This document shows, one piece after another, positions 1 to 64,000 of a stretch of 64,000 nucleotides of DNA (position 1 is the first letter of the stretch; every line of letters begins with the position of its first letter). Both the position numbers and the translations under genes were made by a program. The stretch covers positions 96,001-160,000 of the forward strand of contig CBDASZ010000001.1 of NCBI GenBank assembly GCA_965199755.1, in the 5' to 3' direction. The notes beneath the pieces were generated by a model. The model saw nothing but the letters and a program-made list of their open reading frames with translations. It was not told the origin of the DNA and did not search any database. This DNA is from an uncultured candidatus Porisulfidus sp. GTDB lineage: Bacteria > Pseudomonadota > Gammaproteobacteria > Poriferisulfidales > Poriferisulfidaceae.

Positions 1-35
1 AGCAGAAACGCCCCAACGCTGATTAAAAAAGTCAT
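1..35 (-). CDS. rseP: 5' end of probable RIP metalloprotease RseP (runs off the window)
   Basis: ATG at 35 overlaps the dxr stop (ATGA); reads MTFLISVGAFL; dxr-rseP synteny. Confidence 0.55.
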   Translation of the reverse strand, partial: MTFLISVGAFL

Positions 36-1198
36 AGCGTCTCCATCACCGTGCGGGCGCGATCGCGGGCCTCCTCATCGGTGGCGATCACTTCCTCAAT
101 ATCCTGCGCCTCCGCGGCATAATTCCCGTCCAGAGTCTTCTCCACCACCACCGGGATCTGGGTGAAGCGAATGTGTCCTTGCAAGAACCCTGCCACCGCG
201 ATTTCGTTGGCCGCGTTCAGCACGATCGGCACTTTGCCGCCGGCCTCCAGTGCTTGACGCGCCAGATCTAGACACGGATAGCGCCCCGGTTCCGGTGGTG
301 CCCAGGTCAGTGGTGAGCATTTGGCCAGTTTCAGCGCGTCCACGCCGGTCGTGCAGCGCTCCGGGTAGAACAGGGTGTGTGCGATGGCGACGCGCATATC
401 CGGCGGTCCCAGATGCGCCATGGTCGAGCCGTCGCGCAGGGTGACCAGCGCGTGCACCAGAGATTGCGGATGGATCAGCACATTGATCTGCGGGGATTCG
501 AGATTGAACAGCCACTTGGCTTCGATCAATTCCAGACCCTTGTTCATCATGGTCGCGGAATCCACTGAGATCTTCGGCCCCATGCGCCAGTTCGGATGCG
601 CGATCGCTTGTTCGGGAGTCACGTGTTCCAGCGCCTCCAGCGGCGTCTCCCGGAATGGCCCGCCTGAGGCGGTCAGCACAATGCTTTCGATATCGTCAGT
701 TTCGGCACCGGCCAGACACTGGAACACCGCGTTGTGCTCGCTGTCGACCGGCAGCAGCGTGCAGTCATGCGCACGCACCGTCTCCATGAACACCCGACCG
801 CCGGCAACCAGCGCTTCCTTTCCGGCCAGAAGCACGCGCCGTCCGGCCTTGGCCGCCGCCAGCGTCGATGCCATGCCGGCCATGCCCACAATGCCAGCCA
901 TAACGCAGTCGGCATTGGTGTCAGCCGCCAGTTCACATAACTCATCGTTGCCCGACAAGACTTCCGTCGGCAGTGACTCACGGCGCACCGCTTCCGCCAA
1001 TTCCTTCGCCGCATCTGGGTTGACCATGGCCGCATAGCGCGGACGGTGTGTACGGCATTGCTCCAGCAAGCCGTCGACCCGTGAATACGCGCTGAGCGCG
1101 TAGACTTCCACCTGATCCGGATGGCGTGTGGCCAGGTCCAGCGTATTGACGCCGATCGTTCCAGTCGCACCGAGCACCGTCAGACGCATCGCGCTCAT
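32..1198 (-). CDS. dxr: 1-deoxy-D-xylulose-5-phosphate reductoisomerase
   Basis: LGATGTIG, LPVDSEH, LTASGGPFR, HPNWRMGPKISVDSATMMNKGLE motifs; start trimmed to the ATG overlapping the cdsA stop. Confidence 0.97.
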   Translation of the reverse strand: MSAMRLTVLGATGTIGVNTLDLATRHPDQVEVYALSAYSRVDGLLEQCRTHRPRYAAMVNPDAAKELAEAVRRESLPTEVLSGNDELCELAADTNADCVMAGIVGMAGMASTLAAAKAGRRVLLAGKEALVAGGRVFMETVRAHDCTLLPVDSEHNAVFQCLAGAETDDIESIVLTASGGPFRETPLEALEHVTPEQAIAHPNWRMGPKISVDSATMMNKGLELIEAKWLFNLESPQINVLIHPQSLVHALVTLRDGSTMAHLGPPDMRVAIAHTLFYPERCTTGVDALKLAKCSPLTWAPPEPGRYPCLDLARQALEAGGKVPIVLNAANEIAVAGFLQGHIRFTQIPVVVEKTLDGNYAAEAQDIEEVIATDEEARDRARTVMETL

Positions 1199-2013
1199 GG
1201 CACCCCCGCCGCAGGCCGTATCACCTGCATGCCCAGCGCAAACACCGGTGTGATCGCGATTATTGAATCCACCCGATCCAGCACGCCGCCGTGCCCCGGC
1301 AGCAAGACGCCGCTGTCTTTGGCTCCGGCGATACGTTTGAGCAGGCTTTCCGCCAGATCGCCGACCACCGCGAAACACGCGCACAGCGCGGCGAACGCCA
1401 CAAACACAAACCAGCCGACGGGTTCAAGCCCCAGCACCACAGCCAGCAACAAGGCCAGCAGCACCGCACCGCCCACGCCACCGACGAAGCCGGCGCGGGT
1501 CTTGTTCGGCGAGATGTCCGGGGCCAGCAGGGTCTTGCCGAAGCGCCGCCCGAACTCGTAGCCGCCAATATCAACTGCCGCCACCCACAGCAGCAACAGC
1601 AACAGATCCGACGTCGGCATCCACATCAGTAGCACCGCCGCGATCGGGATAGCGAGCATGCCGATATTCATCTGCAATATGACCTCCAGAATAATCGGCC
1701 ACCTTCTGACGCACAAGCGCAGCGCAAACGCAACCCACAGCACCAGCGCCAGAATGTGCACGGAGGTGAAGTATTCCAGCGGCAGCCACAAGGCCCCGCT
1801 GGTGGCGAGAAGCCCGGAAAGCAGGAGCGTGATGATCTGGACCTTGTCCTGGCCGAACAGACAGGCCCACTCAAAAATCGCGATGATGGCGGCAAGCGCG
1901 ACCAGTCCCTGCCAGATCCAGGCGGTGTCGTACCCCTCGCGAAGCGACAACGCCACCGCGACAGCCAGAACCAGAAGCAGTGCGGTGCGCACCCGTAGCT
2001 GCGACAAAATCAT
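1195..2013 (-). CDS. cdsA: phosphatidate cytidylyltransferase
   Basis: Polytopic membrane protein; ISPNKT, GDLAESLLKR..KDSG..LPGHGGVLDRVDS. Confidence 0.95.
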   Translation of the reverse strand: MILSQLRVRTALLLVLAVAVALSLREGYDTAWIWQGLVALAAIIAIFEWACLFGQDKVQIITLLLSGLLATSGALWLPLEYFTSVHILALVLWVAFALRLCVRRWPIILEVILQMNIGMLAIPIAAVLLMWMPTSDLLLLLLWVAAVDIGGYEFGRRFGKTLLAPDISPNKTRAGFVGGVGGAVLLALLLAVVLGLEPVGWFVFVAFAALCACFAVVGDLAESLLKRIAGAKDSGVLLPGHGGVLDRVDSIIAITPVFALGMQVIRPAAGVP

Positions 2014-2693
2014 GCGCCGCTTACGCCGAAGCGTCGGTCCCGAGCCGCAAACCAGCCCAATGCGGCATCAAATTGCAGCTCATCAAAATCCGGCCACAGC
2101 GTATCCGTGAAGTAAAACTCAGTATACGCCATCTGCCACAGCATGAAGTTGCTGAGCCGGCGCTCTCCGCCTGTGCGAATCAGCAAATCCGGCTCTGAAA
2201 GCCCGGCGGTGTCCAGCCGCGCCGAGACCGTCTCCTCGGTGATCGCGACCTCTTCTTCCTGACAGCGCTCCACCGCCCGCAGCAGATCCTGCCGCCCGCC
2301 ATAGTGCATGGCTACACACACGGTGAGGCGGGGATCGTCCGGCACCCGCTTATGCAGTTGTTCAATCTGTCGGCGTAAACCCGACGCGAAACATTGCAGA
2401 TCACCGATCACGCGCAGCTGCACGCCGCGCGCGAGGAAATCCTCGGTGTGCTCGGACAGGGCTTCGGCGAACAACTGCAACAGCAAGGACACCTGTCGCG
2501 CCGGACGGTGTCGATTCTCGTTGCTGAAGGTGAACAGGCTCAGTACGCTGATGTTGCGCTTGAGCGCATGCTCCACCAGCCGGCTGGTGATGTCCATGCC
2601 GGCGCGATAGCCGGCCTCGTAAGAACGACGCCGACGCCGCGCCCAGCGGCGATTGCCATCCATAATCAGGGCGACGTGAGCGGGATAATCCAT
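2010..2693 (-). CDS. uppS: undecaprenyl diphosphate synthase
   Basis: HVALIMDGNRRWA, FSNEN, PDLLIRTGGERRLSNFMLWQ. Confidence 0.95.
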   Translation of the reverse strand: MDYPAHVALIMDGNRRWARRRRRSYEAGYRAGMDITSRLVEHALKRNISVLSLFTFSNENRHRPARQVSLLLQLFAEALSEHTEDFLARGVQLRVIGDLQCFASGLRRQIEQLHKRVPDDPRLTVCVAMHYGGRQDLLRAVERCQEEEVAITEETVSARLDTAGLSEPDLLIRTGGERRLSNFMLWQMAYTEFYFTDTLWPDFDELQFDAALGWFAARDRRFGVSGA

Positions 2694-2722
2694 GGCAACA
2701 GATCTGCGGCGCACGCCTTCGG

Positions 2723-3280
2723 TCAGACTTCGAGCAGGGCTTTCTCTTTTTCCGCGGCCAGGTGCTCTGCGTCGCGAATCGCGTCGTCGGTCAGTTGTTG
2801 CACGACGTCCTGATCGTGGCGTTCCTCGTCTTCCGTGAGGTCTTTCTCTTTGAGCAGTTCTTTCAGCATCTGATTGGCGTCGCGGCGCACATTGCGGATC
2901 GACACACGCGCCTCTTCAAGCGTCTCGCGCACCACGCGAGCCTGCTCGCGCCGGCGTTCCTCGGTCAGCGGCGGCATTGGGAGGCGCACCACCTGGCCTG
3001 CGGTATTCGGTGTGATGCCCAAATTGGAGCTCGCCAGCGCCCGCTCGACTCCCTGCACCATGCTTTGCTCCCAGACCTGCACCACCAGCGTGCGCCCTTC
3101 CTCAACGGTGACGCTACCGACCTGCGAGATCGGCGTCTCCACGCCGTAGTACTCGACCCGGATCGGGTCCAGCAGGCTCGGATGCGCACGGGCCGTGCGA
3201 ATGCGGGTCAGCGCCTCGCTTAGCACTTTCAGGCTTTTTTGCATGCGCACACGCGCATCGTCGAGTATTTCTTCACGCAT
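2723..3280 (-). CDS. frr: ribosome recycling factor
   Basis: [32 protein letters not shown]. Confidence 0.97.
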
Positions 3281-4001
3281 TTCCACCCTCCGAATCGACC
3301 AGAGTCCCGACCGCCTCGCCATCAATCGCGCGCGTCAGCGCGCCGGACTCGAACACGTTAAACACCCGCACCGGCATGCGGTGATCGCGGCACAGCACCA
3401 GCGCAGTGGAGTCCATGACTTCCAGTTTGCGCGCCAGCGCCTCATCGTAGTGAATATGCGCGAAGCGCTCGGCCTCAGGGTTGGTCATCGGATCCTCCGA
3501 GTACACGCCGTCCACCTTGGTCGCCTTGAATAGAATTTCGGCATTGATTTCCACCGCGCGCAGACTGGCTGCCGAATCGGTGGTGAAGAACGGATTGCCG
3601 GTGCCTGAGGCGAAGATGACCAAACGGTCTTTCTCCAGATGGCGCACCGCGCGACGGCGGATATAGTTCTCGCACACCTGCGGCACGGGTACCGCCGACA
3701 TGACCCGACAGGCTACCGCGTGCTGCTCCAGCGCATCCTGCAGCGCCAGCGCATTGATCAGCGTGCCTAACATACCCATGTGATCGGCGGTCACCCGGTC
3801 GGTGCCGGCACCCTGAAGATCCTTGCCGCGAACGATATTGCCGCCGCCGATGACTACCGCCAGCTGCACACCTTGCTCGACGGCAGCTGCCATGTCGCGC
3901 GCCAGCGCGGTGACGGCTTCGGGGTCAATGCCATGAGCGCGGCCGCCCATTAACGCCTCACCGCTTAATTTCAACAGAATGCGGCAGTAGGCGGCGGCCA
4001 T
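3273..4001 (-). CDS. pyrH: UMP kinase
   Basis: [30 protein letters not shown]. Confidence 0.97.
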
Positions 4002-4010
4002 AGCAGGGTC

Positions 4011-4883
4011 TCAGTCGGTATTGCTGAACTTCTCGGTCTGGGCGCGCACTTCTTCGGCGAAGTTCTCCTGCTTTTTCTCCAGACCTTCACCCACTTCCAG
4101 ACGCACGAACTCGCGCACGGAAGCGCCTTTGGCGCTCAACACCTTGCCGACTGCGGTGTCGGCATCCAGCACATAAGCCTGACCGAGCAGCGTGATGCCA
4201 GCCAGGTACTTGCGCAGCCGGCCTTCGATCATTTTCTCAATGATTTCCGGCGGCTTGCCGGATTCTTCAGCTTGCGCCTTGAAGACGTCGCGCTCAGACT
4301 GCAACAATTCCTCCGGCACATCCGCATCGCTCACGCAGACCGGATTAAAGGCGGCCACGTGCATGGCCAATCCCCGTCCCAGTTCGTCATCGCCATCGTG
4401 CGCCACCAGTGCGCCGATGCGCCGGTTGTGCACATAACAACCCAGTGCGCCATCGCCAGCCTGCAGCCGGATTATGCGGCGGACCTGAATGTTCTCGCCG
4501 AGTTTCGAGATCAGATCAAGGCGCTGCTCCTCAAAGCCCTGCGCCATTAGTGCGTCTACTTCTGTCGCGCCTGAGGTCAGTGCCGCATCCGCGCACGCTT
4601 GTCCGAATTGCAGAAAACTCTCATCCTTGGCGACAAAGTCTGTCTCACTGTTGACTTCCAGCAACAATGCTTCAGAACCGTCCTCAGTCTGCGCCAGCAG
4701 CATCGCGCCTTCTGCGGTGATGCGCCCAGACTTCTTATCGGCCTGCGCCTGTCCGCTGGTGCGCAGATGACGCGCGGCCGCTTCCAGATCGCCGTCGCAT
4801 TCGACCAGCGCCTGCTTGCACTGCATCATGCCGACGCCCGTGCGCTCGCGCAATTCCTTAACCTGTTGCGCACTGATGCTCAT
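4011..4883 (-). CDS. tsf: elongation factor Ts
   Basis: [26 protein letters not shown]. Confidence 0.98.
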
Positions 4884-5878
4884 GACTTGACTTCTTCTTC
4901 GGTGTCCGCCGGTGCCACCTCAGCGGGAGCTTCTGCTTCAGCAGTCGGTTCCACAGCGGCGGGTGCCTCTTCCACTTGAGCGGTCTCGACCGCTTCTAGC
5001 TCGACTTCCTTGGGGGCGTCCGATTCGGCAGATTCGTCCGCAGTGTCTTTCGCCTTGGCTTTCTTCGGCTTCTTGTCTACCGCGTCAGCCTTGCCTTTCT
5101 TCGGGCCCGCGCGCAGCAGGGTGCGTTTGCCCTTGCGTTCCACGGAATCCGCACGTGGGCGGCGAACCGTGGGCATCGTCGCGCTGTCTTCCTCGGCCTG
5201 TTTGCGTCCCTCAAGAATCGCCTCGCAGACAATCTCCATATACAGCCGCACCGAACGAATCGCGTCATCATTGCCGGGGATCACATAGTCAATGCCGTCG
5301 GTGGAACTGTTGGTGTCCACCACCGCGATCACCGGAATGTTCAGGCGCTGCGCTTCGCGCACCGCGATGTTCTCATAGCGCACATCAATCACGAACAGCG
5401 CGTCCGGCAGACGCTCCATTTCTTCAATGCCGCCGAGACTGCGATTGAGTTTGACCTGCTCGCGGTCAAGCCGCAAGGCTTCCTTCTTGCTCAAGCGTTT
5501 GCGCAAGCCCTCTTCATCCATACGCCGCAGATCCTGCAAGCGCTTGATGGAATTGCGCACCGTATGAAAGTTGGTCAGCGTGCCACCGAGCCAGCGGTGC
5601 GCCACATACGGCACCTGGCACTCCTCGGCCTTGGCGCGAACAATGTCCTGCGCTGCACGCTTGGTACCAACCACCAAAATGGTCTTGCCTTCGGCTGCGA
5701 CCTGACGGATCGCGTCGGCCGCCTCATCCAGCATGCGCTGGGTGATTTCCAGATTGAAAATGTGAATTTTGTTGCGCTCGCCGAAAATATACGGTGCCAT
5801 CCCCGGATTCCAGTATCGGGTCTGATGCCCGAAATGGACACCGGCTTCCAGCATTTCGCGCAAGGTGGCGCGTGGCAT
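4880..5878 (-). CDS. rpsB: 30S ribosomal protein S2 with a long charged C-terminal extension
   Basis: [37 protein letters not shown]. Confidence 0.98.
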
Positions 5879-5884
5879 ATTCGC

Positions 5885-5990
5885 CCTCCTGATGGGTTGT
5901 CAACTTGTCGAAAACCAGTGCGGACAACCCCTTTTCAGTGGAGCACCCCGTCGCGCATCATGACGGTTTCGACGCGAATTTCACACAGGC
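5885..5990 (-). promoter_or_regulatory. rpsB leader (t44-like S2 autoregulatory RNA)
   Basis: Minus strand has GGGGTG...GGGGTT...AACCC elements before the RBS, as in gammaproteobacterial rpsB leaders; TATAAT -10 at 6011-6016. Confidence 0.5.
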
Positions 5991-6350
5991 CATGCCCGTG
6001 CGAGGATGCCATTATACATGGAGGGACTTGTGTGCGATTTACTAATGGGTATTATGAGGTGAGTGCGGGATGGAGTTGGGGCGACTGTCATACCCACCAG
6101 AAATTGAACGTCGCATACCCAGCAGACCGCGGCCACTACTGGTTGATCGGAAGGGGGCAGTTGGGGCGTTGCCCGAACAGTGGAAGCGATGTGCCAACAC
6201 CGAGCGAGAGACAATGGGGATGGCGAGATTTTGCTTACTTGGAAAGAACTGCTCAAAGGTACCGAGAAGCAGGCGATCAGCGCAAACAGTAACTTCCGTA
6301 ACTGTACACGATCTTATGAGAAACTTGGTTTCGGCTAGGGAGATCAGATT

Positions 6351-6599
6351 CTATCGGTGCCTAGCTTTCCACCGCGCAACATCGTTCGGGCGAACAACTA
6401 AAGCTTCCAGATCTGGAGGATACAAGCCCACTTCAAGACGATACAGATCAACACCATTGCTGAGGGCGGAAATCTGAATTCGGGTAGCATCGATATTGGC
6501 TTTATTCAGCCACTTGAAAACCTGCGGTACGGCAATCGACCCGATCAATCCCAAAATTACCAGGACAATAAGTAATTCAAGGAGGGTAAAGCCCCTCAT
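6351..6599 (-). pseudogene. gspG: truncated type II secretion major pseudopilin GspG
   Basis: [15 protein letters not shown] prepilin motif, DLYRLEVGLYP..LEALV; stops at 82 aa before the GPYL/DPWG region; no gsp neighbours. Confidence 0.75.
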
Positions 6600-6848
6600 T
6601 CGGGAAAGAGTTTGAGATCATGCCTTCATTTTACTATTTTGGTCTCATTCTGTATGAGATCAAGACCTAGGCCACGGGATTTACGGCAAGCGGGTATAAT
6701 CACTTGCTTCATAAGGAACGTATCGTGGAATTACGCCGCGCGTCCGCCGAATAAGGCGTTTCGCCCGGACGTGAAGTTTTGGCTTCACGGTTCCCGAATG
6801 GCCACAACTTCAATCGCTACACGTACACTTTTGAATGAGGAGACCACC

Positions 6849-8261
6849 ATGACACCGGAAGAAATTCTGAAAACCCTCTCGGAGGCCGACGTACGCTACG
6901 TCGACTTCCGTTTCACTGACACGCGCGGCAAGGAGCAGCACGTTTCCGTGCCTTCCGCCGAGATCGACGAGGATCTGTTTGAACACGGCAAAATGTTCGA
7001 CGGCTCATCCATCGCCGGCTGGAAAGGCATCAATGAATCCGACATGATTCTGATGCCGGACCCCTCCACCGCCGTACTCGATCCGTTCTACACCGACACC
7101 ACACTGTTGCTGCGCTGCGATATCATCGAGCCGACGACCATGCGTCCGTATGGTCGCGACAGCCGGGGCATCGCCAAAAAGGCTGAAGCCTACCTGCAGT
7201 CCACTGGTATCGCCGACACCGCCTTTTTTGGGCCGGAACCCGAATTTTTCGTGTTCGAGGGCGTGCGCTGGTCGGATGAGATGCAGCACTGCATGTATGA
7301 AGTGCATTCACAGGAAGGTGCCTGGAGTTCCGCGCAGGATCATTTCGATGAGACCAACCTCGGACACCGTCCGGGCGTGAAAGGCGGCTACTTTCCGGTA
7401 CCGCCGGTCGACAGCCTGCAGGACATCCGCTCCGCAATGTGCGAAACCCTCAGTGAGATGGGCGTGCGGGCTGAAGTACATCATCACGAGGTCGCCACTG
7501 CCGGCCAGTGCGAGATCGGCACCCGGTTCGACTCGCTGGTGCGCCGCGCTGACATGAACCAGATCCTCAAGTATGTGGTGATGAATGTGGCGCATAACTT
7601 TGGCAAGACCGCGACGTTCATGCCCAAACCTCTGGTCGGCGACAACGGCAACGGCATGCACGTGCACCAGTCGCTCAGCAAGGACGGCAAGAACCTGTTC
7701 GCCGGTGACGGCGTCGGCGGACTATCCGAAACCGCGCTGCACTACATCGGCGGCATCATCAAGCACGCGCGCACGATCAACGCTTTCTCCAACGCCTCCA
7801 CCAACAGCTACAAACGGCTGGTGCCAGGCTTTGAAGCACCAGTGTTGCTGGCGTATTCGGCGCGTAACCGTTCGGCTTCAGTGCGCATCCCGCACGTCCC
7901 AAGTCCGCAGCAGCGCCGCCTTGAGGTCCGCTTCGGAGACGCCGCAGGCAACCCTTATCTGACCTTCGCCGCCATGCTGATGGCCGGTCTTGACGGGATT
8001 GCCAACAAGATTGATCCGGGCGAACCGATGGACAAGGATCTGTACGATCTGCCGCCGGAAGAGGAAGCCTCCATTCCTCACGTCTGCCACTCACTGGATC
8101 AGGCGCTGGAAGCACTGGATAGCAACCGGGACTTCCTCAAGGCCGGAGACGTTTTCAACGACGACGCAATTGATGGCTACATTGAACTCAAGATGGAAGA
8201 AGTGACCCGCCTGCGGGCCGCCACGCATCCGGTTGAGTTCGACATGTACTACAGTCTGTAA
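6849..8261 (+). CDS. glnA: type I glutamine synthetase
   Basis: [36 protein letters not shown], adenylylation site DKDLYDLP; GAGGAG RBS before ATG 6849. Confidence 0.98.
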
Positions 8262-8289
8262 AACCGCATCAAGCAGACCTTCTCGCTCG

Positions 8290-9135
8290 ATGCACAGCAT
8301 GACCGCCTTTGCCCGTGCCGAGGTCGCCTTCGGACATGGGCAGATGGTGGTTGAAATCCGCTCGGTCAATCACCGGCTTCTGCAAACAGGACTGCATCTG
8401 CCGCGTGAGTGCTCCGTACTGGAACCGGCATGGCGCAAACAGATACGCGAAGCCTGCGCCCGCGGCAAAGTAGATGTGGCCGCGCACTTTCTGGGCGATC
8501 CGGTCGAAAACCGTCACGAACACCTCAACACGGCGCGCCTGCGCCGCCTGATCAGCCTGAGCCGCCGGATCGCGCCAGCCGCAGACATCTCCCGTCTGCT
8601 GGAACTGAACACGGTCTGGAACGTCCAGCACATTTCGCCGGAATCCCTGCACCCGATCGCGCAACAGGGCTTCGACCAAGCGCTAGAGACCTTTGTCGAA
8701 CAGCGCGAATGCGAGGGTGCGCGGCTGGACAAAATCCTGCGCGAGCATTTCGACATCATCCGCCAGTGTGTCACCGCCGTGCGCGAGCGCCGACCGGAAG
8801 TCCGCGACGCCTTGCGCGGGCGCTGGGAAAACAAACTGGAAGAACTGAAGACCTCCATGGACGCGCATCGGCTGGAGCAGGAGATCGCCATAGAACTGGT
8901 GCACACGGACATTGAGGAAGAACTCGACCGACTCGACAGCCATATCGTGGAAACAGAAAAGACTCTGGACTCCTCCGGCCCGCAAGGGCGCAAACTAGAC
9001 TTCCTGATGCAGGAATTCGCGCGCGAAGCCAGCACACTGGCCTCCAAGTCGCACGATAATGAAACCAGCCGTATCGCCGTGGACCTCAAAGTCGTCATCG
9101 ACCAGATGCGCGAACAGGTCCAGAATGTGGAGTGA
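8290..9135 (+). CDS. yicC: YicC/YloC family endoribonuclease
   Basis: SMTAFAR, EIRSVNHR, GRKLDFLMQEFARE, MREQVQNVE. Confidence 0.93.
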   Translation: MHSMTAFARAEVAFGHGQMVVEIRSVNHRLLQTGLHLPRECSVLEPAWRKQIREACARGKVDVAAHFLGDPVENRHEHLNTARLRRLISLSRRIAPAADISRLLELNTVWNVQHISPESLHPIAQQGFDQALETFVEQRECEGARLDKILREHFDIIRQCVTAVRERRPEVRDALRGRWENKLEELKTSMDAHRLEQEIAIELVHTDIEEELDRLDSHIVETEKTLDSSGPQGRKLDFLMQEFAREASTLASKSHDNETSRIAVDLKVVIDQMREQVQNVE

Positions 9136-9163
9136 TTAAGTATTCCACCACACTTTTGACTGG

Positions 9164-9652
9164 ATGATCTCTCTGGCAATCCTGACTTGTGGCGGAACCT
9201 TTGACAAGGTTTATCACGATGCCCTGAGTGCCTACACCATTGGCGCGCCATGCGCGCCGGATATTCTGGCCGAGGCCGGCATACGCGGCGACGGCTGGGA
9301 ATTGATTGAGGTCATGCGCAAAGACAGCCTCGACATGACCGACGCTGACCGCGACACTCTGTATCAGGCGGTGGTCAACTGCAGCGCAACGCATTTGGTG
9401 ATCATTCATGGCACCGACACGATGGTGGATTCCGCCGCGCGTCTGGCCGACATTGAAGACAAAACCATCGTATTCACCGGCGCGATGAGTCCGGCGCGCT
9501 TTCGGCAAACCGACGCGCCTTTCAATACCGGCTTTGCCATCGCCTCCGCCCTGCATGCCGTGCCCGGCATCTATATCGCCATGGGCGGACAACTGCACTC
9601 CCACGATCAGGTACGCAAGAATCGCGAACAAGGCCGCTTTGAAGCGACCTGA
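9164..9652 (+). CDS. asparaginase-domain protein (short form)
   Basis: TCGGTFDK, KDSLDMT, IIHGTDTM motifs. Confidence 0.85.
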   Translation: MISLAILTCGGTFDKVYHDALSAYTIGAPCAPDILAEAGIRGDGWELIEVMRKDSLDMTDADRDTLYQAVVNCSATHLVIIHGTDTMVDSAARLADIEDKTIVFTGAMSPARFRQTDAPFNTGFAIASALHAVPGIYIAMGGQLHSHDQVRKNREQGRFEAT

Positions 9653-9662
9653 AGCAGTGCCC

Positions 9663-9690
9663 CTTGAAATTGGGACCACTCACTCCCATT
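9663..9690 (+). promoter_or_regulatory. sigma32 (RpoH) heat-shock promoter
   Basis: CTTGAAA-N15-CCCATT upstream of the Hsp20 gene. Confidence 0.7.
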
Positions 9691-9762
9691 AAAAGAGTAA
9701 GGAAACAGGGCTGGCACCCATGGTGCGAGACCTGTACAACAACTACCAGTAAGGAGGGAATA

Positions 9763-10200
9763 ATGATATTTCCAAACATTTACACCGATCCTTTCGGTGC
9801 CTTAACCCGAAACTGGGGTACGCTGTTTCAGGGTACCCCTTCTGGCCTGTATTCGTCCGGGAACGGCTGGACGGTGCTGGTCGACATTGCCGACCACAGC
9901 GATGCCTACACGATTACCGCCGACTTGCCGGGAGTGAACCCCGATGATGTCACAATCTCGGTGGATGGCGATATCCTGAAAGTCACGGGCGAGCGTGCCA
10001 CTCCGAAAGCGACCGCTGATGAGGGGCCGCGCTACTACCACATGGAGCGAGGGCACGGTGCCTTTGAGCGGCGCTTCCAGTTGCCTGCGAACGTTGATGC
10101 GGACGCGATTGAGGCGCACTTTAACAAGGGCGTTTTGAGCATCCGAATCGCCAAGCAGCCTGAGGCTGCGCCGCGGAGTATCACGGTTCAGGTCAACTGA
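9763..10200 (+). CDS. Hsp20/alpha-crystallin small heat-shock protein
   Basis: ADLPGV, ERGHGAFERRFQLP, GVLSIRIAK; AAGGAGG RBS. Confidence 0.93.
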   Translation: MIFPNIYTDPFGALTRNWGTLFQGTPSGLYSSGNGWTVLVDIADHSDAYTITADLPGVNPDDVTISVDGDILKVTGERATPKATADEGPRYYHMERGHGAFERRFQLPANVDADAIEAHFNKGVLSIRIAKQPEAAPRSITVQVN

Positions 10201-10220
10201 TCGGCATACCTACCTGCCTG

Positions 10221-10256
10221 CGGGCTCGTCGAAGCGATTCGGCGAGCCCGTTTTTT
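10221..10256 (+). terminator. rho-independent terminator
   Basis: CGGGCTCGTCGAA/TTCGGCGAGCCCG stem followed by T6. Confidence 0.85.
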
Positions 10257-10402
10257 GTGAGAAACTCAATGACGTAAATATGCGCCCTATCAACCCAGAA
10301 CTGCTCACTGACTATGATATATTTCCAGCAATAACTCCAAGAACAGTACTAGCCCTTAGTTTGATGTTCGACACCGCTAAATCCGACCCAAACTTAACAG
10401 GA

Positions 10403-10813
10403 TCACTTTATGAGAATCGCAAACCTTTCCTGTTCGAAGTGATGATCGCTTGATAGAACCTCTTCTATGGAGTTCTCCTCCATGACAATCATGGAAATAC
10501 AGTCTTGCATGCTATATTTCTTGTCAGGCCGTTCCTTGTAACGTTTTAAACCTTTCATTAGAAGATCGTGGGTTTGCGGAACAACCCTGACGTTTGCATC
10601 TTCAAAAACGTTTTGTACTATCTTCACTCCATACTCGCGCAAGTCAGAGCCGAGATTTGAAAGGCCGGTCAGAAACTCTACCAGCACCGTCTCAGTAGTC
10701 ATCACCTTAACCTGTCCCAAGGCAGCGAATGCCTGCTCCGCCGCTTTATGCCATTGATCTTGGGGGTTGGCGATGGCGACCCAATATGAAGTATCTGCGA
10801 AAACAGTTTTCAC
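10403..10813 (-). CDS. PIN-domain (VapC-like) toxin
   Basis: VFADTSYWVA..DQWH, VLVE, YSMQDCISM, SSDHHFEQ acidic PIN residues. Confidence 0.9.
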   Translation of the reverse strand: MKTVFADTSYWVAIANPQDQWHKAAEQAFAALGQVKVMTTETVLVEFLTGLSNLGSDLREYGVKIVQNVFEDANVRVVPQTHDLLMKGLKRYKERPDKKYSMQDCISMIVMEENSIEEVLSSDHHFEQERFAILIK

Positions 10814-11721
10814 ACTTTGTCAGTTCCATAGATGTAATGGTCATGCTGGTGTGACAAATCTGTAGGCACTTTCTCCCATGCCTTCTCAGGAACTTTCTTG
10901 GAAAGATCCAAGACAACATCCTGAATACTGGGAACGTTAGGATCAAAACTGTCTCCTCCGGCAGGCTCAATTTTCAGCCACTCTACATTGTTAATTCTTT
11001 TTAGTGCTCCGTCCGGACCATACTCTCCGCACCCTCTAACGCGCAACTGTACAGACGCATAACCTATGAGCGCTTTGATGACGTCTGACTCTTGAGTGTC
11101 CGAGAACTCCACCTGCACATTCACTTTATCGTCTAACCAAATGTGAAAACATTTTCTGTGAACATCCACCACCAATACGCGACCAGTTATTTCCAACTCA
11201 TCTATATACGCGCTCCCTGAAGATTCAGCGAATCTTTGGCGCGCCTTCGAAGAAACAGGTGTCATTTCCTGATCAGGCGGTGCCAACTGCATCTCCGCGT
11301 CATCTGGCAACTTTTTCCCTAGCGGCACTAAATGAGACAGCATTTCTTTCGTGATGCCTTTAGGAAAAAGTTTCTCATTTTCAGCGGATTTAAGTGCTTG
11401 GTAGATCAAAGAGACCGACTCATCCACCAGCTCATGGTCTTCAAAAATCTCGCGTTGCCCCGAATTATCTCGCATTAATTCAAATGGAATAGTAGTGCTT
11501 CCCACTTCAATTCTCTTAATGACAAGTTTGGTGTGCTCATCAAAACTTTTAGGCAAGCGATCAGAGCCCGGATGGCGTCTCTTCCAGACAATCTTCGCCA
11601 TCTCCGAGACAATTTTCTGAAATCGCATCAGTTCTTCGAGGGCGCACGAATCAAGTGCACACTCGTCGTAGTGCGCGCCCTTAAAACGCAAGCACGCAAC
11701 TTCTCGCTTTTGATCGCTCAT
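10810..11721 (-). CDS. 303-aa hypothetical protein ending in an antitoxin-like tail (PTDLSHQHDHYIYG)
   Basis: AT-rich ORF whose stop overlaps the PIN start (GTGA); tail resembles small PIN-associated antitoxins. Confidence 0.75.
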   Translation of the reverse strand: MSDQKREVACLRFKGAHYDECALDSCALEELMRFQKIVSEMAKIVWKRRHPGSDRLPKSFDEHTKLVIKRIEVGSTTIPFELMRDNSGQREIFEDHELVDESVSLIYQALKSAENEKLFPKGITKEMLSHLVPLGKKLPDDAEMQLAPPDQEMTPVSSKARQRFAESSGSAYIDELEITGRVLVVDVHRKCFHIWLDDKVNVQVEFSDTQESDVIKALIGYASVQLRVRGCGEYGPDGALKRINNVEWLKIEPAGGDSFDPNVPSIQDVVLDLSKKVPEKAWEKVPTDLSHQHDHYIYGTDKV

Positions 11722-11977
11722 GATATAAACTCCATAAGGCGTAAGGCTTTGAGTTCCAGGAACATCTATAAGCCAACATTAACCTTGGATAGAGCATAAG
11801 ATTATATACAAGAGAGGGAAGTCCTGCGTGTGAAATTGCCGAAAAAATTAATAATAGATAGACTCTTCCAGAGTATTCTTTTTGCAGAAGATTATTCTGC
11901 AAAAGTCAACAGAAAAGACTGCGTGTTAAGAATTAAATCTCCCTCATCCCGTAAAATGGCGTCCCAATTCCCGGTAT

Positions 11978-12054
11978 CGGAGTGTAGCTCAGCCTGGTAG
12001 AGCGCTGCCTTCGGGAGGCAGAGGCCGGAGGTTCAAGTCCTCTCACTCCGACCA
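11978..12054 (+). tRNA. tRNA-Pro(CGG)
   Basis: Cloverleaf, anticodon loop TTCGGGA, GTTCAA T-loop, CCA end. Confidence 0.97.
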
Positions 12055-12086
12055 CGCGCCCGCACTCAAACCTTCCCCGCATTCTC

Positions 12087-12983
12087 ATGGACCGCAAGCT
12101 CGCCCAACAGACCGTACACGTCCTGATCGAGGCGCTGCCGTACATTCAGGAGTTCAGCGGCTGTTCCGTGGTGGTCAAGTACGGCGGCAACGCCATGACT
12201 GACGAAACCCTGAAATCCGGATTCGCGCGCGATCTGGTGCTGATGCAGCAGGTCGGCATCCGCCCGGTCGTGGTGCACGGCGGCGGCCCGCAGATCGGAG
12301 AGCGACTGGCGGAACAAGGCATTCAGAGCGAATTTATCGACGGCTTGCGGGTCACCGACCCTCAGACCATGAAGGTCGTCGAGACCGTGCTTGGTGATGT
12401 CATCAACACGGAGATTGTCGAACTGATCCGCCAGCATGGCGGACGCGCCGTTGGTGTCACCGGCAAGAGCAGCGGCTTCATTCATGCCAAGAGCATGCAG
12501 ATTGAACGCACCGAGTCGGGCAGCGACACCCCTGAGGTTATTGATCTCGGTCACACCGGAACGGTCACGACCATTGACCCGGATCCAATCGTAGCCATGG
12601 AAGATGCCGGCCAAATTCCAATCATCGCGCCCATCGGCATCGGATCTGACGGCGAGAGTTACAACGTCAACGCCGACACCGCCGCCAGTCATATCGCGGT
12701 GGCCCTGCAAGCCGAGAAATTGATGATGCTGACCAACCAGCACGGGGTACTGGACGCGCAAGGCGCGCTACTGAGTGGATTGACTCCCGACGCGCTCGCC
12801 TCACTGATCGCTGACGGAACCATTCACGGCGGCATGGTGCCAAAGACACGCTGCGCGATGAATGCCTTGATAGGCGGTGTGCACAGTGTGCACATCATTG
12901 ACGGGCGGGTGCCGCACGCCGTGCTTTTGGAAGTCTTTACTCGCGAGGGCATCGGCACCCTGATCTCGGCCGACGCAGGCTGA
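12087..12983 (+). CDS. argB: acetylglutamate kinase
   Basis: EALPYI, VVKYGGNAM, VHGGGPQI, NVNAD, GGMVPK. Confidence 0.97.
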   Translation: MDRKLAQQTVHVLIEALPYIQEFSGCSVVVKYGGNAMTDETLKSGFARDLVLMQQVGIRPVVVHGGGPQIGERLAEQGIQSEFIDGLRVTDPQTMKVVETVLGDVINTEIVELIRQHGGRAVGVTGKSSGFIHAKSMQIERTESGSDTPEVIDLGHTGTVTTIDPDPIVAMEDAGQIPIIAPIGIGSDGESYNVNADTAASHIAVALQAEKLMMLTNQHGVLDAQGALLSGLTPDALASLIADGTIHGGMVPKTRCAMNALIGGVHSVHIIDGRVPHAVLLEVFTREGIGTLISADAG

Positions 12984-12989
12984 GTCGAT

Positions 12990-15900
12990 TTAAGCCGCCC
13001 AGACTTCCTGTAGTTTGCGCCACAAGACCCGCGTTTCAAGCCGCAAATCGTCCACAATCAGGTAGATGCACGGCAGCGCCAGCAATATCAGGAAGGTCGC
13101 GAATAGCAAGCCAAAACCAAGGCTGGCCGCCATCGGAGTCAGAATGCGAGTCTGTCCACTGGCGAAGAAAATCAGCGGCGACACGCCAAGGAAGGTGGTC
13201 ACAGAAGTCAGCAGTATCGGGCGAAAGCGCGCCCGACCGGCATGCAGTACGGCCTCCATGCGCTCAATTCCTTTCCGGCGCTCCTCCTCAGCGAAATTGA
13301 TCAGTACCAGAGAATCGTTGACCACCACGCCAATCAGCGCCAGAATGCCGACCAGTGACAGGAACTGAACATGAATCCCAAGCAGTGAATGCCCAAGTAC
13401 CACGCCGACCAGACAGAAAGGAATGGAGAACATCACCACCAAAGGATCCAGCACCGACTTGAATAGCAACGCCAGAATGAAGAAGATCAGAATCAGAGCG
13501 ACGGTGACGGCAAATTGCATGTCCGTGGTCGCATCCAGTGCTTCCTGCTTCTCTCCCAGATAGGTCAGTTCCACATCATCGCGATACGCAAAGCGCTCGC
13601 CCAACTCCTGATCCACCAGATCCGTGATGATGCCGGCTGTGGTGGTCCTCTCATCCACATCGGCCGACACCGTGATCATGCGCTGACCATCGCGGCGATG
13701 CACGGAAGTCAGACTGCGCGTGGCTTCAATATCCGCGACGTCCTCCAGATACACCACGCCGTCGGGCACCACCACCGGAATCTTTCCGAAGTCCGCGGAA
13801 CTGCCGCGCGTGGATGGCTCATACAGCAACCGCACCGGAATCCGGTGTCCCTGAAAACTGGTATACAGCACCCGGTCACCTTGATAGCCAACCCGCACCG
13901 CGGCACCCAGTGCTGATTGCGTGAGGCCCAGCTCCCGACCACGATCATTGAGCGTGTACTGATACTCGACCTTGCCGGGCATCAGATTGTGCTGCACGTC
14001 TTCCACGCCTTCGATCTGGCGCAAGAAGTCTTTGATCACCTCGGCTTCGGCCAGCAGCACCTCAAAATCCTGTCCGACCAGACCGATTTCAATATCAGCA
14101 CCCGGCGGTCCGGCCTCAGGTGACATTACCAGCAGGCGCTGAATCCCGGTTACGGCTTTCAGGCGCTCACGGGTCAGCGAGCGCAGTTCCTGATTACGCC
14201 GCTCGCGCGTCCCCGCCGCATCAAAATTCAGACTGACCACCGGATTGACGTAGGTTTCCAGCCAGCCCTCTGGCGCTGACGGCGTCAACTCCACATTGAT
14301 ATTCAGCTGATTGCCACCGTAACTGAGTTTCTCGCCGAACATGGAGAAACCGATATTGGTCTGAATGTTCAGCACTTCGTCCTCGCGCAACACTTCACTC
14401 AAGGCCGATTCCACGCGCTCCGCAAGCAAGGTTGTGTCCCTCAGGCCGTAGGTGCTGGGCGCTTCGATGTTGATGCTGAACTCGTCCAGATCCAGACCAG
14501 GGAACTGGGAGTACGACAGCCGGGTCATTCCCCAGATCAGAACAATGACCAATATGCCAATGGTGCCCAGCAGCACCAGATAACGGTTGTGAATGCAGTG
14601 GTCAAGCACCGCGCAGTAGCGCGTATGCACTATCTTCCATATCTGATCCCTGCGCCGGTTGTGCTGCAGGCGCAGCAGTTCAGCGGCATGGCTCGGCATG
14701 ATCAGGAAGACTTCCATCAACGACCCCGCCAGCGCCGCGATCACCACGATCGGAATCACTTCCACATATTTGCCCAGTATTCCGCCAATATTGAACATCG
14801 GCAGAAACGCAGCTGCCGATGTCAGCACCGCGGCGATCACCGGCCACATGACTTCTTTGGCACCCCGCTCCGCTGCCACATGCGGCTCAATGCCTTCCTC
14901 CAAATGTCGATAGGAGTTCTCGGCGATGATGATGGCATCATCCACCACCAGTCCCAACGCCACCAAAAACGCCGTCGCGCTGACCAGATTGATAGTGTGC
15001 CCCGCCAATGACACCAGAATCACGCCGGTCAGCATGGCGACCGGGATGCCCAGCGCCGTAATCAGCGCGGTGCGGAAATTCAACAGAAAATTCATCGCCA
15101 GCAGCAACAGCAACAGCGCCACCACCCCGGCTGATTTCAGCGTCTGAAGCCGCCGTTCGATCCACACCGAGGTGTCCCGAAACAGGCCGTACTTGATGTC
15201 GGACTCGCGCGGCGTGTTAGCCAGAAAGTCCCGAATCCGCTGCACCACGACAGCAGAGGAGGAATACTCCGTCTTAAACACATACAGACCGATCGCAGGC
15301 GCACCATTGAAGCGCCCGGCGGTCTGAACTTCCTCCAGTTCCATGTTGATGAGGGCCAGATCCCTGAGACGCAACTGTCCGCCCTGAGGGTTGCCACGCA
15401 CCACCACGTTGCCGATCGCCTCCAGATCCTTGGCCCCATAACCGCGCAGCAAAATATCGCCTTCCTGCGCGTAAATCGTGCCGCCCGGAGTATCGCTCAG
15501 GTTGTCGCGCAAGGCGCGACGGACTTCTTCCAGACTGACGCCCAGCGCGGCCAGTTGCCGCGGATCGATCTGCACCCACATCTCCCAGTCGCGATCGCCG
15601 GTGGTGAAACGAATCTCGGACACTCCCGGTACCGTCAGCAGTTGTCGGCGCAATTCCTCCGCCTGCAGTTGCAGACGAAACTCCGACACCTCTCCATACA
15701 CCGAGACGTTGATTAACGGATGCGGTGACTTGATGCGCGTCACCAGCGGATCATCAGCCGCTTCCGGCAGATTGTCCATGGCCTGAACTTCGTCGCGAAC
15801 CCGCTGCAGCATGTCATCCACATCCGCGTTCTCAAGCAGCTCAATGCGAATATTGGAAGATCCCTCGCGCGACGTCGATGTAATATTCTTGATATCTGGC

Positions 15901-16115
15901 AGATCGTTGACTTCTTCCTCAATGCTTAAAGTCACCTGGCGTTCGACCTCACTGGGAGACGCGCCCTCAAACGAGGTCGCGATCTCGATCTTGTCCATCG
16001 GGATCACCGGGAAGATCTCTTGTGGCGTCTTCTGCCAGGAGAGGACGCCGACCACCACCACCACCACCATGACCAGGTTGGCGACAAAAGGGTTGCGCAG
16101 CGAAAAATGAATCAT
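12990..16115 (-). CDS. RND efflux transporter permease (AcrB/AcrD/AcrF family)
   Basis: 1041 aa; GLVVDDAIIIAEN, GVVVNDSLVL, RFRPILLTSVTT. Confidence 0.93.
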   Translation of the reverse strand: MIHFSLRNPFVANLVMVVVVVVGVLSWQKTPQEIFPVIPMDKIEIATSFEGASPSEVERQVTLSIEEEVNDLPDIKNITSTSREGSSNIRIELLENADVDDMLQRVRDEVQAMDNLPEAADDPLVTRIKSPHPLINVSVYGEVSEFRLQLQAEELRRQLLTVPGVSEIRFTTGDRDWEMWVQIDPRQLAALGVSLEEVRRALRDNLSDTPGGTIYAQEGDILLRGYGAKDLEAIGNVVVRGNPQGGQLRLRDLALINMELEEVQTAGRFNGAPAIGLYVFKTEYSSSAVVVQRIRDFLANTPRESDIKYGLFRDTSVWIERRLQTLKSAGVVALLLLLLAMNFLLNFRTALITALGIPVAMLTGVILVSLAGHTINLVSATAFLVALGLVVDDAIIIAENSYRHLEEGIEPHVAAERGAKEVMWPVIAAVLTSAAAFLPMFNIGGILGKYVEVIPIVVIAALAGSLMEVFLIMPSHAAELLRLQHNRRRDQIWKIVHTRYCAVLDHCIHNRYLVLLGTIGILVIVLIWGMTRLSYSQFPGLDLDEFSINIEAPSTYGLRDTTLLAERVESALSEVLREDEVLNIQTNIGFSMFGEKLSYGGNQLNINVELTPSAPEGWLETYVNPVVSLNFDAAGTRERRNQELRSLTRERLKAVTGIQRLLVMSPEAGPPGADIEIGLVGQDFEVLLAEAEVIKDFLRQIEGVEDVQHNLMPGKVEYQYTLNDRGRELGLTQSALGAAVRVGYQGDRVLYTSFQGHRIPVRLLYEPSTRGSSADFGKIPVVVPDGVVYLEDVADIEATRSLTSVHRRDGQRMITVSADVDERTTTAGIITDLVDQELGERFAYRDDVELTYLGEKQEALDATTDMQFAVTVALILIFFILALLFKSVLDPLVVMFSIPFCLVGVVLGHSLLGIHVQFLSLVGILALIGVVVNDSLVLINFAEEERRKGIERMEAVLHAGRARFRPILLTSVTTFLGVSPLIFFASGQTRILTPMAASLGFGLLFATFLILLALPCIYLIVDDLRLETRVLWRKLQEVWAA

Positions 16116-16209
16116 GTCAGCCTCAAGTAATCCTCAAAGCCATAGATAGCGCCGAGGATCCAGCGCAGTTGCGGCCGCCGGAGACCCCAGAAACGGCCGA
16201 CGGCTCGGA

Positions 16210-17409
16210 TCATGAGCCGTCGCGGATCACCACGCGGCGGCGGACATCCACCGCAGCCACATCACGCGCCACAATAAGCTCGCCAGCACGTACCGACCCC
16301 TCAATCACCTGCAACTCGCCGACGCGCGGACCCAGACTAACGTCCACCCGCTGCAAGCGATCTCCTTCAATGCGAAACACGGACTGCCCAGAAATCTCAA
16401 CGCGAACCGCCGCCACCGGCACCACCAGCACCCCGCGCAAGGAAGACAGCGGCAATCGCACCCGCGCCAACTGTCCCGACAGCGCGGCGTCGCCCGGAAT
16501 CCGCACGCGCAAGGCAAACGTATAGGTGCGCGGGTCCGGGTCCGCGCGCAATGCGACCAGCGTGCCCGGCACCTGCCTCTGGTCGACCTCCACATCCAGC
16601 ATCTGCCCCAATTCCAGTGCTGCGGCCGTCTCTCCATCCACCTCCACATAAAAGTCCAGCGCCGAAGAATCAATCACAGTCATCACGGGCTGATCGCCGG
16701 TAATGCGATCGCCGACTTCCACATCCACAGTATTGACCTGTCCGTCAAAGGGCGCGACCAGCCGGGTGCGCTCCAGATCTCGCCGCGCCCGATCCGCGGC
16801 CACTTGCTTGAGTTCAAGGCGCTGATCCGCGCCGTGGACCATCGCTTCCAGCGAGGCTTTCTCGGATTCGATGCCGGCCAGCATCTGTTCCGCCGCATTC
16901 AGCGCTGATTGCGACACCAGCGCTTTCTGATTCAACTCGCGCAACCGCTCGGACTCCTTGCGCTGCAAGTCGCGTTGGCGCGTCACCTGCTTCAGACGCA
17001 CGCGATCGCGTTCTACATAGCGCTGCTCCAGTTCCAGTTCCGCGCGGGCGGTGCGGTCCTGATCCATGAAGTCGCGATCATCCAGCACCAGCATCTCATC
17101 GCCCTTGCGTACCTGCATGCCTGGCTCCACCGAGCGCACCCGCAACTGACCGGTGAGATCAAAGCGCAACTCCGCGCTGCGCATCGGCAGCAAGCGTCCG
17201 GTGTAGATCGCTTCCGGCGTAATGTCACGCTGCTGCACAGCGTAAGCTTCCACCGCCATCTCCGGCAATTCGTTCAGTTTGGCTTCCGGCTTCGGCGCGG
17301 TCGCAAGCAGGCTCGCGGAAATCAGTGCCAGCAACACGAGCAGGGCGAGCGCCCACCGGCCCGAATGCGGAATGCGGCGCGCTACAGAATGCAGGACTTC
17401 ATGCGCCAT
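16210..17409 (-). CDS. RND periplasmic adaptor (membrane fusion protein)
   Basis: N-terminal TM, coiled coil, LVAPFDGQV, next to the RND permease. Confidence 0.9.
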   Translation of the reverse strand: MAHEVLHSVARRIPHSGRWALALLVLLALISASLLATAPKPEAKLNELPEMAVEAYAVQQRDITPEAIYTGRLLPMRSAELRFDLTGQLRVRSVEPGMQVRKGDEMLVLDDRDFMDQDRTARAELELEQRYVERDRVRLKQVTRQRDLQRKESERLRELNQKALVSQSALNAAEQMLAGIESEKASLEAMVHGADQRLELKQVAADRARRDLERTRLVAPFDGQVNTVDVEVGDRITGDQPVMTVIDSSALDFYVEVDGETAAALELGQMLDVEVDQRQVPGTLVALRADPDPRTYTFALRVRIPGDAALSGQLARVRLPLSSLRGVLVVPVAAVRVEISGQSVFRIEGDRLQRVDVSLGPRVGELQVIEGSVRAGELIVARDVAAVDVRRRVVIRDGS

Positions 17410-17566
17410 GCGTCACAGCCCCGAAGAAACGATAATACTCATAAATGCCATTATAGTAAGGGAAATGGCGTGACCCTAAGCGTATCAGGGTGAGTGCCGC
17501 GCAAGCACAACACCGCGAGAAAGGTTAAAATTGTCGTCTACCTGCGGCGTGGCGCGGCGTATCCGT

Positions 17567-17640
17567 TGGGGGATCGTCTAGTGGTAGGACTGCGGACTCT
17601 GACTCCGCCAGCGGGGGTTCGAATCCCTCTCCCCCAGCCA
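17567..17640 (+). tRNA. tRNA-Gln(CTG)
   Basis: Cloverleaf, anticodon loop CTCTGAC, CCA end. Confidence 0.96.
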
Positions 17641-17737
17641 TTTGAACGCATTGCGCGGTGACGCAACAAGGCTTTTTCCGCATTGTGATGTTCGGGGTGT
17701 TTTGCGCGAATGGCGCAAAACAGGTACGCTTGTGCAC

Positions 17738-17827
17738 GGAGAGTTGCCGGAGTGGTCGAACGGGGCGGTCTCGAAAACCGTTGTGCAACGTGTTGCACCG
17801 AGGGTTCGAATCCCTCACTCTCCGCCA
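17738..17827 (+). tRNA. tRNA-Ser(CGA)
   Basis: Long variable arm, anticodon loop CTCGAAA, CCA end. Confidence 0.96.
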
Positions 17828-17845
17828 TTTTGAAGGCAGGCGCAA

Positions 17846-17882
17846 GACAAGGGTCTGTCCGCGAAACGGACAGACCCTTGTC
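17846..17882. terminator. 16-bp perfect hairpin between convergent tRNA-Ser and porin gene (probable bidirectional terminator)
   Basis: GACAAGGGTCTGTCCG-cgaaa-CGGACAGACCCTTGTC; no clear U-tract. Confidence 0.6.
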
Positions 17883-17920
17883 CTCTTTCCTAGGCCATGC
17901 GGCCCGTATGCCGCTAAGGC

Positions 17921-18799
17921 TTAAAGCCCGAAAGCGTAGCCGATGCTCACCGTCAAGCGGGTCTCATCATCAATGTGCTTGTCGGAATCCACCACCGCAA
18001 TGGCGAAGTCCAGGTCACTGATGGTGGTCACATAGCCGATTTCGATGTAATCGCCTTCCGCATCGCCCTTGTCCTCGTCATCTTCAAGAACGCCGTAAGT
18101 GCCAAAAGTCACATATGCGCCCTTGTAGTCCAAGGTTAGCATGGCAATGTCGTAGTCGTTGTCGGCCGCGCCGCAGAAGTTTTCATGCTCGCCGATGGCG
18201 TAGTCCAGGGCGACCGTGAAGTCATCCTTGGCGTAGGCCACGCCGAGATTGATCTCGTCGTAATCCTGGTCGAAGCCGGTGCCAACACATTCCATCGCCG
18301 CCTCATAGTCGGCTTTGGTTGCAGCGTCCAGAGCATCGTATTCAGCCATCGTATACTCCATGTCTTCACCTTCGTCATCACCCACATACGTGTACTGATA
18401 AGTCGGTGTAGACGTCACCTCGCCACCGCCGGCAGGTGCCATAATCCGAGGCATTCCCATGACCATTTCCAAGGAGCCCTCATCATCCTCGGTATAGCGA
18501 TACGCGGTATAGCCGGCATACACTGACAAGCCGTTGTCGAACTCCCAGCCAAATCCGCCATACACGTCGATCTCGACGCCGCTGCCGGAGTCCAGATCAG
18601 CGAACCAGGTGCCCAGATAGAACGGCCCGGTCGCCAGATCAACGCCGCCATTGGCGACCGCGTCGGCCTGATGGAAGCCGCGATAAATGTAATCGGACAT
18701 CATGCCCAGATTGGCCGACAGATCCAGTTCGGCATGGGCGGGCAGTGACGCACCGCTGGTGACTACCGCAAATGCGGCAATTAATTTCCAGTTTTTCAT
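17921..18799 (-). CDS. TorF/TIGR02001-like putative outer-membrane porin
   Basis: Signal peptide, SANLGMMSDYIYRG, GGVD, FYLGTW, EIDVYGG, C-terminal aromatic strand. Confidence 0.8.
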   Translation of the reverse strand: MKNWKLIAAFAVVTSGASLPAHAELDLSANLGMMSDYIYRGFHQADAVANGGVDLATGPFYLGTWFADLDSGSGVEIDVYGGFGWEFDNGLSVYAGYTAYRYTEDDEGSLEMVMGMPRIMAPAGGGEVTSTPTYQYTYVGDDEGEDMEYTMAEYDALDAATKADYEAAMECVGTGFDQDYDEINLGVAYAKDDFTVALDYAIGEHENFCGAADNDYDIAMLTLDYKGAYVTFGTYGVLEDDEDKGDAEGDYIEIGYVTTISDLDFAIAVVDSDKHIDDETRLTVSIGYAFGL

Positions 18800-18941
18800 T
18801 ACTATTCCCCTGTAATGTGACGTTTCCGTCGTTGTAGTATCCCACAAAACTTATACGATTCCAACCTTATCAGGCAGTATAGGTTCTGGGGAAAGTTTTT
18901 TGATCCGGGATCACGCCCGAATCGGGTTCAGTACGCGAGTA

Positions 18942-19337
18942 TTAACGTTTCGAGTACTGAATATCTTTGCGAGCCTTTCTCAGCCCCACTTTCTTTCGTT
19001 CTACTATTCTGGCGTCGCGGGTCAGGTGACCCCCTTGTCGCAGAATCGGACGATACTCTTCTTCATTCACTTCCAAAAGCGCCCGGGCAATGCCCAGTTT
19101 GATTGCGCCGCTCTGTCCTGTAATGCCGCCGCCGCGTACCGTGGCCTCCATATCGTACTGCCCCAACAGACCACAACTCACCAAAGGCTGGCATAACTGA
19201 ATGCGTGCCGTCTCGCGCCCGAAGTAATCCTCCAGGTCGCGCTTATTCACCCGCATCTTGCCGGTGCCTTCATACAAACGCACCCGCGCCGTCGAGTCCT
19301 TGCGCCGTCCGGTTCCCTGATACACCACGCGCGCCAT
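18942..19337 (-). CDS. rpsI: 30S ribosomal protein S9
   Basis: [34 protein letters not shown]. Confidence 0.98.
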
Positions 19338-19339
19338 CG

Positions 19340-19786
19340 TTAGGCCTCCAGCGCAATCGGCTGCTGTGCCGCGTGCGCATGCTCGGCTCCGGAATACACG
19401 TGCAGGCGACGCATCATTTCACGGCCCAGCCGCGTCTTCGGCAGCATGCCGCGAATCGCCAACTCCACAATCCGCTCCGGCGCACGCGCCTGCAGATTCT
19501 CAAAGGATTCGCTGCGCAGATGGCCGATATAGCCGGTGTGGTGGTGATACATCTTGTCCGTGCGCTTGTTGCCAGTCACCTGAATATCCTGTGCGTTGAG
19601 CACAATGACATGATCGCCCATATCCACGTGCGGCGTCCAGTCCGCGCGGTGCTTGCCACGCAAATAATGCGCGACGCGCGCGGCCAATCGGCCAAGCACC
19701 TGGTCAGAACTGTCCACGACGTACCACTGGCCGTTGCCGGCCTTGGCACTGACAGTACTGCGGGTCAGATTCTGCTTTTTCATCAC
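19340..19786 (-). CDS. rplM: 50S ribosomal protein L13
   Basis: [29 protein letters not shown]. Confidence 0.98.
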
Positions 19787-19875
19787 GCGGGCGTGAAAAG
19801 TAAAGGGGCAATTTTAGCACACGCGACTTTATCGCGTGGCTTCTCTGACACAGCAAATAAGGATTCTCCTCGCTC

Positions 19876-20124
19876 TTATTCCGGCAATTCCCCCCACATC
19901 AGCCATCCGGTACGGGCGAAAGCCCGAGAGCCTTCCGCGACTTTTTCCTTTGAACGAATCTTGTCGTAACACAGATCAAAAGCCTGATAGTCTGTCAACT
20001 CAAGCAGATACTGCACATACTCCGCCAGCCAAATAGGCAAGCGAATTTCGTTGAACGGATTGAGTTTGCCTCCATGCTCATCCTCAAACACCTCGCAAAA
20101 GTACCACTTGTCCTCATCGGGCAA
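19876..20124 (-). CDS. small hypothetical protein or gene fragment
   Basis: 82-aa ORF with globular-like composition, weak TTG start, fills an intergenic gap. Confidence 0.35.
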   Translation of the reverse strand: MPDEDKWYFCEVFEDEHGGKLNPFNEIRLPIWLAEYVQYLLELTDYQAFDLCYDKIRSKEKVAEGSRAFARTGWLMWGELPE

Positions 20125-20209
20125 GTGGTGCCGTGTTTCGAGCCTGCGACTTCCACATGTCGAACTGATCCTGAAGCGCCTGATCAGGCGCGATGTGGGA
20201 GCGGTAAGA

Positions 20210-20231
20210 GTGTCATACAGTTTTCACAAAT
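20210..20231 (+). promoter_or_regulatory. Pho box (PhoB site)
   Basis: GTGTCAT-ACAG-TTTTCAC, 11-bp periodic repeat upstream of pstS. Confidence 0.7.
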
Positions 20232-20319
20232 TTTCTGTGTAATAACCGCTGGCATTCGGGGGCTCCCCGATGCCATTATCAGTTTTAGCTCAAAATAACC
20301 GACAGAGGCACACATTGAA

Positions 20320-21345
20320 ATGAAACTCCGCATTTTCGCAGTCGTTTTGCTGGCGGTGGCTGCATCCGCAGCTCAGGCGCGCGACCAGATCAACATCGTA
20401 GGCTCTTCCACGGTCTATCCTTTCGCCACCGTTGTGGCTGAAAAGTTCGGCAAAACCACCAACTTCAAAACTCCCAAGGTTGAAGCGACCGGCTCCGGCG
20501 GCGGTCTGAAGTTGTTCTGCGCCGGGGTCGGCGTCAACACGCCGGACATCACCAACGCATCGCGCAAGATCAAAGAAAGAGAGATTGAGCGCTGCAAGGA
20601 GAATGGCGTGGTGGACGTGACTGAAGCCAAGGTCGGCTACGACGGCATTGTGCTTGCGAACGCCAAAGGCGCGGAGCGCATGAATCTGACCCGCCGCGAC
20701 ATCTTCCTGGCATTGGCGCGTGAAGTGCCGAACCCGGATGGCAGCGAATCATTCGTCACCAATCCGTACACGACCTGGAAGGACGTCAACCCACAACTGC
20801 GCGACAGCAAGATCGAAGTGCTCGGCCCGCCGCCGACCTCCGGCACCCGCGACGCCTTCGCTGAACTGGCGCTGGAAGGCGGCTGCAAGAGTTTCGAATG
20901 GATCAAGGCCATGAAGAAGGCTGACCAGAAGAAATACAAGGCGCACTGCCATTCCGTGCGGGAAGACGGTCACTACATCGAAGCCGGTGAGAACGACAAT
21001 CTGATCGTGCAGAAACTCGCGGCCAACCCCAGCGCGCTCGGCGTATTCGGCTACAGCTTCCTGGATCAGAACTTCGAGAAAGTGCAGGGTTCGCTTGTCG
21101 ATGGAGTCGAACCAGATTTCGACGCGATCGCCGACGGCAGCTATCCGGTGTCCCGTCCGCTGTACTTCTACATCAAGAATGCTCACTTGGGTGCCATTCC
21201 AGGCATCAAGGAGTTCGTGGCTGAGTTTATGAGCGATGCGGCCAGCGGTACGGAAGGCTATCTGACTGAAAAGGGCATGATCCCAATGTCGGCGGAAGAG
21301 CGCTCCAAACTGGTGCCTTCGATCACCTCATTTACCCCCCTGTAA
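20320..21345 (+). CDS. pstS: phosphate ABC transporter substrate-binding protein
   Basis: IVGSSTVYPF, TGSGGGLKLFC, GPPPTSGTRDAF, YPVSRPLYFY. Confidence 0.93.
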   Translation: MKLRIFAVVLLAVAASAAQARDQINIVGSSTVYPFATVVAEKFGKTTNFKTPKVEATGSGGGLKLFCAGVGVNTPDITNASRKIKEREIERCKENGVVDVTEAKVGYDGIVLANAKGAERMNLTRRDIFLALAREVPNPDGSESFVTNPYTTWKDVNPQLRDSKIEVLGPPPTSGTRDAFAELALEGGCKSFEWIKAMKKADQKKYKAHCHSVREDGHYIEAGENDNLIVQKLAANPSALGVFGYSFLDQNFEKVQGSLVDGVEPDFDAIADGSYPVSRPLYFYIKNAHLGAIPGIKEFVAEFMSDAASGTEGYLTEKGMIPMSAEERSKLVPSITSFTPL

Positions 21346-21374
21346 TAACGCTCCTTTCACGCGATCTCTCGCGC

Positions 21375-21402
21375 AAAGAGCCGGCTTCGTCCGGCTCTTT
21401 TT
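21375..21402 (+). terminator. rho-independent terminator
   Basis: AAAGAGCCGG-cttcgt-CCGGCTCTTT plus T-run. Confidence 0.8.
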
Positions 21403-21504
21403 ATGCCCAGCACCCTTTATAATGACCCGCTTGCCTGCGGCGCACCCCGCACTGCCGGCAAGGCACCCTCACTTTATCCGTTCGCAGCCTGTCATCGTCA
21501 TCCT

Positions 21505-22470
21505 ATGAGCACCCTCGCACCCCACCCGGATGCGGTCATCTGGATGAATGGCCAGATGGTGCCATGGGCGGACGCCACCACGCACGTGCTGACGCACAGC
21601 CTGCATTACGGCAGCGGCGTGTTCGAGGGCCTGCGCGCGTTCACCACCGATGACGGCCCGGCAATTTTTCGCCTGAAGGAACACACCAGCCGCCTGTTTG
21701 AGTCCGCAGCCTGCGTCAGCATGACCATCCCGTTCTCCGAAGACGAGATCAATCAGGCTTGCGTGGACATCGTGAGCGTCAACCAGCTGGAAACCGCCTA
21801 CATTCGCCCGATCTGCTTTTACGGCGCGGAAAGTCTGGGCCTGCATGCCAAGGGACTCCACGTGCACACCGTGGTCGCGGCCTGGGAGTGGGGCGTGTAC
21901 CTGGGCGACGAGGGGCTTGAGCAGGGCATTCGCGTGTTCATCTCCTCAATCATCCGTGACCGCGTCAACGCGCCACTCACCAATTCCAAGATCTGCGGCA
22001 ACTACGTGTACTCCGCGGTGGCGACCGCACAGGCGAAAAGCGCCGGCTACGACGAGGCCCTGCTGCTAGAGACCGACGGGCGCATTTCTGAAGGCAGCGG
22101 AGAGAATCTGTTTCTGGTGCGCAATGGCATTCTGGAGACGCCGGAACCTGGCTCCGCACTCGACGGCATCACACGACGCACCCTGATCGCCATGGCGGAA
22201 GAAGAGGGCATCGAAGTGCGGGAGACCAAACTCATGCCGGATGACCTGCTGGGCAGCGATGAAGCCTTCTTCACCGGTACGGCGGCGGAAGTCACGCCGA
22301 TTCGCGAAGTCAACGGCCAGCCGATCGGCGATGGCAAGCGTGGCCCCGTCACCACGCGGCTGATGCAGCGTTATCAAGACATTGTCAGCGGTCATTCCGA
22401 ACCGCATCGGCACTGGCTCACCTACACACGCGGGTGCGCCCACCGCAATCATGCACCTGACTCTTCCTGA
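21505..22470 (+). CDS. ilvE: branched-chain amino acid aminotransferase
   Basis: HSLHYGSGVFEGLR, K.CGNY, EGSGENLF, LDGITR, FFTGTAAEVTPI. Confidence 0.95.
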   Translation: MSTLAPHPDAVIWMNGQMVPWADATTHVLTHSLHYGSGVFEGLRAFTTDDGPAIFRLKEHTSRLFESAACVSMTIPFSEDEINQACVDIVSVNQLETAYIRPICFYGAESLGLHAKGLHVHTVVAAWEWGVYLGDEGLEQGIRVFISSIIRDRVNAPLTNSKICGNYVYSAVATAQAKSAGYDEALLLETDGRISEGSGENLFLVRNGILETPEPGSALDGITRRTLIAMAEEEGIEVRETKLMPDDLLGSDEAFFTGTAAEVTPIREVNGQPIGDGKRGPVTTRLMQRYQDIVSGHSEPHRHWLTYTRGCAHRNHAPDSS

Positions 22471-23875
22471 CTTCGACACCATCCGCGCCCTGATCGTCGG
22501 CGACGCACTGCTTGATCAGTACTGGAGCGGCAACACCGGACGAATCTCACCTGAAGCCCCGGTTCCCGTGGTGGCCGTCGAGAACGAACAATACCGCATC
22601 GGCGGTGCTGGCAATGTGGCCGTCAATATCGTCGCGCTGGGCGCGCACGCTGCACTGCTCGCGCCGATCGGCCCCGATCAATCCGGGCGTACGCTAAGCA
22701 AGCTGCTGAAGTCGCACAAGATTGAAAACCGTATGATCGTGCAAAAAGACATGCAAACGCCGCGCAAACTGCGCGTGGTAAGCCAGCAGCAGCAACTGAT
22801 CCGGCTCGACTTTGAGGAACAGGCGCAATTCAATCAAACAGTATTCGAGCAGACCTACCGCTCCGCGCTCAATCACAGCAACGTGGTGATCCTGTCGGAT
22901 TACGGAAAAGGCGCGCTGAACGATCCCCAATCCCTAATCAAGATCACCAAGTCTCGCGGGGTTCCAGTCTTTGTCGACCCCAAGCGAGAAGACTGGGGAG
23001 CCTATGCGGGTGCCACCGTCATCACGCCGAACCGGCGCGAACTCGAAGCCATCACCGGCCCTCTGTCAGACCTCAAGGAAATTGCCGCGCAGGCCCAGAA
23101 GCTCTGCAAGAAGCACCGCATCGAGGCGATGCTGGTGACGCTGGGTGAACAGGGCATGCTCCTGCAGCAAGGCCGCAAGACTATCCATTTGGGTGCTACC
23201 GCGCGCGATGTCTTCGACGTCACCGGTGCCGGTGACACCGTCATCGCCACATTCGCTGCAGCATGGACCGCCGGACAAAGCCCTGAAGAAGCACTGCGAC
23301 TGGCCAATCTGGCCGCCGGTGAGGTGGTCGGCAAGTTCGGTACGGCCGCGGTCACACCAGCTGAACTGATCCACGCCGGGCGTCGTGAGCGTGCGCTGGA
23401 GACCGGAGTGGTGTCCCCGCACAGCCTGCGCCGTCTGGTCCACGAATCTCGCGAAGCCGGCGAGACGCTGGTATTCACCAACGGCTGCTTTGATTTGCTG
23501 CACGCGGGCCATGTCTCGCTGCTGGAAGAAGCCGCGACACTGGGCGATCGATTGATCGTGGCCATCAACAACGATGCTTCGGTGCGCCGCAACAAAGGCT
23601 CCAACCGCCCGATTCAGCCGTTGCAATACCGCCAGCAGGTACTGGCGGGTCTGGAGTGCGTCGACTGGGTGGTGCCGTTCGCGCAGAAAACCCCGCGCCA
23701 GCTAATCGACGAGATTCGCCCGGACGTGTTGGTCAAGGGCGCAGACTATCAGCCCGACGAGATCGTCGGTGCCGACACGGTCACCGCCGACGGCGGCAAG
23801 GTGGTTGTACTGCCCCTGCTCGAAGGCTATTCCACAAGCGAACTGGTACGCCGCATTTGCGAAAGCGACGACTGA
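22451..23875 (+). CDS. hldE: bifunctional heptose-7-phosphate kinase / heptose-1-phosphate adenylyltransferase
   Basis: RISPEAPVPVV, SDYGKG, DVTGAGDTV, FTNGCFDLLHAGHV. Confidence 0.96.
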   Translation: MHLTLPDFDTIRALIVGDALLDQYWSGNTGRISPEAPVPVVAVENEQYRIGGAGNVAVNIVALGAHAALLAPIGPDQSGRTLSKLLKSHKIENRMIVQKDMQTPRKLRVVSQQQQLIRLDFEEQAQFNQTVFEQTYRSALNHSNVVILSDYGKGALNDPQSLIKITKSRGVPVFVDPKREDWGAYAGATVITPNRRELEAITGPLSDLKEIAAQAQKLCKKHRIEAMLVTLGEQGMLLQQGRKTIHLGATARDVFDVTGAGDTVIATFAAAWTAGQSPEEALRLANLAAGEVVGKFGTAAVTPAELIHAGRRERALETGVVSPHSLRRLVHESREAGETLVFTNGCFDLLHAGHVSLLEEAATLGDRLIVAINNDASVRRNKGSNRPIQPLQYRQQVLAGLECVDWVVPFAQKTPRQLIDEIRPDVLVKGADYQPDEIVGADTVTADGGKVVVLPLLEGYSTSELVRRICESDD

Positions 23876-23878
23876 TCC

Positions 23879-24883
23879 ATGAGCCAACCGGAAGACCGTA
23901 TTCTGGTCGTCGCACAAGCCTGGGTGGGCGACATCATCTTCAGTCAGATGCTATACACGCAACTACAGGCACAACAGCCTCAAGTGCGCATTGACGTGGC
24001 CGCGCCCGCTTGGACGGAAGCCTTGCTGCAGCGCATGCCGCAAGTCCACCAGCACCACATCATAGACATTCCGCACGGCCGCCTGAAGCCGCACCGGCAA
24101 TGGCGTCTGGCACAACAGTGGCGCGGGCAATACACGCAGGCGATTGTCGTGCCACGCTCCGCGAAAGCGGCGCTGGCAGCCACGCTGGCCGGAATCCCGC
24201 GCCGGACGGGGTTCGCAAGCAACGGACGTCCGGGACTGATCAACGATGCTCGTCCGCGACCGGACGGCGTCATCGCCAGAATGCTGACTCTGGCGGGCGC
24301 GGACCCCTCCACTGAGGTCGCGCACCCAAAACTGGAGGTCGACCCGGATCGCGCACGAACAGTGATGCAGCGCTTCGGACTGGACCCGCAAGCCCGTTGG
24401 GTCGGACTGATGCCGGGCGCGGCGTATGGATCCGCCAAACAATGGGGAGTCGCCGCGTTTGCGGAGCTGGCCGCCCTGCTGATAGAGCAGGGTTATCGCG
24501 TCTGTGTGCTGGGCGGCAAAAAAGAACCACTTATGGGCGATCAGATTGCCACGGTCTCGGATTCCGTCGTCAATCTGTGCGGCAAGACCACACTGGATGA
24601 AGCGGTCGACCTGATCAGTGCGCTGGCTTGCGCGGTGTGCAACGATTCGGGACTGCTGCACGTGGCCGCCGCGGTGGACACCCCGACCGTCGGCATTTAC
24701 GGCGCGACCTCGCCGCACACGCATCCGCCGCTGAACCCGAACGCCTCAATCTGCTATGCCGACACAGTATGCAGTCCGTGCCAGCAGCGTCATTGCCCTT
24801 ACGAAACTCACGGTTGCATGCGCGCCATCACGCCGGAGCAGGTGCACATAGAAGTGTTGGCGCGAGTCCGCCCATTACAATAG
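23879..24883 (+). CDS. waaF: LPS heptosyltransferase II
   Basis: WVGDIIFSQ, PGAAYGSAKQW, NDSGLLHVAAA. Confidence 0.92.
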   Translation: MSQPEDRILVVAQAWVGDIIFSQMLYTQLQAQQPQVRIDVAAPAWTEALLQRMPQVHQHHIIDIPHGRLKPHRQWRLAQQWRGQYTQAIVVPRSAKAALAATLAGIPRRTGFASNGRPGLINDARPRPDGVIARMLTLAGADPSTEVAHPKLEVDPDRARTVMQRFGLDPQARWVGLMPGAAYGSAKQWGVAAFAELAALLIEQGYRVCVLGGKKEPLMGDQIATVSDSVVNLCGKTTLDEAVDLISALACAVCNDSGLLHVAAAVDTPTVGIYGATSPHTHPPLNPNASICYADTVCSPCQQRHCPYETHGCMRAITPEQVHIEVLARVRPLQ

Positions 24884-24930
24884 TCAGCCCGCGGCGAAGC
24901 CTGAATGATGGCGTGCTGCCTGGGGTATGT

Positions 24931-25018
24931 GCCGAGATGGCGGAACTGGTAGACGCGCCGGATTCAAAATCCGGTGGGGCAGCCCCCCGTGTGGGTTCGA
25001 GTCCCACTCTCGGTACCA
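24931..25018 (+). tRNA. tRNA-Leu(CAA)
   Basis: Anticodon loop TTCAAAA, variable arm, CCA end. Confidence 0.96.
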
Positions 25019-25048
25019 CCCCCCAACCCGACCGCCGGAACCAGACTG

Positions 25049-25354
25049 ATGAGCTACTATCGCACCCATGCCTTCTTCTGCGTCAATCAACGTGATGACG
25101 AGGCGTGCTGCCAAGATCATGACGCAAGCGCCATGCGCGAATACGCCAAACAGCGCTGCCAGGAGTTGGGCGTGCATGGAGCGGGACAGGTCCGAATCAA
25201 CCAGTCCGGCTGTCTGGACCGCTGCGCGGAAGGCCCGATTCTGGTGGTGTATCCCGACAACGTCTGGTATCGCTATAACACCCGCGAGGACGTTGACCGC
25301 ATTATCGAAGAGCATTTGATCGGCGGCTGTCCGGTGCTTGACCTGCGCCTGTGA
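25049..25354 (+). CDS. thioredoxin-like [2Fe-2S] ferredoxin
   Basis: HAFFCVNQR..CC, SGCLDRCAEGP.LVVYP..VWY. Confidence 0.9.
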   Translation: MSYYRTHAFFCVNQRDDEACCQDHDASAMREYAKQRCQELGVHGAGQVRINQSGCLDRCAEGPILVVYPDNVWYRYNTREDVDRIIEEHLIGGCPVLDLRL

Positions 25355-25359
25355 TAGCA

Positions 25360-26400
25360 ATGGAGACCCGCCCACTCGGTGATACAGAACTGCAGGTCAG
25401 CGCGCTGTGTCTGGGCACCATGACCTATGGCGAACAAAACACCCTGCCGGAAGCGCACCAGCAACTTGATTGCGCCTTCGAGCGCGGGGTCAATTTCATT
25501 GACACAGCCGAGATGTACGCCATCCCGCCGAGCGCCGAAACCCAGGGTCTCACCGAGTCGTATGTTGGGAACTGGATCGCCACAGGCCGCGTCCCGCGCG
25601 AGCAAATCATCCTTGCCACCAAAGTCGCCGGGCCTTCTGATCTCATGGCGTATCTGCGCGAAGGGCCGCGTCTGAACGCTTCGCATATTGAGCGGGCGAT
25701 TGATGACAGCCTGCGCCGTCTGTGCACTGACTACATTGACCTCTATCAGGTGCACTGGCCGGAACGCAACACCAATTTCTTCGGCGCACTGGGCTATCAG
25801 CACACCGAAGACGACCATGCGGTTGCGATCGAAGAGACCTGCGAAGCACTCGCGCGGCTGGTCGAATCTGGCAAAGTCCGCTACATCGGCATCTCCAACG
25901 AGACCCCGTGGGGCATGCTGGAATACCTGCGCCTCGCACGCGAACACAACATCCCGCGCATTGTGTCAATCCAGAACCCTTACAGTCTGCTGAATCGAAG
26001 CTTCGAGGTTGGTCTGGCGGAAATCGCCATTCGCGAACGCTGCGGATTGCTGGCCTACTCGCCGCTCGCCTTCGGACGGCTCACCGGCAAATACCCCGGT
26101 GATGCAGATGACAGTGCACGACTGAACCGCTGGCCGGAGTGGTTCACACGCTACAACAGCGAATCTGCGCTCGATGCCACCGAACGTTATGTGGCGCTGG
26201 CCCACGCGCACGGGATGAGCCCGGCCGCCATGGCGCTGGCGTTCGTCCGGCAACAGCCTTTTGTCACCAGCGTCATCCTCGGCGCCACCACCATGGAGCA
26301 ATTGACTGAAAATCTTGATAGCGCCGATCTGACGCTGGATGCGGCGCTGCTAGAAGAAATCAACGCCATTCACGAAGCCTTGCCGAACCCATCGCCCTGA
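25360..26400 (+). CDS. tas: NADP(H)-dependent aldo-keto reductase (Tas family)
   Basis: LGTMTYGEQN, DTAEMY, DLYQVHWP, SNETPWG, SIQNPYSLLNR. Confidence 0.9.
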   Translation: METRPLGDTELQVSALCLGTMTYGEQNTLPEAHQQLDCAFERGVNFIDTAEMYAIPPSAETQGLTESYVGNWIATGRVPREQIILATKVAGPSDLMAYLREGPRLNASHIERAIDDSLRRLCTDYIDLYQVHWPERNTNFFGALGYQHTEDDHAVAIEETCEALARLVESGKVRYIGISNETPWGMLEYLRLAREHNIPRIVSIQNPYSLLNRSFEVGLAEIAIRERCGLLAYSPLAFGRLTGKYPGDADDSARLNRWPEWFTRYNSESALDATERYVALAHAHGMSPAAMALAFVRQQPFVTSVILGATTMEQLTENLDSADLTLDAALLEEINAIHEALPNPSP

Positions 26401-26404
26401 ATCT

Positions 26405-27118
26405 TCACATCGGCGGCAACAGACGCGCCCCAGTCTCTTCAATCCAGGTGCGCACCCGATCATTCAATTCGCTGGCCTTCAATCCTTGGGAGGAAATCGG
26501 CGGCCCCACCATCACGGTGATTTCACCCGGACGCTTGACAAATCCTGGCGGCCAGAAATGTCCGGCGTTATGCGCCATCGGCACCACCGGCACCTCGTTT
26601 TGCGCGGCGAGATGCGCGCCGCCCATATGCCAGGTGCGACTCTCTCCAATCGGAATCCGCGTACCCTGCGGATAAATGATGATCACCTCGCCGTTCTGCA
26701 ATCGCGCACGGCCCTGCTCGGACATTTGCCGCAGACTGCGCCGCGGCGTGCCCCGGTTTATCGCGATCGGACGACAGGCCGCCATGCCCCAGCCGAAGAA
26801 CGGAATGCGCAGCAGCGCACGCTTGAGCACAAACACCGGCTGCGGGAACAGCACCGCCATCAGAATGGTCTCGAACGCAGACTGGTGGTTGGCCAGCACC
26901 ACATACGGGCCTTCGGCGGGAATGTTCTCGCGCCCCTCAACGGTATAACGAATCCCGCAGCAGACCCGAATCCACCGCAGCATGCTCACATTCCAGCGGG
27001 TCATCAACCAGTAGCCCGCGCGCGGTGGCAGCAGCCGCGACAGCGGTGCCAGCGAACCCAAAGTCAGGGAGACCAGGATCAACCCCAGATAAAACAACGC
27101 GGCGGATGCCCGCGCCAT
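26405..27118 (-). CDS. plsC: 1-acyl-sn-glycerol-3-phosphate acyltransferase
   Basis: NHQSAFET, IYPQGTR; gmhB-plsC synteny. Confidence 0.88.
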   Translation of the reverse strand: MARASAALFYLGLILVSLTLGSLAPLSRLLPPRAGYWLMTRWNVSMLRWIRVCCGIRYTVEGRENIPAEGPYVVLANHQSAFETILMAVLFPQPVFVLKRALLRIPFFGWGMAACRPIAINRGTPRRSLRQMSEQGRARLQNGEVIIIYPQGTRIPIGESRTWHMGGAHLAAQNEVPVVPMAHNAGHFWPPGFVKRPGEITVMVGPPISSQGLKASELNDRVRTWIEETGARLLPPM

Positions 27119-27125
27119 GTCGCAC

Positions 27126-27671
27126 TCAGCTGTCCAGTGACAGCAACTCGGTCACGAAGGCATGCAGACTGTCGTAGACCGGCACGTCTTTCGGGAACTT
27201 CTCGTCCTTTTCCGTCTCCGCGCCAAAACCGGTGCGTACCAATACAGGCTTCGCGCCTCCGGCCAAGGCCGCTTCGATATCGACCATACCGTCCCCTACC
27301 ATATACACCCCCTCGAGGCTTTCCATGCGGCTGCGGTGCATGATCTCATGCAGCAGGCCCGGTTTCGGCTTGCGGCACTCGCTGTTCGTTCCCGGCGCAT
27401 CCGGACAGAAGTAGATCGCGTCAATCCAGCCACCGTAACGACTCAGTGTGCCGTGCATTTTCATGTGAATGTTATTCAGCATCGCAATATCGATGATGCC
27501 GCGGCCAATAACCGACTGATTGGTCGCCAGCACCACGGTGTAGCCTGCTTCATTCAAGCGCGCCACCGCACTCATGCTGCTCTCGATCGGCTCCCACTCT
27601 TCCGGTGACGTGACATAGCCGTCCCGCTCTTCGTTGAGAACACCATCGCGGTCCAAAATAATCAGTTTCAT
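27126..27671 (-). CDS. gmhB: D-glycero-D-manno-heptose 1,7-bisphosphate phosphatase
   Basis: LDRDGVLN, TNQS, CRKPKPG, MVGD. Confidence 0.93.
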   Translation of the reverse strand: MKLIILDRDGVLNEERDGYVTSPEEWEPIESSMSAVARLNEAGYTVVLATNQSVIGRGIIDIAMLNNIHMKMHGTLSRYGGWIDAIYFCPDAPGTNSECRKPKPGLLHEIMHRSRMESLEGVYMVGDGMVDIEAALAGGAKPVLVRTGFGAETEKDEKFPKDVPVYDSLHAFVTELLSLDS

Positions 27672-27680
27672 CGTATTTCC

Positions 27681-29765
27681 CTAGTCTTGCAGGCGAGAAA
27701 AATCAGCCACACACAAAAACAGCTCCTGCACCTGTCTCAACAAGCACAACCGATTATGCCGTATTTGCGCGTCATCCGCCATAACCAGCACCTCATCGAA
27801 GAAGTTCGCGACCGGCTGTGCCAGTTCCAGCAAGCCTGTCAGCGCCGCGACATAACGCCCCTGCGCGCTCGCCTCCTGCACCTGTTCGCGCACCGCATCA
27901 AGTCCCTGCGCAAGCGCGCGCTCTTCGGCTTCCTGCAGCGCCTCTTCATGCAGCTCGCCTGAGCCCTCCGGAGCCTCGCGCAGAATATTGCGGATGCGCT
28001 TGTGCGTCCCAATGATCAAGGCCATCTGCGGCTGTCCTTTCAACTCCGCGACCACCTGCATGCGCCGCCACGCATCCAGTGGTCGATTCGGGCGCAACGC
28101 TAGCACCGCTTCGATCGTATCCTTGTCCTGGCCCTGCTCCACACCATAGCCGCGCATTCTGTCGTCCAGATATTGCATCACTTCTGCACTCGCCTCAGTG
28201 CGCTGCAGCGCGTCTGGATAACCGCGCACCGCCGCATCCACCGCATCGCTCAGATCCAAGTCGAGTTCGCACTCCACAATCAGACGCAATACGCCATAAG
28301 CCGCGCGCCGCACCCCCAGCGGGTCGCGGGTTCCACTCGGCGCTTCCTGCACACAAAACACGCCCGCCAACATATCCAGCCGATCAGCCAGCGCCAATAC
28401 TTGCCCGCCCTCGGAGGCCGGCAACACATCCTCCGCGCGGCGCGGCAAATAGTGCTCGCGGATCGCCGCGCAGATCGCTTCCTCTTCGCCATCCTCGCGC
28501 GCATATATCCCTCCGGCGATGCCTTGCAGTGTCGGGAAGGACTGCACCAGATCGGTGCCCAGATCCGCCTTGCACAAGTGCGCGGCGCGCACTGCCGGGT
28601 CCTGCGCGAAATCCAGCCCCTCAGCCAGTCGCGCCACCAGCACTTCAAGCCGCTGCGTACGCCCAAACAGGGTGCCCATCTTGCGATGCCAAACCACCCG
28701 CGCCAGATCATCAGTCCGGTCAGCCAGTTGTCGCCGACGGTCCCGCTCCAGGTAAAAGGCCGCGTCGCGCAGACGCGCGCGCACCACTTTCTCCGCGCCG
28801 GCAATAATGGCTCCAGCGGGGTCCGGCTGATTCGCCACCATCACGAAGTGAGGTGACAACGCACCACTATCGGTGCAGGTCGGGAAATAACCCTGCTGTT
28901 CTTCAAGCACCGTGCGAATGACCTCAAACGGCAGCGCCATATCCTCTGCATCAATCTTCCCGCACAACGCAACCGGGTACTCCACCCCCGCGCAACTGAG
29001 TTCCAGCCGCGCCTCATCGAAAGACACTGACGCCTCTTGCAGCGGCAATTCCGCGATCTGACACCGTACCTCTTCAGTGCGTCCCACCACCCACACCCGC
29101 CCCTCATCGCGCAAGCATGTCTCATACGCCTGTGCTGAAGGAATCTCACACTCTGCAGCACCCAACTGGCGATGACCGCGCGAGACGCGGGTGCTTTGCA
29201 CACCCAAAACCTCAGCCGCCACCACCTCCTCGCCGTACAGCAGCACCACCCCGCGCACCGGGCGCAGAAAACTCTCCTCTCCCTCGCCCCAGCGCATGCG
29301 GTTCTCAAGCGGCAACCCCGCTACCGCGCGACCGCAAATCTCAGGCAGCAATTCCTGACAACTGCACGCATCAATGCGCTGCGTGACGCTCAGCCACTCT
29401 CCCTTGTCGGTCTTCAGACGATCCTCACCGGCGGCCCAGCGCTTCATTTGCGCTTCATCCGCCTGACAACTGCGCGCGAACCCAAGCAGCGCCGGGGTCG
29501 GCTCCCCCTGCGCATCGAAGGCCGCGGACGCTTGCGGCCCCTTGCGGACTTTTGATGAGGCCTCGGTCGCGGGTGCAACCTCGCCCACACGAACGGTGAG
29601 CCTGCGTGCTGACGCGAACGGCTCAACCGGCCCCGCGAACACCAGTCCGGCACCACGCAGTTCACGGGTGAACGCCGCGGCAAAGGCCTCCTTGAGCGCC
29701 CCCAGGCTGCGGGCGGGAAGTTCTTCCGTGCCGAGTTCGAACAGCACGGGACGCGGCTCGCTCAT
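27681..29765 (-). CDS. glyS: glycine-tRNA ligase beta subunit
   Basis: [34 protein letters not shown]. Confidence 0.95.
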
Positions 29766-30631
29766 GTCGCGCTCAACGGAAACCCAAGGGCTGCGCGCGA
29801 GGCATGGTGCGCCTCCGCGATCTGCTGCGCGCGACGACGAATACGCAAGATGTACTGTTGCCGTTCGGTGACCGAGATAGCCCCTCTGGCATCCAGTAAG
29901 TTAAACACGTGCGAGCACAGCACCAACTGCTCGTATGCCGGCAACGGCAGCGCCGCTTCCACCAGCCGGTCGCACTCACGCTCCTGCGCATCAAATTGCT
30001 GCGCCAGCGCCTCGGTATCCGCCTGATCAAAGTTGTAGGCCGACTGCTGCACTTCATTTTCATGGAACAGATCGCGGTAGCGCAGGGTCTCATCCCAGCG
30101 CAGATCAAACACGCTGTCAGTGTCCTGCAGGATCATCGCTACACGCTCCAGCCCGTAGGTGATTTCACCCAGCGTCGGGCTACATTCAAGACCGCCGGCT
30201 TGCTGGAAGTACGTGAACTGGCTGATCTCCATACCGTTGAGCTGCACCTCCCATCCGAGGCCCCAGGCACCCAGCGTCGGTGACTCCCAATCGTCTTCCA
30301 CAAAGCGCAACTCGTTGTCGTCCAGCGACAATCCGAATTCTTCGAGCGAGCGTACGTACTGCTCCTGAATGTCATCCGGCGATGGCTTCAGCACTACCTG
30401 GAACTGGTAGTAGCGCTGCAGGCGGTTCGGATTCTCGCCATAGCGCCCGTCCGTCGGGCGGCGACACGGCTGCGCGAACGCGCAATTCCACGGCTCCGGG
30501 CCAATCGCACGCAGAAACGTCTCAGGGTGAAAGGTCGCCGCGCCAATCGGCAGATCATGCGCGGGCAAAATCGCGCACCCCCTTTGCGCCCAGTAACTCT
30601 CCAGCCGGCGGATGATTTCCTGAAGCGTCAT
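29762..30631 (-). CDS. glyQ: glycine-tRNA ligase alpha subunit
   Basis: [31 protein letters not shown]. Confidence 0.98.
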
Positions 30632-30681
30632 GGCAAATGTGAAAGCGCGCTGTGCGGCTGAAATTCTATCAGGGTGGTTCC

Positions 30682-31836
30682 TTACAGCGCCGTCGCCACG
30701 CCAGATACCTGATGGTACTCGTCGGTAATGGCGCGATCGCTCAGACTCGCAATGTAGTCCGCCACTGCCCGTGCGCGTCCGGCCTCGCCGCGCGCCTCTT
30801 CCTTGAGTTCCGCGACAGTGCGGACATCCTCCCCCAGCAACTCAGCCGAATCCATCAGCCGCGCGAACAATCCTTCCAGCACCTGCACCGCCTGATCGCG
30901 GGTCTGCTCCAGCTCATCGTGTTCGTAATAACTTCGGTGCAGCAAGCGTGTAACCGGTGCCAGCATCTGGCGCATCTCCGTGCCGAAGGCGGCCAGATTC
31001 TCATCCTGCGCCCGTACCTCTTCCACTGACCCCGGTGCCGCCGCGGCAATCCGCGCAGCCGTGGTCTCGACCATATCCCGCAGCATGCGGTCGATCATGC
31101 GGCGATTGGTTTCGTGCAGCAGACTGTGCCGCGACAGGTCCGGCGCGAGCTGTGAGGCTTCCTCCCAGGCCTCCCCAAACAGCGCCAGTTCGCGGACTTC
31201 CTCCAGATCCAGAAATCCCAGCCGCAGGCCGTCATCCAGATCGTGATTGGTGTAACTGACAACATCGGCCAGATCCACCACCTGCGCCTCCAGCGTCGGG
31301 CGCTCCCCGCGCAGCAGACGCTCGCCAACCGCGCCGAGGTGTTGCGCGGTGTCGCGCGAACAGCGCTTCAGCAAACCGTCGCGCGTCTCGAAGTTCAGGT
31401 TGAGTCCGCGAAATTGCGCGTATTTGTGTTCCAGTTTCTCCACCACCCGCAGCGATTGCACGTTGTGCTCGAAGCCGCCGTATTCCTTCATGCAACGGTT
31501 CAGCGCATCTTCGCCAAAATGACTGAACGGCGTGTGACCGAGATCATGCGCCAGTGCCACGGCTTCCGCCAGATCCTCATTCAGCCGTAAGTTGCGCGCC
31601 ACCATGCGCGACAGCCGTGCCACCTCAATGCTGTGGGTCAAACGGGTGCGGTAATTCCCCGGCTTGTGCGTCACCATCACCTGCGTCTTGGCTTCCAGAC
31701 AACGAAACGCCGCCGCGTGCGTGATGCGATCGCAATCGCGCTGATACGGATCCCGGCGCGGGTCCTCCGCCTCAGGATAGTGCCGCCCCAAAGAGGATGC
31801 GGCGCTGACCGCGTACGGTGCCAGCCCGTCACTCAT
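30682..31836 (-). CDS. dgt: dGTP triphosphohydrolase
   Basis: [25 protein letters not shown] motif, FEHNVQSLR. Confidence 0.93.
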
Positions 31837-32918
31837 GCGCCAGCGCCATAAGCCCGCAGGGTCTCTTCAAGCAATTCCATGTCCACTTGATCGGTCAGTT
31901 CCGCGTCTCCGATCGCGTGCATCAGCACGAACCGCTGACGCCCTCCCTGATTTTTCTTGTCATGCGACATGTGCGCCTTGAGACGATCCACCGTCAAATC
32001 CTCCGGCACGCGCACCGGCAACCCGGTCCGCTCTATCAGAGCACGCGCCCGTTCGGCCTGCTCTTGATCCAGCCAACCCTGACGCACCGACAAGTCGGCC
32101 GCCAACACCATGCCGCACGCAACCGCTTCACCATGCAGCCACTGCTGATAATTCTGCTCCGTCTCAATAGCATGGGCGAAGGTGTGCCCCAGATTCAGCA
32201 GGGCGCGCTGGCCGCTGCTCTCCAACTCGTCCGCCTCCACCACGCGCGCCTTGCACGCGCAGGAAGTCTCGATCGCCTGCGCCAGAGCCTCCGGCTCTTT
32301 CGCCAGCACCGCGTCGATATGCTCCTCAAGCCATGCAAAGAACGGAGCATCGCCCAGCAAGCCGTACTTGATCACTTCGGCGACACCCGCGCGCAATTCA
32401 CGCTCCGGCAGTGTCGCCAGCGTCACCGGATCAATCAGCACCGCCTGCGGCTGCCAAAACGCGCCGATCATGTTCTTGCCCAAAGGATGATTGACGCCGG
32501 TCTTGCCGCCCACCGACGCATCCACCTGCGCAAGCAGGGTGGTCGGGACTTGTATGTAACGGATTCCGCGCATGTAGGTCGCTGCCGCAAACCCCGTCAT
32601 GTCGCCAACCATGCCGCCGCCGACCGCAATCAGACATGCATCACGACCGAGGTTGCGCTCCAACAAATACTGATAGATCCCCTGCAAGTCCTCCAGCGTC
32701 TTGTGCGTCTCGCCATCCGGCAGCACATAGACGCCGCGACAGGTTTCTCCCAAATGCTCGGCAATGACTTGCGCGTATTCATCCTCGACGCGCGGCTGCG
32801 TCACCACCACTGCCGCATCCCCGGCAATATGCGCCCAGTGCGCCGGCTCGCGCAGCAAGCCGTCGCCTATCAGAATCGGATACGCCGTACCTTTGAGGCC
32901 CACGCGAAGTTCACGCAC
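31833..32918 (-). CDS. aroB: 3-dehydroquinate synthase
   Basis: GGGMVGD, PTTLLAQVDASVGGKT, LNLGHTFAHA, LHGEAV. Confidence 0.97.
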   Translation of the reverse strand: MRELRVGLKGTAYPILIGDGLLREPAHWAHIAGDAAVVVTQPRVEDEYAQVIAEHLGETCRGVYVLPDGETHKTLEDLQGIYQYLLERNLGRDACLIAVGGGMVGDMTGFAAATYMRGIRYIQVPTTLLAQVDASVGGKTGVNHPLGKNMIGAFWQPQAVLIDPVTLATLPERELRAGVAEVIKYGLLGDAPFFAWLEEHIDAVLAKEPEALAQAIETSCACKARVVEADELESSGQRALLNLGHTFAHAIETEQNYQQWLHGEAVACGMVLAADLSVRQGWLDQEQAERARALIERTGLPVRVPEDLTVDRLKAHMSHDKKNQGGRQRFVLMHAIGDAELTDQVDMELLEETLRAYGAGA

Positions 32919-32967
32919 AACATCTCACCAGTCAATCGGGTGCGAGAATTGTACGGCACACCCGGTT

Positions 32968-33504
32968 TCACCAGCCCCGTGAGCGGTCCAGCCACTGCAC
33001 AATGTTGTCGCAGGCCGCAGTCAGCGTCAGCTCATCCATATTCACCGTGTGATCACCCAGCTCCCGATATAGCGGGGTGCGATCGGCGGCCATGCGCTCC
33101 AACACTGCCATCGGATCATCCGTCTGCAGCAGCGGGCGCGAGTGATCTGCGCGTACGCGCAGATTGGCCAGCTGTTTCTGCGGCGAAGCCGCCATCCAGA
33201 TCACCAGGCCGCGTGCGCCGAATGCGCGGCGGTTCTCCACATCCAGCACCGCGCCGGCACCGGTGGCCAGCACCAGATTTTTGCGCTGCGTCAATTCATC
33301 AATGAGGGCGCACTCGCGCCGCCTGAAGCCTTCTTCACCTTCCAGTTCAAAGGTCTCCGCCACAGTCACGCCGGTGCGCTCGCACAACACGGTGTCGCTG
33401 TCGAGGAACTCGCGCCCGGTCGCGGATGCCAGCCGCGCGCCCAGCGTGGTCTTGCCAACTCCGGTTGGACCGATCAGAAATACGCTACTTTGCAAGCCTG
33501 CCAT
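32968..33504 (-). CDS. aroK: shikimate kinase
   Basis: GPTGVGKTT, DSD, GEEGFRRRE, RPLL. Confidence 0.94.
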   Translation of the reverse strand: MAGLQSSVFLIGPTGVGKTTLGARLASATGREFLDSDTVLCERTGVTVAETFELEGEEGFRRRECALIDELTQRKNLVLATGAGAVLDVENRRAFGARGLVIWMAASPQKQLANLRVRADHSRPLLQTDDPMAVLERMAADRTPLYRELGDHTVNMDELTLTAACDNIVQWLDRSRGW

Positions 33505-33636
33505 GGTGCAAATGAAGTTAGAAGGGTGGGAACATTAAACAAGCAATGGTTAATCTAGCCAGCGGCAGCACTATTGTTCAACCATGGGTCCAGAAGTACT
33601 GTCAGAGTAGCACCAAGGCTAGTTTATTGGGAAAAG

Positions 33637-33960
33637 TTATTTTACAAACGCACGCCCCAAATGATTTTTAACAATCTTGATTGCAGGAGTTCCTGAAAAT
33701 GTGTGTGGTTGCGTGGGAGACAGAAAGCACCCAATCCTGCAACTGGGGGTCTTCTTCAAGGCGAACTATAGCCAACCCTTGCTTTTCTAACTCTTCCCTG
33801 GAAATATGGCGGACATGACTCTGAAAGTGCTTATGGTTAGCAAACCAGTGAACACTCTTTTCGCTTTATCAATATCATCATCTTTGAACATATATTTTCG
33901 TAGCCAAGTTTTGACCAGTTCTCTGGACATTTATGGCATCCTGCAACAAAACAAGATTCC
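33637..33960 (-). pseudogene. frameshifted C-terminal remnant of an SDH-family Clp-fold serine protease
   Basis: Three joined frames read MSRELVKTWLRKYMF / WFANHKHFQSHVRHISREELEKQGLAIVRLEEDPQLQDWVLSVSHA / TPAIKIVKNHLGRAFVK*. Confidence 0.6.
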
Positions 33961-34001
33961 ATGTAGTCTAATATACTCTCGAACTTCTCACTACACCGTC
34001 C

Positions 34002-36416
34002 ATGCCCTCCCTGCCGCGCTACCTGCAACCGCTGGCCGCCCTGATTCTGCTCGGCGTGCTGGTTACGATGGGCGCGTATCTATACATCTTCCCAAGTCTG
34101 CCGACGGTCGCAGAACTGCGCGATGTGCGGCTGCAAACCCCGTTGCGAGTGCTCTCCGAAGAAGGCGAATTGCTGGCTGTATATGGCACCAAACGGCGCA
34201 TCCCACTGACCTTCGAAGAGATCCCGCCGCTCATGCAAAAGGCATTCATCGCCTCTGAGGACGCGCGCTTCTACGATCATCCAGGCGTTGACATACAAGC
34301 ATTGATCCGGGCCAGCATCGCACTGGCGCGCACCGGAAAGATCCGACAGGGCGGCAGCACCATCACCATGCAGTTGGCGCGCAACTTCTACCTCACGCGC
34401 CAACGTCATTTTGTGCGCAAACTGCGCGAAATCTTCCTCGCCCTGCGCATCGAGCAAACCCTCAATAAAGACGAAATCCTCACCCTCTACCTCAACAAGA
34501 TCTTCCTCGGACATCGCGCCTATGGAATCGGCGCGGCAGCCGAGGTGTACTACGGAACCTCCCCGCAGCAATTGACGCTGGCGCAGATCGCGACTTTGGC
34601 CGGTCTGCCAAAAGCGCCTTCCGCGATCAATCCGCTCTCCAACCCGGATGCTTCGATGGAGCGGCGCATCTATGTGCTCGATCGCATGCTGGAAGATCAC
34701 CACATCACCCCGCAGCAATACGCCGTCGCGCGCGCGGCGCGGGTCACGGCACAGCCCCGTCAGCGCATTCGCGCGGCCAATTCTTCCGCGCCGTACGCCG
34801 CCGAGATGGTGCGCGTTGAGATGGTGCAGCGCTACGGCTCGAACGCGTACACGGGCGGCTACACCGTCTACACCACTCTGCGCGAGGAATTACAACTGGC
34901 CGCCAACAAAGCCGTGCGGCAGGGTTTGATTCGCTATGACCTGCGACACGGCTGGCGCGGCGCGCAGCGGCGGCTGGACCCGCTGCCAGATGAGCGTAGC
35001 GAACTGGATCAGATACTGCGCGACACCCCGACCCGCGGCGGCTTCAGCAACGCCATCATTACCCACGCCGGCGATCTCGTGGCGCACGCCTATCTGGGCG
35101 GCGGACAATGGGCGGAATTGACTTTGGAGGAGATCCGCTGGGCGCGGCACATGCGCAGCGTGGACTTCCGCGGCCCGCCGCCGCAAACCGCCTCCCAAGT
35201 GGTGCGCGCAGGCGACATCGTGCGTCTGATTCACGAAGACGGGGTCTGGCGTCTGCGGCAGATCCCGCAAGCCGACGGCGCACTGGTCGCGCTCGATCGG
35301 GCAGATGGCGCAATTCGGGCCCTGACCGGCGGGTTCGATTTCTCCAGCAGCAAGTTCAATCGCGTCACGCAAGCGCGCCGGCAACCCGGCTCAGGATTCA
35401 AGCCGTTCGTTTATGCCGCCGCGCTGACGCGCGGCTACACGCCGGCCACGCTGATCAACGACGCGCCGGTGGTCTACCACGACCAAAGTCTTGAAGGGGT
35501 CTGGCGGCCCGCCAATTACAGCCGCCAGTTTTACGGGCCTACCCGTGTGCGCGAAGCGCTGACCTTCTCGCGCAATGTCGTGTCGGTGCGCATACTGGAC
35601 CACATTGGCACCAGTTACACGCGCAATTATGTGGAGCGCTTCGGCTTTGACGCGGATGCGCTGCCGGACAATCTGACGCTGGCGCTGGGCTCGTGCGAAG
35701 TCTCACCCATGCAGATGGTCTCCGCCTACGCCATTTTGGCCAATGGCGGCTTTAAGGTTACGCCTTATCTGATCAAGCGCATTGATGACGCAGCCGGCAA
35801 GACGGTGTATACCGCCAGCCCGCGCCGGGCCTGCGACGCGCAGTGCCGACAACAACTAGCGCAAGACTCGATGCAAGGTACTGAACTGGACACGCCGCTA
35901 CCGGCGCTTGAAGATTTCGCGCCACGCGTTTTGGATCAGCGCGTCCACTACCAGATGGTCAGCATGCTGCAGGATGTCACGCGCCGCGGCACCGCGCGCA
36001 GCACCCAGGTGCTGGAGCGCAGCGATCTGGCCGGCAAGACCGGCACCACCAACGATCAGCGCGATGCCTGGTTCATTGGCTTCGGCGGCGATACGGTGAC
36101 CGCGGCCTGGGTCGGACGCGACAACTTTGAGAAGCTCGGACAGCGCGAAGTCGGCGGGGTGGCCGCCCTGCCGATCTGGATTGATTTTATGCAGCAGGCG
36201 CTGGCGGACACGCCGCCGCAGCCTCTGGAATTGCCGCCCGGTATCGTGCGGGTGCGCATCGATCCCGACAATGGCCTGCTAGCCAAACCCGGCAGCGACA
36301 ACAGCATGGTGGAAACCTTCCGTGAAGAGCAAGTGCCCAACCGAATTTCTGATGACTCGAACGTCTTGCCGTCCGACAATCAGCTGTCAGGTGAGACTCC
36401 TGAAATGCTGTTCTGA
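34002..36416 (+). CDS. mrcA: penicillin-binding protein 1A
   Basis: EDARFYDHPG, GGSTITMQ, RQPGSGFKP, SRN, KTGT. Confidence 0.96.
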   Translation: MPSLPRYLQPLAALILLGVLVTMGAYLYIFPSLPTVAELRDVRLQTPLRVLSEEGELLAVYGTKRRIPLTFEEIPPLMQKAFIASEDARFYDHPGVDIQALIRASIALARTGKIRQGGSTITMQLARNFYLTRQRHFVRKLREIFLALRIEQTLNKDEILTLYLNKIFLGHRAYGIGAAAEVYYGTSPQQLTLAQIATLAGLPKAPSAINPLSNPDASMERRIYVLDRMLEDHHITPQQYAVARAARVTAQPRQRIRAANSSAPYAAEMVRVEMVQRYGSNAYTGGYTVYTTLREELQLAANKAVRQGLIRYDLRHGWRGAQRRLDPLPDERSELDQILRDTPTRGGFSNAIITHAGDLVAHAYLGGGQWAELTLEEIRWARHMRSVDFRGPPPQTASQVVRAGDIVRLIHEDGVWRLRQIPQADGALVALDRADGAIRALTGGFDFSSSKFNRVTQARRQPGSGFKPFVYAAALTRGYTPATLINDAPVVYHDQSLEGVWRPANYSRQFYGPTRVREALTFSRNVVSVRILDHIGTSYTRNYVERFGFDADALPDNLTLALGSCEVSPMQMVSAYAILANGGFKVTPYLIKRIDDAAGKTVYTASPRRACDAQCRQQLAQDSMQGTELDTPLPALEDFAPRVLDQRVHYQMVSMLQDVTRRGTARSTQVLERSDLAGKTGTTNDQRDAWFIGFGGDTVTAAWVGRDNFEKLGQREVGGVAALPIWIDFMQQALADTPPQPLELPPGIVRVRIDPDNGLLAKPGSDNSMVETFREEQVPNRISDDSNVLPSDNQLSGETPEMLF

Positions 36417-36470
36417 ACACCTATAAGCCTCTGGCGCATATAGCCCCCACTTAATCTTCAGGATTGAATG

Positions 36471-36944
36471 ATGAATCGTATCTCGCTACCGCGCGCAGTT
36501 GTTGCTGCCGCACTCTTTTTTGTCCCATTCGCTGACGCTGATGCCGAGGAACTTTCCGAAGCGCAACAAGCGGCCGTCGCGATGGTGGACGTCGCCGCTG
36601 CACACATCGGCAGTGACGGCATCGTCAGTTTGATCGACGCTGTCAACAATAAGGACGAACGCTATCTGGATGGCGACTTGTACATGTTTATTCTCAATGT
36701 AGGCGGCACAGTCGTAGCCAGCGCCGCGTTCCCGGACACGGTCGATCAGAACCCCAATGAGGCCACGGACCTAGACGGTAATGCGTTCCTCGGCAATCTG
36801 GTCGCAGACTCACGGAGCAACCCGGACGGCATCTGGTTCAGCTATCGCTGGAAAACCCCAGGCGGAGCCGTCGGCGAAAAAAGCAGCTGGCTTCGCTTCG
36901 TTGACGGGCACGTGCTCGGTGCCGGTGTCGTCACTCCCGACTAA
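36471..36944 (+). CDS. secreted stand-alone single Cache-domain protein, copy 1
   Basis: Signal peptide; DGDLYMF, DLDGNAF, GIWFSYRW, EKSSW, VLGAGV. Confidence 0.75.
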   Translation: MNRISLPRAVVAAALFFVPFADADAEELSEAQQAAVAMVDVAAAHIGSDGIVSLIDAVNNKDERYLDGDLYMFILNVGGTVVASAAFPDTVDQNPNEATDLDGNAFLGNLVADSRSNPDGIWFSYRWKTPGGAVGEKSSWLRFVDGHVLGAGVVTPD

Positions 36945-37021
36945 GCCACTGCGTCATAAAAATGCACCACTGTTCTATGACTAAAATACATCTCCCGCTT
37001 AAACTTTTTTTGGATTGAAAT

Positions 37022-37495
37022 ATGAATCGTATCTCGCTACCGCTCGCAGCGATCGCCGCAGCACTCCTTTTTTTTCCGTTCGCTGACGCTGATGCCGAGG
37101 AACTTTCCGAAGCGCAACAAGCAGCCGTCGCGATGGTGGACGCCGCCGCCGGACACGTCGACAGTGACGGCATCGTCAGTTTGCTCGATGCCCTCAACAA
37201 CAAGGACGAGCGCTATCTGGCTGGCGACCTATACTTGTTTGTGCTCAATGTGGGCGGCACCGTCGTGGGCAACCCTGCATTCCCGGAGAGCGTCGACAAG
37301 AACCCCGATGAGGTCAAGGATGCGGACGGCAATGCGTTCCTCTCCAACATGGTCGCGGAATCGCGGGGCAACCCGGACGGCGTCTGGTTCAAGTACCGCT
37401 GGAGCACTCCGAGCGGAACCGTAGGTGAAAAGAGTAGCTGGCTTCGCTTCGTTGACGGACACGTGCTCGGTGCTGGAGTCGTCACCCCCAACTAA
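37022..37495 (+). CDS. secreted stand-alone single Cache-domain protein, copy 2
   Basis: Close tandem paralog of 36471-36944. Confidence 0.75.
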   Translation: MNRISLPLAAIAAALLFFPFADADAEELSEAQQAAVAMVDAAAGHVDSDGIVSLLDALNNKDERYLAGDLYLFVLNVGGTVVGNPAFPESVDKNPDEVKDADGNAFLSNMVAESRGNPDGVWFKYRWSTPSGTVGEKSSWLRFVDGHVLGAGVVTPN

Positions 37496-37504
37496 GTCGG
37501 GACG

Positions 37505-40011
<2,507 letters not shown>

Positions 40012-40221
40012 TTAGCGGAAGCGCAGGCGACCTTGGCGAGAAATACGTTTGGCGTTGCGCTTGACCGCAGCGGCGGCCTTGCGCTTGCGCACTTCGGTCG
40101 GCTTCTCGTAATGTTCGCGGCGACGGGCTTCCGTCAAAACGCCCGAACGCTCACAGGCCCGCCGAAAACGGCGGACCGCGATGTCAAACGGCTCGTCTTC
40201 CTTGACTCTGATTCCGGGCAT
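40012..40221 (-). CDS. rpsU: 30S ribosomal protein S21
   Basis: [20 protein letters not shown]. Confidence 0.96.
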
Positions 40222-40276
40222 TTGGCTGCAATTTCAAGTTGCGTAAAACGGGCCATTTTATCAGAAATGCACAAAC

Positions 40277-40351
40277 TGGCGCTCCCTAGGGGAATCGAAC
40301 CCCTGTTCCCGCCTTGAGAGGGCGATGTCCTGACCGCTAGACGAAGGGAGC
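40277..40351 (-). tRNA. tRNA-Glu(CTC)
   Basis: Minus-strand cloverleaf, anticodon loop CTCTCAA, CCA end. Confidence 0.93.
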
Positions 40352-40409
40352 GTGCTGTGTTTGGCGTGCCAGTATAAAGGTTTTGCGGAAATCGCGGCTT
40401 CCCAGCGCG

Positions 40410-40752
40410 TCAAACCCCTACTTGATGCAGCGCCACTTTCACCGTGTTGGCCACCAGACAAGCCACCGTCATCGGTCCGGTGCCTCCAGGCATCGGCGTG
40501 ATGTATCCGGCCACTTCACGCACCGCGTCGAACTGCACATCCCCTTGAATCTTCCCGTCCACACGGCTTACTCCTACATCAAACACGGCGGCACCCAGTT
40601 TGACATGATCGGCGCTGATGACTCCCGGACTGCCCGTCACCGCCACCAGAATATCGTCGAACAACTGCGATTCATAGCATAGCGACACCAGCGCACAGTC
40701 CGCACGGGAGCGCTCCAGCAAGCGGTCGTAGTAACCTTGGCGTTGCCCATGC
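40410..40752 (-). pseudogene. chimeric remnant: 5-formyl-THF cyclo-ligase 3' fragment fused to a folD 3' fragment
   Basis: [33 protein letters not shown] matches 48368-48480; DILVA...[15 protein letters not shown] matches 46514-46760. Confidence 0.85.
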
Positions 40753-40818
40753 ACAGTGGTGGTGAGGTGGTTGCGGAATTTTTGCATGCGGGTCATGCAA
40801 AAGACTGTTCGCGGTCTA

Positions 40819-41446
40819 TCAAAATCGGCGGTATGTAACAACTCGCGTCTGCTGCGAACCCTTTATGGTTGCCAGATCAGGCACCGTGCGTGTGGCACAT
40901 ACAGCGAAAACCATGCCGTTCCCAGAACCAATCAATAGCGCCGGGGCATGATGCGGGCTATAGCCGCGGCCAGAACGTGCAGATCGATTACTGTTCTGGT
41001 TGCTATGGTTGCGAAGACTGTTTGATTGGATGGCGATGGGATCACGATGTGAGGATTCGTTTGGGGATGACTCGACATGCTTGTTGGGTGCCCCCCGCGC
41101 ACAAGTCGACTGTTGTCCTGGTTGCAAGGGTCCCGAAAACTGCTTTGTTGCTCGGGGAGCTCCAGAGGACCCCCCCCCCCCCCTATATCTGTAGCTGATA
41201 CCTTGTATGTCGTCATTCACAGGCGTTGCTTTCTCGGCATCACCTGAGCTATCGGATCGAGAGTATGCAGACCCGGTACCGTGTTGGTCGCGACTGTCGC
41301 GAACACCGTCCGCGAAGTTGGCATTGTAATCACTATCGCTTTCTGGAGCAGATGCGGCCTTGTCTCCCTGTGAGTCCCAGATCGGGGGCTGACCTTGTGG
41401 CAAGCAGTCCCCATCCGATTTGAGTGCTGTTTGAGACATAGACTGC
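40819..41446 (-). repeat. array of five diverged ~120-bp TRD cassettes (41333-41446, 41217-41339, 41042-41170, 40932-41051, 40819-40941)
   Basis: Each encodes hydrophobic strand - (V)F/W-x3-AT(R/N)-x3-(D/G)L - basic end, then a stop; adjacent cassettes are in shifted frames. Confidence 0.9.
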
Positions 41447-44400
41447 CCCCCCCCCCCTGTTTCATTTCCACGAGGGAATAGCGCAGCAGCCGTTTTGCCT
41501 GCGGACAAGATACGCCAATCCTCATACAGCCAGATTTTTACAAATGGCCGGTATAACACCTCCCTGATATTAGCTTCATCAAAAGTAAGCCTGATTTGTT
41601 TGCGCAACGTTTTCTTAAGGGCATCCGTCCACTTGATTGATTTGATATTTTGAGTGCTTGTCAACTCATCAAGAGCTTGCTGGTTGTCTGGTTTCTGCAA
41701 GATGTCCAGTGTTTTGTTGTATGTGTTAATGAGTGCTTGGGCCTTATTAGCACACTCTTCCCTCGACCAACTGTAGACATAAGTGTCTAAGTTTGTCTTG
41801 ATGCCAGCAACACTGCTAGTAGCGACCGAAGCACTGGCGTTAGTAAGTTTCGCTCTTGTGTTTTTCTGACACAATGGCATCAATGAATTAAATTCCGGAT
41901 TGCCAAGATTAATCCAGGCATGATCTGGAGTCACCGGTATTGTCTCGAATTGTTCGTGGTAAACGTCACCGAGATCCTCTAGCCACTTAAACTTTTGCTC
42001 TAGACTCCGGGAGTCTGGGACCATCGCAATACGCAATGTTGCCGGTTTTTTAATATCCTTCTTCGGATCGTAAACCAAGAAAGTTATCTGGACCCCATTT
42101 CGGGAAGCGCTACCAAAAACCTTATCCCCCTCAAGTTCCCATTCGCTACCACTCTTGTAAGCGTTCCCCCGCAAATTTGCAACATATATGTCCGTGAATT
42201 CGTCTCGCAGAACCTTTCTCATGCCTGCCAGCGAGGTGGCATCCGACAGAGAGTTTGGCGTAACCATTGCCAAAATTCGCGGCCCCGAGGTGACACCTTC
42301 CTGTCCCTGCTTCAGTATCCGGTCGGAGCCCCAGCGCAGTGCCTTGACATATAAGTTGCCACCTGCGTTCCCGCCGGGTGCCCGGCCAGTCAGCTGAGTG
42401 TGTTCTTGAACATAAGTCTGGTGCACCCGCTTGGCGATATCCTGATAGAGAATGTTCGATGCTTTCTCTGATGCGTCATCCTTGCCACTGGACCATGGCG
42501 GGTTCGTCACCAGAACCTCAATATCGGCATCACCTTGGCGCCGTACCCGCTTGTAGTTGTCCTCAAGGTCGTCTGAGTCCAGATTTAGTCGAGCACTTGA
42601 ACTTCCCGGATCAAGTAGAAGCGTGTCAACCAAACTTAAGGACTCGAACGGCTCGTAAGACAACTTGGAGGGGTCTGCCACGCCGGCTTCCTCAACTTGG
42701 CGCTGATGCTTCGTGGCTTCGATGTTCAGGTTTGCAATGTAGTAGGGGAGGAGGAGAAGTTCATTGCCGAAAAACTCCCGCCGGTATTTTCGTGAAAGGT
42801 CAGGCTCGCGAATAAGGTAATTGCCATCGTTATCCCGGAGATTAAGAAGCCGTGCGAGGAATGTCCCTGTGCCAGCGAAGGGTTCCAAAATACGAACATT
42901 CTTGTCAGAAATGCTTTTCCCAAATTCCTTCTGACAAATAGCCTCAATGGAATGTAGCACGAAATCCACAATTTCCACAGGCGTGTATGCAATGCCCATA
43001 GATTTCACTTGACCCGGTATTGCTTGCCGGAAAAAGCTTTCATAGATCTGGCGCAAGATGTCAAGTTTTTTCGCATCACGATCTTGGATTTTCTCCAAAT
43101 TTCGCTCACATCGCTGATCTTCATCAACCAGTTCATCGGCGTGTAAAGCAGTCCGCATCATTTGATACGGGCGCTCCAGTGGTTCGAGTTCAGCCCGGTA
43201 TTCCATTCCCTCAACCTCAAACGCATCCAGTACCTTCTGAATCGCAGCTGACACGGGATTGTCATCGGCAAAATGAGACTGCGAAAAGAACTCATCAAAG
43301 ACTGGTAGCGTGACGATGTGGTGCGCCAGCATGCTGACCGCCATAGTCCGATTGATATTCGGACTGACTGCCTTTTGGAGGTCCACCAAGAACCCATTGA
43401 AGTGCTCTTCAACGGCCGAATTATTATCAACGTGGGCATTGATTTTGGTTTCAATCTTGTCTGAGATTTCAGCCGCGTGCTTGCCCCACTGCAGATACAT
43501 GTGACGGTCGCCACATTCTTCAATTACGAGTGACCCGAATTTCTCTGCTATTGCTTGCCTAAACTTTTCTGGGTCCGCATAGATTGTGTCCTTGAGGTCG
43601 TCACGGACAGAGTCGTCCCTTTTGAGCGGCGGAAGTAATTTGAACGTTACTGGCAATGCACCAGCTTCAATTTCATAGTTTAAACGTTCGTCGTGTGAGC
43701 GCAATGCTCGAATGATTTCGTAGACAGGCTCGAAAGCACTTTTCCTCAGTGTTTTCTCAGCAGCGGCCTTCACATCCCCCCAATCCCAGCTCATCTGAAG
43801 CTGAAGCACTACTGGAATGATCACATAGCCTATCTTCTTATGTGGCGCTCGGCGCATGACCCGGCCCACTGCTTGCGTCACATCAATAGGAGACCGTCTT
43901 GTTTGGAGAAAAACAACCGCATCCAGAGAAGGAACGTCAACTCCCTCAGTGAGTACTCGGACATTTGTCAGAAGTTCGCATACATTTCCCGCAGTGTCTT
44001 TGTGAACTTGCCGCAACCTGTCAAGTTGCGCATCACGTTCAAACGCTGGTGTCTTTGCATCCAGATGATTTACCGACAGTTCCAGTAACTCTGTTTGACC
44101 GTCAGATGGCTCTTCGTCCGAGGCGGAGTACCACTTGATCACGTCGTTCCAAACTTTCTGAATTCTTTTGCTTTCTTTCACACGTGATGCAAATACCAGG
44201 GCAGAGCGGCAGGGTTCCCCATACTGGTCAAGGTTGATCCCACCAATTGGAAGTTCCGGATGTTGCCCCTTTGAGAGTGGGCTAGCTAGCGCATCCCAGC
44301 AACCAGCAAGTTTGATGATGGTTTCGGAGTCAATTTGTTCTCCACCTACATCTATCTCTCGGCCTGCGACTTCACGCTCAAAATCATCCTGTGTGCCACC

Positions 44401-45741
44401 AATGATTACGATCTCGTAGTCGCTCAAATAACCCTCTTTGATAGCATGAGCGAAACTCATCCGATATGCCTCATCGCCGTATGTTTCGACATCGTCCATA
44501 GAATAACTCTGTCCATCAAAATTGCGTTGCTCGAGTTTTTTTCGATGAGTGGGAGTAAACACCCTCGGAGTTGCCGTCATATAGATACGCTTCCTCGCAG
44601 GTAAATACGTGTCGGAATGCAACAAAAGAAAAGGTGATGTGTTTTCGATCTCACTGGCATGCGGCAGGCTGGAAATTTCCTTGTCTGGGTGTTTGAGCTT
44701 CTTCTTTTTCTGCTTGTTATCTTCAATTCCTGTAGTTCGGTGCGCCTCATCAGCGATGATCAGGTCAAGAGTGGCTTTCTTCCCATCGCGTTCAAGCAAA
44801 GATAATGCGAGCGCAAGAACATCTGATGACTGATAAGTACAAAATACGACTCTCATGGCCCCACCTGGCACAGGCTTGGACAACCTTTCCGCCAACTTCT
44901 TTGGCCGGGTCGTGACGGGGATAGGCATTTCAATTACTGATGTCCCATCATCCCTGCCGACCGTTTTGTCGGAACACACCGCAATGTACTCAATAGGTAC
45001 ATCGCGATCGCGATGGCGAGACCACTCTTTTATGGTCTGCCGAACGAGAGCAAGTGACGGCACCAGATATGCAATGGTCTTGCCGGATCCAAACAATTTC
45101 TCAGCAGTACGCAAAGCAACGAAGGACTTCCCGGTGCCGCACGGCAATATCAGTTTGGTGCGGTCTTTTCCTTCAAGCTCCGCTTGAATGCCCTTAATTG
45201 CCTCTCTTTGAAAGTCGTGTAGTTCATGTCGTTTTGTAACAAAGTGTGATGGCCGGACATCAAATTGTTCAAGTGCACCTACAAGACTCTCCCGATCATC
45301 AAACCAGCCAGCAATATCTTGAGTCGTAATCACTTGACATTCAGGGTTTGCATTTTCGAGTTGCGCCTGTACGTTTGAGGTGAGAGAGCGGGTTGTGACT
45401 ATCAAGCGCAGTTTGAATTTCTCGGACTCGCTGGCACCCAGAAAGGAATCAACTTCAGCTTTTCTTACTGTCGAACTGCCGTACTTCGCTTGGACCGCAA
45501 CTAAGCCTCCGCCGTAAGTTTCCGTCTGTTTGGCAACAATGTCTACGCCAATATCAATCCGGCCCCGGTAATCAACGTTGTCAGGCCAGTCCCTCCAGAG
45601 CCAAACGTTCTCGAACCTGTCACGGCCCCAGTCACCAGGGTGTTTCGTAAAGACCTGATGAATGAACTGTTCAAACGTTCGTCCTTGTTGCTGGCGCGAA
45701 CCTTGAAAGTAATTGTCGAAAATTTCTTCGATGCTTTCCAT
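40819..45741 (-). CDS. Type ISP restriction-modification enzyme (Mrr-like nuclease, SF2 helicase, N6-adenine MTase, partial TRD) with a frame-switchable C-terminus
   Basis: GVDIVA..VAVQAK nuclease; [23 protein letters not shown] helicase; EPFAGTGTF and NPPW MTase; [13 protein letters not shown] motif. Confidence 0.92.
41170..41183 (-). repeat. poly-G14 slippage tract 2 (coding strand)
   Basis: C14 on the plus strand directly before cassette 3. Confidence 0.95.
41446..41457 (-). repeat. poly-G12 slippage tract 1 (coding strand)
   Basis: C12 on the plus strand directly before cassette 1. Confidence 0.95.
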
Positions 45742-45781
45742 ATTACTAACGCTGGGTGATTGTTAAAAAGGATTCCCAAAC

Positions 45782-46459
45782 CTATGAGTCAAATAAAGAC
45801 CCCGAGTCAGTTGAGACTTCCGATAAAGGTTCAGAGGGCAGTGCCGGCGGCAATGAGCGGATGATTCGGGTCGACTCGATACCAATATAAATGAGGCGGC
45901 GCAAGTGATTGATCAATTCGACAGAGTTATCTGCCCACGCATGCCATGTATTTGGATCGTCACGTATGCCAGAGCGTTTATCAAGCTTCTCACGGAGCGA
46001 GCCAACGGCCCACTCAAGTGGCGACCTGCCAGAGATCTGGTACTCATGCGCCTCAGGAGGGATATCGACTAGTCTGCAATGGTCATTGACGTGAAGAACG
46101 GACCTGTCTTCCTGCTTTGTTTCAGGGTCCTTGCCAAACCGCATCTGCTTGACAATCCGGTACCTGAGATTCTCATCGACACTCTCGTCAACGATACACT
46201 TGACATCAGCCAGAGGAGCTTGCTCGTAGTCGGCGTGCAACTCGAAAAGCTCCGCGCCTGCTTTACAAAATTTCTGAAAGGCCTCAACCCCACCTGGGAC
46301 GAGCGGGATGGATGGCAGATTCTTCTGTAGATCATTCTTGAACTCACGCCGCCAGTCGGGCGCGTGCATAACACCGTAAATGTAATCCCAAACGTCGTCT
46401 TTGGTTATATCCTCTGATTGATAGACTTTCTGAAACTGTGCCAGCGACCAATCGGACAC
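45782..46459 (-). CDS. separately encoded C-terminal part of the Type ISP specificity domain
   Basis: ITKDDVWDYIYGVMHAPDWRREFKNDLQKNLPSIP, IPPEAHEYQISGRSPLEW, SGIRDDPN: the usual extreme C-terminus of ISP enzymes. Confidence 0.88.
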   Translation of the reverse strand: MSDWSLAQFQKVYQSEDITKDDVWDYIYGVMHAPDWRREFKNDLQKNLPSIPLVPGGVEAFQKFCKAGAELFELHADYEQAPLADVKCIVDESVDENLRYRIVKQMRFGKDPETKQEDRSVLHVNDHCRLVDIPPEAHEYQISGRSPLEWAVGSLREKLDKRSGIRDDPNTWHAWADNSVELINHLRRLIYIGIESTRIIRSLPPALPSEPLSEVSTDSGSLFDS

Positions 46460-46478
46460 ATTATCTGTTTCATATGGA

Positions 46479-46493
46479 GGGGGGGGGGGGGGG
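46479..46493 (-). repeat. poly-C15 tract (coding strand) just after an out-of-frame ATG
   Basis: G15 on the plus strand; ATG at 46500-46498. Confidence 0.95.
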
Positions 46494-46513
46494 CAAGCAT
46501 GGGAATCCCGGTG

Positions 46514-47374
46514 CTAATTGCCCGAGTTATGTAGTGCCGCCTTCACAGTATTCGCCATCAAGCAGGCAACTGTCATGGGCCCGGTGCCGCCTGGCATCGG
46601 CGTGATATAGTCAACCACTTCGTGCACTAAATCAAATTGAATATCTCCTCGTATTATGCCATCCACACGCGAGACCCCCACATCAAAGACGGCGGCACCC
46701 GGTTTAACGTGATCGGCACTAATGATCCCGGGACTTCCGGCAGCTGCTACCAGAATATCCGCCTCCCGCGTCAACTGCATCAGGTCCCGTGTGCGCGAAT
46801 GCGCCAGTGTTACCGTCGCATCCACGCCTCGCTCAGCCAACATCATTGCCATTGGCACGCCGACCAGCCGGGAGCGACCCAGTACAACTGCACGTGCGCC
46901 CTCGGTCTCAATTTTGTAATGGTTAATCAGTTCAATCACACCCGACGGCGTGCAGGGGCGCAGGCCTGGCAAGCCAACCGACAAGCGGCCTAGGTTGATT
47001 TCAGTCAGACCATCGACATCCTTGTGCGGTGGAATTGCGTGTAGAACAGGCCCTGCGTCCAAGTGCGATGGCAACGGCATCTGCACCAGAATTCCGTGCA
47101 CGGTCGAATCCTGCGCCAGAATGTGAATCGCTTCAATCAGATCTTCTTGCTTGGTGTCTGAGGGAAGCGCCAGATGACGGGACAGGATGCCTACTTCGCC
47201 GGCTTCCGCGATCTTCCGTGAGATGTACAACTGGCTGGCCGGATCGTCACCGACCAACACCGTGGCTAGTGTGATGGGAGGAAGGCCGCGAATTTGCTCA
47301 CGCAGCCGACCGCACAAAGCATGCGCGACGGCAGTGCCGTCGATAATCTTCCCGGAATGTAAGGGCTCACTCAA
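46514..47374 (-). CDS. folD: methylenetetrahydrofolate dehydrogenase/cyclohydrolase
   Basis: [42 protein letters not shown]. Confidence 0.95.
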   Translation of the reverse strand: MSEPLHSGKIIDGTAVAHALCGRLREQIRGLPPITLATVLVGDDPASQLYISRKIAEAGEVGILSRHLALPSDTKQEDLIEAIHILAQDSTVHGILVQMPLPSHLDAGPVLHAIPPHKDVDGLTEINLGRLSVGLPGLRPCTPSGVIELINHYKIETEGARAVVLGRSRLVGVPMAMMLAERGVDATVTLAHSRTRDLMQLTREADILVAAAGSPGIISADHVKPGAAVFDVGVSRVDGIIRGDIQFDLVHEVVDYITPMPGGTGPMTVACLMANTVKAALHNSGN

Positions 47375-48293
47375 GAGGAGGCTGTTTGTCCGGGTCCAGG
47401 TAAATCAGGTTCTTGCCCAGCCGGCCACCGTAGTTGCCCGCCGAGATCATGATCAAGCCGTCCGTATCCTTGGCCGCGTCAATCGCCGCGTGAGTCGCGT
47501 CAATGATGGTCGGCAGATCCCGACCATTGATGATGATCTCCATGACCGAGTTGACGCCTTCCGGCAAACCGTCCTCGACCTCTGGATCATCCTGCAACAA
47601 GGGGCAGTATTTCTCGTAGGTGCTGGCAATGGAGAAGCTGTAGTCGCTGCCCGGTTTGGAGCCGGAACCCGCGATGCCGCCGGGGAAACACATCACCACG
47701 CCGGGCGTCGCCGCTACCGCTTTCACGCCAGCCTCGGCCGCTTCCAGCGCCGAGTCCACACCGTCACCAAAAAACCAGAGATTGCCGCCCATCAGGCCGT
47801 CCGCATAACCGAGACGCCGATCAAGCACAAACTCACCGCCGAGAATCGGCACCCACCACATCCGACGGCCAAAGCGTTCAATCCGTTTCTGCTTGCCGTT
47901 GCCGAAATACGCCACCTTGCGGCCCATCTGGTAGTACTCTTCCGTATCCAGCAGGTTGAAGCAACTGGCTGTCGGGCAGGTCAGGACGTTTTGGCTGATG
48001 CGCACCAGCGCGGCGCGCTCAAGTTTGGTCACACGGTCTTTCCAAAAGCGCGGCACATGCAACTGCACAATGGCACCGGGGCGTCCGTCAGGGGTCTCAA
48101 AACTCTCATCGCCGCCCGGCCCCACGAAGCGATCCAATCCCGCCTCGCAGTCGCACAGGATGGTGCTGGCGGCATTGCCGACCGCCGCGTCCACTGCGTG
48201 CTTGACCCAGGTTTGGTCCCGGGCCGTAATCAGAAACTCCGCGTAAAGGCTTTTGAATGCCTCGGCGTAAGTATCGTCAATTCGCGCCGCCAT
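47367..48293 (-). CDS. formylmethanofuran-tetrahydromethanopterin N-formyltransferase family protein (Ftr/FhcD)
   Basis: IDDTYAEAF, CDCEAG, TPDGRPG, VLTCPT, GGNLW, FPGGI..SGSK, EIIING, ISAGNYGGRLG. Confidence 0.9.
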   Translation of the reverse strand: MAARIDDTYAEAFKSLYAEFLITARDQTWVKHAVDAAVGNAASTILCDCEAGLDRFVGPGGDESFETPDGRPGAIVQLHVPRFWKDRVTKLERAALVRISQNVLTCPTASCFNLLDTEEYYQMGRKVAYFGNGKQKRIERFGRRMWWVPILGGEFVLDRRLGYADGLMGGNLWFFGDGVDSALEAAEAGVKAVAATPGVVMCFPGGIAGSGSKPGSDYSFSIASTYEKYCPLLQDDPEVEDGLPEGVNSVMEIIINGRDLPTIIDATHAAIDAAKDTDGLIMISAGNYGGRLGKNLIYLDPDKQPPLE

Positions 48294-48297
48294 CAGA

Positions 48298-48930
48298 TCA
48301 ATCCCGGCCGCGACCTGTGTACACCGCCGCTTCGGTCACAACGTAGTCCATATACACATCGTGCGGTGCCACCAGAATCTCATCAAACAGTTGCGATTCA
48401 TAGCACAGCGACACCAGCGTGCAATCCGAGCGGGAGCGCTCCAGCAAGCGATCGTAGTAGCCTTGCCCGTTGCCCATGCGACCACCGTCACGGTCGAAGC
48501 CAACGCCGGGAACCATCACAAAGTCCAGCTCTTCCGGTTCGACTTCCTTGTCCGGGTTGCCCCACATGTCTTTCGGCGGCTCCAGAATGTTCCATTTGCC
48601 GACCACCATCTCCTCGAGGCTTTCCATGTGCCACAGGCCGAGCTTGTTCTCGCCCTGCTCATCCACGGTGCAGTACGGCACGATCACTTTCTTCTCGCCG
48701 CGCGCCACTTCTTCGAGCAATTCCGGCTTGGTGCGGGTCTCGGAGCGGCAATCGATGTACCACATGATGACGTGGGCTTTCTGGTATTCCTCCAGCGCCA
48801 TCAATCGGGCGACCGCCTGATGGCTGATTTCATCTTTGTTTTCCTGGGCATTGCGGCGATCGTAGGCTTCGCGGCGCATTTTGCCCTTGCGCTCCATGAT
48901 GGCTTCGAGTTCTTCTTGCGACAAGGCCAT
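48298..48930 (-). CDS. 5-formyltetrahydrofolate cyclo-ligase
   Basis: [35 protein letters not shown]. Confidence 0.92.
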   Translation of the reverse strand: MALSQEELEAIMERKGKMRREAYDRRNAQENKDEISHQAVARLMALEEYQKAHVIMWYIDCRSETRTKPELLEEVARGEKKVIVPYCTVDEQGENKLGLWHMESLEEMVVGKWNILEPPKDMWGNPDKEVEPEELDFVMVPGVGFDRDGGRMGNGQGYYDRLLERSRSDCTLVSLCYESQLFDEILVAPHDVYMDYVVTEAAVYTGRGRD

Positions 48931-49004
48931 AAAGTTCTCCTGCAGAATCAGTAATTGGGGGGTGAGTACAAAATCAAAAAGTATGAAGCGTGAATTATAG
49001 GGGA

Positions 49005-50024
49005 TTATGGCGACGCCTCGCCTATCAACTCATCAACCAGCCGCCGTGCCGTCGCCGGCGCGCACACAATCCCGTGGCGGTAGTGTCCAGTATTAAAGTA
49101 AAGCCCGCGGATTTCAGAACTCGCGCCGAACAGAGGCCCGTCCTGTGCGCCGCACGGGCGCAAGCCTGACCATTGCTCATCCGGCATGTCCGAAAGCCCC
49201 GGATACCAGCGTTGCGCGAACTCTGTCAACTGCGCACCCGCCTCCGGCGTGGTGCCCACATCAAACTCCACCGTCTCATTGGTCGCACCAGCAAGCAAGG
49301 TGCCGTCCGCGCGTGACACCAGATACTGATCGTCCTCCAGAATGATGGGCAGCCCCGTCGTATCCACTTCTCGCCACACCACAATCTGACCGCGGCGCGG
49401 CGTAATTTCGGTCGGTGCCTGCGGAAAGATCTTCGTGCTCCAGGCCCCGGCCGCCAGCACCACTTGATCCGCCGTCCATTCGCGCTGGCCGTCTGACACC
49501 CCCATCACCACGCCATTCTCATGGCAGATTTCTGCTACCTGCGCTGTCTCCCACTGCATGCCGTGCGACTGTAGCGTCTTGCGTATATGTTGCAGAAAAG
49601 CCTTTGGGTCAATTTGCGCGATGTCCGGCAATAACACCGCGTCTTCCTGCAAGGGTGCCAGTTGCGGGTAGCGCTCCCGGCAGGCCTCCGGTGTCAGCAC
49701 CTCGACCGCATCACCCTGCTGTCGCGCCCGCTGCGCCAGATTCGTGACGTCCGCGCCAAGCACCAGCAATCCGCGGCGCTCAAAGCCGGTGCTACTCTCT
49801 GCGCCTGCGCATAATTTCCGATAGCGGCCGCGCCCTTCGCGCGCCAGCGTCTCCCACAGGCTGTCGTGCGCCCAATCCCGAATGCAGAACAGCATCCCGG
49901 CGGAAGCCGGAGTGGCCGCGCCGGGGACTTCCGCCTCCAGCACATACGGCCTCATGGCCCTGCGCTGCAGTTCGTACGCAGTAAGCGTCCCGGCAATGCC
50001 GCCTCCGATCACGCAGGCGACCAT
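49005..50024 (-). CDS. glycine oxidase ThiO-like FAD-dependent oxidoreductase
   Basis: IGGGIAG, SAGML, AAGAWS, PRRGQ, WSGLRP, TGHYRHGI. Confidence 0.85.
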   Translation of the reverse strand: MVACVIGGGIAGTLTAYELQRRAMRPYVLEAEVPGAATPASAGMLFCIRDWAHDSLWETLAREGRGRYRKLCAGAESSTGFERRGLLVLGADVTNLAQRARQQGDAVEVLTPEACRERYPQLAPLQEDAVLLPDIAQIDPKAFLQHIRKTLQSHGMQWETAQVAEICHENGVVMGVSDGQREWTADQVVLAAGAWSTKIFPQAPTEITPRRGQIVVWREVDTTGLPIILEDDQYLVSRADGTLLAGATNETVEFDVGTTPEAGAQLTEFAQRWYPGLSDMPDEQWSGLRPCGAQDGPLFGASSEIRGLYFNTGHYRHGIVCAPATARRLVDELIGEASP

Positions 50025-50030
50025 AATGAC

Positions 50031-50612
50031 TTACTGCAGACGTTCGGCCTTGATAATGACGACCTGATCGACCGGCACATCATCATGTGGACCCTGCGAT
50101 CCGGTCTGCACCGTGGCGATGGCATCGATCACTTCCATGCCTTTGACCACCCGCCCGAACACCGCGTAGCCCCAGCCCTGCGCGGTCGGCGCACTGTGGT
50201 TGAGAAAGTTGTTGTCGGCCAGATTGATGAAGAACTGCCCGGTGGCCGAGTCTGGATCCGAGGTCCGCGCCATGGCGATGGAGCCGCGCACGTTCAGCAG
50301 GCCGGAATCCGCCTCGTTCTTGATCGGTTCGCGCGTCTCTCGCTGCGTGAAGTCGCGGTCGAAGCCGCCGCCCTGAATCATGAATCCGGGGATGACTCGA
50401 TGAAAGATCAGACCATCGAAAAATTTGTCATCGACGTACTGCATGAAGTTCCGGGTCGTAACTGGCGCGTTCTTCGCGTCCAGTTCAAGGGTGATGGGCC
50501 CGGAAGTGGTTTCCATCAGAACCTGAGGGTTTGCCGTATCTGCGGCCATAGTGATTTCTCCCGAAAAAAGCGCCATGCCCAAGAGTAATCCCAAGTATGT
50601 TTGCCGAAGCAT
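50031..50612 (-). CDS. ppiA: periplasmic cyclophilin-type peptidyl-prolyl isomerase
   Basis: Signal peptide; FHRVIPGFMIQGGG, AMART, QFFIN, GYAVFG. Confidence 0.9.
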   Translation of the reverse strand: MLRQTYLGLLLGMALFSGEITMAADTANPQVLMETTSGPITLELDAKNAPVTTRNFMQYVDDKFFDGLIFHRVIPGFMIQGGGFDRDFTQRETREPIKNEADSGLLNVRGSIAMARTSDPDSATGQFFINLADNNFLNHSAPTAQGWGYAVFGRVVKGMEVIDAIATVQTGSQGPHDDVPVDQVVIIKAERLQ

Positions 50613-50710
50613 GGTGGTTACTGAATCTCCTGAAAATGTGCGGGTAAAAAGGTGCCAACCGCCCCGCGCGCGACAACTCCCGGTTGAGGCTGAACACAGC
50701 AGGGCCGAAA

Positions 50711-50786
50711 TGGTGCCGGCGAGAGGAATCGAACCCCCGACCTACTGATTACGAAACAGTTGCTCTACCGACTGAGCTACACCGGC
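50711..50786 (-). tRNA. tRNA-Thr(CGT)
   Basis: Minus-strand cloverleaf, anticodon loop TTCGTAA, CCA end. Confidence 0.93.
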
Positions 50787-50888
50787 GCGTGAAGCAGGCG
50801 GGTATTATACGCCTGCCCCTGATTTCTCACCCTCCAAATACCCTCTGCCTTTATAATAAACTCGCACCGCGTTGCGGTTCCGAGCCTC

Positions 50889-53189
50889 GTGAATTTTTCA
50901 GCATACTTCCCCTCTCTGACTTGCACCTCCCCGACACTCGCTCGGTGTAGCGGCATTACGAGCCTGCTTTTGTGTTTGAATGCTACGCCTGTTCTTGCCG
51001 AAGAAGGCCCCGCATCAATCACTCCGATTGACCCCGCGCAGTGCGGATCCGCGTCGCGCGTACCCTCCGCGACGCCCGGAAAACTTGATGAAATCGAACT
51101 GGAAGCCGACTCGATAGAGCAGCAGGAATCGCACATTAAACTGCACGGCGCGGTACGCATCCGCCACGGCGCGTGGTATGCCAACGCCGATGCCGCCGAT
51201 ATCGATCAAGAACAGGAACGCGCTGAACTCTCCGGTAACGTGCGCCTGCAAGGCGCTGGCATTCAGGCCGATACTGATAGCGCCACACTGGAATACGTAC
51301 GCAACTACATCGCGCTTGCGCACACACGCTACGAGACCTCCGGCGGCGGGCGCGGCACCAGCGCGCGGCTGACCTACACCGGCGACGGCAAGGTGGAGGC
51401 CGAGTCAGCCACCTACACAACCTGCACGCTGGACAATCCGTCCTGGTATCTGTCCGCCAGCACCGTGCACGTCGACACCGAACGCGGTCAGGGCAAAGCC
51501 AAAAATGCCGTCCTGCGCTTGGGCGGCGTACCGATCATGTATCTGCCCTGGATCGGATTCCCGGTCGGCGAGGAACGCCAAAGCGGCTGGCTGGTGCCCT
51601 CGATCGGCTCCTCCGACGATCTCGGCTATTCGCTGGAGACCCCGTACTATTTCAATCTCGCGCCGCATTACGACGCCATTTTGTCCGCGCGCTACATGGG
51701 ACGGCGCGGTATGCAGGTACTGCCACGCATGCGCTATCGCAACCACTTCGGAGACGGCTCGATGCGGGCCGAGTTCATCGCAGACCAGAAACTGCATGAC
51801 GACCGCTACTTGATGCAATGGCGTCACCATGTCGAGCGCGGCAATCTGGAAGCCTATGTACGCTACACCAACGTCTCTGATCGCGAGTACCTGGAGGACT
51901 TCGAGTCCGGCATCGGTGGCATTTCACGCACACGCCTGCGGCAGGAAGCGCACGCGATCTGGCGCTCGGATCATTGGCGCGTCTCGGCCGGGCTGACCGG
52001 CATGGATCCGCTGAAAGACCATGTGGAGACCTGGGACCGGCTGCCGCGAATCCGCGCCAATGCCAACTTTGATCTGCCGTCACTCGGCCTGCAAATCAGA
52101 CCTTCTTTCGCCATGGATGCGTTTCACGGCGACCTACAGGATCTATCGGTCTCGCCAGAGGCGCCGGAGCAGCTCTTGACGAACATTGGTGAGATTCTGG
52201 TGCCCGCGGAAGGCGAACGCTATGACGCCGCTCTCGACATCGCGCGGCCGTTTGCCGGGATTGGCTGGAAGGTCACGCCCCGACTGCAATGGCGGCACAC
52301 GACATATGATCTGGACTATGCCGAGGGTCTGGAAGGCGACGACTCGCCGTCACGGACGCTGCCAACCTTCAGTCTGGACGCCCAGATGCGCTTTGAGCGA
52401 CGCACCGCTGACGGCGATCTGCAAACGCTGGAGCCGCGAGTGTTTTATCTGAATCGTCCGCATCGCGACCAGCATCACTTGCCGCGCTTTGACACCCGCC
52501 GCCTGCAACCGGACTACGATGCCCTGTTTCGCGGTTACGAACACTCCGGGCTGGATCGTTTTGAGGCGGCTGATCAGCTGGCCGTCGGGGTCAGCACGCG
52601 GGTAATGGACCGGGTTGCCCATTACATGAAGTTTCAGGCGCAGTTGGCGCGCATATGGTATTTCCGCAAGCCGGGCGGCACTACAACCGAAGGCAGCGAC
52701 ACGCACTCGGCATGGGCGGCGCAGGTGCGCTGGCGGCCGCAGCCGCAGTGGGAGTTCTCCTCCTCATTGCGTCACGATCCTGGCCGCCCCGGCTCCGACG
52801 TCGTGTGGGCCTCGCATCAACTGGAATGGCGCGGTTCGGAAGATCAGCGCTTTCAGGTGCGCTACACCCGCCGTGCCGGCGACTATGAACAAATGGGCAC
52901 GCATGTGCTGTTGCCGCTGGGCGATCACTGGCGGATTGCGGCACGCTACCACTACGATCTGCGCAACAGCCGCGGATTAGAACAGATGATTGCGCTGGAG
53001 CATGAAAGTTGCTGCATCACGATCGGCATCGGCGCATGGCGGATCCGTCGCGATGCCGGCAGCCTTGAGGAAGATTACGACAACCGCATTCTCTTGCAAA
53101 TCCGCTTCCACGGTCTGGCTGGCTTTGGCGAAGATCTGGCGGGCCGACTGCGCCGCGAGTTGGATGGTGAACCTGTATGGAAGTACTGA
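50889..53189 (+). CDS. lptD: LPS assembly protein LptD (start uncertain)
   Basis: ATYTTC, PYYFNLAPHYD, QTLEPRVFY, ESCC; lptD-surA-pdxA synteny. Confidence 0.92.
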   Translation: MNFSAYFPSLTCTSPTLARCSGITSLLLCLNATPVLAEEGPASITPIDPAQCGSASRVPSATPGKLDEIELEADSIEQQESHIKLHGAVRIRHGAWYANADAADIDQEQERAELSGNVRLQGAGIQADTDSATLEYVRNYIALAHTRYETSGGGRGTSARLTYTGDGKVEAESATYTTCTLDNPSWYLSASTVHVDTERGQGKAKNAVLRLGGVPIMYLPWIGFPVGEERQSGWLVPSIGSSDDLGYSLETPYYFNLAPHYDAILSARYMGRRGMQVLPRMRYRNHFGDGSMRAEFIADQKLHDDRYLMQWRHHVERGNLEAYVRYTNVSDREYLEDFESGIGGISRTRLRQEAHAIWRSDHWRVSAGLTGMDPLKDHVETWDRLPRIRANANFDLPSLGLQIRPSFAMDAFHGDLQDLSVSPEAPEQLLTNIGEILVPAEGERYDAALDIARPFAGIGWKVTPRLQWRHTTYDLDYAEGLEGDDSPSRTLPTFSLDAQMRFERRTADGDLQTLEPRVFYLNRPHRDQHHLPRFDTRRLQPDYDALFRGYEHSGLDRFEAADQLAVGVSTRVMDRVAHYMKFQAQLARIWYFRKPGGTTTEGSDTHSAWAAQVRWRPQPQWEFSSSLRHDPGRPGSDVVWASHQLEWRGSEDQRFQVRYTRRAGDYEQMGTHVLLPLGDHWRIAARYHYDLRNSRGLEQMIALEHESCCITIGIGAWRIRRDAGSLEEDYDNRILLQIRFHGLAGFGEDLAGRLRRELDGEPVWKY

Positions 53190-54469
53190 TTCGCCGAATC
53201 CTCTGCAGCCTCCTCCTTGTGCTCGGCACCGCTCAGGCCGAGATGCTGGATCATGTCGTGGTGGTGGTCGAGGACGATGTCATCACGGCCACCGAACTGG
53301 ACCAGCGCCTGCGCATCATCGCGCAGCAGGTCCAGCAAAGCGACACACCATTGCCGCCGATTGAGCAGTTGCGCAATCAGGTGCTCGATCACATGGTGCT
53401 GAACCTGCTGCAGATCCAACGCGCCGAACAGATTGGCGTGTCGGTATCAACTCAGGAACTCATGGAGGAAGTCAACGCGCTAGCACAGCGCAACCAGATG
53501 ACTCTGGAGGAATTTGAGCGTCAAGTGGAGCGCAGCGGCGTCATGTTCCCGTACTTCGTCCAGTATCTGCGCGACCAGATGCTGACGCAGCGCGTCCAGC
53601 AGGCCGAATCGCGCCGGCTGGTGCGCATCACCGATGATGAAATCGATAATTTCCTGCGTTTGCACTCAGACCGACTAATCGGAGAGACCCGCTACCATCT
53701 CGGCCATATCCTGATTGCCATTCCGGTGGAAGCGACCTCGCAGGATGTGCGCAACGCCGAGAAACGCGCCAACCGACTGCGTGATCGAATCGTCGACGGC
53801 GAGAACTTCGCCAGTCTGGCGCTGACTGAATCCGACGGGCGCAACGCGCTGAAAGGCGGTGACATGGGCTGGCGCGACAACGCCACCTTGCCGGCGATCG
53901 CCGCGCAGGGAGTGCCGGAACTGCAGGCGGGCGAAGTGACAAAAGTGCTGAAAAGCCCAAGCGGCTTTCATCTGTTCTACCTGATCGCGAAGGAAACCGC
54001 GGACCAGATCATGGTCAAGCAGACCCATTCGCGCCACATTCTGCTGATCCCCAATGCGATAATGGATGAGGATGAGGTGCAGGCGCGGCTCAAAGACCTG
54101 AAGAAGCGCGTCACGATCGGCGGCGAGGACTTCGGCGAACTGGCGCGCTCGCATTCTGACGATACCACCTCCGCCGTGGTCGGCGGCGATTTGGACTGGC
54201 GCTCGCCCGGCGAACTGGATCCGCGCTTTGAGGAACAAATGAACCGTTTGCAGCCGAACGAGATCAGCGAGCCGTTTCAAAGCAGTTTTGGCTGGCACCT
54301 TGTGCAGGTGCTGGACCGGCGCGAGGTGGATGAGACGCAACAGACCATGCGCCAGCGCGCGCTCAATTATCTGGCGCAGTCACGGGTTAGTCAGGAAGTA
54401 GAAATCTGGCTGCAGCGCCTGCTGAAAAACGCCTACGTCCAGTACCTCACCGCTTCGGACGATGCCTGA
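53177..54469 (+). CDS. surA: chaperone SurA
   Basis: Two parvulin domains (HILI, GGDMGW, GGDLDW, FGWHLV). Confidence 0.93.
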   Translation: MEVLIRRILCSLLLVLGTAQAEMLDHVVVVVEDDVITATELDQRLRIIAQQVQQSDTPLPPIEQLRNQVLDHMVLNLLQIQRAEQIGVSVSTQELMEEVNALAQRNQMTLEEFERQVERSGVMFPYFVQYLRDQMLTQRVQQAESRRLVRITDDEIDNFLRLHSDRLIGETRYHLGHILIAIPVEATSQDVRNAEKRANRLRDRIVDGENFASLALTESDGRNALKGGDMGWRDNATLPAIAAQGVPELQAGEVTKVLKSPSGFHLFYLIAKETADQIMVKQTHSRHILLIPNAIMDEDEVQARLKDLKKRVTIGGEDFGELARSHSDDTTSAVVGGDLDWRSPGELDPRFEEQMNRLQPNEISEPFQSSFGWHLVQVLDRREVDETQQTMRQRALNYLAQSRVSQEVEIWLQRLLKNAYVQYLTASDDA

Positions 54470-55451
54470 TATGCGCCTTGCCATCACTCCGGGTGAGCCC
54501 GGCGGCATCGGCCCGGACCTGATCGCGCAACTCACCGAACATCACGTCCCCGCGCGCTGTGTGATCTTCGCGGACCCGCAACTGCTGCAACACAGGGCCG
54601 AACAACTCGGCAAAGCTCTGAACTGGGTGGTGTATGACCCGCAACAGCCGGCACCAACCAACAACGCACTGGAAGTCTGGCCGATTACCATGCCACATCC
54701 TGAGGTCGTCGGGCGCACCGATCCCTTGCTCGCCCCTTATGTGCTTGAGTGCATCAATACTGCGGCGCAGGCGTGTCTGGACGGTGAACTGGACGCGCTC
54801 ATCACCGGGCCTGTGCAGAAAAGCGTCATGCTGGATGCTGGCCTGGACTTTCACGGCCACACTGAACACCTGGCGCGACTCGCCGATAGCGACTCGCTTA
54901 TGCTGCTGGCCGCGCAAGACTTGCGCGTGGCACTGGCCACCACGCACATCCCTCTGTCCGAGGTCTCCAAACAACTGCGCCCGGAACGCCTGGAGCGCAC
55001 GCTGGAACTTTTGATTTCGGGCCTGCAGCATCATTTCGGCATTAGCTGTCCACACATTCGAGTATTGGGCCTAAACCCGCACGCCGGTGAAGGCGGGCAT
55101 CTTGGATCCGAAGAGCGCACCGTGATCGCGCCGGCTCTGGCGCGGTTTCACGCCCGAAACTGCCACATCGAAGGTCCGGTGTCGGCGGATACCGCATTCG
55201 TGGAGCGCGCATCAGTGGATGCGTTTCTGGCAATGTATCACGATCAGGGGTTGCCGGTGTTGAAGACGCTCGGATTCTCGCGCGCGGTCAATATCACGCT
55301 GGGACTGCCGTATGTGCGCACCTCGGTCGATCATGGCACGGCGCTGGAGCGCGCCGGCAGTCTGGCCGCCAATCCCAGCAGTCTGTTCGCCGCGATCGAT
55401 AGTGCCATTGAACAGGTCGCCGCCGTGCGCCAGCACCTGCAAGCCGCATGA
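54462..55451 (+). CDS. pdxA: 4-hydroxythreonine-4-phosphate dehydrogenase
   Basis: TPGEPGGIGP, GHTE, LNPHAGE, AMYHDQGL, RTSVDHGTA. Confidence 0.96.
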   Translation: MPDMRLAITPGEPGGIGPDLIAQLTEHHVPARCVIFADPQLLQHRAEQLGKALNWVVYDPQQPAPTNNALEVWPITMPHPEVVGRTDPLLAPYVLECINTAAQACLDGELDALITGPVQKSVMLDAGLDFHGHTEHLARLADSDSLMLLAAQDLRVALATTHIPLSEVSKQLRPERLERTLELLISGLQHHFGISCPHIRVLGLNPHAGEGGHLGSEERTVIAPALARFHARNCHIEGPVSADTAFVERASVDAFLAMYHDQGLPVLKTLGFSRAVNITLGLPYVRTSVDHGTALERAGSLAANPSSLFAAIDSAIEQVAAVRQHLQAA

Positions 55452-55849
55452 ACGCACTGCCGGGCGAATTTCTAACCGGCTGGGGTGAGCAGGAGATCCC
55501 GGCGGCTCTTTCAACGGTCGCCGCCGACGGCACACCGAATGTGATCTGGGTGGCCTGCCTGCACTTGGTGGAGGAAGACGCCTGTGTGCTGATCGCCGAC
55601 AACTGGCTGGACAAGACACGCCGCAATATCGACGCCACCGGCAGTGGCTCGCTGGTGATGCTGGCACCGCCACGACGCGCATGGCAATTGAAGGGCGCAC
55701 TCAGTTATCACGCCGAAGGCGCGCTGTTCGATGACATGAAGAACGGCTGGCTGGATTCCTCATTCCCTGGACATGGCGTGGTACGTCTGGAGTGTCACGA
55801 ACTCTGGCAGGGTGCCGAACGAATCTGGCAGCGCGACTCCTCCGAATGA
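55448..55849 (+). CDS. pyridoxamine 5'-phosphate oxidase-like FMN-binding protein
   Basis: LSTVAADGTPNV, IADNWLDKTRRNI, QLKG; coupled to pdxA and rsmA by ATGA overlaps. Confidence 0.75.
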   Translation: MNALPGEFLTGWGEQEIPAALSTVAADGTPNVIWVACLHLVEEDACVLIADNWLDKTRRNIDATGSGSLVMLAPPRRAWQLKGALSYHAEGALFDDMKNGWLDSSFPGHGVVRLECHELWQGAERIWQRDSSE

Positions 55850-56625
55850 CGCGGCCCCGACCTCGTCTGGGCCAACACTTCCTGATCGACGCCCACTGCG
55901 TCGAGGACATCATCGCAGCTGTACCAACGGGAGGCTGGGTCGTTGAAATTGGCCCGGGGCGTGGAGCTCTGACCGCGCAACTGGCCGAACGCGCCGATCA
56001 ACTGCTTGCAATCGAGAAAGACACCGAACTGGCGCAAGCCCTGAGCCAGCAGTTCGATACCAACCCCAAAATCACCATCCGTTGCGCGGACGCCTTGCAG
56101 TGGGATCCTTCAGATTGCCCACGCGGAGTGTGTCTGGTCGGCAACCTTCCGTATAACATTTCCACCGCGTTGCTACAGCGCTGGCTGCGCACACGCACGC
56201 ATTTCTCCGAACTCATCATCATGGTGCAGCGCGAAGTGGCAAACCGGTTATGCGCGCAACCCGATGATGCGGTGCGCGGACAACTTTCCGTCATCACGCA
56301 GTTGTGCATGAGCGTGCAGGTGCTGCGAGAGGTGCCCCCGGAATGCTTCGAGCCACCGCCGAAGGTGATGTCCACGGTGTTGCGCCTGACGCCGAGGGAG
56401 TCGCTACCAATTTCTGAGTCAGTGGTATTTGGAGAGTTCAGCCGTCTTGTGCAGTGCGCGTTTGCAGCGCGGCGCAAGACTCTGCGCAACAACCTGGCCG
56501 AAGTGCCGAAAACACTCTGGGACGCGCTTGAAATTGATGCCGGGCGACGCGCGCAGACCCTCACGCAAGAGGAATGGGTGCGCCTGTTTGTGGGCGTGGA
56601 GACGGCAGCCGCACGTGCAGGATGA
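55846..56625 (+). CDS. rsmA: 16S rRNA dimethyladenosine transferase
   Basis: LGQHFL, EIGPGRGALT, GNLPYNIST, MVQREVA, PPPKV. Confidence 0.95.
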   Translation: MTRPRPRLGQHFLIDAHCVEDIIAAVPTGGWVVEIGPGRGALTAQLAERADQLLAIEKDTELAQALSQQFDTNPKITIRCADALQWDPSDCPRGVCLVGNLPYNISTALLQRWLRTRTHFSELIIMVQREVANRLCAQPDDAVRGQLSVITQLCMSVQVLREVPPECFEPPPKVMSTVLRLTPRESLPISESVVFGEFSRLVQCAFAARRKTLRNNLAEVPKTLWDALEIDAGRRAQTLTQEEWVRLFVGVETAAARAG

Positions 56626-56672
56626 CGCAGGTTAGCCAGTATAATTACACTGCCAATCAGGAACGGGTTCTC

Positions 56673-57053
56673 ATGGCCACCGAGCCGCATCATATTGACA
56701 TTCAGGTCGAGACTCGTTATCTCGCAGAACAGTCCGATCCTGAAGATGATCGGTATGTTTTCGCCTACACCATCACGATCACGAATAACGGGACTGAGGC
56801 GGCGCGCCTGATCAGTCGGCATTGGATTATTCTGGACGGCGAAGAGAACCGTCAGGAAGTCCATGGCGAAGGCGTTGTCGGGCAGCAGCCCTACCTGGCA
56901 CCCGGAGAAGTCTTTCGCTACACCTCAGGAACCGTGCTGCAAACGCCAGTCGGCTCCATGCACGGAACCTATCGCATGTTGTGCGATGACGGCGAAAGTT
57001 TTGACGCGGACATCCCCGCCTTCATTTTGGCGACCCCTCATTCCTTGCACTAG
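56673..57053 (+). CDS. apaG: ApaG protein
   Basis: YVFAYTITI, SRHWII, GEGVVGQQP. Confidence 0.95.
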   Translation: MATEPHHIDIQVETRYLAEQSDPEDDRYVFAYTITITNNGTEAARLISRHWIILDGEENRQEVHGEGVVGQQPYLAPGEVFRYTSGTVLQTPVGSMHGTYRMLCDDGESFDADIPAFILATPHSLH

Positions 57054-57061
57054 CGACGGCG

Positions 57062-57898
57062 ATGGCAATTTTCGCAGTGGGCGACATCCAAGGATGTCTT
57101 GCGGAATTGCGTGCAGCTTTGCAGGAAGCGGGCTTCAAGAAAGGCACGGACACACTGTGGTGCGTCGGTGATCTGATCAATCGCGGCCCGGACTCGCTGG
57201 ATACCTTGCGGTTTATTCAGGATCTGGGCGATCGCGCCATCTGTGTGCTCGGCAATCACGATATCACCTTGCTCGCCTTGGCCGCCGGAGTCCCGGTGCG
57301 CACCCATCATCAGTTGCGGGAAGTATTGAATTCTCCTGATCTGGACAGCATGGTTGAATGGCTGCGACACCGCCCGGTGCTGCACCACGAACCCGAACTG
57401 AACACCGTGATGGTGCACGCCGGGGTGTTCCCACAGTGGGATCTCGCGCAAGCGCATCTGCATGCTGCGGAGCTGCAGGAGTTTCTGCGTCATCACCAGT
57501 GGGGTCAGCAAATTCAGTATCTGTATGGCGCACGCCCAAGGCGCTGGGAGCCCACGCGCAAAGGGCACAAACGGATTCGGTTTATCTCCAACAGTTTCAC
57601 CCGAATGCGCTATCTGGATCGCAAGGGACGACTGAATATGGAGTGCAAACAACCACCGAAGAAGCGTCCCAAAGGTCTGACGCCCTGGTTTCAGGTTCCC
57701 GGTCGCAGGACACGTGATGTCCGTATTGTGTTCGGGCACTGGGCGACGCTGGGTCTATATAACGAGGATAACGTATGGGGGATTGATACAGGGTGTGTGT
57801 GGGGCGGCAAAATGAGTGTGCTGCGCCTGAAACCGAAGAAACCGAAACTGTTTCAAGTGCCTTGTCCGGGCGCGGCAGTGCCGCCTGAAGCATTTTAG
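57062..57898 (+). CDS. apaH: symmetrical diadenosine tetraphosphatase
   Basis: GDIQGC, GDLINRGP, LGNHD, FGHWA, DTGCVWGG. Confidence 0.96.
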   Translation: MAIFAVGDIQGCLAELRAALQEAGFKKGTDTLWCVGDLINRGPDSLDTLRFIQDLGDRAICVLGNHDITLLALAAGVPVRTHHQLREVLNSPDLDSMVEWLRHRPVLHHEPELNTVMVHAGVFPQWDLAQAHLHAAELQEFLRHHQWGQQIQYLYGARPRRWEPTRKGHKRIRFISNSFTRMRYLDRKGRLNMECKQPPKKRPKGLTPWFQVPGRRTRDVRIVFGHWATLGLYNEDNVWGIDTGCVWGGKMSVLRLKPKKPKLFQVPCPGAAVPPEAF

Positions 57899-58040
57899 GA
57901 ATTATCGGACAGGTTAATACAACTTTGATAGATGAATCTCCGGTTGCGAGTACGGCCGGTTATTTCGCACAAGACCCCCGCATTAACCAGACGTGAGGCC
58001 CATCTGCTGGCCGGAGCCATGTTGGAGGTGCTATACTCAA
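57896..58040 (-). pseudogene. C-terminal remnant of a Fic-family protein (winged helix)
   Basis: Minus strand reads ASRLVNAGVLCEITGRTRNRRFIYQSCINL. Confidence 0.5.
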
Positions 58041-58212
58041 TTCTGAGGATTAATTTTGGGACTTATATACTTGTGCATGCATCGCAAATCCATGATGTAA
58101 TGCATGTTATCGTAAGTAACAAGCTGCATTTCTAATATAATTAGAGACAGCATGAATATACATGCTTAAAAACAACCCCGTCAAGTCAAGTATATAAGCC
58201 CCATCAAGATAA

Positions 58213-59112
58213 TCAGATTGCAGGGTTTGCGAATAAGTCACCAGTATTTTGACTTCGGGGTTTTGTATCAGTGCCATGCTCCCATCCGTGAAATGAAGGC
58301 TTGGAAAACGCGAGGCGGCGACTCATAACCTTCATCGCCTCAGGATTGTTGTCCACTAGAACAGCATCACGCCCCGCCCGGACTGCGGCCTCCCCAGTGG
58401 TCCCACTTCCCGCAAAAAAGTCTAATATTTTGTCGCCATAGTTTGAGTGAACGTTAATTATGCGATTGATAATGGCGATGGGCTTCTGCGTCGGGTACCC
58501 TGTCTTCTCTTTGCCATTCGGGCTGACAATGGTCTGCCACCACACATCCGTCGGTGTCTTGCCTCGGGCCGCTTTCTCGGGACCTACAAGAGCGGGTGCC
58601 ATATACGGAATACGGTCTATCTTGTCGTAACAGTAGGTGTAGTTGTTCGGATCTTTGGTATACCAGAAGATGTTGTCATGTTTGGTTGACCATCTTTTCT
58701 TTGATCTGGCGCCATAATCGTATGCCCAGATAATTTCGTTCATAAACGACTCGCGACCAAAGATTTCATCTAGTAGAACCTTGCAGTAATGAGACTCACG
58801 GGAGTCAATGTGGAAAAAAAACGATCCGTGCTCGGACAAAAGTCGGTATGCTTCCCTGAGGCGCGGCTCTATGAACCCCACGAAGTCATCAAAGCTGTCG
58901 TTATAAGAAGATTCATCAAGAATTTTTGTCTTGTATCGCTTTCCCTGAAAGCCGGTGCGATCGCCCTGTTCGTCCCTTACCGTTTTCAGTCGTTTGCGGG
59001 ATTGCTTTTTCCCAGTGTTGAATGGGGGATCGATGTAAATTAAGTCGAATGAGCCAGTTTCCAATTTTGACAGGACATCCAGACAATCACCGAAGTGGAT
59101 TTCCAATGTCAT
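58213..59112 (-). CDS. orphan beta-class N4C/N6A DNA methyltransferase
   Basis: LIYIDPPF (motif IV) before LDFFAGSGTT (motif I); YPTQKP; lower GC than neighbours. Confidence 0.92.
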   Translation of the reverse strand: MTLEIHFGDCLDVLSKLETGSFDLIYIDPPFNTGKKQSRKRLKTVRDEQGDRTGFQGKRYKTKILDESSYNDSFDDFVGFIEPRLREAYRLLSEHGSFFFHIDSRESHYCKVLLDEIFGRESFMNEIIWAYDYGARSKKRWSTKHDNIFWYTKDPNNYTYCYDKIDRIPYMAPALVGPEKAARGKTPTDVWWQTIVSPNGKEKTGYPTQKPIAIINRIINVHSNYGDKILDFFAGSGTTGEAAVRAGRDAVLVDNNPEAMKVMSRRLAFSKPSFHGWEHGTDTKPRSQNTGDLFANPAI

Positions 59113-59244
59113 CGTGAAAACATGCCCTCTGGATTGTGCGCCATATCTTCCGCTCTTGGATGAGACGCATAATCTTGGTTTTGGCAACCCTCATTATTCC
59201 ACACAGAACTCCGAAGCCCCGATTTCTGACTCAGCCTCCTGCAA

Positions 59245-59727
59245 TTATTCGTGGCGAACGAATTCTTGCATTACAAACGAATACGCATGCCGCGCATCCA
59301 CTTCCTGTCGCCGCTCGCGCAACAGTTCGAACTCCGATAAATCCGGCGACACAAACATCGTGTCACCCGACGGGGAAGCCTCAACGCGAGTCAGATACAG
59401 GCGATCGCAGTGGGGCAGAAAGTGTGTGAACAGCGACACGCCTCCGATCACCACCAGTTCCGCGGCCCCAGCGCAAAGAGCCACACCTTCTTCCGGGGTC
59501 TGCACACACTCGCAGTCCCCGCTTTGGGGTGTTCCCGTCACCACTATGCAACGACGGCGGGGTAGTGGAACGGGAAGTGACTCCCAGGTGCGTCGTCCCA
59601 TCAAGACAGGCTTATCAAGGGTCAGCCTGCGAAAGTTTTTCAGATCCTCTGGCAGGTGCCAAGGCAGGCGCCCATCCTTGCCGATGACGCCATTCTCCGC
59701 AATGGCCAGAATGACGGAAATGATCAT
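59245..59727 (-). CDS. folA: dihydrofolate reductase
   Basis: [29 protein letters not shown]. Confidence 0.95.
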
Positions 59728-60518
59728 ACCGCTACCGGAGCCGCGATATGCGAGTGGCTTTGATAATCCCGCAACTCTATGTCATCGAAAGTGAACGCAA
59801 ACAAATCGGTGACTTCAGGATTGAGATGCAGTGTGGGTGGTGCGTAAGGCTCACGCTGTAGTTGTTCCCGCGCTTGATCCAAGTGGTTTTGATACAAGTG
59901 TAGGTCACCAAACGTATGCACGAACTCACCGGATTTTAGTCCGCACACCTGCGCCACCATCAACGTCAGCAAGGCGTACGAGGCGATATTGAACGGCACG
60001 CCGAGAAACAGATCGGCGCTGCGCTGATACAGCTGACACGACAGCCGATCTCCCGCGACATGAAACTGGAATAACAGGTGACAGGGTGCGAGCGCCATGC
60101 GATCAAGGTCAGCAACGTTCCAGGCGCTGACAATATGTCGGCGTGAGTGCGGCTGTTCACGCAACGACTGCAGAACTGCTCGAATCTGATCATGTGTGCG
60201 ACTATCAGCGCCCGTCCAATTGCGCCACTGCGCCCCATAAACCGGACCCAGGTCACCATGCTCATCCGCCCATTCGTCCCAAATACTCACACCCTGCTCT
60301 CGAAGAGACTGCACGTTGGTCTCGCCACGCAAGAACCACAGCAATTCGTGGACAATGGATTTCAGGTGAAGCTTCTTGGTGGTGAGCAGCGGAAACCCGT
60401 CGCTCAGGTCATAACGGTTCTGGTAGCCGAAGACGGCGAGCGTTCCGGTTCCCGTGCGATCTTCTTGAGGGCGGCCGTGCTCCAGCACGTGTCGCAACAT
60501 GTCGAGATAGGTCTTCAT
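59724..60518 (-). CDS. thyA: thymidylate synthase
   Basis: [33 protein letters not shown]. Confidence 0.98.
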
Positions 60519-61291
60519 GCGGGAGATCTCTGCGCGCGAAATAGTAACACCAACCCCACGATCAGAAGCGGCACACACAGCAACTGTCCCATCGTCAGCC
60601 AGCCAAAGGCCAGATAGCCGATGTGCGCATCCGGTACGCGCACCAACTCAACGGCCATACGCGCGAGTGCATATCCGGCAGCAAACAGGCCGGCCAGCAG
60701 CCCCACTGGACGCGGTGCGCGCGCCACCCACCACAGCACAACGAAAAGCACCAAGCCCTCCAGAGCAGCTTCATATAACTGCGAAGGATGGCGGGGCTCT
60801 GATCCCGCGGCCGGAAAAATCACGCCCCACGGAAGGGAGGTCGTACCACCCCAAAGTTCACCATTGATAAAGTTGCCGAACCGTCCGAAGAAAAGCCCAA
60901 TGGGAACCATTGGGACGCAGAAATCCAATGTGTTGAGAAGACCGATCTGATTCTTGCGGGCCCACAACCAGAAGGCGAGCACCACACCAATGAGGCCGCC
61001 GTGGAAACTCATACCGCCTTCCCAAACGCGCAGCACCATCAACGGATCCGCAAGTAAACGATCAAAGTGATAAAACAGTGCTGAACCAAGACGGCCGCCG
61101 ATGATGGTGCCGAGCGCACCATAAACCAGGAGATCGCTGACTTGATCGGGCACCAGCGCTGTATGCTCCCGCCGCGCATGAACCACACCCAGCGCCCAGA
61201 ATCCGGCGAAGCCCAACAGATACATCAGGCCATACCAGTGGATACGTACGGGGCCTAGCGCGAGGGCGATCGGATCCCAGTCAAGCAGCAT
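60515..61291 (-). CDS. lgt: prolipoprotein diacylglyceryl transferase
   Basis: [35 protein letters not shown]. Confidence 0.97.
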
Positions 61292-61368
61292 AGGGGGAGT
61301 TTAACAAAAACTCCCTCTGGGATTATTTTTTAGGGGACTTAATAGGGGAGAGTTGACAAGGTGGTATT

Positions 61369-61694
61369 TCAGACTTTCTTGATGGTTGGCTTTCCGTATC
61401 GGTCAACCTGCATAACAAACTTGCGCTCTAGGTCAGCCTTCGTAGGCTTCGGTATAGCACAGCGTTCCATTCTGTATAGTTTGATCAGGGTTTCCCCGCC
61501 AACTCCTCCCAGTTTGGCATTTCCATAAATCATGACTCCAACCGGACGGTTAAAAGACAACATAAACACTTTATCCACATTGCTATACGTTTTTCTTGAC
61601 TCTCCCTCTACTGCAGACCACAAGGAAGTGTAACTGTGCTATCTGCCGATAAGGCTATAGCATCTCTATTCATAATGACAACTTCAACTGTCAT
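61369..61694 (-). pseudogene. frameshifted, truncated Ntn-hydrolase/proteasome-subunit-like gene
   Basis: AAGGAG RBS, then MTVEVVIMNRDAIALSADSTVTL; after a frameshift KTYSNVDKVFMLSFNRPVGVMIYGNA..ETLIKLYR. Confidence 0.55.
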
Positions 61695-61782
61695 GTCAAT
61701 TCTCCTTTTTGCTACACCAGAATCTCATAACCATTCGCGGCTCACAATATCTGGCTAATTAGTCTTTAATTTCGGGAATGCG

Positions 61783-61810
61783 ATAGTAGCCCCCCTCCCC
61801 CCCTTGTCAA
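61783..61810 (-). promoter_or_regulatory. sigma70-type promoter TTGACA-N16-TACTAT with a G7-A-G6 spacer
   Basis: Direct reading of the minus strand. Confidence 0.55.
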
Positions 61811-61882
61811 CTACAGTATGGGTCCGTATCGGTACTTAATCTGGCTGCGTCTTATAATTCCTATCCTGCTTGCTTCAACGCC

Positions 61883-63898
61883 ATGTCAAACCGTCTCGCC
61901 AACGCCTCCAGCCCCTATCTGCGCCAGCACGCAGACAATCCGGTCGACTGGTATCCGTGGGGTGAAGAAGCCCTAAGTGCCGCCCGCGAAAGCAGCCGCC
62001 CGATCCTGCTCTCCGTCGGCTATGCCGCTTGCCACTGGTGCCATGTAATGGCGCACGAGTCCTTCGAAAGCGAGGAAACCGCGAAACTGATGAATCAATG
62101 GTTCATCAACATCAAGGTGGATCGGGAAGAGCGGCCCGACCTGGACAAGATCTACCAGACCGCGCAAATGCTGCTAAGCCAACGCAGCGGCGGCTGGCCG
62201 CTGACATTGTTCCTCACCCATGACAAACGCATTCCTTTCTTTGGCGGCACGTATTTCCCGCCGGAACCCCGCCACGGCATGCCTGCGTTCTCTCATATTC
62301 TGGAGCGGGTTGCCAGCTGGTACGCTGAACATGCTGAAGATCTAAACGAGCAAAACGAATCCGTCTGCGCCGCACTCGGCAACATCTACCAAGCACCGGA
62401 ATCCGCGCAATGGCCCATATCAATAGCCTCGCAGACCGTCGAGGCCATGGCGCAATCTTTTGATGAGCGCGAGGGCGGCTTTGGCGGCGCGCCCAAGTTT
62501 CCTCGGCCCACCCAGTTGCAGTGGCTGTTATCACAAGACAACCCGCGCGCGCAGCACATGGCGACGCACACCTTGCTGAAAATGGCGGAAGGCGGCCTGC
62601 ACGACCACGTCGGTGGTGGTTTCTACCGCTATTCCGTTGACGCACACTGGATGATCCCGCATTTCGAGAAGATGCTCTACGACCAGGCGCTGCTGCTCCC
62701 GCTATACGCCCGCGCCGCCGCGCAGACAAGCTCCGCACAACTCAAAGTCGCGGCCGAGGGCATCGTCAGTTTCGTCACACGCGAGTTGCAAGATCCGAAT
62801 GGCGGTTTCTATTCAAGTCTGGATGCTGACTCCGAAGGCGAAGAGGGCAAGTTTTATGTCTGGACGCCCGAAGAAGTAAAAGAACTGGTCGATCCTGAGC
62901 ACTTTGATGCATTCACCTTTCGGTTTGGCCTTGATCGCGCAGCCAATTTCGAGGGAAACTGGCACTTGCACGGCTTTCGCTCACTGACCGAAACCGCCGC
63001 GCGAACAAACCAACCTACAGAAGACCTGCAAGAAAACCTGGCATTGGCTCTACAGAAGTTGCTGCAGGCGCGCGGCAAGCGGATTCGTCCGGGGCTGGAT
63101 GACAAAATGCTAACCAGTTGGAACGCACTGATGATTCGTGCACTGGTGCTGGCCTCCCGATTCATGAACACTCCCGACTGGCTGCAGCCGGCGGAGTCCG
63201 CGTTTGCGTTCCTGCGCGAGAATCTCTGGGCCGACACCCGGCTGCAGGCGAGTTTCAGTCAAGGGCAGGCTCATTTCAATGCTTATCTGGATGACTACGC
63301 CTTTGCTCTGGAGGCCGCACTGCTGCTGTTGCAGACCCGCTGGCGGCGCGAGGATCTGGAGTTCGCCACGCAACTGGCCGACGTCATTGCCACACAGTTC
63401 GCTGGCCCCAACGGTGAGATGTTCTTCACCACGGAAGACCATGAAGATTTGCTGGTCCGTCCACAGCTTCTCGCCGATGATGTGACTCCTGCCGGCTGCG
63501 CTATCGCTTGCGAGAGCCTGTCCCGATTGGGTCACCTACTCGGACGCGGCGACTGGATTGATTTGGCTCAACGCACCTTGCGTTATGCTTCCGGAGCCAT
63601 CATCCGCGGGCCGAGTGAACACGCACGTTTTCTGGAGACGCATCAGGCACTGGAGAATCCGCTTGAATTGATTATTCTTCGTGGGGCCAAAGATGACATG
63701 GCTGCGTGGAAGCAGCAGGCAACCGATGCCGGTCACGACGACTGCTACGCCATCCCCGCTGAAGAAACTGATCTGCCTGAGGGCTTGACCGAGAAGACCC
63801 CAGGCGACGGCGTGATTGCCTATGTGTGCACCGGCTTGAGCTGCGAGATGCCGATTCAGTCTCTGGATACGTTTGGCGAAAGGCTCGCTCCCCAATGA
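61883..63898 (+). CDS. YyaL/SSP411-like thioredoxin-domain protein
   Basis: [51 protein letters not shown]. Confidence 0.93.
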
Positions 63899-64000
63899 CG
63901 TGGGTGCGCGTCTTGTTGCGTGTGATCCTGATCACGCGCTGGATCATCTGGGGCTTTTGGCGCAGCAGCAAAGCCCATATATCAGCCTTGCGCGCCAATC
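63895..64000 (+). CDS. 5' end of a downstream gene (unidentified, runs off the window)
   Basis: ATG overlaps the upstream stop (ATGA); open to the window end. Confidence 0.35.

Follow-up and report, generated by a model that had tools for sequence, protein, structure and literature searches.

The window is a 64,000-nucleotide stretch from the genome of an uncultured candidatus Porisulfidus sp., and all positions below refer to it. The features of the restriction-modification (RM) locus all lie on its minus strand and are given here in coding order, the tracts having been placed by sequence, three-frame translation and a frame walk:

46479–46500, minus: tract 3 region, with an ATG (46500–46498), CTTG and then tract 3 itself, C15 on the coding strand (46479–46493)
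45785–46477, minus: small subunit, the C-terminal TRD remainder (core helices and guide), 231 aa, stop at 45782–45784; Pfam Type_ISP_C, profile positions 167–340, E 8.1e-46
41458–45741, minus: large subunit, constant part, with Mrr-type nuclease, SF2 helicase-like ATPase, coupler, N6-adenine methyltransferase (NPPW) and the N-terminal TRD part
41446–41457, minus: tract 1 (coding-strand G12), where the first of two three-way frame choices is made
41333–41446, minus: cassette 1 (AVYVSN...SRKR, stop), linker-free, read when tract 1 is 3k+1; HMM E 3e-06
41217–41339, minus: cassette 2 (AIVITM...KQRL, stop), read when tract 1 is 3k+2; HMM E 4e-14
41184–41445, minus: read-through frame (tract 1 of length 3k), whose 87 aa form a hydrophilic linker that passes cassettes 1 and 2 off-frame and leads to tract 2
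41170–41183, minus: tract 2 (coding-strand G14), the second three-way frame choice, nested in the first
41042–41170, minus: cassette 3 (VLWSSP...ILTS, stop), read when tract 2 is 3k; HMM E 3e-18
40932–41051, minus: cassette 4 (HIVIPS...PRRY, stop), read when tract 2 is 3k+1; HMM E 3e-16
40819–40941, minus: cassette 5 (ALLIGS...YRRF, stop), read when tract 2 is 3k+2, the assembled state; HMM E 3e-16
40410–40841, minus: island boundary, where a 5-formyl-THF cyclo-ligase (5-FCL) fragment and the 3' end of folD form a chimeric remnant

As assembled, the large-subunit gene (P0001; 40819–45741, minus strand) is an uninterrupted ORF of 1640 aa. Pfam matches to Mrr_cat_2 (1.2e-22), ResIII (1.7e-15), ISP_coupler (3.4e-24), N6_Mtase (4.1e-07) and Type_ISP_C place five families in the order expected of a Type ISP enzyme, namely nuclease, ATPase, coupler, gamma-class N6-adenine methyltransferase and TRD. 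Searched against the PDB, the protein matched LlaBIII at 2.1e-153 (residues 31–1312, a full-length alignment) and LlaGI at 1.3e-151. The catalytic motifs are kept, DEAH and NPPW being invariant in 29 aligned relatives. The constant part contains YRPF (residues 1397–1400) and the equivalent of Loop V, and its last residues are ...ALFPRGNET. Type ISP enzymes are defined by ATP-driven translocation, by cleavage when enzymes coming from head-to-head sites collide and by hemimethylation of an asymmetric site. The 'SP' of the name denotes a single polypeptide, which is not what we found: the large subunit matches Type_ISP_C at profile positions 5–101 only, and positions 167–340 lie on a separate upstream gene. 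To judge from these matches, the system appears to work like, and to descend from, Type ISP enzymes, but in a two-gene form.

The sequence-only reading that preceded this work named the small-subunit gene only as 'the upstream subunit', and tract 3 was absent from it. Stand-alone homologues of the small subunit numbered 219 and range from 127 to 405 aa. Three-frame translation showed that, in the C15 state, the frame opened by the only ATG closes after 31 codons and the small subunit is out of frame; the two are joined when tract 3 is 3k+1 (C13 or C16). In a near relative (P0002) the gene starts MPPPPPYETDNV, and contigs vary in this region by 5 or 6 letters. These features point to tract 3 as a probable ON/OFF switch independent of cassette choice, and the system may be OFF as sequenced, the small subunit being out of frame with its ATG. 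A complex model of large-subunit residues 1240–1640 with the small subunit gave an ipSAE of 0.84 (best of three controls, 0.32) and passed a mark that 58 of 80 solved complexes and 2 of 110 mismatched pairs also reach, a pass that may mirror the likeness of the two chains to the two halves of the fold solved in LlaGI/LlaBIII. At least 35% of contacts are common to the runs, the partner has a pLDDT of 82 or more and chain 1 one of only 48–54, and the modelled interface includes YRPF and the cassette-5 residues 1600–1640. The model thus suggests that the large and small subunits would assemble, with the small one supplying the TRD remainder in trans.

The locus lies in an island with a GC content of 49.9%, compared with 60.4% in the flanks. 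In the boundary remnant, the 5-FCL fragment is 87% identical to 48368–48465 and the folD end 74% identical to 46529–46759, with a Pfam match to THF_DHG_CYH_C at profile positions 81–158 only; the neighbouring genes are URO-D, gltD-like, folD, FTR, 5-FCL and DAO. The split form was not found in 40 relatives of the window genome or in 400 genomes of the phylum, where the matches are unsplit enzymes of 544–1713 aa, and a search of genome contigs with the small subunit alone returned a single match, an unsplit Brachybacterium enzyme. Because the split form is missing among the sampled kin, the island looks imported and was probably acquired horizontally. Across the whole 1.39 Mb genome there are nine G/C runs of at least 9 nt, all of them 11–16 long (none of 9–10), and three belong to this locus. 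The others lie in or adjoin typical contingency genes, among them those for a Dam-like methyltransferase, a helicase–methyltransferase fusion and a heptosyltransferase.

Downstream of the constant part, every frame runs stop-free into one of five mutually homologous cassettes of ∼40 residues. All five match an HMM trained on enzymes of other genomes, with E-values from 3e-06 to 3e-18. Cassette 2 is preceded by a 33–36 aa linker that is the off-frame translation of cassette 1, the cassette 5 state carries ∼164 aa of linker in total, and four of the five states put 33–164 unrelated residues ahead of the cassette. The five cassette peptides of the sequence-only reading were reproduced letter for letter, with a stop after each, and its map from tract length to cassette came out the same on codon reading of both tracts. 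Its statement that there is no OFF frame holds for the large gene but not for the split enzyme, whose small TRD gene carries a C15 tract as its own candidate ON/OFF switch. G12, G14 and C15 are all repeats of a non-triplet unit within or at the start of a coding region, as in SSR contingency loci.

The design requires six off-frame passes across cassettes. All six are stop-free, a result equalled by 0 of 5000 synonymous recodings, and the product of the per-pass stop-free probabilities is 7.5e-05. The off-frame peptides have a mean hydropathy of −1.13, compared with −0.45 (sd 0.145) for recodings, and are more hydrophilic than 3000 of 3000 of these. Codon choice that keeps the off-frames open and hydrophilic has been strongly selected.

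The sequence-only reading had proposed a genome search for ISP genes followed by polyG–cassette–cassette arrays, and 20 of 28 related metagenome loci proved to carry repeat–cassette arrays, with 3–6 cassettes each in rotating frames; among the other eight, one shows part of a cassette where its contig ends and seven have none (mostly short contigs). All arrays use all three frames, and the open stretch runs back to a non-triplet repeat in 75 of 79 cassettes. The repeats at the junction are G/C runs of 7–34, (GA)19–20 or (GAAC)/(CGAA)12–18, and a repeat-encoded run lies behind YRPF in 34 of 38 large-subunit relatives. Nested five-cassette arrays occur in at least four loci (L013, L014, L031 and L034). 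There are exceptions: one cassette of L013 has an internal stop, in L016 a frameshift splits the first cassette, in L019 the fourth cassette does not extend back to a repeat, and in L015 one frame enters the small-subunit gene without a cassette. The cassette architecture is a trait of the family, extending beyond the window locus, and the design is found in many sponge-associated bacteria.

The broken cassettes in a few family members would fit a decayed or mis-assembled gene for an enzyme that was once unsplit, with tracts that are frameshift lesions or homopolymer assembly errors and with cassettes left as debris of duplication. The foreign character of the island, the small subunit lying out of frame with its ATG and the error-prone nature of homopolymers could be read in the same way. 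We nevertheless regard decay as very improbable. The 1640-aa ORF is intact and its catalytic motifs are retained in the 29 relatives; the exact length of a tract is immaterial, since any length yields a cassette; HMM matches are as good for silent as for expressed cassettes; and the off-frame stop and hydropathy statistics would not come from debris.

To place the cassettes within the enzyme, natural cassette-bearing C-termini were compared with LlaGI (5ffj) using phmmer. In the alignment, YRPF corresponds to LlaGI 1310–1313, the constant 'RILSSVKT' to Loop V and the cassette to LlaGI '...LLINISGQGDKADFATLISEYLSDMHVIGGQARNLPRF' (E 4.1e-07; 0.0018 in a second run), so that the match to the LlaGI segment after YRPF..FP, noted earlier from the letters, is now seen by alignment as homology to an in-line TRD segment. 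Since the large gene covers Type_ISP_C positions 5–101 and the small gene 167–340, a TRD without a cassette has a gap at 101–167, and the cassettes fill it. The residues described as contacts in LlaGI, H1368, G1372 and Q1373 (position +3) together with N1327 and R1329 (Kulkarni et al. 2016, PMC4872093), land exactly on this alignment. The residue behind the cassette 'DL' aligns with H1368 and is G, H, C, H and A in window cassettes 1–5, respectively. By alignment, a cassette would comprise the last strands of the TRD core sheet plus Loop VI, the reader of target position +3 in LlaGI/LlaBIII. The proposed change of specificity rests on this homology to Loop VI of LlaGI, from which we infer that the five states would have five different recognition sequences.

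Cassettes were also grouped by clustering on their Loop VI columns, single linkage on whole cassettes having merged nearly everything. The Loop VI classes that recur across many genomes have 33, 20, 17, 12 and 9 members. Two cassettes of one class in the same array were found in 0 of 21 arrays, and 0 of 20000 shuffles over 14 non-redundant arrays reached this result, a comparison weakened by conserved cassette order (shared ancestry).

These classes bear on whether the cassettes, though switched by slippage, leave recognition the same and instead alter the activity or the surface presented to phage anti-restriction proteins or regulators. RM enzymes are targets of phage inhibitors, and only the first cassette behind each tract is linker-free, so that the others might be attenuated forms. 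We consider this decidedly unlikely, as the LlaGI Loop VI residues aligned with the cassette's variable core make base-specific contacts at +3, and a few Loop VI classes across many genomes are what a small base-reading alphabet would give. Moreover, in H. pylori Type IIG enzymes, exchange of the equivalent TRD segment is described as changing the motif (Krebes 2014, PMC3936762).

We next compared repeat lengths between closely similar copies. Two sister loci (L020 and L022) align over 798 nt with 0 mismatches and one 1-nt gap (G11 versus G12), which gives them different terminal cassettes; among three others (L030, L036 and L039) the length of (CGAA)n varies, and L030 is not in the same state as L039. 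For the window strain, Logan contigs have tracts 1/2 of 11/13 (run X1) or 12/13 (X2 and X5), compared with 12/14 in the assembly, all such lengths coming from short-read assemblies and Logan contigs, in which homopolymers of 11–15 are error-prone and minor variants are dropped. The X1, X2 and X5 contigs differ in 0 other letters over 503–509 nt, and together with the assembly they imply cassettes 2, 4 and 5. Near relatives (P0122 and P0124) were assembled in the cassette-4 state. In a raw-read run (X7), depth was about 1–5x, with almost no read spanning a tract. Length polymorphism in otherwise identical copies, a hallmark of SSR contingency loci, is thus present in short-read contigs.

Among sister loci, repeat length varies and cassette order is unchanged. 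This counts against the downstream cassettes being silent, pilS-like donors for recombination or gene conversion with the tracts incidental, a reading that we hold to be very unlikely. The cassettes are indeed tandem, homologous and mostly unexpressed in any single state. However, donors need no open or hydrophilic off-frames, yet both are strongly selected; there is little DNA identity between cassettes, and no long direct repeats were found among them; non-triplet repeats stand at the same junction in 20 other arrays; and a nearby recombinase gene is absent. The locus does not have the makings of a shufflon either: no recombinase gene was found nearby, all cassettes lie on one strand, and the only inverted repeats are the tracts. 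The recombinase-free ternary frame choice of the sequence-only reading is therefore upheld, all frames opening into a cassette in a neighbourhood without a recombinase gene or inverted cassettes.

The polymorphism also speaks to the level at which slippage acts. If it acted on RNA or at the ribosome, or if frameshifts were suppressed, each cell would make a mixed pool of cassettes and be multi-specific, with no heritable choice. Long homopolymers are known slippage sites, and with all frames open into a functional-looking cassette no product of slippage would be wasted; making all variants at once would, moreover, avoid self-restriction after a switch. A 2026 preprint (Bhatti and Saikrishnan) points the same way, describing an SSR-bearing mod gene whose 'OFF' frames are expressed at a low, frame-dependent level. 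We judge this unlikely as the main explanation, given that DNA-level length differences are seen directly between otherwise identical copies, and that the (GA)20 and (GAAC)12–18 of relatives are classic substrates for DNA slippage but poor ones for transcriptional slippage. The two levels are compatible rather than exclusive.

To account for the sequence design, its conservation, the repeat-length polymorphism and the codon-level selection on off-frames, we favour with some confidence a horizontally acquired, split Type ISP enzyme in which two G tracts, read modulo 3, choose one of five modules and a third tract acts as an ON/OFF switch. Slipped-strand mispairing at tract 1 would select cassette 1, cassette 2 or read-through, and after read-through tract 2 would select cassette 3, 4 or 5. 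The off-frame crossings of cassettes, open and hydrophilic, would act as flexible linkers, and tract 3 would turn the small subunit ON or OFF independently. Slippage would be frequent and reversible, and as many as five recognition specificities, along with an OFF state, could coexist in a population. We lean, less firmly, towards a wider proposal: a widespread two-gene Type ISP class with a base-3 switch, in which a repeat is followed by three overlapping modules, each read as a loop in one frame and, in the other two, as a hydrophilic linker under selection. Nesting would give 5–7 heritable specificities without a null state. The TRD would have been split in evolution to put the variable loop at the C-terminus, where frame choice is harmless, and the hidden second tract would serve as a memory, drifting while the first tract picks another cassette.

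Several known systems resemble the locus in part. In NgoAV, a separate HsdS subunit reportedly alternates between two forms. Like this Type I system, described as having phase-variable specificity (Adamczyk-Poplawska et al. 2022, PMC9577141), and like the recombinase-driven hsdS shufflons (Atack et al. 2020), the window locus would offer a population several specificities from one RM locus. The shufflons, as described, need inverted repeats and a recombinase, and the window locus is without both. LlaGI and LlaBIII (5ffj, 4xqk) share its domain order and sequence, with YRPF, Loop V and Loop VI aligning residue by residue, but each is described as a single polypeptide, free of repeats and with a TRD that is fixed, whereas here the TRD is spread over two genes and Loop VI comes in five versions. 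In H. canadensis, 3'-located repeats are described as changing the C-terminal sequence without switching the gene off (Snyder et al. 2010, PMC2823697); the tails are not described there as homologous modules, whereas each frame here encodes the same structural element.

The closest likeness is to the H. pylori Type IIG enzymes JHP1272 (Hpy99XIV) and HP1353–HP1354 (HpyAXVI), in which one of two homopolymer tracts governs ON/OFF and the other specificity, with an experimentally shown motif change from GGWTAA to GGWCNA (Krebes et al. 2014, PMC3936762). These are single-chain RM enzymes, likewise with a gamma-class methyltransferase and a TRD, in which a short base-reading TRD copy is brought into frame. 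As described, however, their switch is a two-state one, in which a complete TRD receives an additional C-terminal segment that displaces part of it. The window locus shows no segment added behind a complete TRD and duplicating part of it, and each product has exactly one cassette. It further differs from the published H. pylori case in having 3–6 mutually exclusive cassettes across the family, in rotating, overlapping frames with nested tracts and no cassette-free state; in that the variable segment is the true C-terminus and a second gene supplies the remainder of the TRD; and in enzyme class, Type ISP with a motor and an Mrr nuclease. The sequence-only reading knew of no description of the architecture. 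That is borne out for the multi-cassette array, as no three-frame or nested cassette array and no split Type ISP enzyme was described in the literature searched (few subscription journals covered), but not for frame-driven specificity switching, which has a two-state precedent in Krebes 2014.

Phase-variable RM systems are known as ON/OFF switches or recombinase shufflons, and the only printed case of repeat-driven specificity that we found is two-state. If our interpretation is true, a single repeat would provide a three-way choice of specificity without an OFF state, and nesting would extend the choice. The locus would be a natural case of coding in three frames, with selection measurable on each, and the Loop VI classes would amount to a natural library, in which base-reading modules can be exchanged while the scaffold stays constant. 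Engineering the specificity of restriction enzymes has been called an unaccomplished challenge (Kulkarni 2016, PMC4872093), and such a library would bear on it directly. After a change of specificity, unmethylated sites in the cell's own DNA should become targets of restriction, which raises the sharp question of how a cell survives when an enzyme that both methylates and cuts changes its target. The switch itself would need no extra enzyme, which would suit small symbiont genomes under a heavy load of phage and foreign DNA.

The large-subunit gene carries two G tracts and five alternative C-terminal cassettes (c1 to c5) of about 40 residues. Three-frame translation of the sequence placed them as follows, each cassette ending at a stop.

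40819-45741, minus strand: large-subunit open reading frame, uninterrupted, 1640 residues (P0001)
41446-41457, minus strand: tract 1, G12
41170-41183, minus strand: tract 2, G14, 262 nt beyond tract 1
41446-41333, minus strand: c1
41339-41217, minus strand: c2
41170-41042, minus strand: c3
41051-40932, minus strand: c4
40941-40819, minus strand: c5

When codons are read through tract 1, a length of 3k leads to read-through, 3k+1 to c1 and 3k+2 to c2; tract 2 gives c3 at 3k, c4 at 3k+1 and c5, the assembled state, at 3k+2. This is the rule that the sequence-only reading had put forward, and its five cassette peptides were reproduced exactly by three-frame translation and a frame walk from the YRPF motif. 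Its interpretation, a five-state specificity switch that needs no recombinase, is supported with two additions, a split enzyme and an ON/OFF tract. The accompanying claim that there is no OFF frame holds for the large gene but not for the system, since the small gene carries an ON/OFF tract of its own (C15).

Pfam searches identified Mrr_cat_2, ResIII/DEAD/Helicase_C, ISP_coupler and N6_Mtase in the large gene, and its constant part aligns nearly completely to the prototype Type ISP enzymes LlaBIII (E 2.1e-153) and LlaGI (E 1.3e-151). Only positions 5-101 of the 342-position Type_ISP_C profile are found in this gene; positions 167-340 (E 8.1e-46) lie in the gene directly upstream (45785-46477, minus strand), which encodes a small subunit of 231 residues. 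Since Type_ISP_C is divided between two genes, the enzyme is split. Judged by the profile, the large gene encodes all parts as far as the middle of the target recognition domain (TRD), the cassettes fill approximately positions 101-167 and the small gene provides the rest. The window's is the one Type_ISP_C locus in its genome.

A model of the complex between large-subunit residues 1240-1640 (alignment A2) and the small subunit (A1) supports binding of the two subunits. Its ipSAE was 0.84 (runs 0.84, 0.82 and 0.85), against 0.32 for the best of three controls; 58 of 80 solved complexes attained the ipSAE mark, as did 2 of 110 mismatched pairs. The runs share at least 35% of contacts with a partner pLDDT of at least 82, and, for all the length of the linker (164 residues), the confident interface takes in both YRPF (1397-1403) and cassette 5 (1600-1640). 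The model's success may stem from likeness, because the LlaGI and LlaBIII structures already show the fold of which the two subunits are halves.

In order to place the cassettes on a known structure, natural C-termini in which the cassette stands straight after ...FPR (P0146 and P0149) were aligned to LlaGI chain 5ffj_A (E 4.1e-07 and 0.0018). YRPF pairs with LlaGI 1310-1313, the constant 'RILSSVKT' with 'LNENVRKT', and the cassette with 'LLINISGQGDKADFATLISEYLSDMHVIGGQARNLPRF'. According to Kulkarni et al. 2016 (PMC4872093), LlaGI Loop V spans 1324-1331, with N1327 and R1329 reading position +5, and Loop VI spans 1365-1374, with H1368, G1372 and Q1373 reading +3. The Loop V and Loop VI contact residues land on the expected alignment letters, which fixes the numbering. 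By this alignment, Loops IV and V appear to be retained in the constant part, the cassette would comprise Loop VI together with the strands that complete the TRD core sheet, and the small subunit would contribute the core helices and the 'guide' subdomain. At the position of H1368 the cassettes have, from c1 to c5, G, H, C, H and A, and the loop beyond this position varies in length and sequence among the window cassettes. From this we infer that the cassettes alter the base or bases read at +3, perhaps at a neighbouring position too, and we consider it probable that frame choice changes the recognised sequence.

Clustering of 118 cassettes on their Loop VI columns gave a few large classes and many singletons, the largest class having 33 members; others were DL[CS]AxGTNQPxR (20 members), DLHA[LV]DPAxR (17), DLHLMGPGQQTR (12) and DLCATGRQTR (9). 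None of 21 arrays holds the same class twice, and shuffling 55 cassettes over 14 non-redundant arrays gave duplicate-free arrays in 0 of 20000 trials, a result partly due to shared descent because cassette order is conserved among arrays.

Several observations argue against a chance arrangement. A cassette profile built from the C-termini of other genomes' enzymes matched all five window cassettes (E 3e-06 to 3e-18). All six off-frame passes over cassettes that the design requires are stop-free. Of 5000 recodings, made by back-translating the cassette peptides with codons at the frequencies used in the gene itself, none achieved this (per-pass probabilities 0.11-0.38, product 7.5e-05). Mean Kyte-Doolittle hydropathy was -1.13 for the off-frame peptides, +0.22 for the in-frame cassettes and -0.45 (sd 0.145) for recodings, and 0 of 3000 recodings were as low as the off-frame peptides. 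Since the off-frame peptides are more hydrophilic than the recodings, codons here have been chosen for their content in all three frames, as would be the case if translated off-frames serve as linkers. Across the whole 1.39 Mb genome (58.2% GC) there are 115 G/C runs of 6 bases, 14 of 7 and 2 of 8; lengths of 9-10 are absent, and of the nine runs that measure 11-16 bases, three lie at the Type ISP locus. We conclude with high confidence that the locus is a selected frame-choice device.

The architecture recurs in other genomes. Of 516 candidates, 219 are stand-alone homologues of the small subunit (127-405 residues, E 0.001 or better). Those listed, 120 in number, have lengths of 194-336 residues and identities of 50-97%, and the few named among them come from Acidimicrobiia-type MAGs. 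For the large-subunit C-terminal region 38 relatives were found; 34 of them have a run after YRPF (GGGG, PPPP, RERERE, SLSLSL, THTHTH or the like) and end in a cassette. A scan of metagenome contigs yielded 28 loci, 20 of which hold arrays of 3-6 cassettes; one more shows part of a cassette where the contig ends, and the other seven, mostly on short contigs, have none. In all 21 arrays (these 20 and the window's) the cassettes rotate through all three frames, and each cassette starts approximately 20 nt before the preceding stop. When the stop-free stretch is followed backwards in a cassette's own frame, it runs into a non-triplet repeat in 75 of the 79 cassettes; of the other four, one stretch hits a contig edge and three meet no repeat, among them the fourth cassette of locus L019. 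These repeats comprise homopolymers of 7-34 G or C, (GA)/(AG)19-20 and (GAAC)/(CGAA)12-18, and such varied chemistries at one junction argue that frame shifting itself is selected. Nested arrays occur in L013, L014, L031 and L034 (five cassettes), L015 (four) and L023 (six). The small gene directly follows the array at 14 loci, precedes the large gene at four (the window's arrangement) and is divergent at two. L029, L030, L036 and L039 are one locus in four contigs, with (GAAC)/(CGAA) in 12-18 units; this repeat reads ERTN in all three frames, so the same peptide results whatever the frame.

Some arrays contain decayed members, as indicated by broken cassettes in L013 (minus strand, about 14863-15150; internal stop, ...NMTF*ALVTG...) and L016 (9579-9712; first cassette split between two frames by a frameshift). 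In L015 (2684-3833), one frame past the second G9 tract lacks a cassette and runs 380 codons into and through the small gene, fusing the two subunits; such a fusion might be inactive or have relaxed specificity.

Repeat lengths differ between closely related copies. L020 and L022 match over 798 nt with no mismatches and a single 1-nt gap (G11 versus G12), and the enzyme ends in the third cassette in L020 and the first in L022. Three CGAA units are the sole difference between L030 and L036; L039 differs further and is in another state. L017 and L024, which are 97% identical, carry C21+C12+C23 and C12, respectively. The window stretch is present in sponge-metagenome runs, for which Logan contigs give tract 1/2 lengths of 11/13 (run X1) and 12/13 (X2 and X5), compared with 12/14 in the assembly; no other letter differs over 503-509 nt. 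The predicted states are cassette 2 (X1), cassette 4 (X2 and X5) and cassette 5 (assembly). In more divergent contigs the upstream tract is 5 or 6 letters shorter. Among relatives, proteins P0122 and P0124 are likewise set to cassette 4; P0123, with its one tract, is set to cassette 5. All these lengths come from contigs built from short reads, in which homopolymers are prone to error, and coverage in the raw-read run was insufficient to reveal heterogeneity within a sample.

The third tract lies at the start of the small gene.

46500-46498, minus strand: the small gene's only ATG, followed by CTTG and then tract 3
46479-46493, minus strand: tract 3, C15

C15 leaves the ATG frame open for 31 codons; at 3k+1 it would read MLAPPPP..PYETDNV..., and the 97%-identical protein of a near relative, P0002, begins MPPPPPYETDNV. 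The system thus appears to have an ON/OFF switch, which would be OFF as assembled unless translation starts at a GTG further downstream (46459), for which no ribosome-binding site is evident. Among the 120 small-subunit homologues listed, a run of P or G within the first 15 residues occurs in only four, so this third switch is a feature of the lineage and not of the family. At window position 46493, three raw reads of run X7 end in loose G-rich sequence with at least 17 G past the upstream tract, which may be a poly-G artefact of Illumina sequencing or point to a longer allele.

The locus looks like an imported island. GC content is 49.9% over its 6.1 kb versus 60.4% on both sides, and one edge carries a chimeric remnant.

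40410-40841: remnant at the island edge; partner gene region 46514-48930; the other edge is intact folD

The remnant joins a 98-nt piece of 5-formyl-THF cyclo-ligase (87% identical to 48368-48465) to the last 231 nt of folD (74% identical to 46529-46759), which suggests that the island came with flanking DNA of a related donor. No recombinase gene was found among the neighbours, which are of ordinary metabolism, and the 40 relatives and 400 phylum genomes searched held no split enzyme, only unsplit ones. Elsewhere in the window, 36468-36944 and 37022-37495 (plus strand) are tandem, closely similar genes of 158 and 157 residues with signal-peptide-like N-termini.

Other long tracts lie on contigs C1 and C2 of this genome. 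A second large gene, with Helicase_C and N6_Mtase domains, has a C13 tract (G13 coding; C1:850197-850209, L053:2998-3010) close to its 3' end; its open stretch exceeds 1011 residues and is continued in another frame by one of 234, and it may encode a second repeat-controlled restriction-modification-like enzyme. A G16 tract (C2:131557-131572, L055:3058-3073) falls at the FGGGG motif of a D12-class (Dam-like) adenine methyltransferase gene, which is followed by a gene with DUF6996, DUF6997 and DUF7226 and is probably part of another phase-variable modification system. The remaining tracts (C2:165003, L056; C2:266339, L058; C2:9879, L054; C2:218866, L057) fall inside the genes of a protein with a weak HATPase_c_3 match and of a family-9 glycosyltransferase (heptosyltransferase), a short way upstream of the gene for a giant Calx-beta/fn3 surface protein, and beside truB, one in each place. 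Their settings indicate a small, typical set of contingency loci.

The closest precedent is the switch of H. pylori Type IIG enzymes. In Krebes et al. 2014 (PMC3936762), one tract acts ON/OFF and a second alters the motif, by experiment, through appending a copy of the base-reading TRD segment; as described there, however, it has two states and the segment is added to a complete TRD. The term C-terminal phase variation was introduced by Snyder et al. 2010 (PMC2823697), and NgoAV is presented in PMC9577141 as a Type I system with phase-variable specificity. In their passages on this subject, two recent reviews go no further than homopolymer switches of the ON/OFF kind or general remarks on switched specificity. 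Neither a split Type ISP enzyme nor an array of cassettes in rotating frames was found described in the full-text literature searched, outside which most subscription journals lie.

We propose that slipped-strand mispairing would alter tract 1, 2 or 3 by one base. Tract 1 would select c1, c2 or read-through, tract 2 would then select c3, c4 or c5, and tract 3 would act as the ON/OFF switch of the small subunit. Whenever c1 or c2 is the choice at tract 1, tract 2 would not be translated in a meaningful frame and could drift, constituting a hidden memory. A much less likely alternative is that several products coexist in one cell, an explanation motivated by the frameshift suppression at an SSR reported by Bhatti and Saikrishnan 2026. 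Under the proposed selection by tract length, each large-subunit product would join the small subunit to form a complete TRD with a different Loop VI. The architecture is apparently a widespread, undescribed variant of repeat-driven switching of restriction-modification specificity.

Follow-up and report, generated by a model that had tools for sequence, protein, structure and literature searches.

The restriction-modification enzymes LlaGI and LlaBIII (PDB 5FFJ, 4XQK) are single polypeptides in which an Mrr nuclease, an SF2 motor, a coupler and a gamma-class N6-adenine methyltransferase are combined with one fixed specificity domain. The engineering of specificity in enzymes of this class, Type ISP, is described as an unaccomplished challenge in the available part of PMC4872093. 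Variable specificity has been reported from other restriction-modification systems. In NgoAV of Neisseria gonorrhoeae, which carries a polyG tract in hsdS1, the loss of one G results in an hsdS1-hsdS2 fusion and alters the target from GCAN8TGC to GCAN7STCA; the accessible portion of this account deals with two specificities and a single tract, also reports strains with an inactive locus, and contains no mention of overlapping cassettes or of DNA read in three frames (PMC9577141). Type I hsdS recombination switches likewise derive several specificities from silent modules at one locus, to go by the excerpted text of PMC7394358, and do so by recombination between inverted repeats. Phasevarions based on Type III mod or Type I hsd genes contain frame-shifting simple repeats inside restriction-modification genes, and are described as ON/OFF systems in the available passages of PMC5909438 and PMC7383803.

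The locus described here shares the domain order of LlaGI and LlaBIII, but its specificity domain is distributed over two genes. The domain is cut directly behind the strand following Loop VI, and the cut end is present in 3-7 alternative versions that are chosen by repeat tracts. The likeness to NgoAV, as far as the account of that system extends, is that a specificity gene ends in a polyG tract whose length sets the frame and would hence set the target; the present arrays differ in having up to 7 endings, up to 3 nested tracts, a split domain, and a productive outcome in all frames. In contrast to the hsdS switches, the modules are co-oriented and chosen by reading frame, and no recombinase was seen among the ORFs listed next to the island. 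Unlike the phasevarions as so described, the array lacks an OFF frame, both in our reading of the frame combinations (nine of nine) and among the assembled ORFs of the family (30 of 30). No description of repeat-selected cassette arrays or of split Type ISP enzymes was found in the open-access literature and bioRxiv. We interpret the region as an array of cassettes belonging to a split Type ISP-like restriction-modification system that can switch among multiple states, and assign this reading a probability of about 0.7.

The window (the whole stretch of 64,000 nucleotides that was analyzed) encodes the constant part of the large gene on the minus strand at 41458..45741, ending in LFPRGNET. Pfam matches along it define, in order, the Mrr nuclease (Mrr_cat_2, E 1.2e-22, aa 41-144), the SF2 helicase (ResIII, 1.7e-15; Helicase_C, 3e-9), the coupler (ISP_coupler, 3.4e-24), a gamma-class N6-adenine methyltransferase (N6_Mtase, E 4.1e-7, aa 893-1093) and the first part of the specificity domain. 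The large ORF contains the sequence NPPW, which we take to be the catalytic motif of the methyltransferase. The Type_ISP_C profile is divided among three segments: positions 5-101 match the large ORF (at aa 1309-1416), positions of about 105-160 fall on a cassette, and positions 171-340 of 342 match a separate ORF upstream of the large gene with an E-value of 1.2e-43. The product of the latter, a protein of 225 aa, is here termed the C-protein (gene 45782..46500, minus strand; listed ORF 46459-45782). An earlier interpretation of this DNA, hereafter the sequence-only reading, had not noticed that a separate gene encodes the remainder of the specificity domain. The domain is thus split over two ORFs, a departure from the single polypeptide that characterizes Type ISP, and because the C-terminal part is a separate ORF we use the names "Type ISP-like" and "split Type ISP" for the system.

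Homologues of the C-protein with 52-58% identity are separate small ORFs in 30 related loci, on either side of the large gene or on the strand opposite to it; among those displayed, most have an in-frame ATG and several have AGGAG just upstream. The position of the C-terminal part upstream of the window's large gene, together with the C15 and G12 tracts that flank it, had prompted the idea of a circular permutation or integration, through a circular element in the gene, DNA-end tailing or inversion between G/C tracts. This is rejected on the grounds that the C-protein of the relatives is a separate ORF in varied positions and orientations, and inversion between G and C tracts would, from the layout of the tracts, leave the parts of the domain unjoined. 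A 9-nt identity (ATGAAACAG) present at both break points is probably a coincidence. Matches to the C-protein were found in 10 of 41 genomes of the same order (G000 itself included), and the matches outside G000 show 28-43% identity. L004-L008, the five strongest of these, are uninterrupted enzymes of the classical type, and the same-order genomes showed no homologous array, these five loci having been examined closely and the weaker ones less so.

The C-protein gene carries a tract of its own, C15 on the minus strand (46479..46493; G15 on the plus strand), just after the ATG at 46500. This tract is probably an on/off repeat for the gene: at C15 this ATG sits one base out of the C-protein frame, and by our reading either C16 or C13 would place it in frame.

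The 3' tail of the large gene (40819-41457, minus strand) contains the array, which comprises two poly-G tracts (G12 and G14) and five cassettes of about 40 aa in rotating and overlapping frames. Frames are labelled by the window coordinate of the first base of the codon, modulo 3, on the minus strand. Frame 0 is free of stops from the gene body until 40821; frame 2 has stops only at 41219, 40934 and 40865; and frame 1 has them at 41335, 41332, 41251, 41242, 41215, 41185, 41044, 41005, 40990, 40960 and 40879. The cassettes were called with a cassette model trained on relatives. All features that follow are on the minus strand. The first tract (switch 1, G12, 41446..41457) is followed by cassette 1 (41336..41445, frame 1, stop 41335-41333, with 0 aa between match and stop) and cassette 2 (41220..41345, frame 2, stop 41219-41217). 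The stop codon of cassette 2 and a short spacer (41184..41219) are read in frame 0 en route to the second tract (switch 2, G14, 41170..41183), which is followed by cassette 3 (41045..41169, frame 1, stop 41044-41042), cassette 4 (40935..41072, frame 2, stop 40934-40932) and cassette 5 (40822..40956, frame 0, stop 40821-40819). The model matches these at 22.3, 34.2, 58.3, 43.0 and 37.7 bits, respectively, the match of cassette 1 being a weak one. Cassette 2 has G (PGL) in place of the D (PDL) that, as D343, is invariant in 29 of 29 aligned relatives (alignment A2). Tandem Repeats Finder found no repeats over 40300-42000, since the cassettes are too diverged at the DNA level.

The sequence-only reading had described four stop-free bypass routes and placed the own-frame stop of each cassette inside or beside the next one, and the stop positions bear out both points. 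The routes span about 36 codons in frame 2 over cassette 1, 87 in frame 0 over cassettes 1 and 2 up to G14, about 40 in frame 2 over cassette 3, and about 76 in frame 0 over cassettes 3 and 4. The 36- and 87-codon routes are the other two frames of cassette 1, and the stop map combined with the cassette model likewise confirms that all three frames are open in cassettes 1 and 3; cassettes 2 and 4 can both be crossed in frame 0, and cassette 2 contains stops in frame 1. The peptides that had been quoted from these routes are present in the 1640-aa ORF. A reading with only two open frames, in which frame 1 was junk and a weak similarity in frame 2 a decayed cassette, is rejected because the cassette model found two true cassettes in frame 1.

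From the arrangement of the frames, G13 at switch 1 leads into cassette 1, G11 into cassette 2, and G12 on to switch 2; when this is entered in frame 0, G15 leads into cassette 3, G13 into cassette 4 and G14 into cassette 5. In the present assembly the ending in frame is cassette 5 (ORF 40819-45741), which lies behind a linker of 167 aa. With this insertion in the enzyme and the ATG of the C-protein out of frame, the present copy may currently be off.

In the mechanism we propose, the large protein would contribute the nuclease, the motor, the methyltransferase and the first part of the specificity domain, and would end in one of the five cassettes. The chosen cassette would supply a β-hairpin and the base-reading Loop VI and then stop, and the remainder of the domain (the rest of the core and the "guide") would be furnished by the C-protein docking in trans. 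Slippage in G12 and G14 would alter the reading frame. Behind each tract, the first cassette would be entered directly in one frame; in another it would be crossed out of frame and the next cassette entered; and in the third, both would be crossed as far as the next tract or the last cassette. As all nine frame combinations end in a cassette, such a switch would change the ending and never turn the gene off. A bypassed cassette would be translated out of frame into a stop-free, polar and probably unstructured loop that connects the constant part to the cassette in use. By inference, the tracts vary in length often enough to be useful, enzymes with a long linker are produced and work, the C-protein binds to the large protein, as a model of the complex suggests, and one cassette differs from another in the target sequence that it confers. 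It counts against switching that a freshly switched specificity would meet an unmethylated genome.

In position and length the tracts resemble those of a contingency locus, in that the frame-shifting repeats G12, G14 and C15 lie within or just ahead of coding sequence and are beyond chance length; a run of 11 Gs matches the window at 11 overlapping positions, where 0.08 would be expected. Across the genome, G/C runs of 11-16 nt number nine and those of 9-10 nt are absent, a distribution that fits maintained contingency repeats. A D12-class methyltransferase gene and a second helicase-methyltransferase gene of this genome also contain G/C tracts. An assembly artefact at poly-G is rejected, as many assemblies made independently of one another, complete MAG chromosomes among them, contain the same tracts and arrays. 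Relatives differ in which cassette is in frame. One X1 contig has 6 letters fewer at the C15 tract, and contigs are identical over 41087-41597 but for 1 or 2 unplaced gaps; homopolymer error could explain either observation. The X6 RNA contigs map to the gene body only (43368-45723), and, these being assembled contigs, the bare array is uninformative.

The design of the tail is kept in the close relatives P0002, P0004 and P0003 (83, 72 and 75% identity, respectively, over aa 1150-1420). In P0002 and P0004 the 87-aa bypass is read and the ending is cassette 4; P0003 is devoid of the segment with cassettes 1 and 2, and there the 76-aa bypass is read and the ending is cassette 5. More widely, the design recurs in 29 related loci, mostly from sponge-associated MAGs and belonging to at least four phyla, which together with the window constitute a family set of 30 arrays and 151 cassettes. 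The underlying cassette scan covered the window and L013-L057 (45 loci), with L058 and L059 outside it. Left out of the family counts were L015 and L022 (contig terminating within or close to the array), L028, L036 and L045 (array off its standard place in the locus), L050 (constant part without an open frame), L055 (classical type), and L021, L034, L048, L049, L051-L054 and L056 (fewer than two cassette matches passing the score and length filters). Arrays are also visible by the scan in L015, L022, L028, L036, L045 and L050, outside these counts. The cassette model was trained on the same loci that were later counted, and the loci are related and hence non-independent.

Within the family, the number of cassettes equals 2k+1 for k major repeat tracts in 26 of the 30 arrays, the rule being broken in four. 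The repeat units of the switches are 1, 2, 4 or 5 nt, all of them frame-shifting, and many of the arrays have 4-nt or 5-nt repeats, in up to 28 copies. The assembled ORF ends at a cassette in every array; the rank of this in-frame cassette is 1 in 10 arrays, 2 in seven, 3 in six, 4 in one, 5 in four, 6 in one and 7 in one, and the linkers that precede it measure 0-302 aa. Coarse clustering, which lumps subtypes, yields 15 cassette clusters; clusters of similar cassettes recur in 18-28 of the 30 arrays, and a coarse cluster is repeated within 14 arrays. Comparing pairs of cassettes from one coarse sequence cluster but different loci, the own-frame third codon positions account for 52% (38 pairs), 66% (18 pairs) and 67% (3 pairs) of the differences. 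As the differences fall mostly on these positions, the cassettes evolve as coding sequence.

The sequence-only reading had further proposed that selection keeps the bypass frames open, and this is upheld by recoding of the window as well as by the arrays of the relatives. When the bypassed cassettes of the window were synonymously recoded (20000 recodings per segment), the probability that all needed frames are open was 1.1e-5 with uniform codon choice, 7.5e-5 with the codon usage of the gene, 7.9e-5 with that of host genes, and 9.3e-4 with the cassettes' own codon usage, the last being circular. Both other frames were open in 1.4-6.7% of the trials for cassette 1 and in 0.8-3.8% for cassette 3. 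The needed frames of the window contain no stops; the unneeded ones have three in cassette 2 and three in cassette 4 (both at shift +1), and two and one in cassette 5. A comparable pattern emerges from the family, where the density of stops at shift +1 is 0.012 per codon at rank 1 (the first cassette after a tract, where this frame is needed), versus 0.061 at rank 2 and 0.045 at rank 3, where it is unneeded; at shift +2, rank 2 shows 0 stops in 2330 codons. When the frame is switched at repeat tracts only, 147 of the 151 cassettes are reachable from the constant part via open frames, as against 68.9 ± 5.5 (maximum 81) or 44.2 ± 2.6 under the recoding null; the exceptions are four unreachable cassettes, with two of the 30 arrays incompletely reachable. 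The anatomy and conservation of the array, the depletion of stops in exactly the frames that are needed, and purifying selection on the cassettes are evident from these data, and the recoding nulls and the position-specific depletion of stops point to overlapping coding, with selection acting to keep two or more frames of one stretch of DNA open. The linkers had also been described as polar and poor in bulky hydrophobics. They indeed contain 12.5% VILMFW with a mean Kyte-Doolittle hydropathy of -1.31, but the recoding null already gives 14.6% and -1.10; the extra depletion is small, and the polarity is mostly an automatic by-product of reading cassette DNA out of frame.

An intact relative from the window's own genus (G013, locus L004) aligns over the whole specificity domain (640-680 residues) to LlaBIII (E 4e-123) and LlaGI (E 2e-133). 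The cassette segment maps onto residues of about 1334-1375 of LlaBIII, a stretch that includes N1360 and, by offset, H1368, G1372 and Q1373 of LlaGI. These four residues are given as base contacts of Loop VI, adjoining a hairpin at 1347-1358, in the accessible part of PMC4872093. In a profile of the window's family, the cassette columns align collinearly, though weakly (7.1 bits), to the same stretch of LlaGI. By these alignments, the cassette corresponds to the β-hairpin and the base-reading Loop VI of the LlaGI/LlaBIII specificity domain; the variable residues of the cassette, which come after a conserved D-L, align with Loop VI, and the hairpin part that packs in the core is more conserved.

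Structural models are consistent with this arrangement. In an AlphaFold2 model of a 361-aa piece, the bypass residues 147-188 and 192-315 have pLDDT below 50 and no secondary structure, and the terminal cassette forms a β-hairpin with pLDDT 75-82. A model of the complex between a piece of the large protein and the C-protein scored 0.81, versus 0.02 for the best of three controls; at least 19% of the contacts are shared between runs, and the partner has a pLDDT of 82 or more. Of 80 solved complexes, 58 attain the mark for this score, as do 2 of 110 mismatched pairs, a calibration that applies only roughly here because own alignments were used, and passing it may reflect likeness to LlaGI and LlaBIII rather than binding, because both were solved as single chains. 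Among the residues in confident contact with the C-protein are some of cassette residues 320-358, and residues 145-316 contribute none. These models lend support to the earlier suggestion that a distal cassette might fold back into the domain on a tether.

It is possible, although unlikely, that only the cassettes adjacent to a tract are functional, in which case the long-insert forms would be OFF-like and the distal cassettes would come into use after deletions between tracts. The absence of the segment between the two tracts from P0003 would fit this idea, as would one X3 contig that joins 41128 to 41498 with 369 nt skipped, the 10 of 30 arrays with rank 1 in frame, and the burden that insertions of 100-300 aa within a folded domain would impose. 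However, OFF states need no open frames, yet these extend over up to 302 codons; cassettes of ranks 2-7 are in frame in 20 of the 30 assembled genomes; and the models seat the distal cassette within the folded domain and let the insert loop outwards.

RNA polymerase tends to slip on homopolymers of 12-20 nt, which favors an explanation in which the frame is chosen mainly by slippage of RNA polymerase or the ribosome, giving a mixture of endings in each cell rather than heritable variants. Such a mixture would sidestep self-restriction after a switch, and frameshift suppression at (AG)n repeats is described for a Mycoplasma bovis mod gene fragment in E. coli in the available part of a preprint (10.64898/2026.04.01.715767). 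Against this, repeats of 4 or 5 nt in up to 28 copies are classic substrates of replication slippage, and the in-frame cassette varies among assembled genomes. We regard slippage of this type as decidedly improbable as the main route of frame choice, though it is compatible with heritable switching and the two are not mutually exclusive.

There is only a slim chance that the cassettes serve purposes other than target specificity, such as escape from phage anti-restriction proteins or tuning of the pairing with the C-protein. Target sequences are not known for any member of the array family, and cassette residues are among the predicted confident contacts with the C-protein; but the variable part of the cassette aligns with what in LlaGI and LlaBIII is the base-reading loop, and it is the hairpin packing in the core that is more conserved. 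Finally, the view of the array as a graveyard of dead duplicates, or of remnants left by replaced alleles, behind a gene disrupted at poly-G, with open frames due to chance or composition, might draw on a specificity domain that appears broken at first sight, an island that is low in G+C and adjoins a duplicated folD 3' end, a cassette 2 without the family-invariant residue, and the lower frequency of off-frame stops in G+C-rich DNA, but it is largely refuted, in agreement with the sequence-only reading, and retains hardly any probability in the face of the recoding nulls (1e-5 to 9e-4 in the window; 147 versus 69 ± 5.5 reachable cassettes in the family), the confinement of stop depletion to needed frames, the third-position bias of 52-67%, the 30 of 30 arrays whose ORF ends at a cassette, the 2k+1 rule in 26 of 30, and the recurrence of coarse clusters in 18-28 arrays.

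Within the reading of the locus as a split, switchable Type ISP-like system, we favor, at somewhat better than even odds, the more specific possibility that the arrays are frame-multiplexed libraries of protein endings, a new and horizontally spread device in which every tract length gives a working enzyme with its own target. A folded domain would have been cut such that its base-reading loop became the C-terminus, with 2k+1 loops, in frames that rotate and overlap, placed behind k slippery repeats. One and the same DNA would be translated three ways, yielding a cassette in one frame and spacer in the other two. The device would have spread horizontally among sponge-associated bacteria from at least four phyla, providing each population with shifting restriction specificities against phages.

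If this is correct, phase variation would go beyond on/off switching to pick among up to 7 recognition loops without an OFF state. It would also mean that selection keeps bacterial DNA open in three frames, to a degree measurable through relatives, and that splitting a domain can make its internal loop exchangeable. The arrays would also supply a natural collection of Loop VI variants carried by one scaffold, with which the rules by which Type ISP enzymes recognize their targets could be put to a direct test. Such arrays would further help to explain the diversification of defence in sponge-associated bacteria, including the present organism with its 1.39-Mb genome.

The large gene (45741-40819, minus strand) is a 1640-residue ORF that carries the cassette array at its 3' end, and lies in a patch of about 5.7 kb with a G+C content of 0.48-0.51, versus about 0.58-0.62 in the flanks. 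Its product matches the Pfam profiles for an Mrr nuclease, ResIII and Helicase_C, an ISP coupler and an N6 methyltransferase, which identifies it as a Type ISP restriction-modification enzyme; the specificity domain profile (Type_ISP_C) is matched only at positions 5-101 of 342. An ORF of 225 residues just upstream (46459-45782), here termed the C-protein, matches positions 171-340 of the same profile. As the system is not the single polypeptide that defines Type ISP, we refer to it as Type ISP-like. Three homopolymeric tracts are found on the minus strand: G12 (41457-41446), directly after the ...LFPRGNET that closes the constant part of the large gene; G14 (41183-41170), 262 nt beyond it; and C15 (46479-46493), just after an ATG preceding the C-protein ORF. 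From a reading of the sequence, this ATG at 46500 is one base off the C-protein frame at tract length 15, and in frame at 16 or 13. The same 9 nt (ATGAAACAG) occur in the same reading frame just before G12 (41458-41466) and just after C15 (46462-46473), an identity that we judge to be coincidence because E-T-D-N also starts the C-protein of the related locus L032.

Intact folD (46514-47374) borders the low-G+C patch on one side, and a leftover of the folD 3' end on the other. A 143-residue ORF at the far edge of the island (40410-40841, minus strand) is chimeric: its residues ~35-64 are similar to the C-terminal end of the 5-formyltetrahydrofolate cyclo-ligase encoded at 48298-48930, and residues 63-139 to that of folD (231 nt, 74% identity). 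By its sequence it looks like a diverged, internally deleted copy of that gene cluster. In contigs from the public sequencing runs X1 and X2, position 40353, where a tRNA-Glu gene ends, is followed directly by 40746, with 392 nt skipped, and in another X2 contig it is followed by 40816; the folD remnant may be missing or replaced in some strains. A second low-G+C patch (0.47-0.50) holds a minus-strand ORF of 324 residues (58213-59187) with a DPPF motif, DNA methyltransferase-like in translation, which adjoins putative folA-like (59245-59727, 160 residues) and thyA-like (59724-60578, 284 residues) ORFs, likewise read from translations. Elsewhere, on the plus strand, 36468-36944 and 37022-37495 are tandem paralogous ORFs of 158 and 157 residues with signal-like N-termini and closely similar sequences.

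Run on the array, a profile derived from the tails of relatives' ORFs detects five alternative endings, all on the minus strand: cassettes 1 (41445-41336, frame 1), 2 (41345-41220, frame 2), 3 (41169-41045, frame 1), 4 (41072-40935, frame 2) and 5 (40956-40822, frame 0), where the frame number is the coordinate of a codon's first base in the window, modulo 3. Each cassette meets a stop in its own frame 0-4 residues beyond its end, and the overlap with the next cassette is 10-28 nt. On this strand frame 0 stays open as far as 40821, stops in frame 2 lie at 41219, 40934 and 40865, and frame 1 is interrupted many times. The stop map could be taken to indicate two open frames only, a reading ruled out by the profile, as the five cassettes use all three. 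The four stop-free bypass routes described in the sequence-only reading are present, spanning cassette 1 (~36 codons), cassettes 1 and 2 (87), cassette 3 (~40) and cassettes 3 and 4 (~76), and its claim that cassettes 1 and 3 are open in all three frames is borne out by the stop map together with the profile.

Such openness could be fortuitous, and the array a graveyard of dead duplicates; the sequence-only reading had instead proposed selection for open bypass frames and synonymous shuffling as the means to decide. Each bypassed segment was given 20000 synonymous recodings, and the four probabilities, one per segment, of finding the needed frames open were multiplied. Stop-free bypass proved rare, with P = 1.1e-5 under uniform codon choice, 7.5e-5 under the codon usage of the gene, 7.9e-5 under that of host genes, and 9.3e-4 under the cassettes' own usage, which is circular. 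The window array has no stop in the needed frames; the unneeded frames contain 3 over cassette 2, 3 over cassette 4, and 2 + 1 over cassette 5.

Three proteins from other assemblies have the same tail, with identities over residues 1150-1420 of 83% (P0002), 75% (P0003) and 72% (P0004). The tails of P0002 and P0004 consist of GGGG, a homologous 87-residue bypass, GGGGG and a cassette 4 ending, and that of P0003 of one tract, a homologous 76-residue bypass and a cassette 5 ending. A scan of one genome per species recovered 47 loci that match the constant part at 28-56% identity, most of them in metagenome-assembled genomes labeled as Acidimicrobiia, and others in genomes labeled as Candidatus Poriferisocius and Candidatus Spongiisociaceae (both Actinomycetota), one each as Longimicrobiales (Gemmatimonadota) and Thermoanaerobaculia (Acidobacteriota), and several as Dehalococcoidia (Chloroflexota). 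Public runs containing the window's sequence are labeled sponge metagenome. Arrays of 3-7 cassettes, in frames that overlap and rotate from one to the next, occur at nearly every locus matching at 45-56%, and the cassette groups of relatives are preceded by frame-shifting repeats: homopolymers of 9-20 G or C, (GA)n or (CA)n, and units of 4 or 5 nt repeated up to 28 times. Loci with a weaker match (28-32%) encode classical enzymes whose specificity domain is contiguous, and the relatives in the window's own order are of this kind too. In many relatives, but not in the window's gene, the large ORF opens with an additional run of C13-C19 (e.g. L013:6665, L024:6693, L025:6681, L031:6696, L037:6678, L042:6694 and L057:6694), which may turn the entire enzyme on and off. 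Locus L017, from a Spongiisociaceae genome, has three cassette arrays (~4990-5690, 10780-11650 and 17175-18040), two C-protein genes and 11 poly-G tracts in 20 kb.

The family counts are drawn from 30 arrays (the window and 29 loci), using a profile made from these same, related loci and arbitrary repeat thresholds. The assembled ORF ends at a cassette in 30/30, the first in 10, the second in 7, the third in 6, the fourth in 1, the fifth in 4, the sixth in 1 and the seventh in 1, with linkers of 0-302 residues. Starting in the frame of the constant part, changing frame at repeats only and meeting no stop, 147 of the 151 cassettes can be reached, and 28 of the 30 arrays are fully reachable; in 100 recodings each, which changed only non-overlapping cassette codons, the number was 68.9 ± 5.5 (maximum 81) with pooled cassette codon usage and 44.2 ± 2.6 with uniform usage. 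The homologous arrays thus also keep their bypass frames open, and the nulls in window and family together support selection for this openness. Stops per codon at shifts +1 and +2 are 0.012 and 0.007 in the first cassette behind a repeat, 0.061 and 0 (of 2330 codons) in the second, and 0.045 and 0.013 in the third, as expected if the first cassette has to be read through in both other frames, the second in one and the third in neither. There are 2k+1 cassettes for k major repeats in 26 of the 30 arrays, as results from a tree with two cassettes and a way on at each tract and three cassettes at the last. Differences between cassettes of the same coarse cluster from different loci are distributed over own-frame codon positions 1/2/3 as 0.28/0.20/0.52 for first (38 pairs), 0.22/0.12/0.66 for second (18 pairs) and 0.22/0.12/0.67 for third cassettes (3 pairs), from which it follows that cassettes are evolving as protein-coding DNA.

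Over ~640-680 residues, LlaGI (E 1.6e-133) and LlaBIII (E 4.3e-123) can be aligned with an intact enzyme encoded in a genome of the same genus as the window, and the stretch homologous to the cassettes corresponds to LlaBIII ~1334-1375. The structural account divides the specificity domain of these enzymes into core, jaw and guide, of which the guide takes no part in recognition; the core is stabilized by a hairpin at 1347-1358, and Loop VI (LlaGI 1365-1374) reads bases via H1368, G1372 and Q1373, with LlaBIII N1360 equivalent to H1368 (PMC4872093). N1360 aligns just after P-D-V, which in the cassettes is the position following the conserved D-L and the one at which their families diverge. The family profile puts the cassette columns on the same LlaGI stretch, in a match that is collinear with a strong first match and weak alone (7.1 bits). 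By this alignment the hairpin and Loop VI are the contribution of each cassette, which stops after them; the rest of the core and the guide come from the upstream C-protein ORF. In relatives the C-terminal part is also a small separate ORF (226-342 residues in most), which either follows the array, precedes the large gene or is encoded on the other strand, and whose short acidic N-terminus leads into a conserved D-N-(I/V)-(T/S)-D-W; most inspected upstream stretches contain an in-frame ATG, in several preceded by AGGAG. The C-proteins of 30 relatives align with the window's copy at 52-58% identity.

We modeled the C-protein in complex with residues 1280-1640, which comprise the initial part of the specificity domain, the 167-residue bypass and cassette 5. 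The score was 0.81, versus 0.02 for the best of 3 controls, which suggests binding but may reflect likeness to LlaGI and LlaBIII, solved as single chains; the score mark is reached by 58/80 solved complexes and 2/110 mismatched pairs, counts that apply only roughly here, since we supplied alignments of our own. Contact agreement between runs is at least 19%, partner pLDDT is at least 82, and the confident contacts in the first chain lie at residues 41-54, 118-124 and 320-358, the last being cassette 5, with no bypass residue among them. For the same 361 residues AlphaFold2 gives pLDDT <50 and no secondary structure at 147-188 and 192-315, and pLDDT 75-82 with a hairpin and a further strand at 322-357. 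The proposed disorder of the tether is compatible with this prediction, low pLDDT in a poorly aligned stretch being no proof of disorder.

The linkers were also said to be hydrophilic, and 81 bypass peptides (4019 residues, 30 arrays) contain 12.5% VILMFW with a mean Kyte-Doolittle hydropathy of -1.31; the values for cassettes are 25.8% and -0.13. As the recoding null is nearly as polar (14.6 ± 0.3%, minimum 13.9%; hydropathy -1.10 ± 0.03), this polarity is mostly a mechanical outcome of out-of-frame reading, with only a small extra shift remaining. In the same comparison the bypass peptides hold 4 stops versus a null mean of 67.9 (minimum 48). The sequence-only reading is thus confirmed in its observation and supported in its interpretation, with a qualification on polarity. 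Linker peptides from different loci can be aligned (alignment A2, columns ~200-480, e.g. ...HD-L---G--...DQG-PAD-GD...), presumably because they overlie homologous cassettes.

Tract variation was judged from assembled contigs of public runs, and direct evidence of switching is thin. One X1 contig is 6 letters shorter at C15; an X1 contig (41087-41597) and an X2 contig (41087-41590) match the window exactly except for 2 gaps and 1 gap, respectively, at positions not listed, and the RNA contigs of X6 fall on the gene body only. That the relatives' sequences are in frame with different cassettes fits switching, without measuring it. A variant lacking the first cassette pair also exists: in P0003 the cassette-3 region comes after the only tract, and in one X3 contig 41128 is joined to 41498, with 369 nt skipped. 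Deletion between tracts may be a second way for arrays to change.

In the whole 1.39-Mb genome G/C runs are bimodal: there are 14 of 7 nt and 2 of 8 nt, then a gap at 9-10 nt, and nine of 11-16 nt. Three of the nine are at this locus (41170-41183, 41446-41457 and 46479-46493). The others, by contig position, are inside or at the end of a second helicase and N6-methyltransferase gene (C1:850197), in a D12-class adenine methyltransferase gene adjoining DUF6996/6997/7226 (C2:131557), in a frameshifted HATPase_c_3 gene (C2:165003), in a family-9 glycosyltransferase fragment (C2:266339), just upstream of a 1159-residue Calx-beta/fn3 protein (C2:9879), and at C2:218866. These runs look like a set of contingency loci.

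If the tracts slip often enough, G13 (or 10, 16) at the first would lead directly to cassette 1, G11 or 14 through 36 out-of-frame codons to cassette 2, and G12 or 15 through 87 codons onward to the second tract, where one G more would select cassette 3, one fewer cassette 4, and an unchanged length cassette 5. All nine frame combinations would terminate in a cassette. The large protein, including forms with long linkers provided that these are translated and active, would pair with the C-protein to complete a clamp around the target, and each cassette would probably specify a target of its own.

The closest precedent found is NgoAV, in which a polyG frame change alters the target: loss of one G from the tract fuses hsdS1 to hsdS2 (PMC9577141). 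It differs in having only two specificities, a single tract and no overlapping cassettes. Recombination is what gives Type I hsdS switches their many specificities, and phasevarions are described as ON/OFF switches. Our search of open-access papers and preprints found nothing on reading-frame-selected cassette arrays or split Type ISP enzymes. The architecture, with 2k+1 endings behind k repeats, DNA open in three frames and a domain split that exposes the reading loop, appears not to have been described previously, and the system would be a new form of phase-variable restriction-modification.

Follow-up and report, generated by a model that had tools for sequence, protein, structure and literature searches.

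A probable two-chain, phase-variable relative of the Type ISP restriction-modification enzymes

The locus described here probably encodes a two-chain, phase-variable relative of the Type ISP restriction-modification (R-M) enzymes, in which the reading frame is chosen by repeat slippage. The recognition domain (TRD) is divided among a large gene, an array of short alternative cassettes and a separate small gene, and this split recurs in many related genomes. With somewhat less assurance, we lean towards a more general reading, in which the locus works as a recombinase-free “reading-frame multiplexer”. This would be a ternary tree where n tracts serve 2n+1 Loop-VI cassettes and give a heritable, reversible multi-state specificity, the TRD being cut into a variable catalytic chain and an invariant “guide” supplied in trans with its own on/off tract, and it would be spread over several sponge-dwelling bacterial phyla. 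Below, “the window” is the whole 64-kb stretch of DNA that was analysed.

Two genes share one Type ISP recognition domain

Type ISP enzymes are defined as carrying all activities in a single polypeptide (PMC3936762). The locus in the window departs from this definition, since its Type_ISP_C domain is shared between two ORFs on the same strand. The features of the two genes are as follows.

41458..45741, minus strand: constant part of the large gene (residues 1-1428), with Mrr nuclease, SF2 helicase-like ATPase, coupler, N6-adenine methyltransferase and the N-terminal TRD up to ...YRPF...LFPRGNET
45742..45781, minus strand: 40-nt spacer from the small-gene stop (stop codon 45782-45784) to the large-gene ATG (45741)
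45782..46478, minus strand: small-subunit gene (end of the TRD core and the whole “guide”); the listed ORF is 45782-46459 from a GTG, and the frame is open upstream through the tract
46479..46493, minus strand: C15 tract (G15 on the plus strand), which may turn translation of the small gene on and off
46494..46500, minus strand: ATG and, four bases on, an overlapping TTG, both candidate starts, immediately ahead of the small-gene C tract

The large ORF (40819..45741, minus strand, 1640 aa) has Pfam matches to Mrr_cat, ResIII/Helicase_C, ISP_coupler, N6_Mtase and positions 5-101 only of Type_ISP_C. It contains an N-terminal Mrr-family nuclease (Mrr_cat_2, E 1.2e-22, residues 41-144), an SF2 helicase-like ATPase with the ISP coupler (ResIII, E 1.7e-15; Helicase_C, E 3e-9; ISP_coupler, E 3.4e-24) and a gamma-class N6-adenine methyltransferase (N6_Mtase, E 4.1e-7). 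DEAH and NPPW motifs are visible in its translation, and PADLOC assigns the gene to REase_MTase_IIG (E 1.8e-288).

The small ORF (45782..46459, minus strand, 225 aa, GTG start) reads VSDWSLAQFQ...ITKDDVWDYIYGVMH...DDPN... and matches profile positions 170-340 of the 342 in Type_ISP_C (E 8.1e-44), while NCBIfam holds no model matching this protein. The domain is present but divided, with positions 5-101 in the large gene, about 102-150 in a cassette and 170-340 in the small gene. A whole-genome scan found exactly two partial Type_ISP_C matches, the large and the small ORF, and none besides. The original prediction that the C-terminal part of the TRD is a separate gene, 40 nt upstream on the same strand, is thus borne out by the ORFs, by Pfam and by the whole-genome scan. 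Among 40 relatives, Type_ISP_C occurs in 10, and in those 10 it is always whole (positions 1 or 2 to 319-342) and in one open frame, so the split is not due to chance.

In one metatranscriptome run (X6), contigs lie on six pieces of the large gene (43368-45723) and none on the small gene or the array; DNA carry-over is possible for these contigs, and the uncovered parts are uninformative. A promoter and terminator scan gave fewer sites than in shuffled sequence.

The two genes lie in an inserted island with the following borders.

46514..47374, minus strand: full folD gene, upstream border of the island (Pfam)
40410..40655, minus strand: duplicated and diverged folD 3' fragment at the far end of the island (Pfam THF_DHG_CYH_C, positions 81-158)

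The fragment shares about 80% identity with the final part (3' end) of the complete folD gene. In genomes of the same genus, tRNA-Glu(ctc) follows folD at about 0.05-1.2 kb. A joint 40353->40746 that skips the folD remnant appears in two contigs, X1 and X3, whose short sides are only 30 and 25 letters. According to the ORF list, the interval from folD to tRNA-Glu contains no recombinase-sized ORF besides the ISP genes. Judged by the long ORFs and the repeats of the island, the site-specific recombinase and inverted repeats that mark a shufflon are missing from this locus, its cassettes being linked by weak short repeats only.

Cassettes and frame-selector tracts

Behind the constant part of the large gene lie five mini-cassettes of about 40 aa, which are placed in different frames behind two G tracts, each terminated by a stop.

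41446..41457, minus strand: first frame-selector tract, G12 on the coding strand (homopolymer scan)
41336..41443, minus strand: cassette 1a, frame +1 relative to the large gene, with two stops directly after
41226..41339, minus strand: cassette 1b, third frame, open back to the G12 tract
41170..41183, minus strand: second frame-selector tract, G14 on the coding strand (homopolymer scan)
41057..41170, minus strand: cassette 2a
40938..41054, minus strand: cassette 2b
40819..40944, minus strand: cassette 3 with its stop, in the large-gene frame as assembled (residues about 1601-1640)

As assembled, cassette 3 is reached via a hydrophilic linker of about 170 residues, and linkers of up to 330 residues stand between the TRD strands in other units. 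By frame arithmetic, the first tract leads to the next tract at G12, to cassette 1a at G13 and to cassette 1b at G11, and the second tract leads to cassette 3 at G14, to 2b at G13 and to 2a at G15 or G12. The window holds about 235 alternative-frame codons without a stop, and the stop density in alternative frames of the genome (0.033-0.035 per codon) gives this a probability of about 3e-4. The five cassettes share at most 53% amino acid identity with each other and only one 45-nt repeat, at 73% identity.

G12, G14 and C15 are the sole homopolymers of at least 12 bases within the window, and they place simple sequence repeats in a coding region and at a gene start, as in phase-variable loci. 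The whole genome contains 10 homopolymers of at least 9 bases, all of them G/C runs of 11-16 bases. Other tracts of the genome belong to a second R-M gene, a Dam-like methyltransferase, a heptosyltransferase and the upstream region of a surface protein.

Repeat length differs between otherwise identical flanks of about 500 nt. The lengths of the first and second tract are (12,14) in the window, (11,13) in X1 and (12,13) in X3, a comparison between assembled contigs rather than between reads within one sample, in which assembled homopolymer lengths can err. The X1 contig matches 41087-41597 and the X3 contig 41087-41590, each with 0 mismatches. Frame arithmetic on (11,13), (12,13) and (12,14) leads to cassettes 1b, 2b and 3, respectively. 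An assembly artefact (two-colour poly-G or a chimeric join) was considered and rejected; contigs from independent runs of two studies cross both tracts with 0 mismatches, and dozens of independent genomes, many of them complete, show this architecture too.

The start of the small gene

The small gene itself is a candidate for phase variation, with the C15 tract next to its starts as the candidate switch. In the assembled sequence upstream of the GTG there is no in-frame ATG, GTG or TTG. At C15, reading from the ATG would run for 31 codons and from the TTG for 9 before a stop, in both cases out of frame with the small ORF. The ATG would come into frame at C13 or C16, and the TTG at C11, C14 or C17. 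Since no ATG or TTG is in frame at C15, and the tract of the X1 contig, 6 letters shorter, leaves the frame unchanged, the consensus state of the small gene may be OFF. The in-frame codons ahead of the GTG read ...YETDN. A recorded protein that is 97% identical to the small protein (P0005) starts M-PPPPP-YETDNVSDW, and a start at the internal GTG would lose the near-invariant D-N of the small protein. Tracts at the 5' end are also found in the small genes of other loci with the small gene first (L028, L037, L059, L060, L065, L068 and L091).

Recurrence and gene order in related genomes

We searched genome contigs with an alignment query (A1), and 133 genomic relatives were found, of which 80 loci were kept; a single-protein query (P0002) found no related loci in genome contigs or metagenome contigs. 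Stand-alone homologues of the small protein number 110 among 299 candidates, and they begin at start codons of their own, with N-terminal extensions that vary. There are 74 large-gene units with cassette arrays, mostly in sponge-symbiont genomes; because they are related and come mostly from one habitat, the counts are not independent. Two proteins at 44-46% identity, P0119 and P0135, are candidates for the closest unsplit ancestor, with one cassette in line. At these numbers the small gene can hardly be a leftover of another ISP gene seen only here.

The gene order in the 74 units is colinear in 38 (large gene, array, small gene), small-first in 21 and divergent in 10, with one unit showing both and 4 unclassified. 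The original prediction described a gene both split and permuted, and raised the question whether the split order goes together with cassette arrays. The split is the universal feature and the small gene does accompany the arrays, whereas the permuted order fails as a general rule, being one of three layouts and less common in this sample than the colinear one.

The arrays follow a regular plan. Exactly (2,...,2,3) cassettes stand between the repeats in 44 of 74 arrays, and 58 of 74 have a last group of 3 with inner groups of at most 2. All cassettes are in different frames in 125 of the 131 groups holding at least two cassettes. The switch repeats of the family, placed where the tracts of the window are, comprise G homopolymers (79), C homopolymers (46) and dinucleotide repeats (25). 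The large-gene frame terminates in a cassette in 64 of 73 units, at any cassette from the 1st to the 7th, and in 296 of 381 cassette matches a stop follows 0-3 residues after the end of the match.

Cassette frames are open back to the preceding repeat or the large gene in 344 of 357 cases, though antisense frames in these G+C-rich loci are often open too (174 of 390 at 12-60 codons). At a distance of 60-110 codons, 69 of 71 cassette frames are open versus 35 of the 213 antisense frames that served as controls. In 73 of 74 inter-repeat segments a sense frame is open throughout (exactly one frame in 68), and in 42 of 74 an antisense frame is.

The cassettes are coding, under coding selection, and they are old paralogues. 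In 87 independent pairs, the substitutions at codon positions 1, 2 and 3 number 666, 401 and 1269. For 356 of 373 cassettes the closest relative is a cassette of another genome, with a median best identity of 82% versus 44% within the own array. Typing the cassettes by single linkage chained them into one big cluster, and the typing was dropped.

Structural mapping and complex model

To place the pieces in a known structure, we aligned them to LlaBIII and LlaGI. Residues 14-204 of the small chain align to LlaBIII 1399-1572, which takes in the last ~50 residues of the TRD core and the guide. The guide of LlaBIII is 1448-1578; it is described as the subdomain with the highest conservation and as taking no part in base reading (PMC4872093). 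The segment equivalent to the cassette aligns to LlaGI chain index 1178-1218, about residues 1342-1382, and contains H1368, G1372 and Q1373, which read target position +3. ORFs of the family with short linkers extend over Type_ISP_C as far as positions 143-150. By homology to LlaGI, the cassette would carry the base-reading Loop VI and the small protein the non-reading “guide”. The arrays hold up to seven cassettes, more than the four bases possible at one target position.

The complex of the large and small chains was then modelled, after the L042 row, which contains X, was excluded from alignment A3. The model reached an ipSAE of 0.72 (runs 0.72, 0.28 and 0.79), while the best of three controls reached 0.12; of 157 solved complexes, 116 attain the mark applied to ipSAE, as do 2 of 215 mismatched pairs. 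Contact agreement is at least 36% and partner pLDDT at least 71, with a chain-1 pLDDT of 38-53. The YRPF motif is part of the predicted interface, and so is cassette 3, whose residues (320-357 in the submitted chain) touch the small chain. The model supports assembly of both chains, although its pass may reflect likeness, because solved single-chain homologues exist (4XQK, 5FFJ). Taken with the stand-alone family, the cassette stops and the mapping onto LlaBIII and LlaGI, it lends computational support to the suggestion of a two-chain ISP enzyme, in which the cassettes end in stops and a second gene provides the invariant remainder in trans.

Proposed mechanism and alternative explanations

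The switch is best explained by slippage at the repeat tracts, which changes the frame without a recombinase or long DNA repeats. The large gene would be translated through its nuclease, motor, coupler, methyltransferase and first TRD part into the G12 tract, and slippage there and at G14 would change the reading frame. Behind each tract, one frame would lead directly to a first cassette of about 40 aa and another to the second cassette, while the third would stay open and carry the ribosome to the next tract; after the last tract all three frames would end in a cassette. Two tracts would therefore give five alternative C-termini. From each cassette the TRD core would gain its beta-hairpin and its base-reading Loop VI, after which a stop would follow. 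Because every cassette must end in a stop, the remaining TRD, the core end and the DNA-steering “guide”, would come from a separate gene and bind non-covalently, and the C15 tract beside the small-gene starts would be a master on/off switch. We infer that the long linkers are tolerated, that a change of cassette changes the recognised sequence and that the switching is reversible in cells.

The same two-chain anatomy might instead have its frame chosen at the level of RNA or the ribosome, by transcriptional slippage or ribosomal frameshifting, so that each cell makes all isoforms together, and the small protein as well. We regard this as unlikely, yet it deserves the most weight among the alternatives. 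Tracts of 12-15 G or C suffice for polymerase slippage, and a small gene that is OFF at the DNA level in two assemblies is tolerable if slippage restores the frame. However, the tract lengths differ in the DNA between assemblies with identical flanks, the in-frame cassette varies from genome to genome, and many loci of the family have dinucleotide repeats, which are classic DNA-slippage elements. Frame selection at the RNA level and at the DNA level are not mutually exclusive. Recombination or gene conversion could also swap the cassettes into one expression site, as in inverting hsdS, with the tracts incidental, and recombination is indeed a known Type I route for switching specificity among multiple cassettes. 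This has very little to recommend it here, for the folD to tRNA-Glu interval shows no further recombinase-sized ORF, the cassettes of the window are too dissimilar and share too little repeated sequence, and recombination does not need the different frames found directly behind the repeats. Two rearrangements were considered and rejected. Flipping the 5-kb segment between the mutually complementary C15 and G12/G14 joins no cassette to the small gene. Circular excision joining cassette 3 to the small gene meets intervening stops, and colinear loci keep the small gene separate too.

Decay would make the small ORF the 3' remnant of a deleted ISP neighbour, the large gene dead and the cassettes debris. 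Tandem duplication followed by deletion is a plausible source of the small-first order (tandem arrays stand in L026, L073 and L077), and the small gene as assembled here is without an in-frame start. Decay is nevertheless strongly disfavoured, as it fits badly with an architecture kept in 74 units with conserved cassette types, with the excess of third-position substitutions, with the precise placement of stops and the open pass-through frames, and with the intact catalytic motifs of the large gene. Besides, small genes elsewhere have their own starts, and in locus L060 the counterpart small and large genes overlap (ATGA), the stop of the one with the ATG of the other. Equally hard to believe is a large protein that needs no more than its cassette to form the whole enzyme, leaving the small protein to act separately, for instance as a regulator or an inhibitor. 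In the predicted interface, cassette and YRPF strand are interwoven with the small chain, and since the small chain holds the end of the core and the guide, the TRD core is incomplete without it. Slippage at DNA tracts in a two-chain enzyme remains the reading that we prefer.

Comparison with known systems

Two routes are known in phase-variable R-M systems, on/off switching by repeats and a change of specificity by recombinases; the locus described here, if the interpretation is true, takes a third. Repeats alone would pick among up to seven recognition modules, with one frame as a conduit to the next switch, and the enzyme would be the first case of a split in a class whose definition requires a single polypeptide. 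In the freely available full texts of articles we found no split or phase-variable Type ISP enzyme and no frame-selected TRD cassettes. The cut point after Loop VI would show where the Type ISP recognition domain is divisible and reprogrammable, which bears on the engineering of restriction specificity. Many complete sponge-symbiont genomes stand in different frame states, and many genomes of the family are HiFi assemblies; the methylation motif is predicted to change at one or two positions with the frame. Such a design may help explain how defence and methylation diversify without recombination machinery in virus-rich, densely mixed symbiont communities.

The closest known enzymes are LlaGI and LlaBIII (PDB 5FFJ, 4XQK), which have the same order of Mrr nuclease, SF2 ATPase, coupler, gamma-class N6-adenine methyltransferase and TRD, and onto whose core, Loop VI and guide the TRD pieces described here map. 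LlaGI and LlaBIII are single polypeptides with one fixed TRD, whereas here the TRD is interrupted behind the Loop VI segment, a gene of its own encodes the C-terminal part, and the Loop VI segment comes in five alternative versions, the cassettes behind the repeat tracts.

R-M genes that vary in phase through simple sequence repeats (the mod phasevarions of Type III, and genes of Types I and IIG with homopolymer tracts in Neisseria, Helicobacter and Campylobacter) are alike in that a tract in or beside the coding region sets the frame, and in that a genome holds several such loci, as it does here. The known cases are ON/OFF, while the arrays described here would offer 3-7 cassettes via nested frames, with a pass-through frame linking the tracts. 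In NgoAV hsdS, a repeat change reportedly gives a truncated variant.

The inverting or shuffling hsdS systems, such as those of Streptococcus pneumoniae and Mycoplasma pulmonis, swap entire TRDs by means of a site-specific recombinase and inverted repeats. They likewise store alternative specificity segments beside one enzyme gene and yield a multi-state specificity, but the present locus has no recombinase or long repeats, and a single-loop cassette of about 40 residues would be chosen by frame. Finally, in Type I HsdS and Type IIB enzymes (BsaXI/BcgI), recognition needs a second polypeptide that assembles with the catalytic chain, as is predicted here. In those systems the separate subunit is the base-reading TRD, whereas here the separate chain, made up of the core end and the guide, is invariant and predicted to be non-reading, and the reading loop would sit on the catalytic chain.

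Split of the Type ISP gene

In a scan of the 1.39-Mb genome, only two matches to Pfam Type_ISP_C were found, both partial, one in the small gene and one in the large gene. The features of the locus are as follows:

45782..46459, minus strand: small gene, ORF of 225 aa from GTG
40819..45741, minus strand: large gene, ORF of 1640 aa, starting 40 nt downstream of the small gene
41446-41457: G12 tract (G on the coding strand), immediately behind the ...LFPRGNET stretch encoded by the large gene
41170-41183: G14 tract, between cassettes 1b and 2a
46479-46493: C15 tract, 19 nt before the small ORF

The match of the small gene covers profile positions 170-340 of 342 (E 8.1e-44), while that of the large gene is limited to positions 5-101, and the large gene also contains Mrr_cat, ResIII + Helicase_C, ISP_coupler and N6_Mtase (Pfam). 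Among the 40 relatives examined, all of those having Type_ISP_C (10 of 10) carry it whole, within a single ORF of 874-1713 aa. Therefore the split and the upstream C-terminal piece are real, and the small gene encodes the C-terminal part of the TRD, 40 nt 5' of the large gene on the same strand, as the original prediction had it.

By translation, the small-gene product starts with VSDWSLAQFQ and includes ITKDDVWDYIYGVMH and DDPN, the codons in frame ahead of its GTG encode ...PPPPPPYETDN, and a 97%-identical protein on record begins M-PPPPP-YETDNVSDW. The nearest fused full-length enzymes run in line from FP... through a segment resembling a cassette and then a variable linker to DNITDW.... 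A 9-mer (coding ..ETx) directly before G12 (41458-41466) is repeated directly after C15 (46464-46472; coding strand), and an unsplit relative reads ...FPRYSYETD... at the corresponding junction; the shared 9-mer may be a remnant of the in-line gene that existed before the split.

Between folD and tRNA-Glu(ctc), the ISP unit forms an inserted stretch of ~6 kb; at its far end the last ~240 nt of folD recur in diverged form (~80% identity; 40410-40655 vs 46514-46760). No integrase was found inside the insertion. In 5 of 5 same-genus loci examined, the tRNA follows a single folD within ~0.05-1.2 kb.

Cassettes and tracts of the window

The window contains three homopolymers of at least 12 bases, every one belonging to the split-ISP locus. 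Behind G12 there are two stop-terminated segments of ~40 aa (cassettes 1a and 1b) in the two frames not used by the large gene, and behind G14 three more (2a, 2b and 3), also stop-terminated, one in each frame; one common pattern fits all five. The large ORF reaches 1640 aa because its frame runs on across both tracts without a stop and closes in the last cassette. About 235 alternative-frame codons in the window are free of stops, for which arithmetic on the alternative-frame stop density of the genome (0.033-0.035 per codon) gives P ~3e-4.

Two candidate start codons precede C15, an ATG and, four bases on, a TTG. At C15 neither is in the frame of the small ORF, a stop coming after 31 codons in the ATG frame and after 9 in that of the TTG; by frame arithmetic, the ATG would be in frame at C13 or C16, and the TTG at C11, C14 or C17.

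Distribution and gene order of the family

Searching with the small protein, restricted by length, we got 110 stand-alone homologues (~170-366 aa) among 299 candidates, with ATG starts and N-terminal extensions of varying length, several of them on megabase contigs. In the library of representatives, the clusters nearest to the small protein are stand-alone (249-311 aa, 50-55% identity), and the nearest fused full-length enzymes share 44-49%. The alignment query found 133 genomic relatives, of which 80 loci were kept, mostly from sponge-symbiont Acidimicrobiia, with Chloroflexota, Acidobacteriota and one gammaproteobacterium. Mapping the large gene, small gene, cassette HMM and repeats, we obtained 74 large-gene units with arrays.

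Gene order in the units with arrays
Large gene, array, small gene (colinear): 38 units
Small gene, large gene, array (order of the window): 21 units
Divergent, head to head: 10 units
Both colinear and small-first (tandem): 1 unit
Unclassified: 4 units

The split together with cassette arrays recurs in 74 units. The permuted order, which the original prediction had joined to it, is not required, because colinear loci (38 vs 21 small-first) are split too. In the small-protein tree the gene orders are clustered, yet changed several times, starred branches requiring the small-first order to have changed five times or more; the small protein of the window clusters with those of two small-first loci (midpoint root only). 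Three loci (L026, L073, L077) hold two or three complete units of small gene, large gene and cassette array in tandem in one genome. In the small-first locus L060 (1421-1424), the stop of the small gene overlaps the ATG of the large gene (ATGA), which suggests translational coupling.

The array as a probable frame decoder

With homopolymers and dinucleotide repeats both taken as switches, 44 of 74 arrays have exactly (2,...,2,3) cassettes per switch, and in 58 of 74 the last group has three cassettes and inner groups at most two. Cassettes are all in different frames in 125 of the 131 groups having two or more, and 344 of 357 cassette frames are open back to the preceding switch or the large gene. 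For cassettes 60-110 codons from the switch, 69 of 71 frames are open, compared with 35 of 213 control frames on the antisense strand. Of the inter-switch segments, 73 of 74 have a sense frame without any stop (exactly one such frame in 68), against 42 of 74 for antisense. According to the HMM, the frame of the large gene leads into a cassette in 64 of 73 units, which one ranging from the 1st to the 7th. From these patterns the array appears to behave as a frame decoder. Since a stop follows every cassette, the invariant remainder would have to be supplied in trans; this logic of the original prediction holds, with 296 of 381 cassette matches ending 0-3 residues ahead of a stop.

The first switch behind the large gene is a dinucleotide repeat in eleven loci (L023, L025, L027, L039, L040, L042, L050, L063, L071, L084, L085), read as RERERE for (AG)n and THTHTH for (AC)n; different repeat types take the same functional position.

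Structural mapping and complex model

The small protein aligns, over its residues 14-204, to 1399-1572 of LlaBIII, a solved single-chain Type ISP enzyme, whose core is 1205-1244 + 1291-1448 and guide 1448-1578, according to PMC4872093. That paper describes the guide as the best-conserved subdomain and as having no part in reading the target. The cassette-equivalent segment of a whole relative aligns to positions 1178-1218 of the LlaGI chain, and an offset of +164 places H, G and Q of MHVIGGQ at 1368, 1372 and 1373. According to PMC4872093, target position +3 is read by H1368, G1372 and Q1373 of LlaGI, which belong to Loop VI (1365-1374); a beta-hairpin (1347-1358) comes just ahead. The residue equivalent to H1368 is A, H, H, C and G in the five window cassettes, and the rest of the loop differs too. 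Short-linker family ORFs reach Type_ISP_C positions 143-150; therefore cassette and small chain leave just a variable linker unaccounted for.

The structure prediction of both chains, proposed with the original prediction, took large-gene residues 1281-1640 (linker and cassette 3 included; 30 family rows) and the small protein (19 family rows). The model passed, with ipSAE 0.72 (runs 0.72, 0.28, 0.79) vs 0.12 for the best of three controls. Among solved complexes 116 of 157 attain the pass mark, as do 2 of 215 mismatched pairs. Contact agreement between runs is at least 36% and partner pLDDT at least 71, and the confident predicted interface takes in the YRPF strand and residues 320-357 (cassette 3). 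Because single-chain homologues are already solved, this pass may reflect likeness to them and is not proof of binding.

Tract-length variation and alternative explanations

Contigs from two public runs of two studies (X1 and X3) match 41087-41597 and 41087-41590 with 0 mismatches and differing tract lengths, a comparison between assembled contigs of different runs rather than among reads of one sample. G12 and G14 are each one base shorter in X1, and the second tract alone is shorter in X3. By frame arithmetic, the window (12,14) leads to cassette 3, X1 (11,13) to cassette 1b and X3 (12,13) to cassette 2b. The tract beside the small gene has six letters fewer in one X1 contig. The tracts are not artefacts. 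We consider the locus probably a two-chain, repeat-switched Type ISP-like enzyme; that RNA-level slippage is the main selector of frame on these same tracts is unlikely.

Decay of a dead enzyme is highly improbable: substitutions at codon positions 1/2/3 are 666/401/1269 over 87 independent pairs, a pattern of coding selection on each cassette in its own frame. For 356 of 373 cassettes the closest match is in another genome rather than in their own array, and on this comparison they are old paralogous types. Exchange of cassettes by recombination is scarcely to be expected. There is equally little to expect from an independent role of the small protein, beside its predicted interface with cassette 3. 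We retain the two-chain, repeat-switched enzyme as the preferred reading.

Further tracts and relation to known systems

Of 81 small genes, 13 have a tract within 180 nt upstream, placed right behind the ATG in small-first loci and otherwise in the divergent promoter region; such an own tract, often present in small-first and divergent loci, suggests independent on/off control. In L025, L033, L061 and L069, the head-to-head genes have between them a G10-G15 tract, ~105-124 nt from the small gene on its upstream side, which resembles a promoter-spacer switch common to both. In L020, L023, L029 and L036, the large gene itself contains additional G/C tracts (11-12 bases) that coincide with frame breaks in these assemblies, a further on/off level.

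Genome-wide there are ten homopolymers of at least 9 bases, all G/C (11-16 bases), and no A/T run of that length in the whole 1.39 Mb. Seven lie outside the window, including C1:850197-850209 and C2:9879-9889, 131557-131572, 165003-165015, 218866-218879 and 266339-266350. They are found in a second helicase-type R-M gene, a Dam-like methyltransferase (in its FGGGG motif) and a GT9 heptosyltransferase, upstream of an 826-aa large surface-type protein, and at two other sites. Such a set (R-M, methyltransferase, heptosyltransferase, surface protein) is usual for contingency loci, on which the genome appears to run.

In searches of openly accessible full texts, neither a split or phase-variable Type ISP enzyme nor frame-selected TRD cassettes turned up. 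PMC3936762 defines Type ISP enzymes as having all activities in a single polypeptide. In conclusion, the locus would belong to a known kind, phase-variable R-M, with a mechanism that appears unusual.
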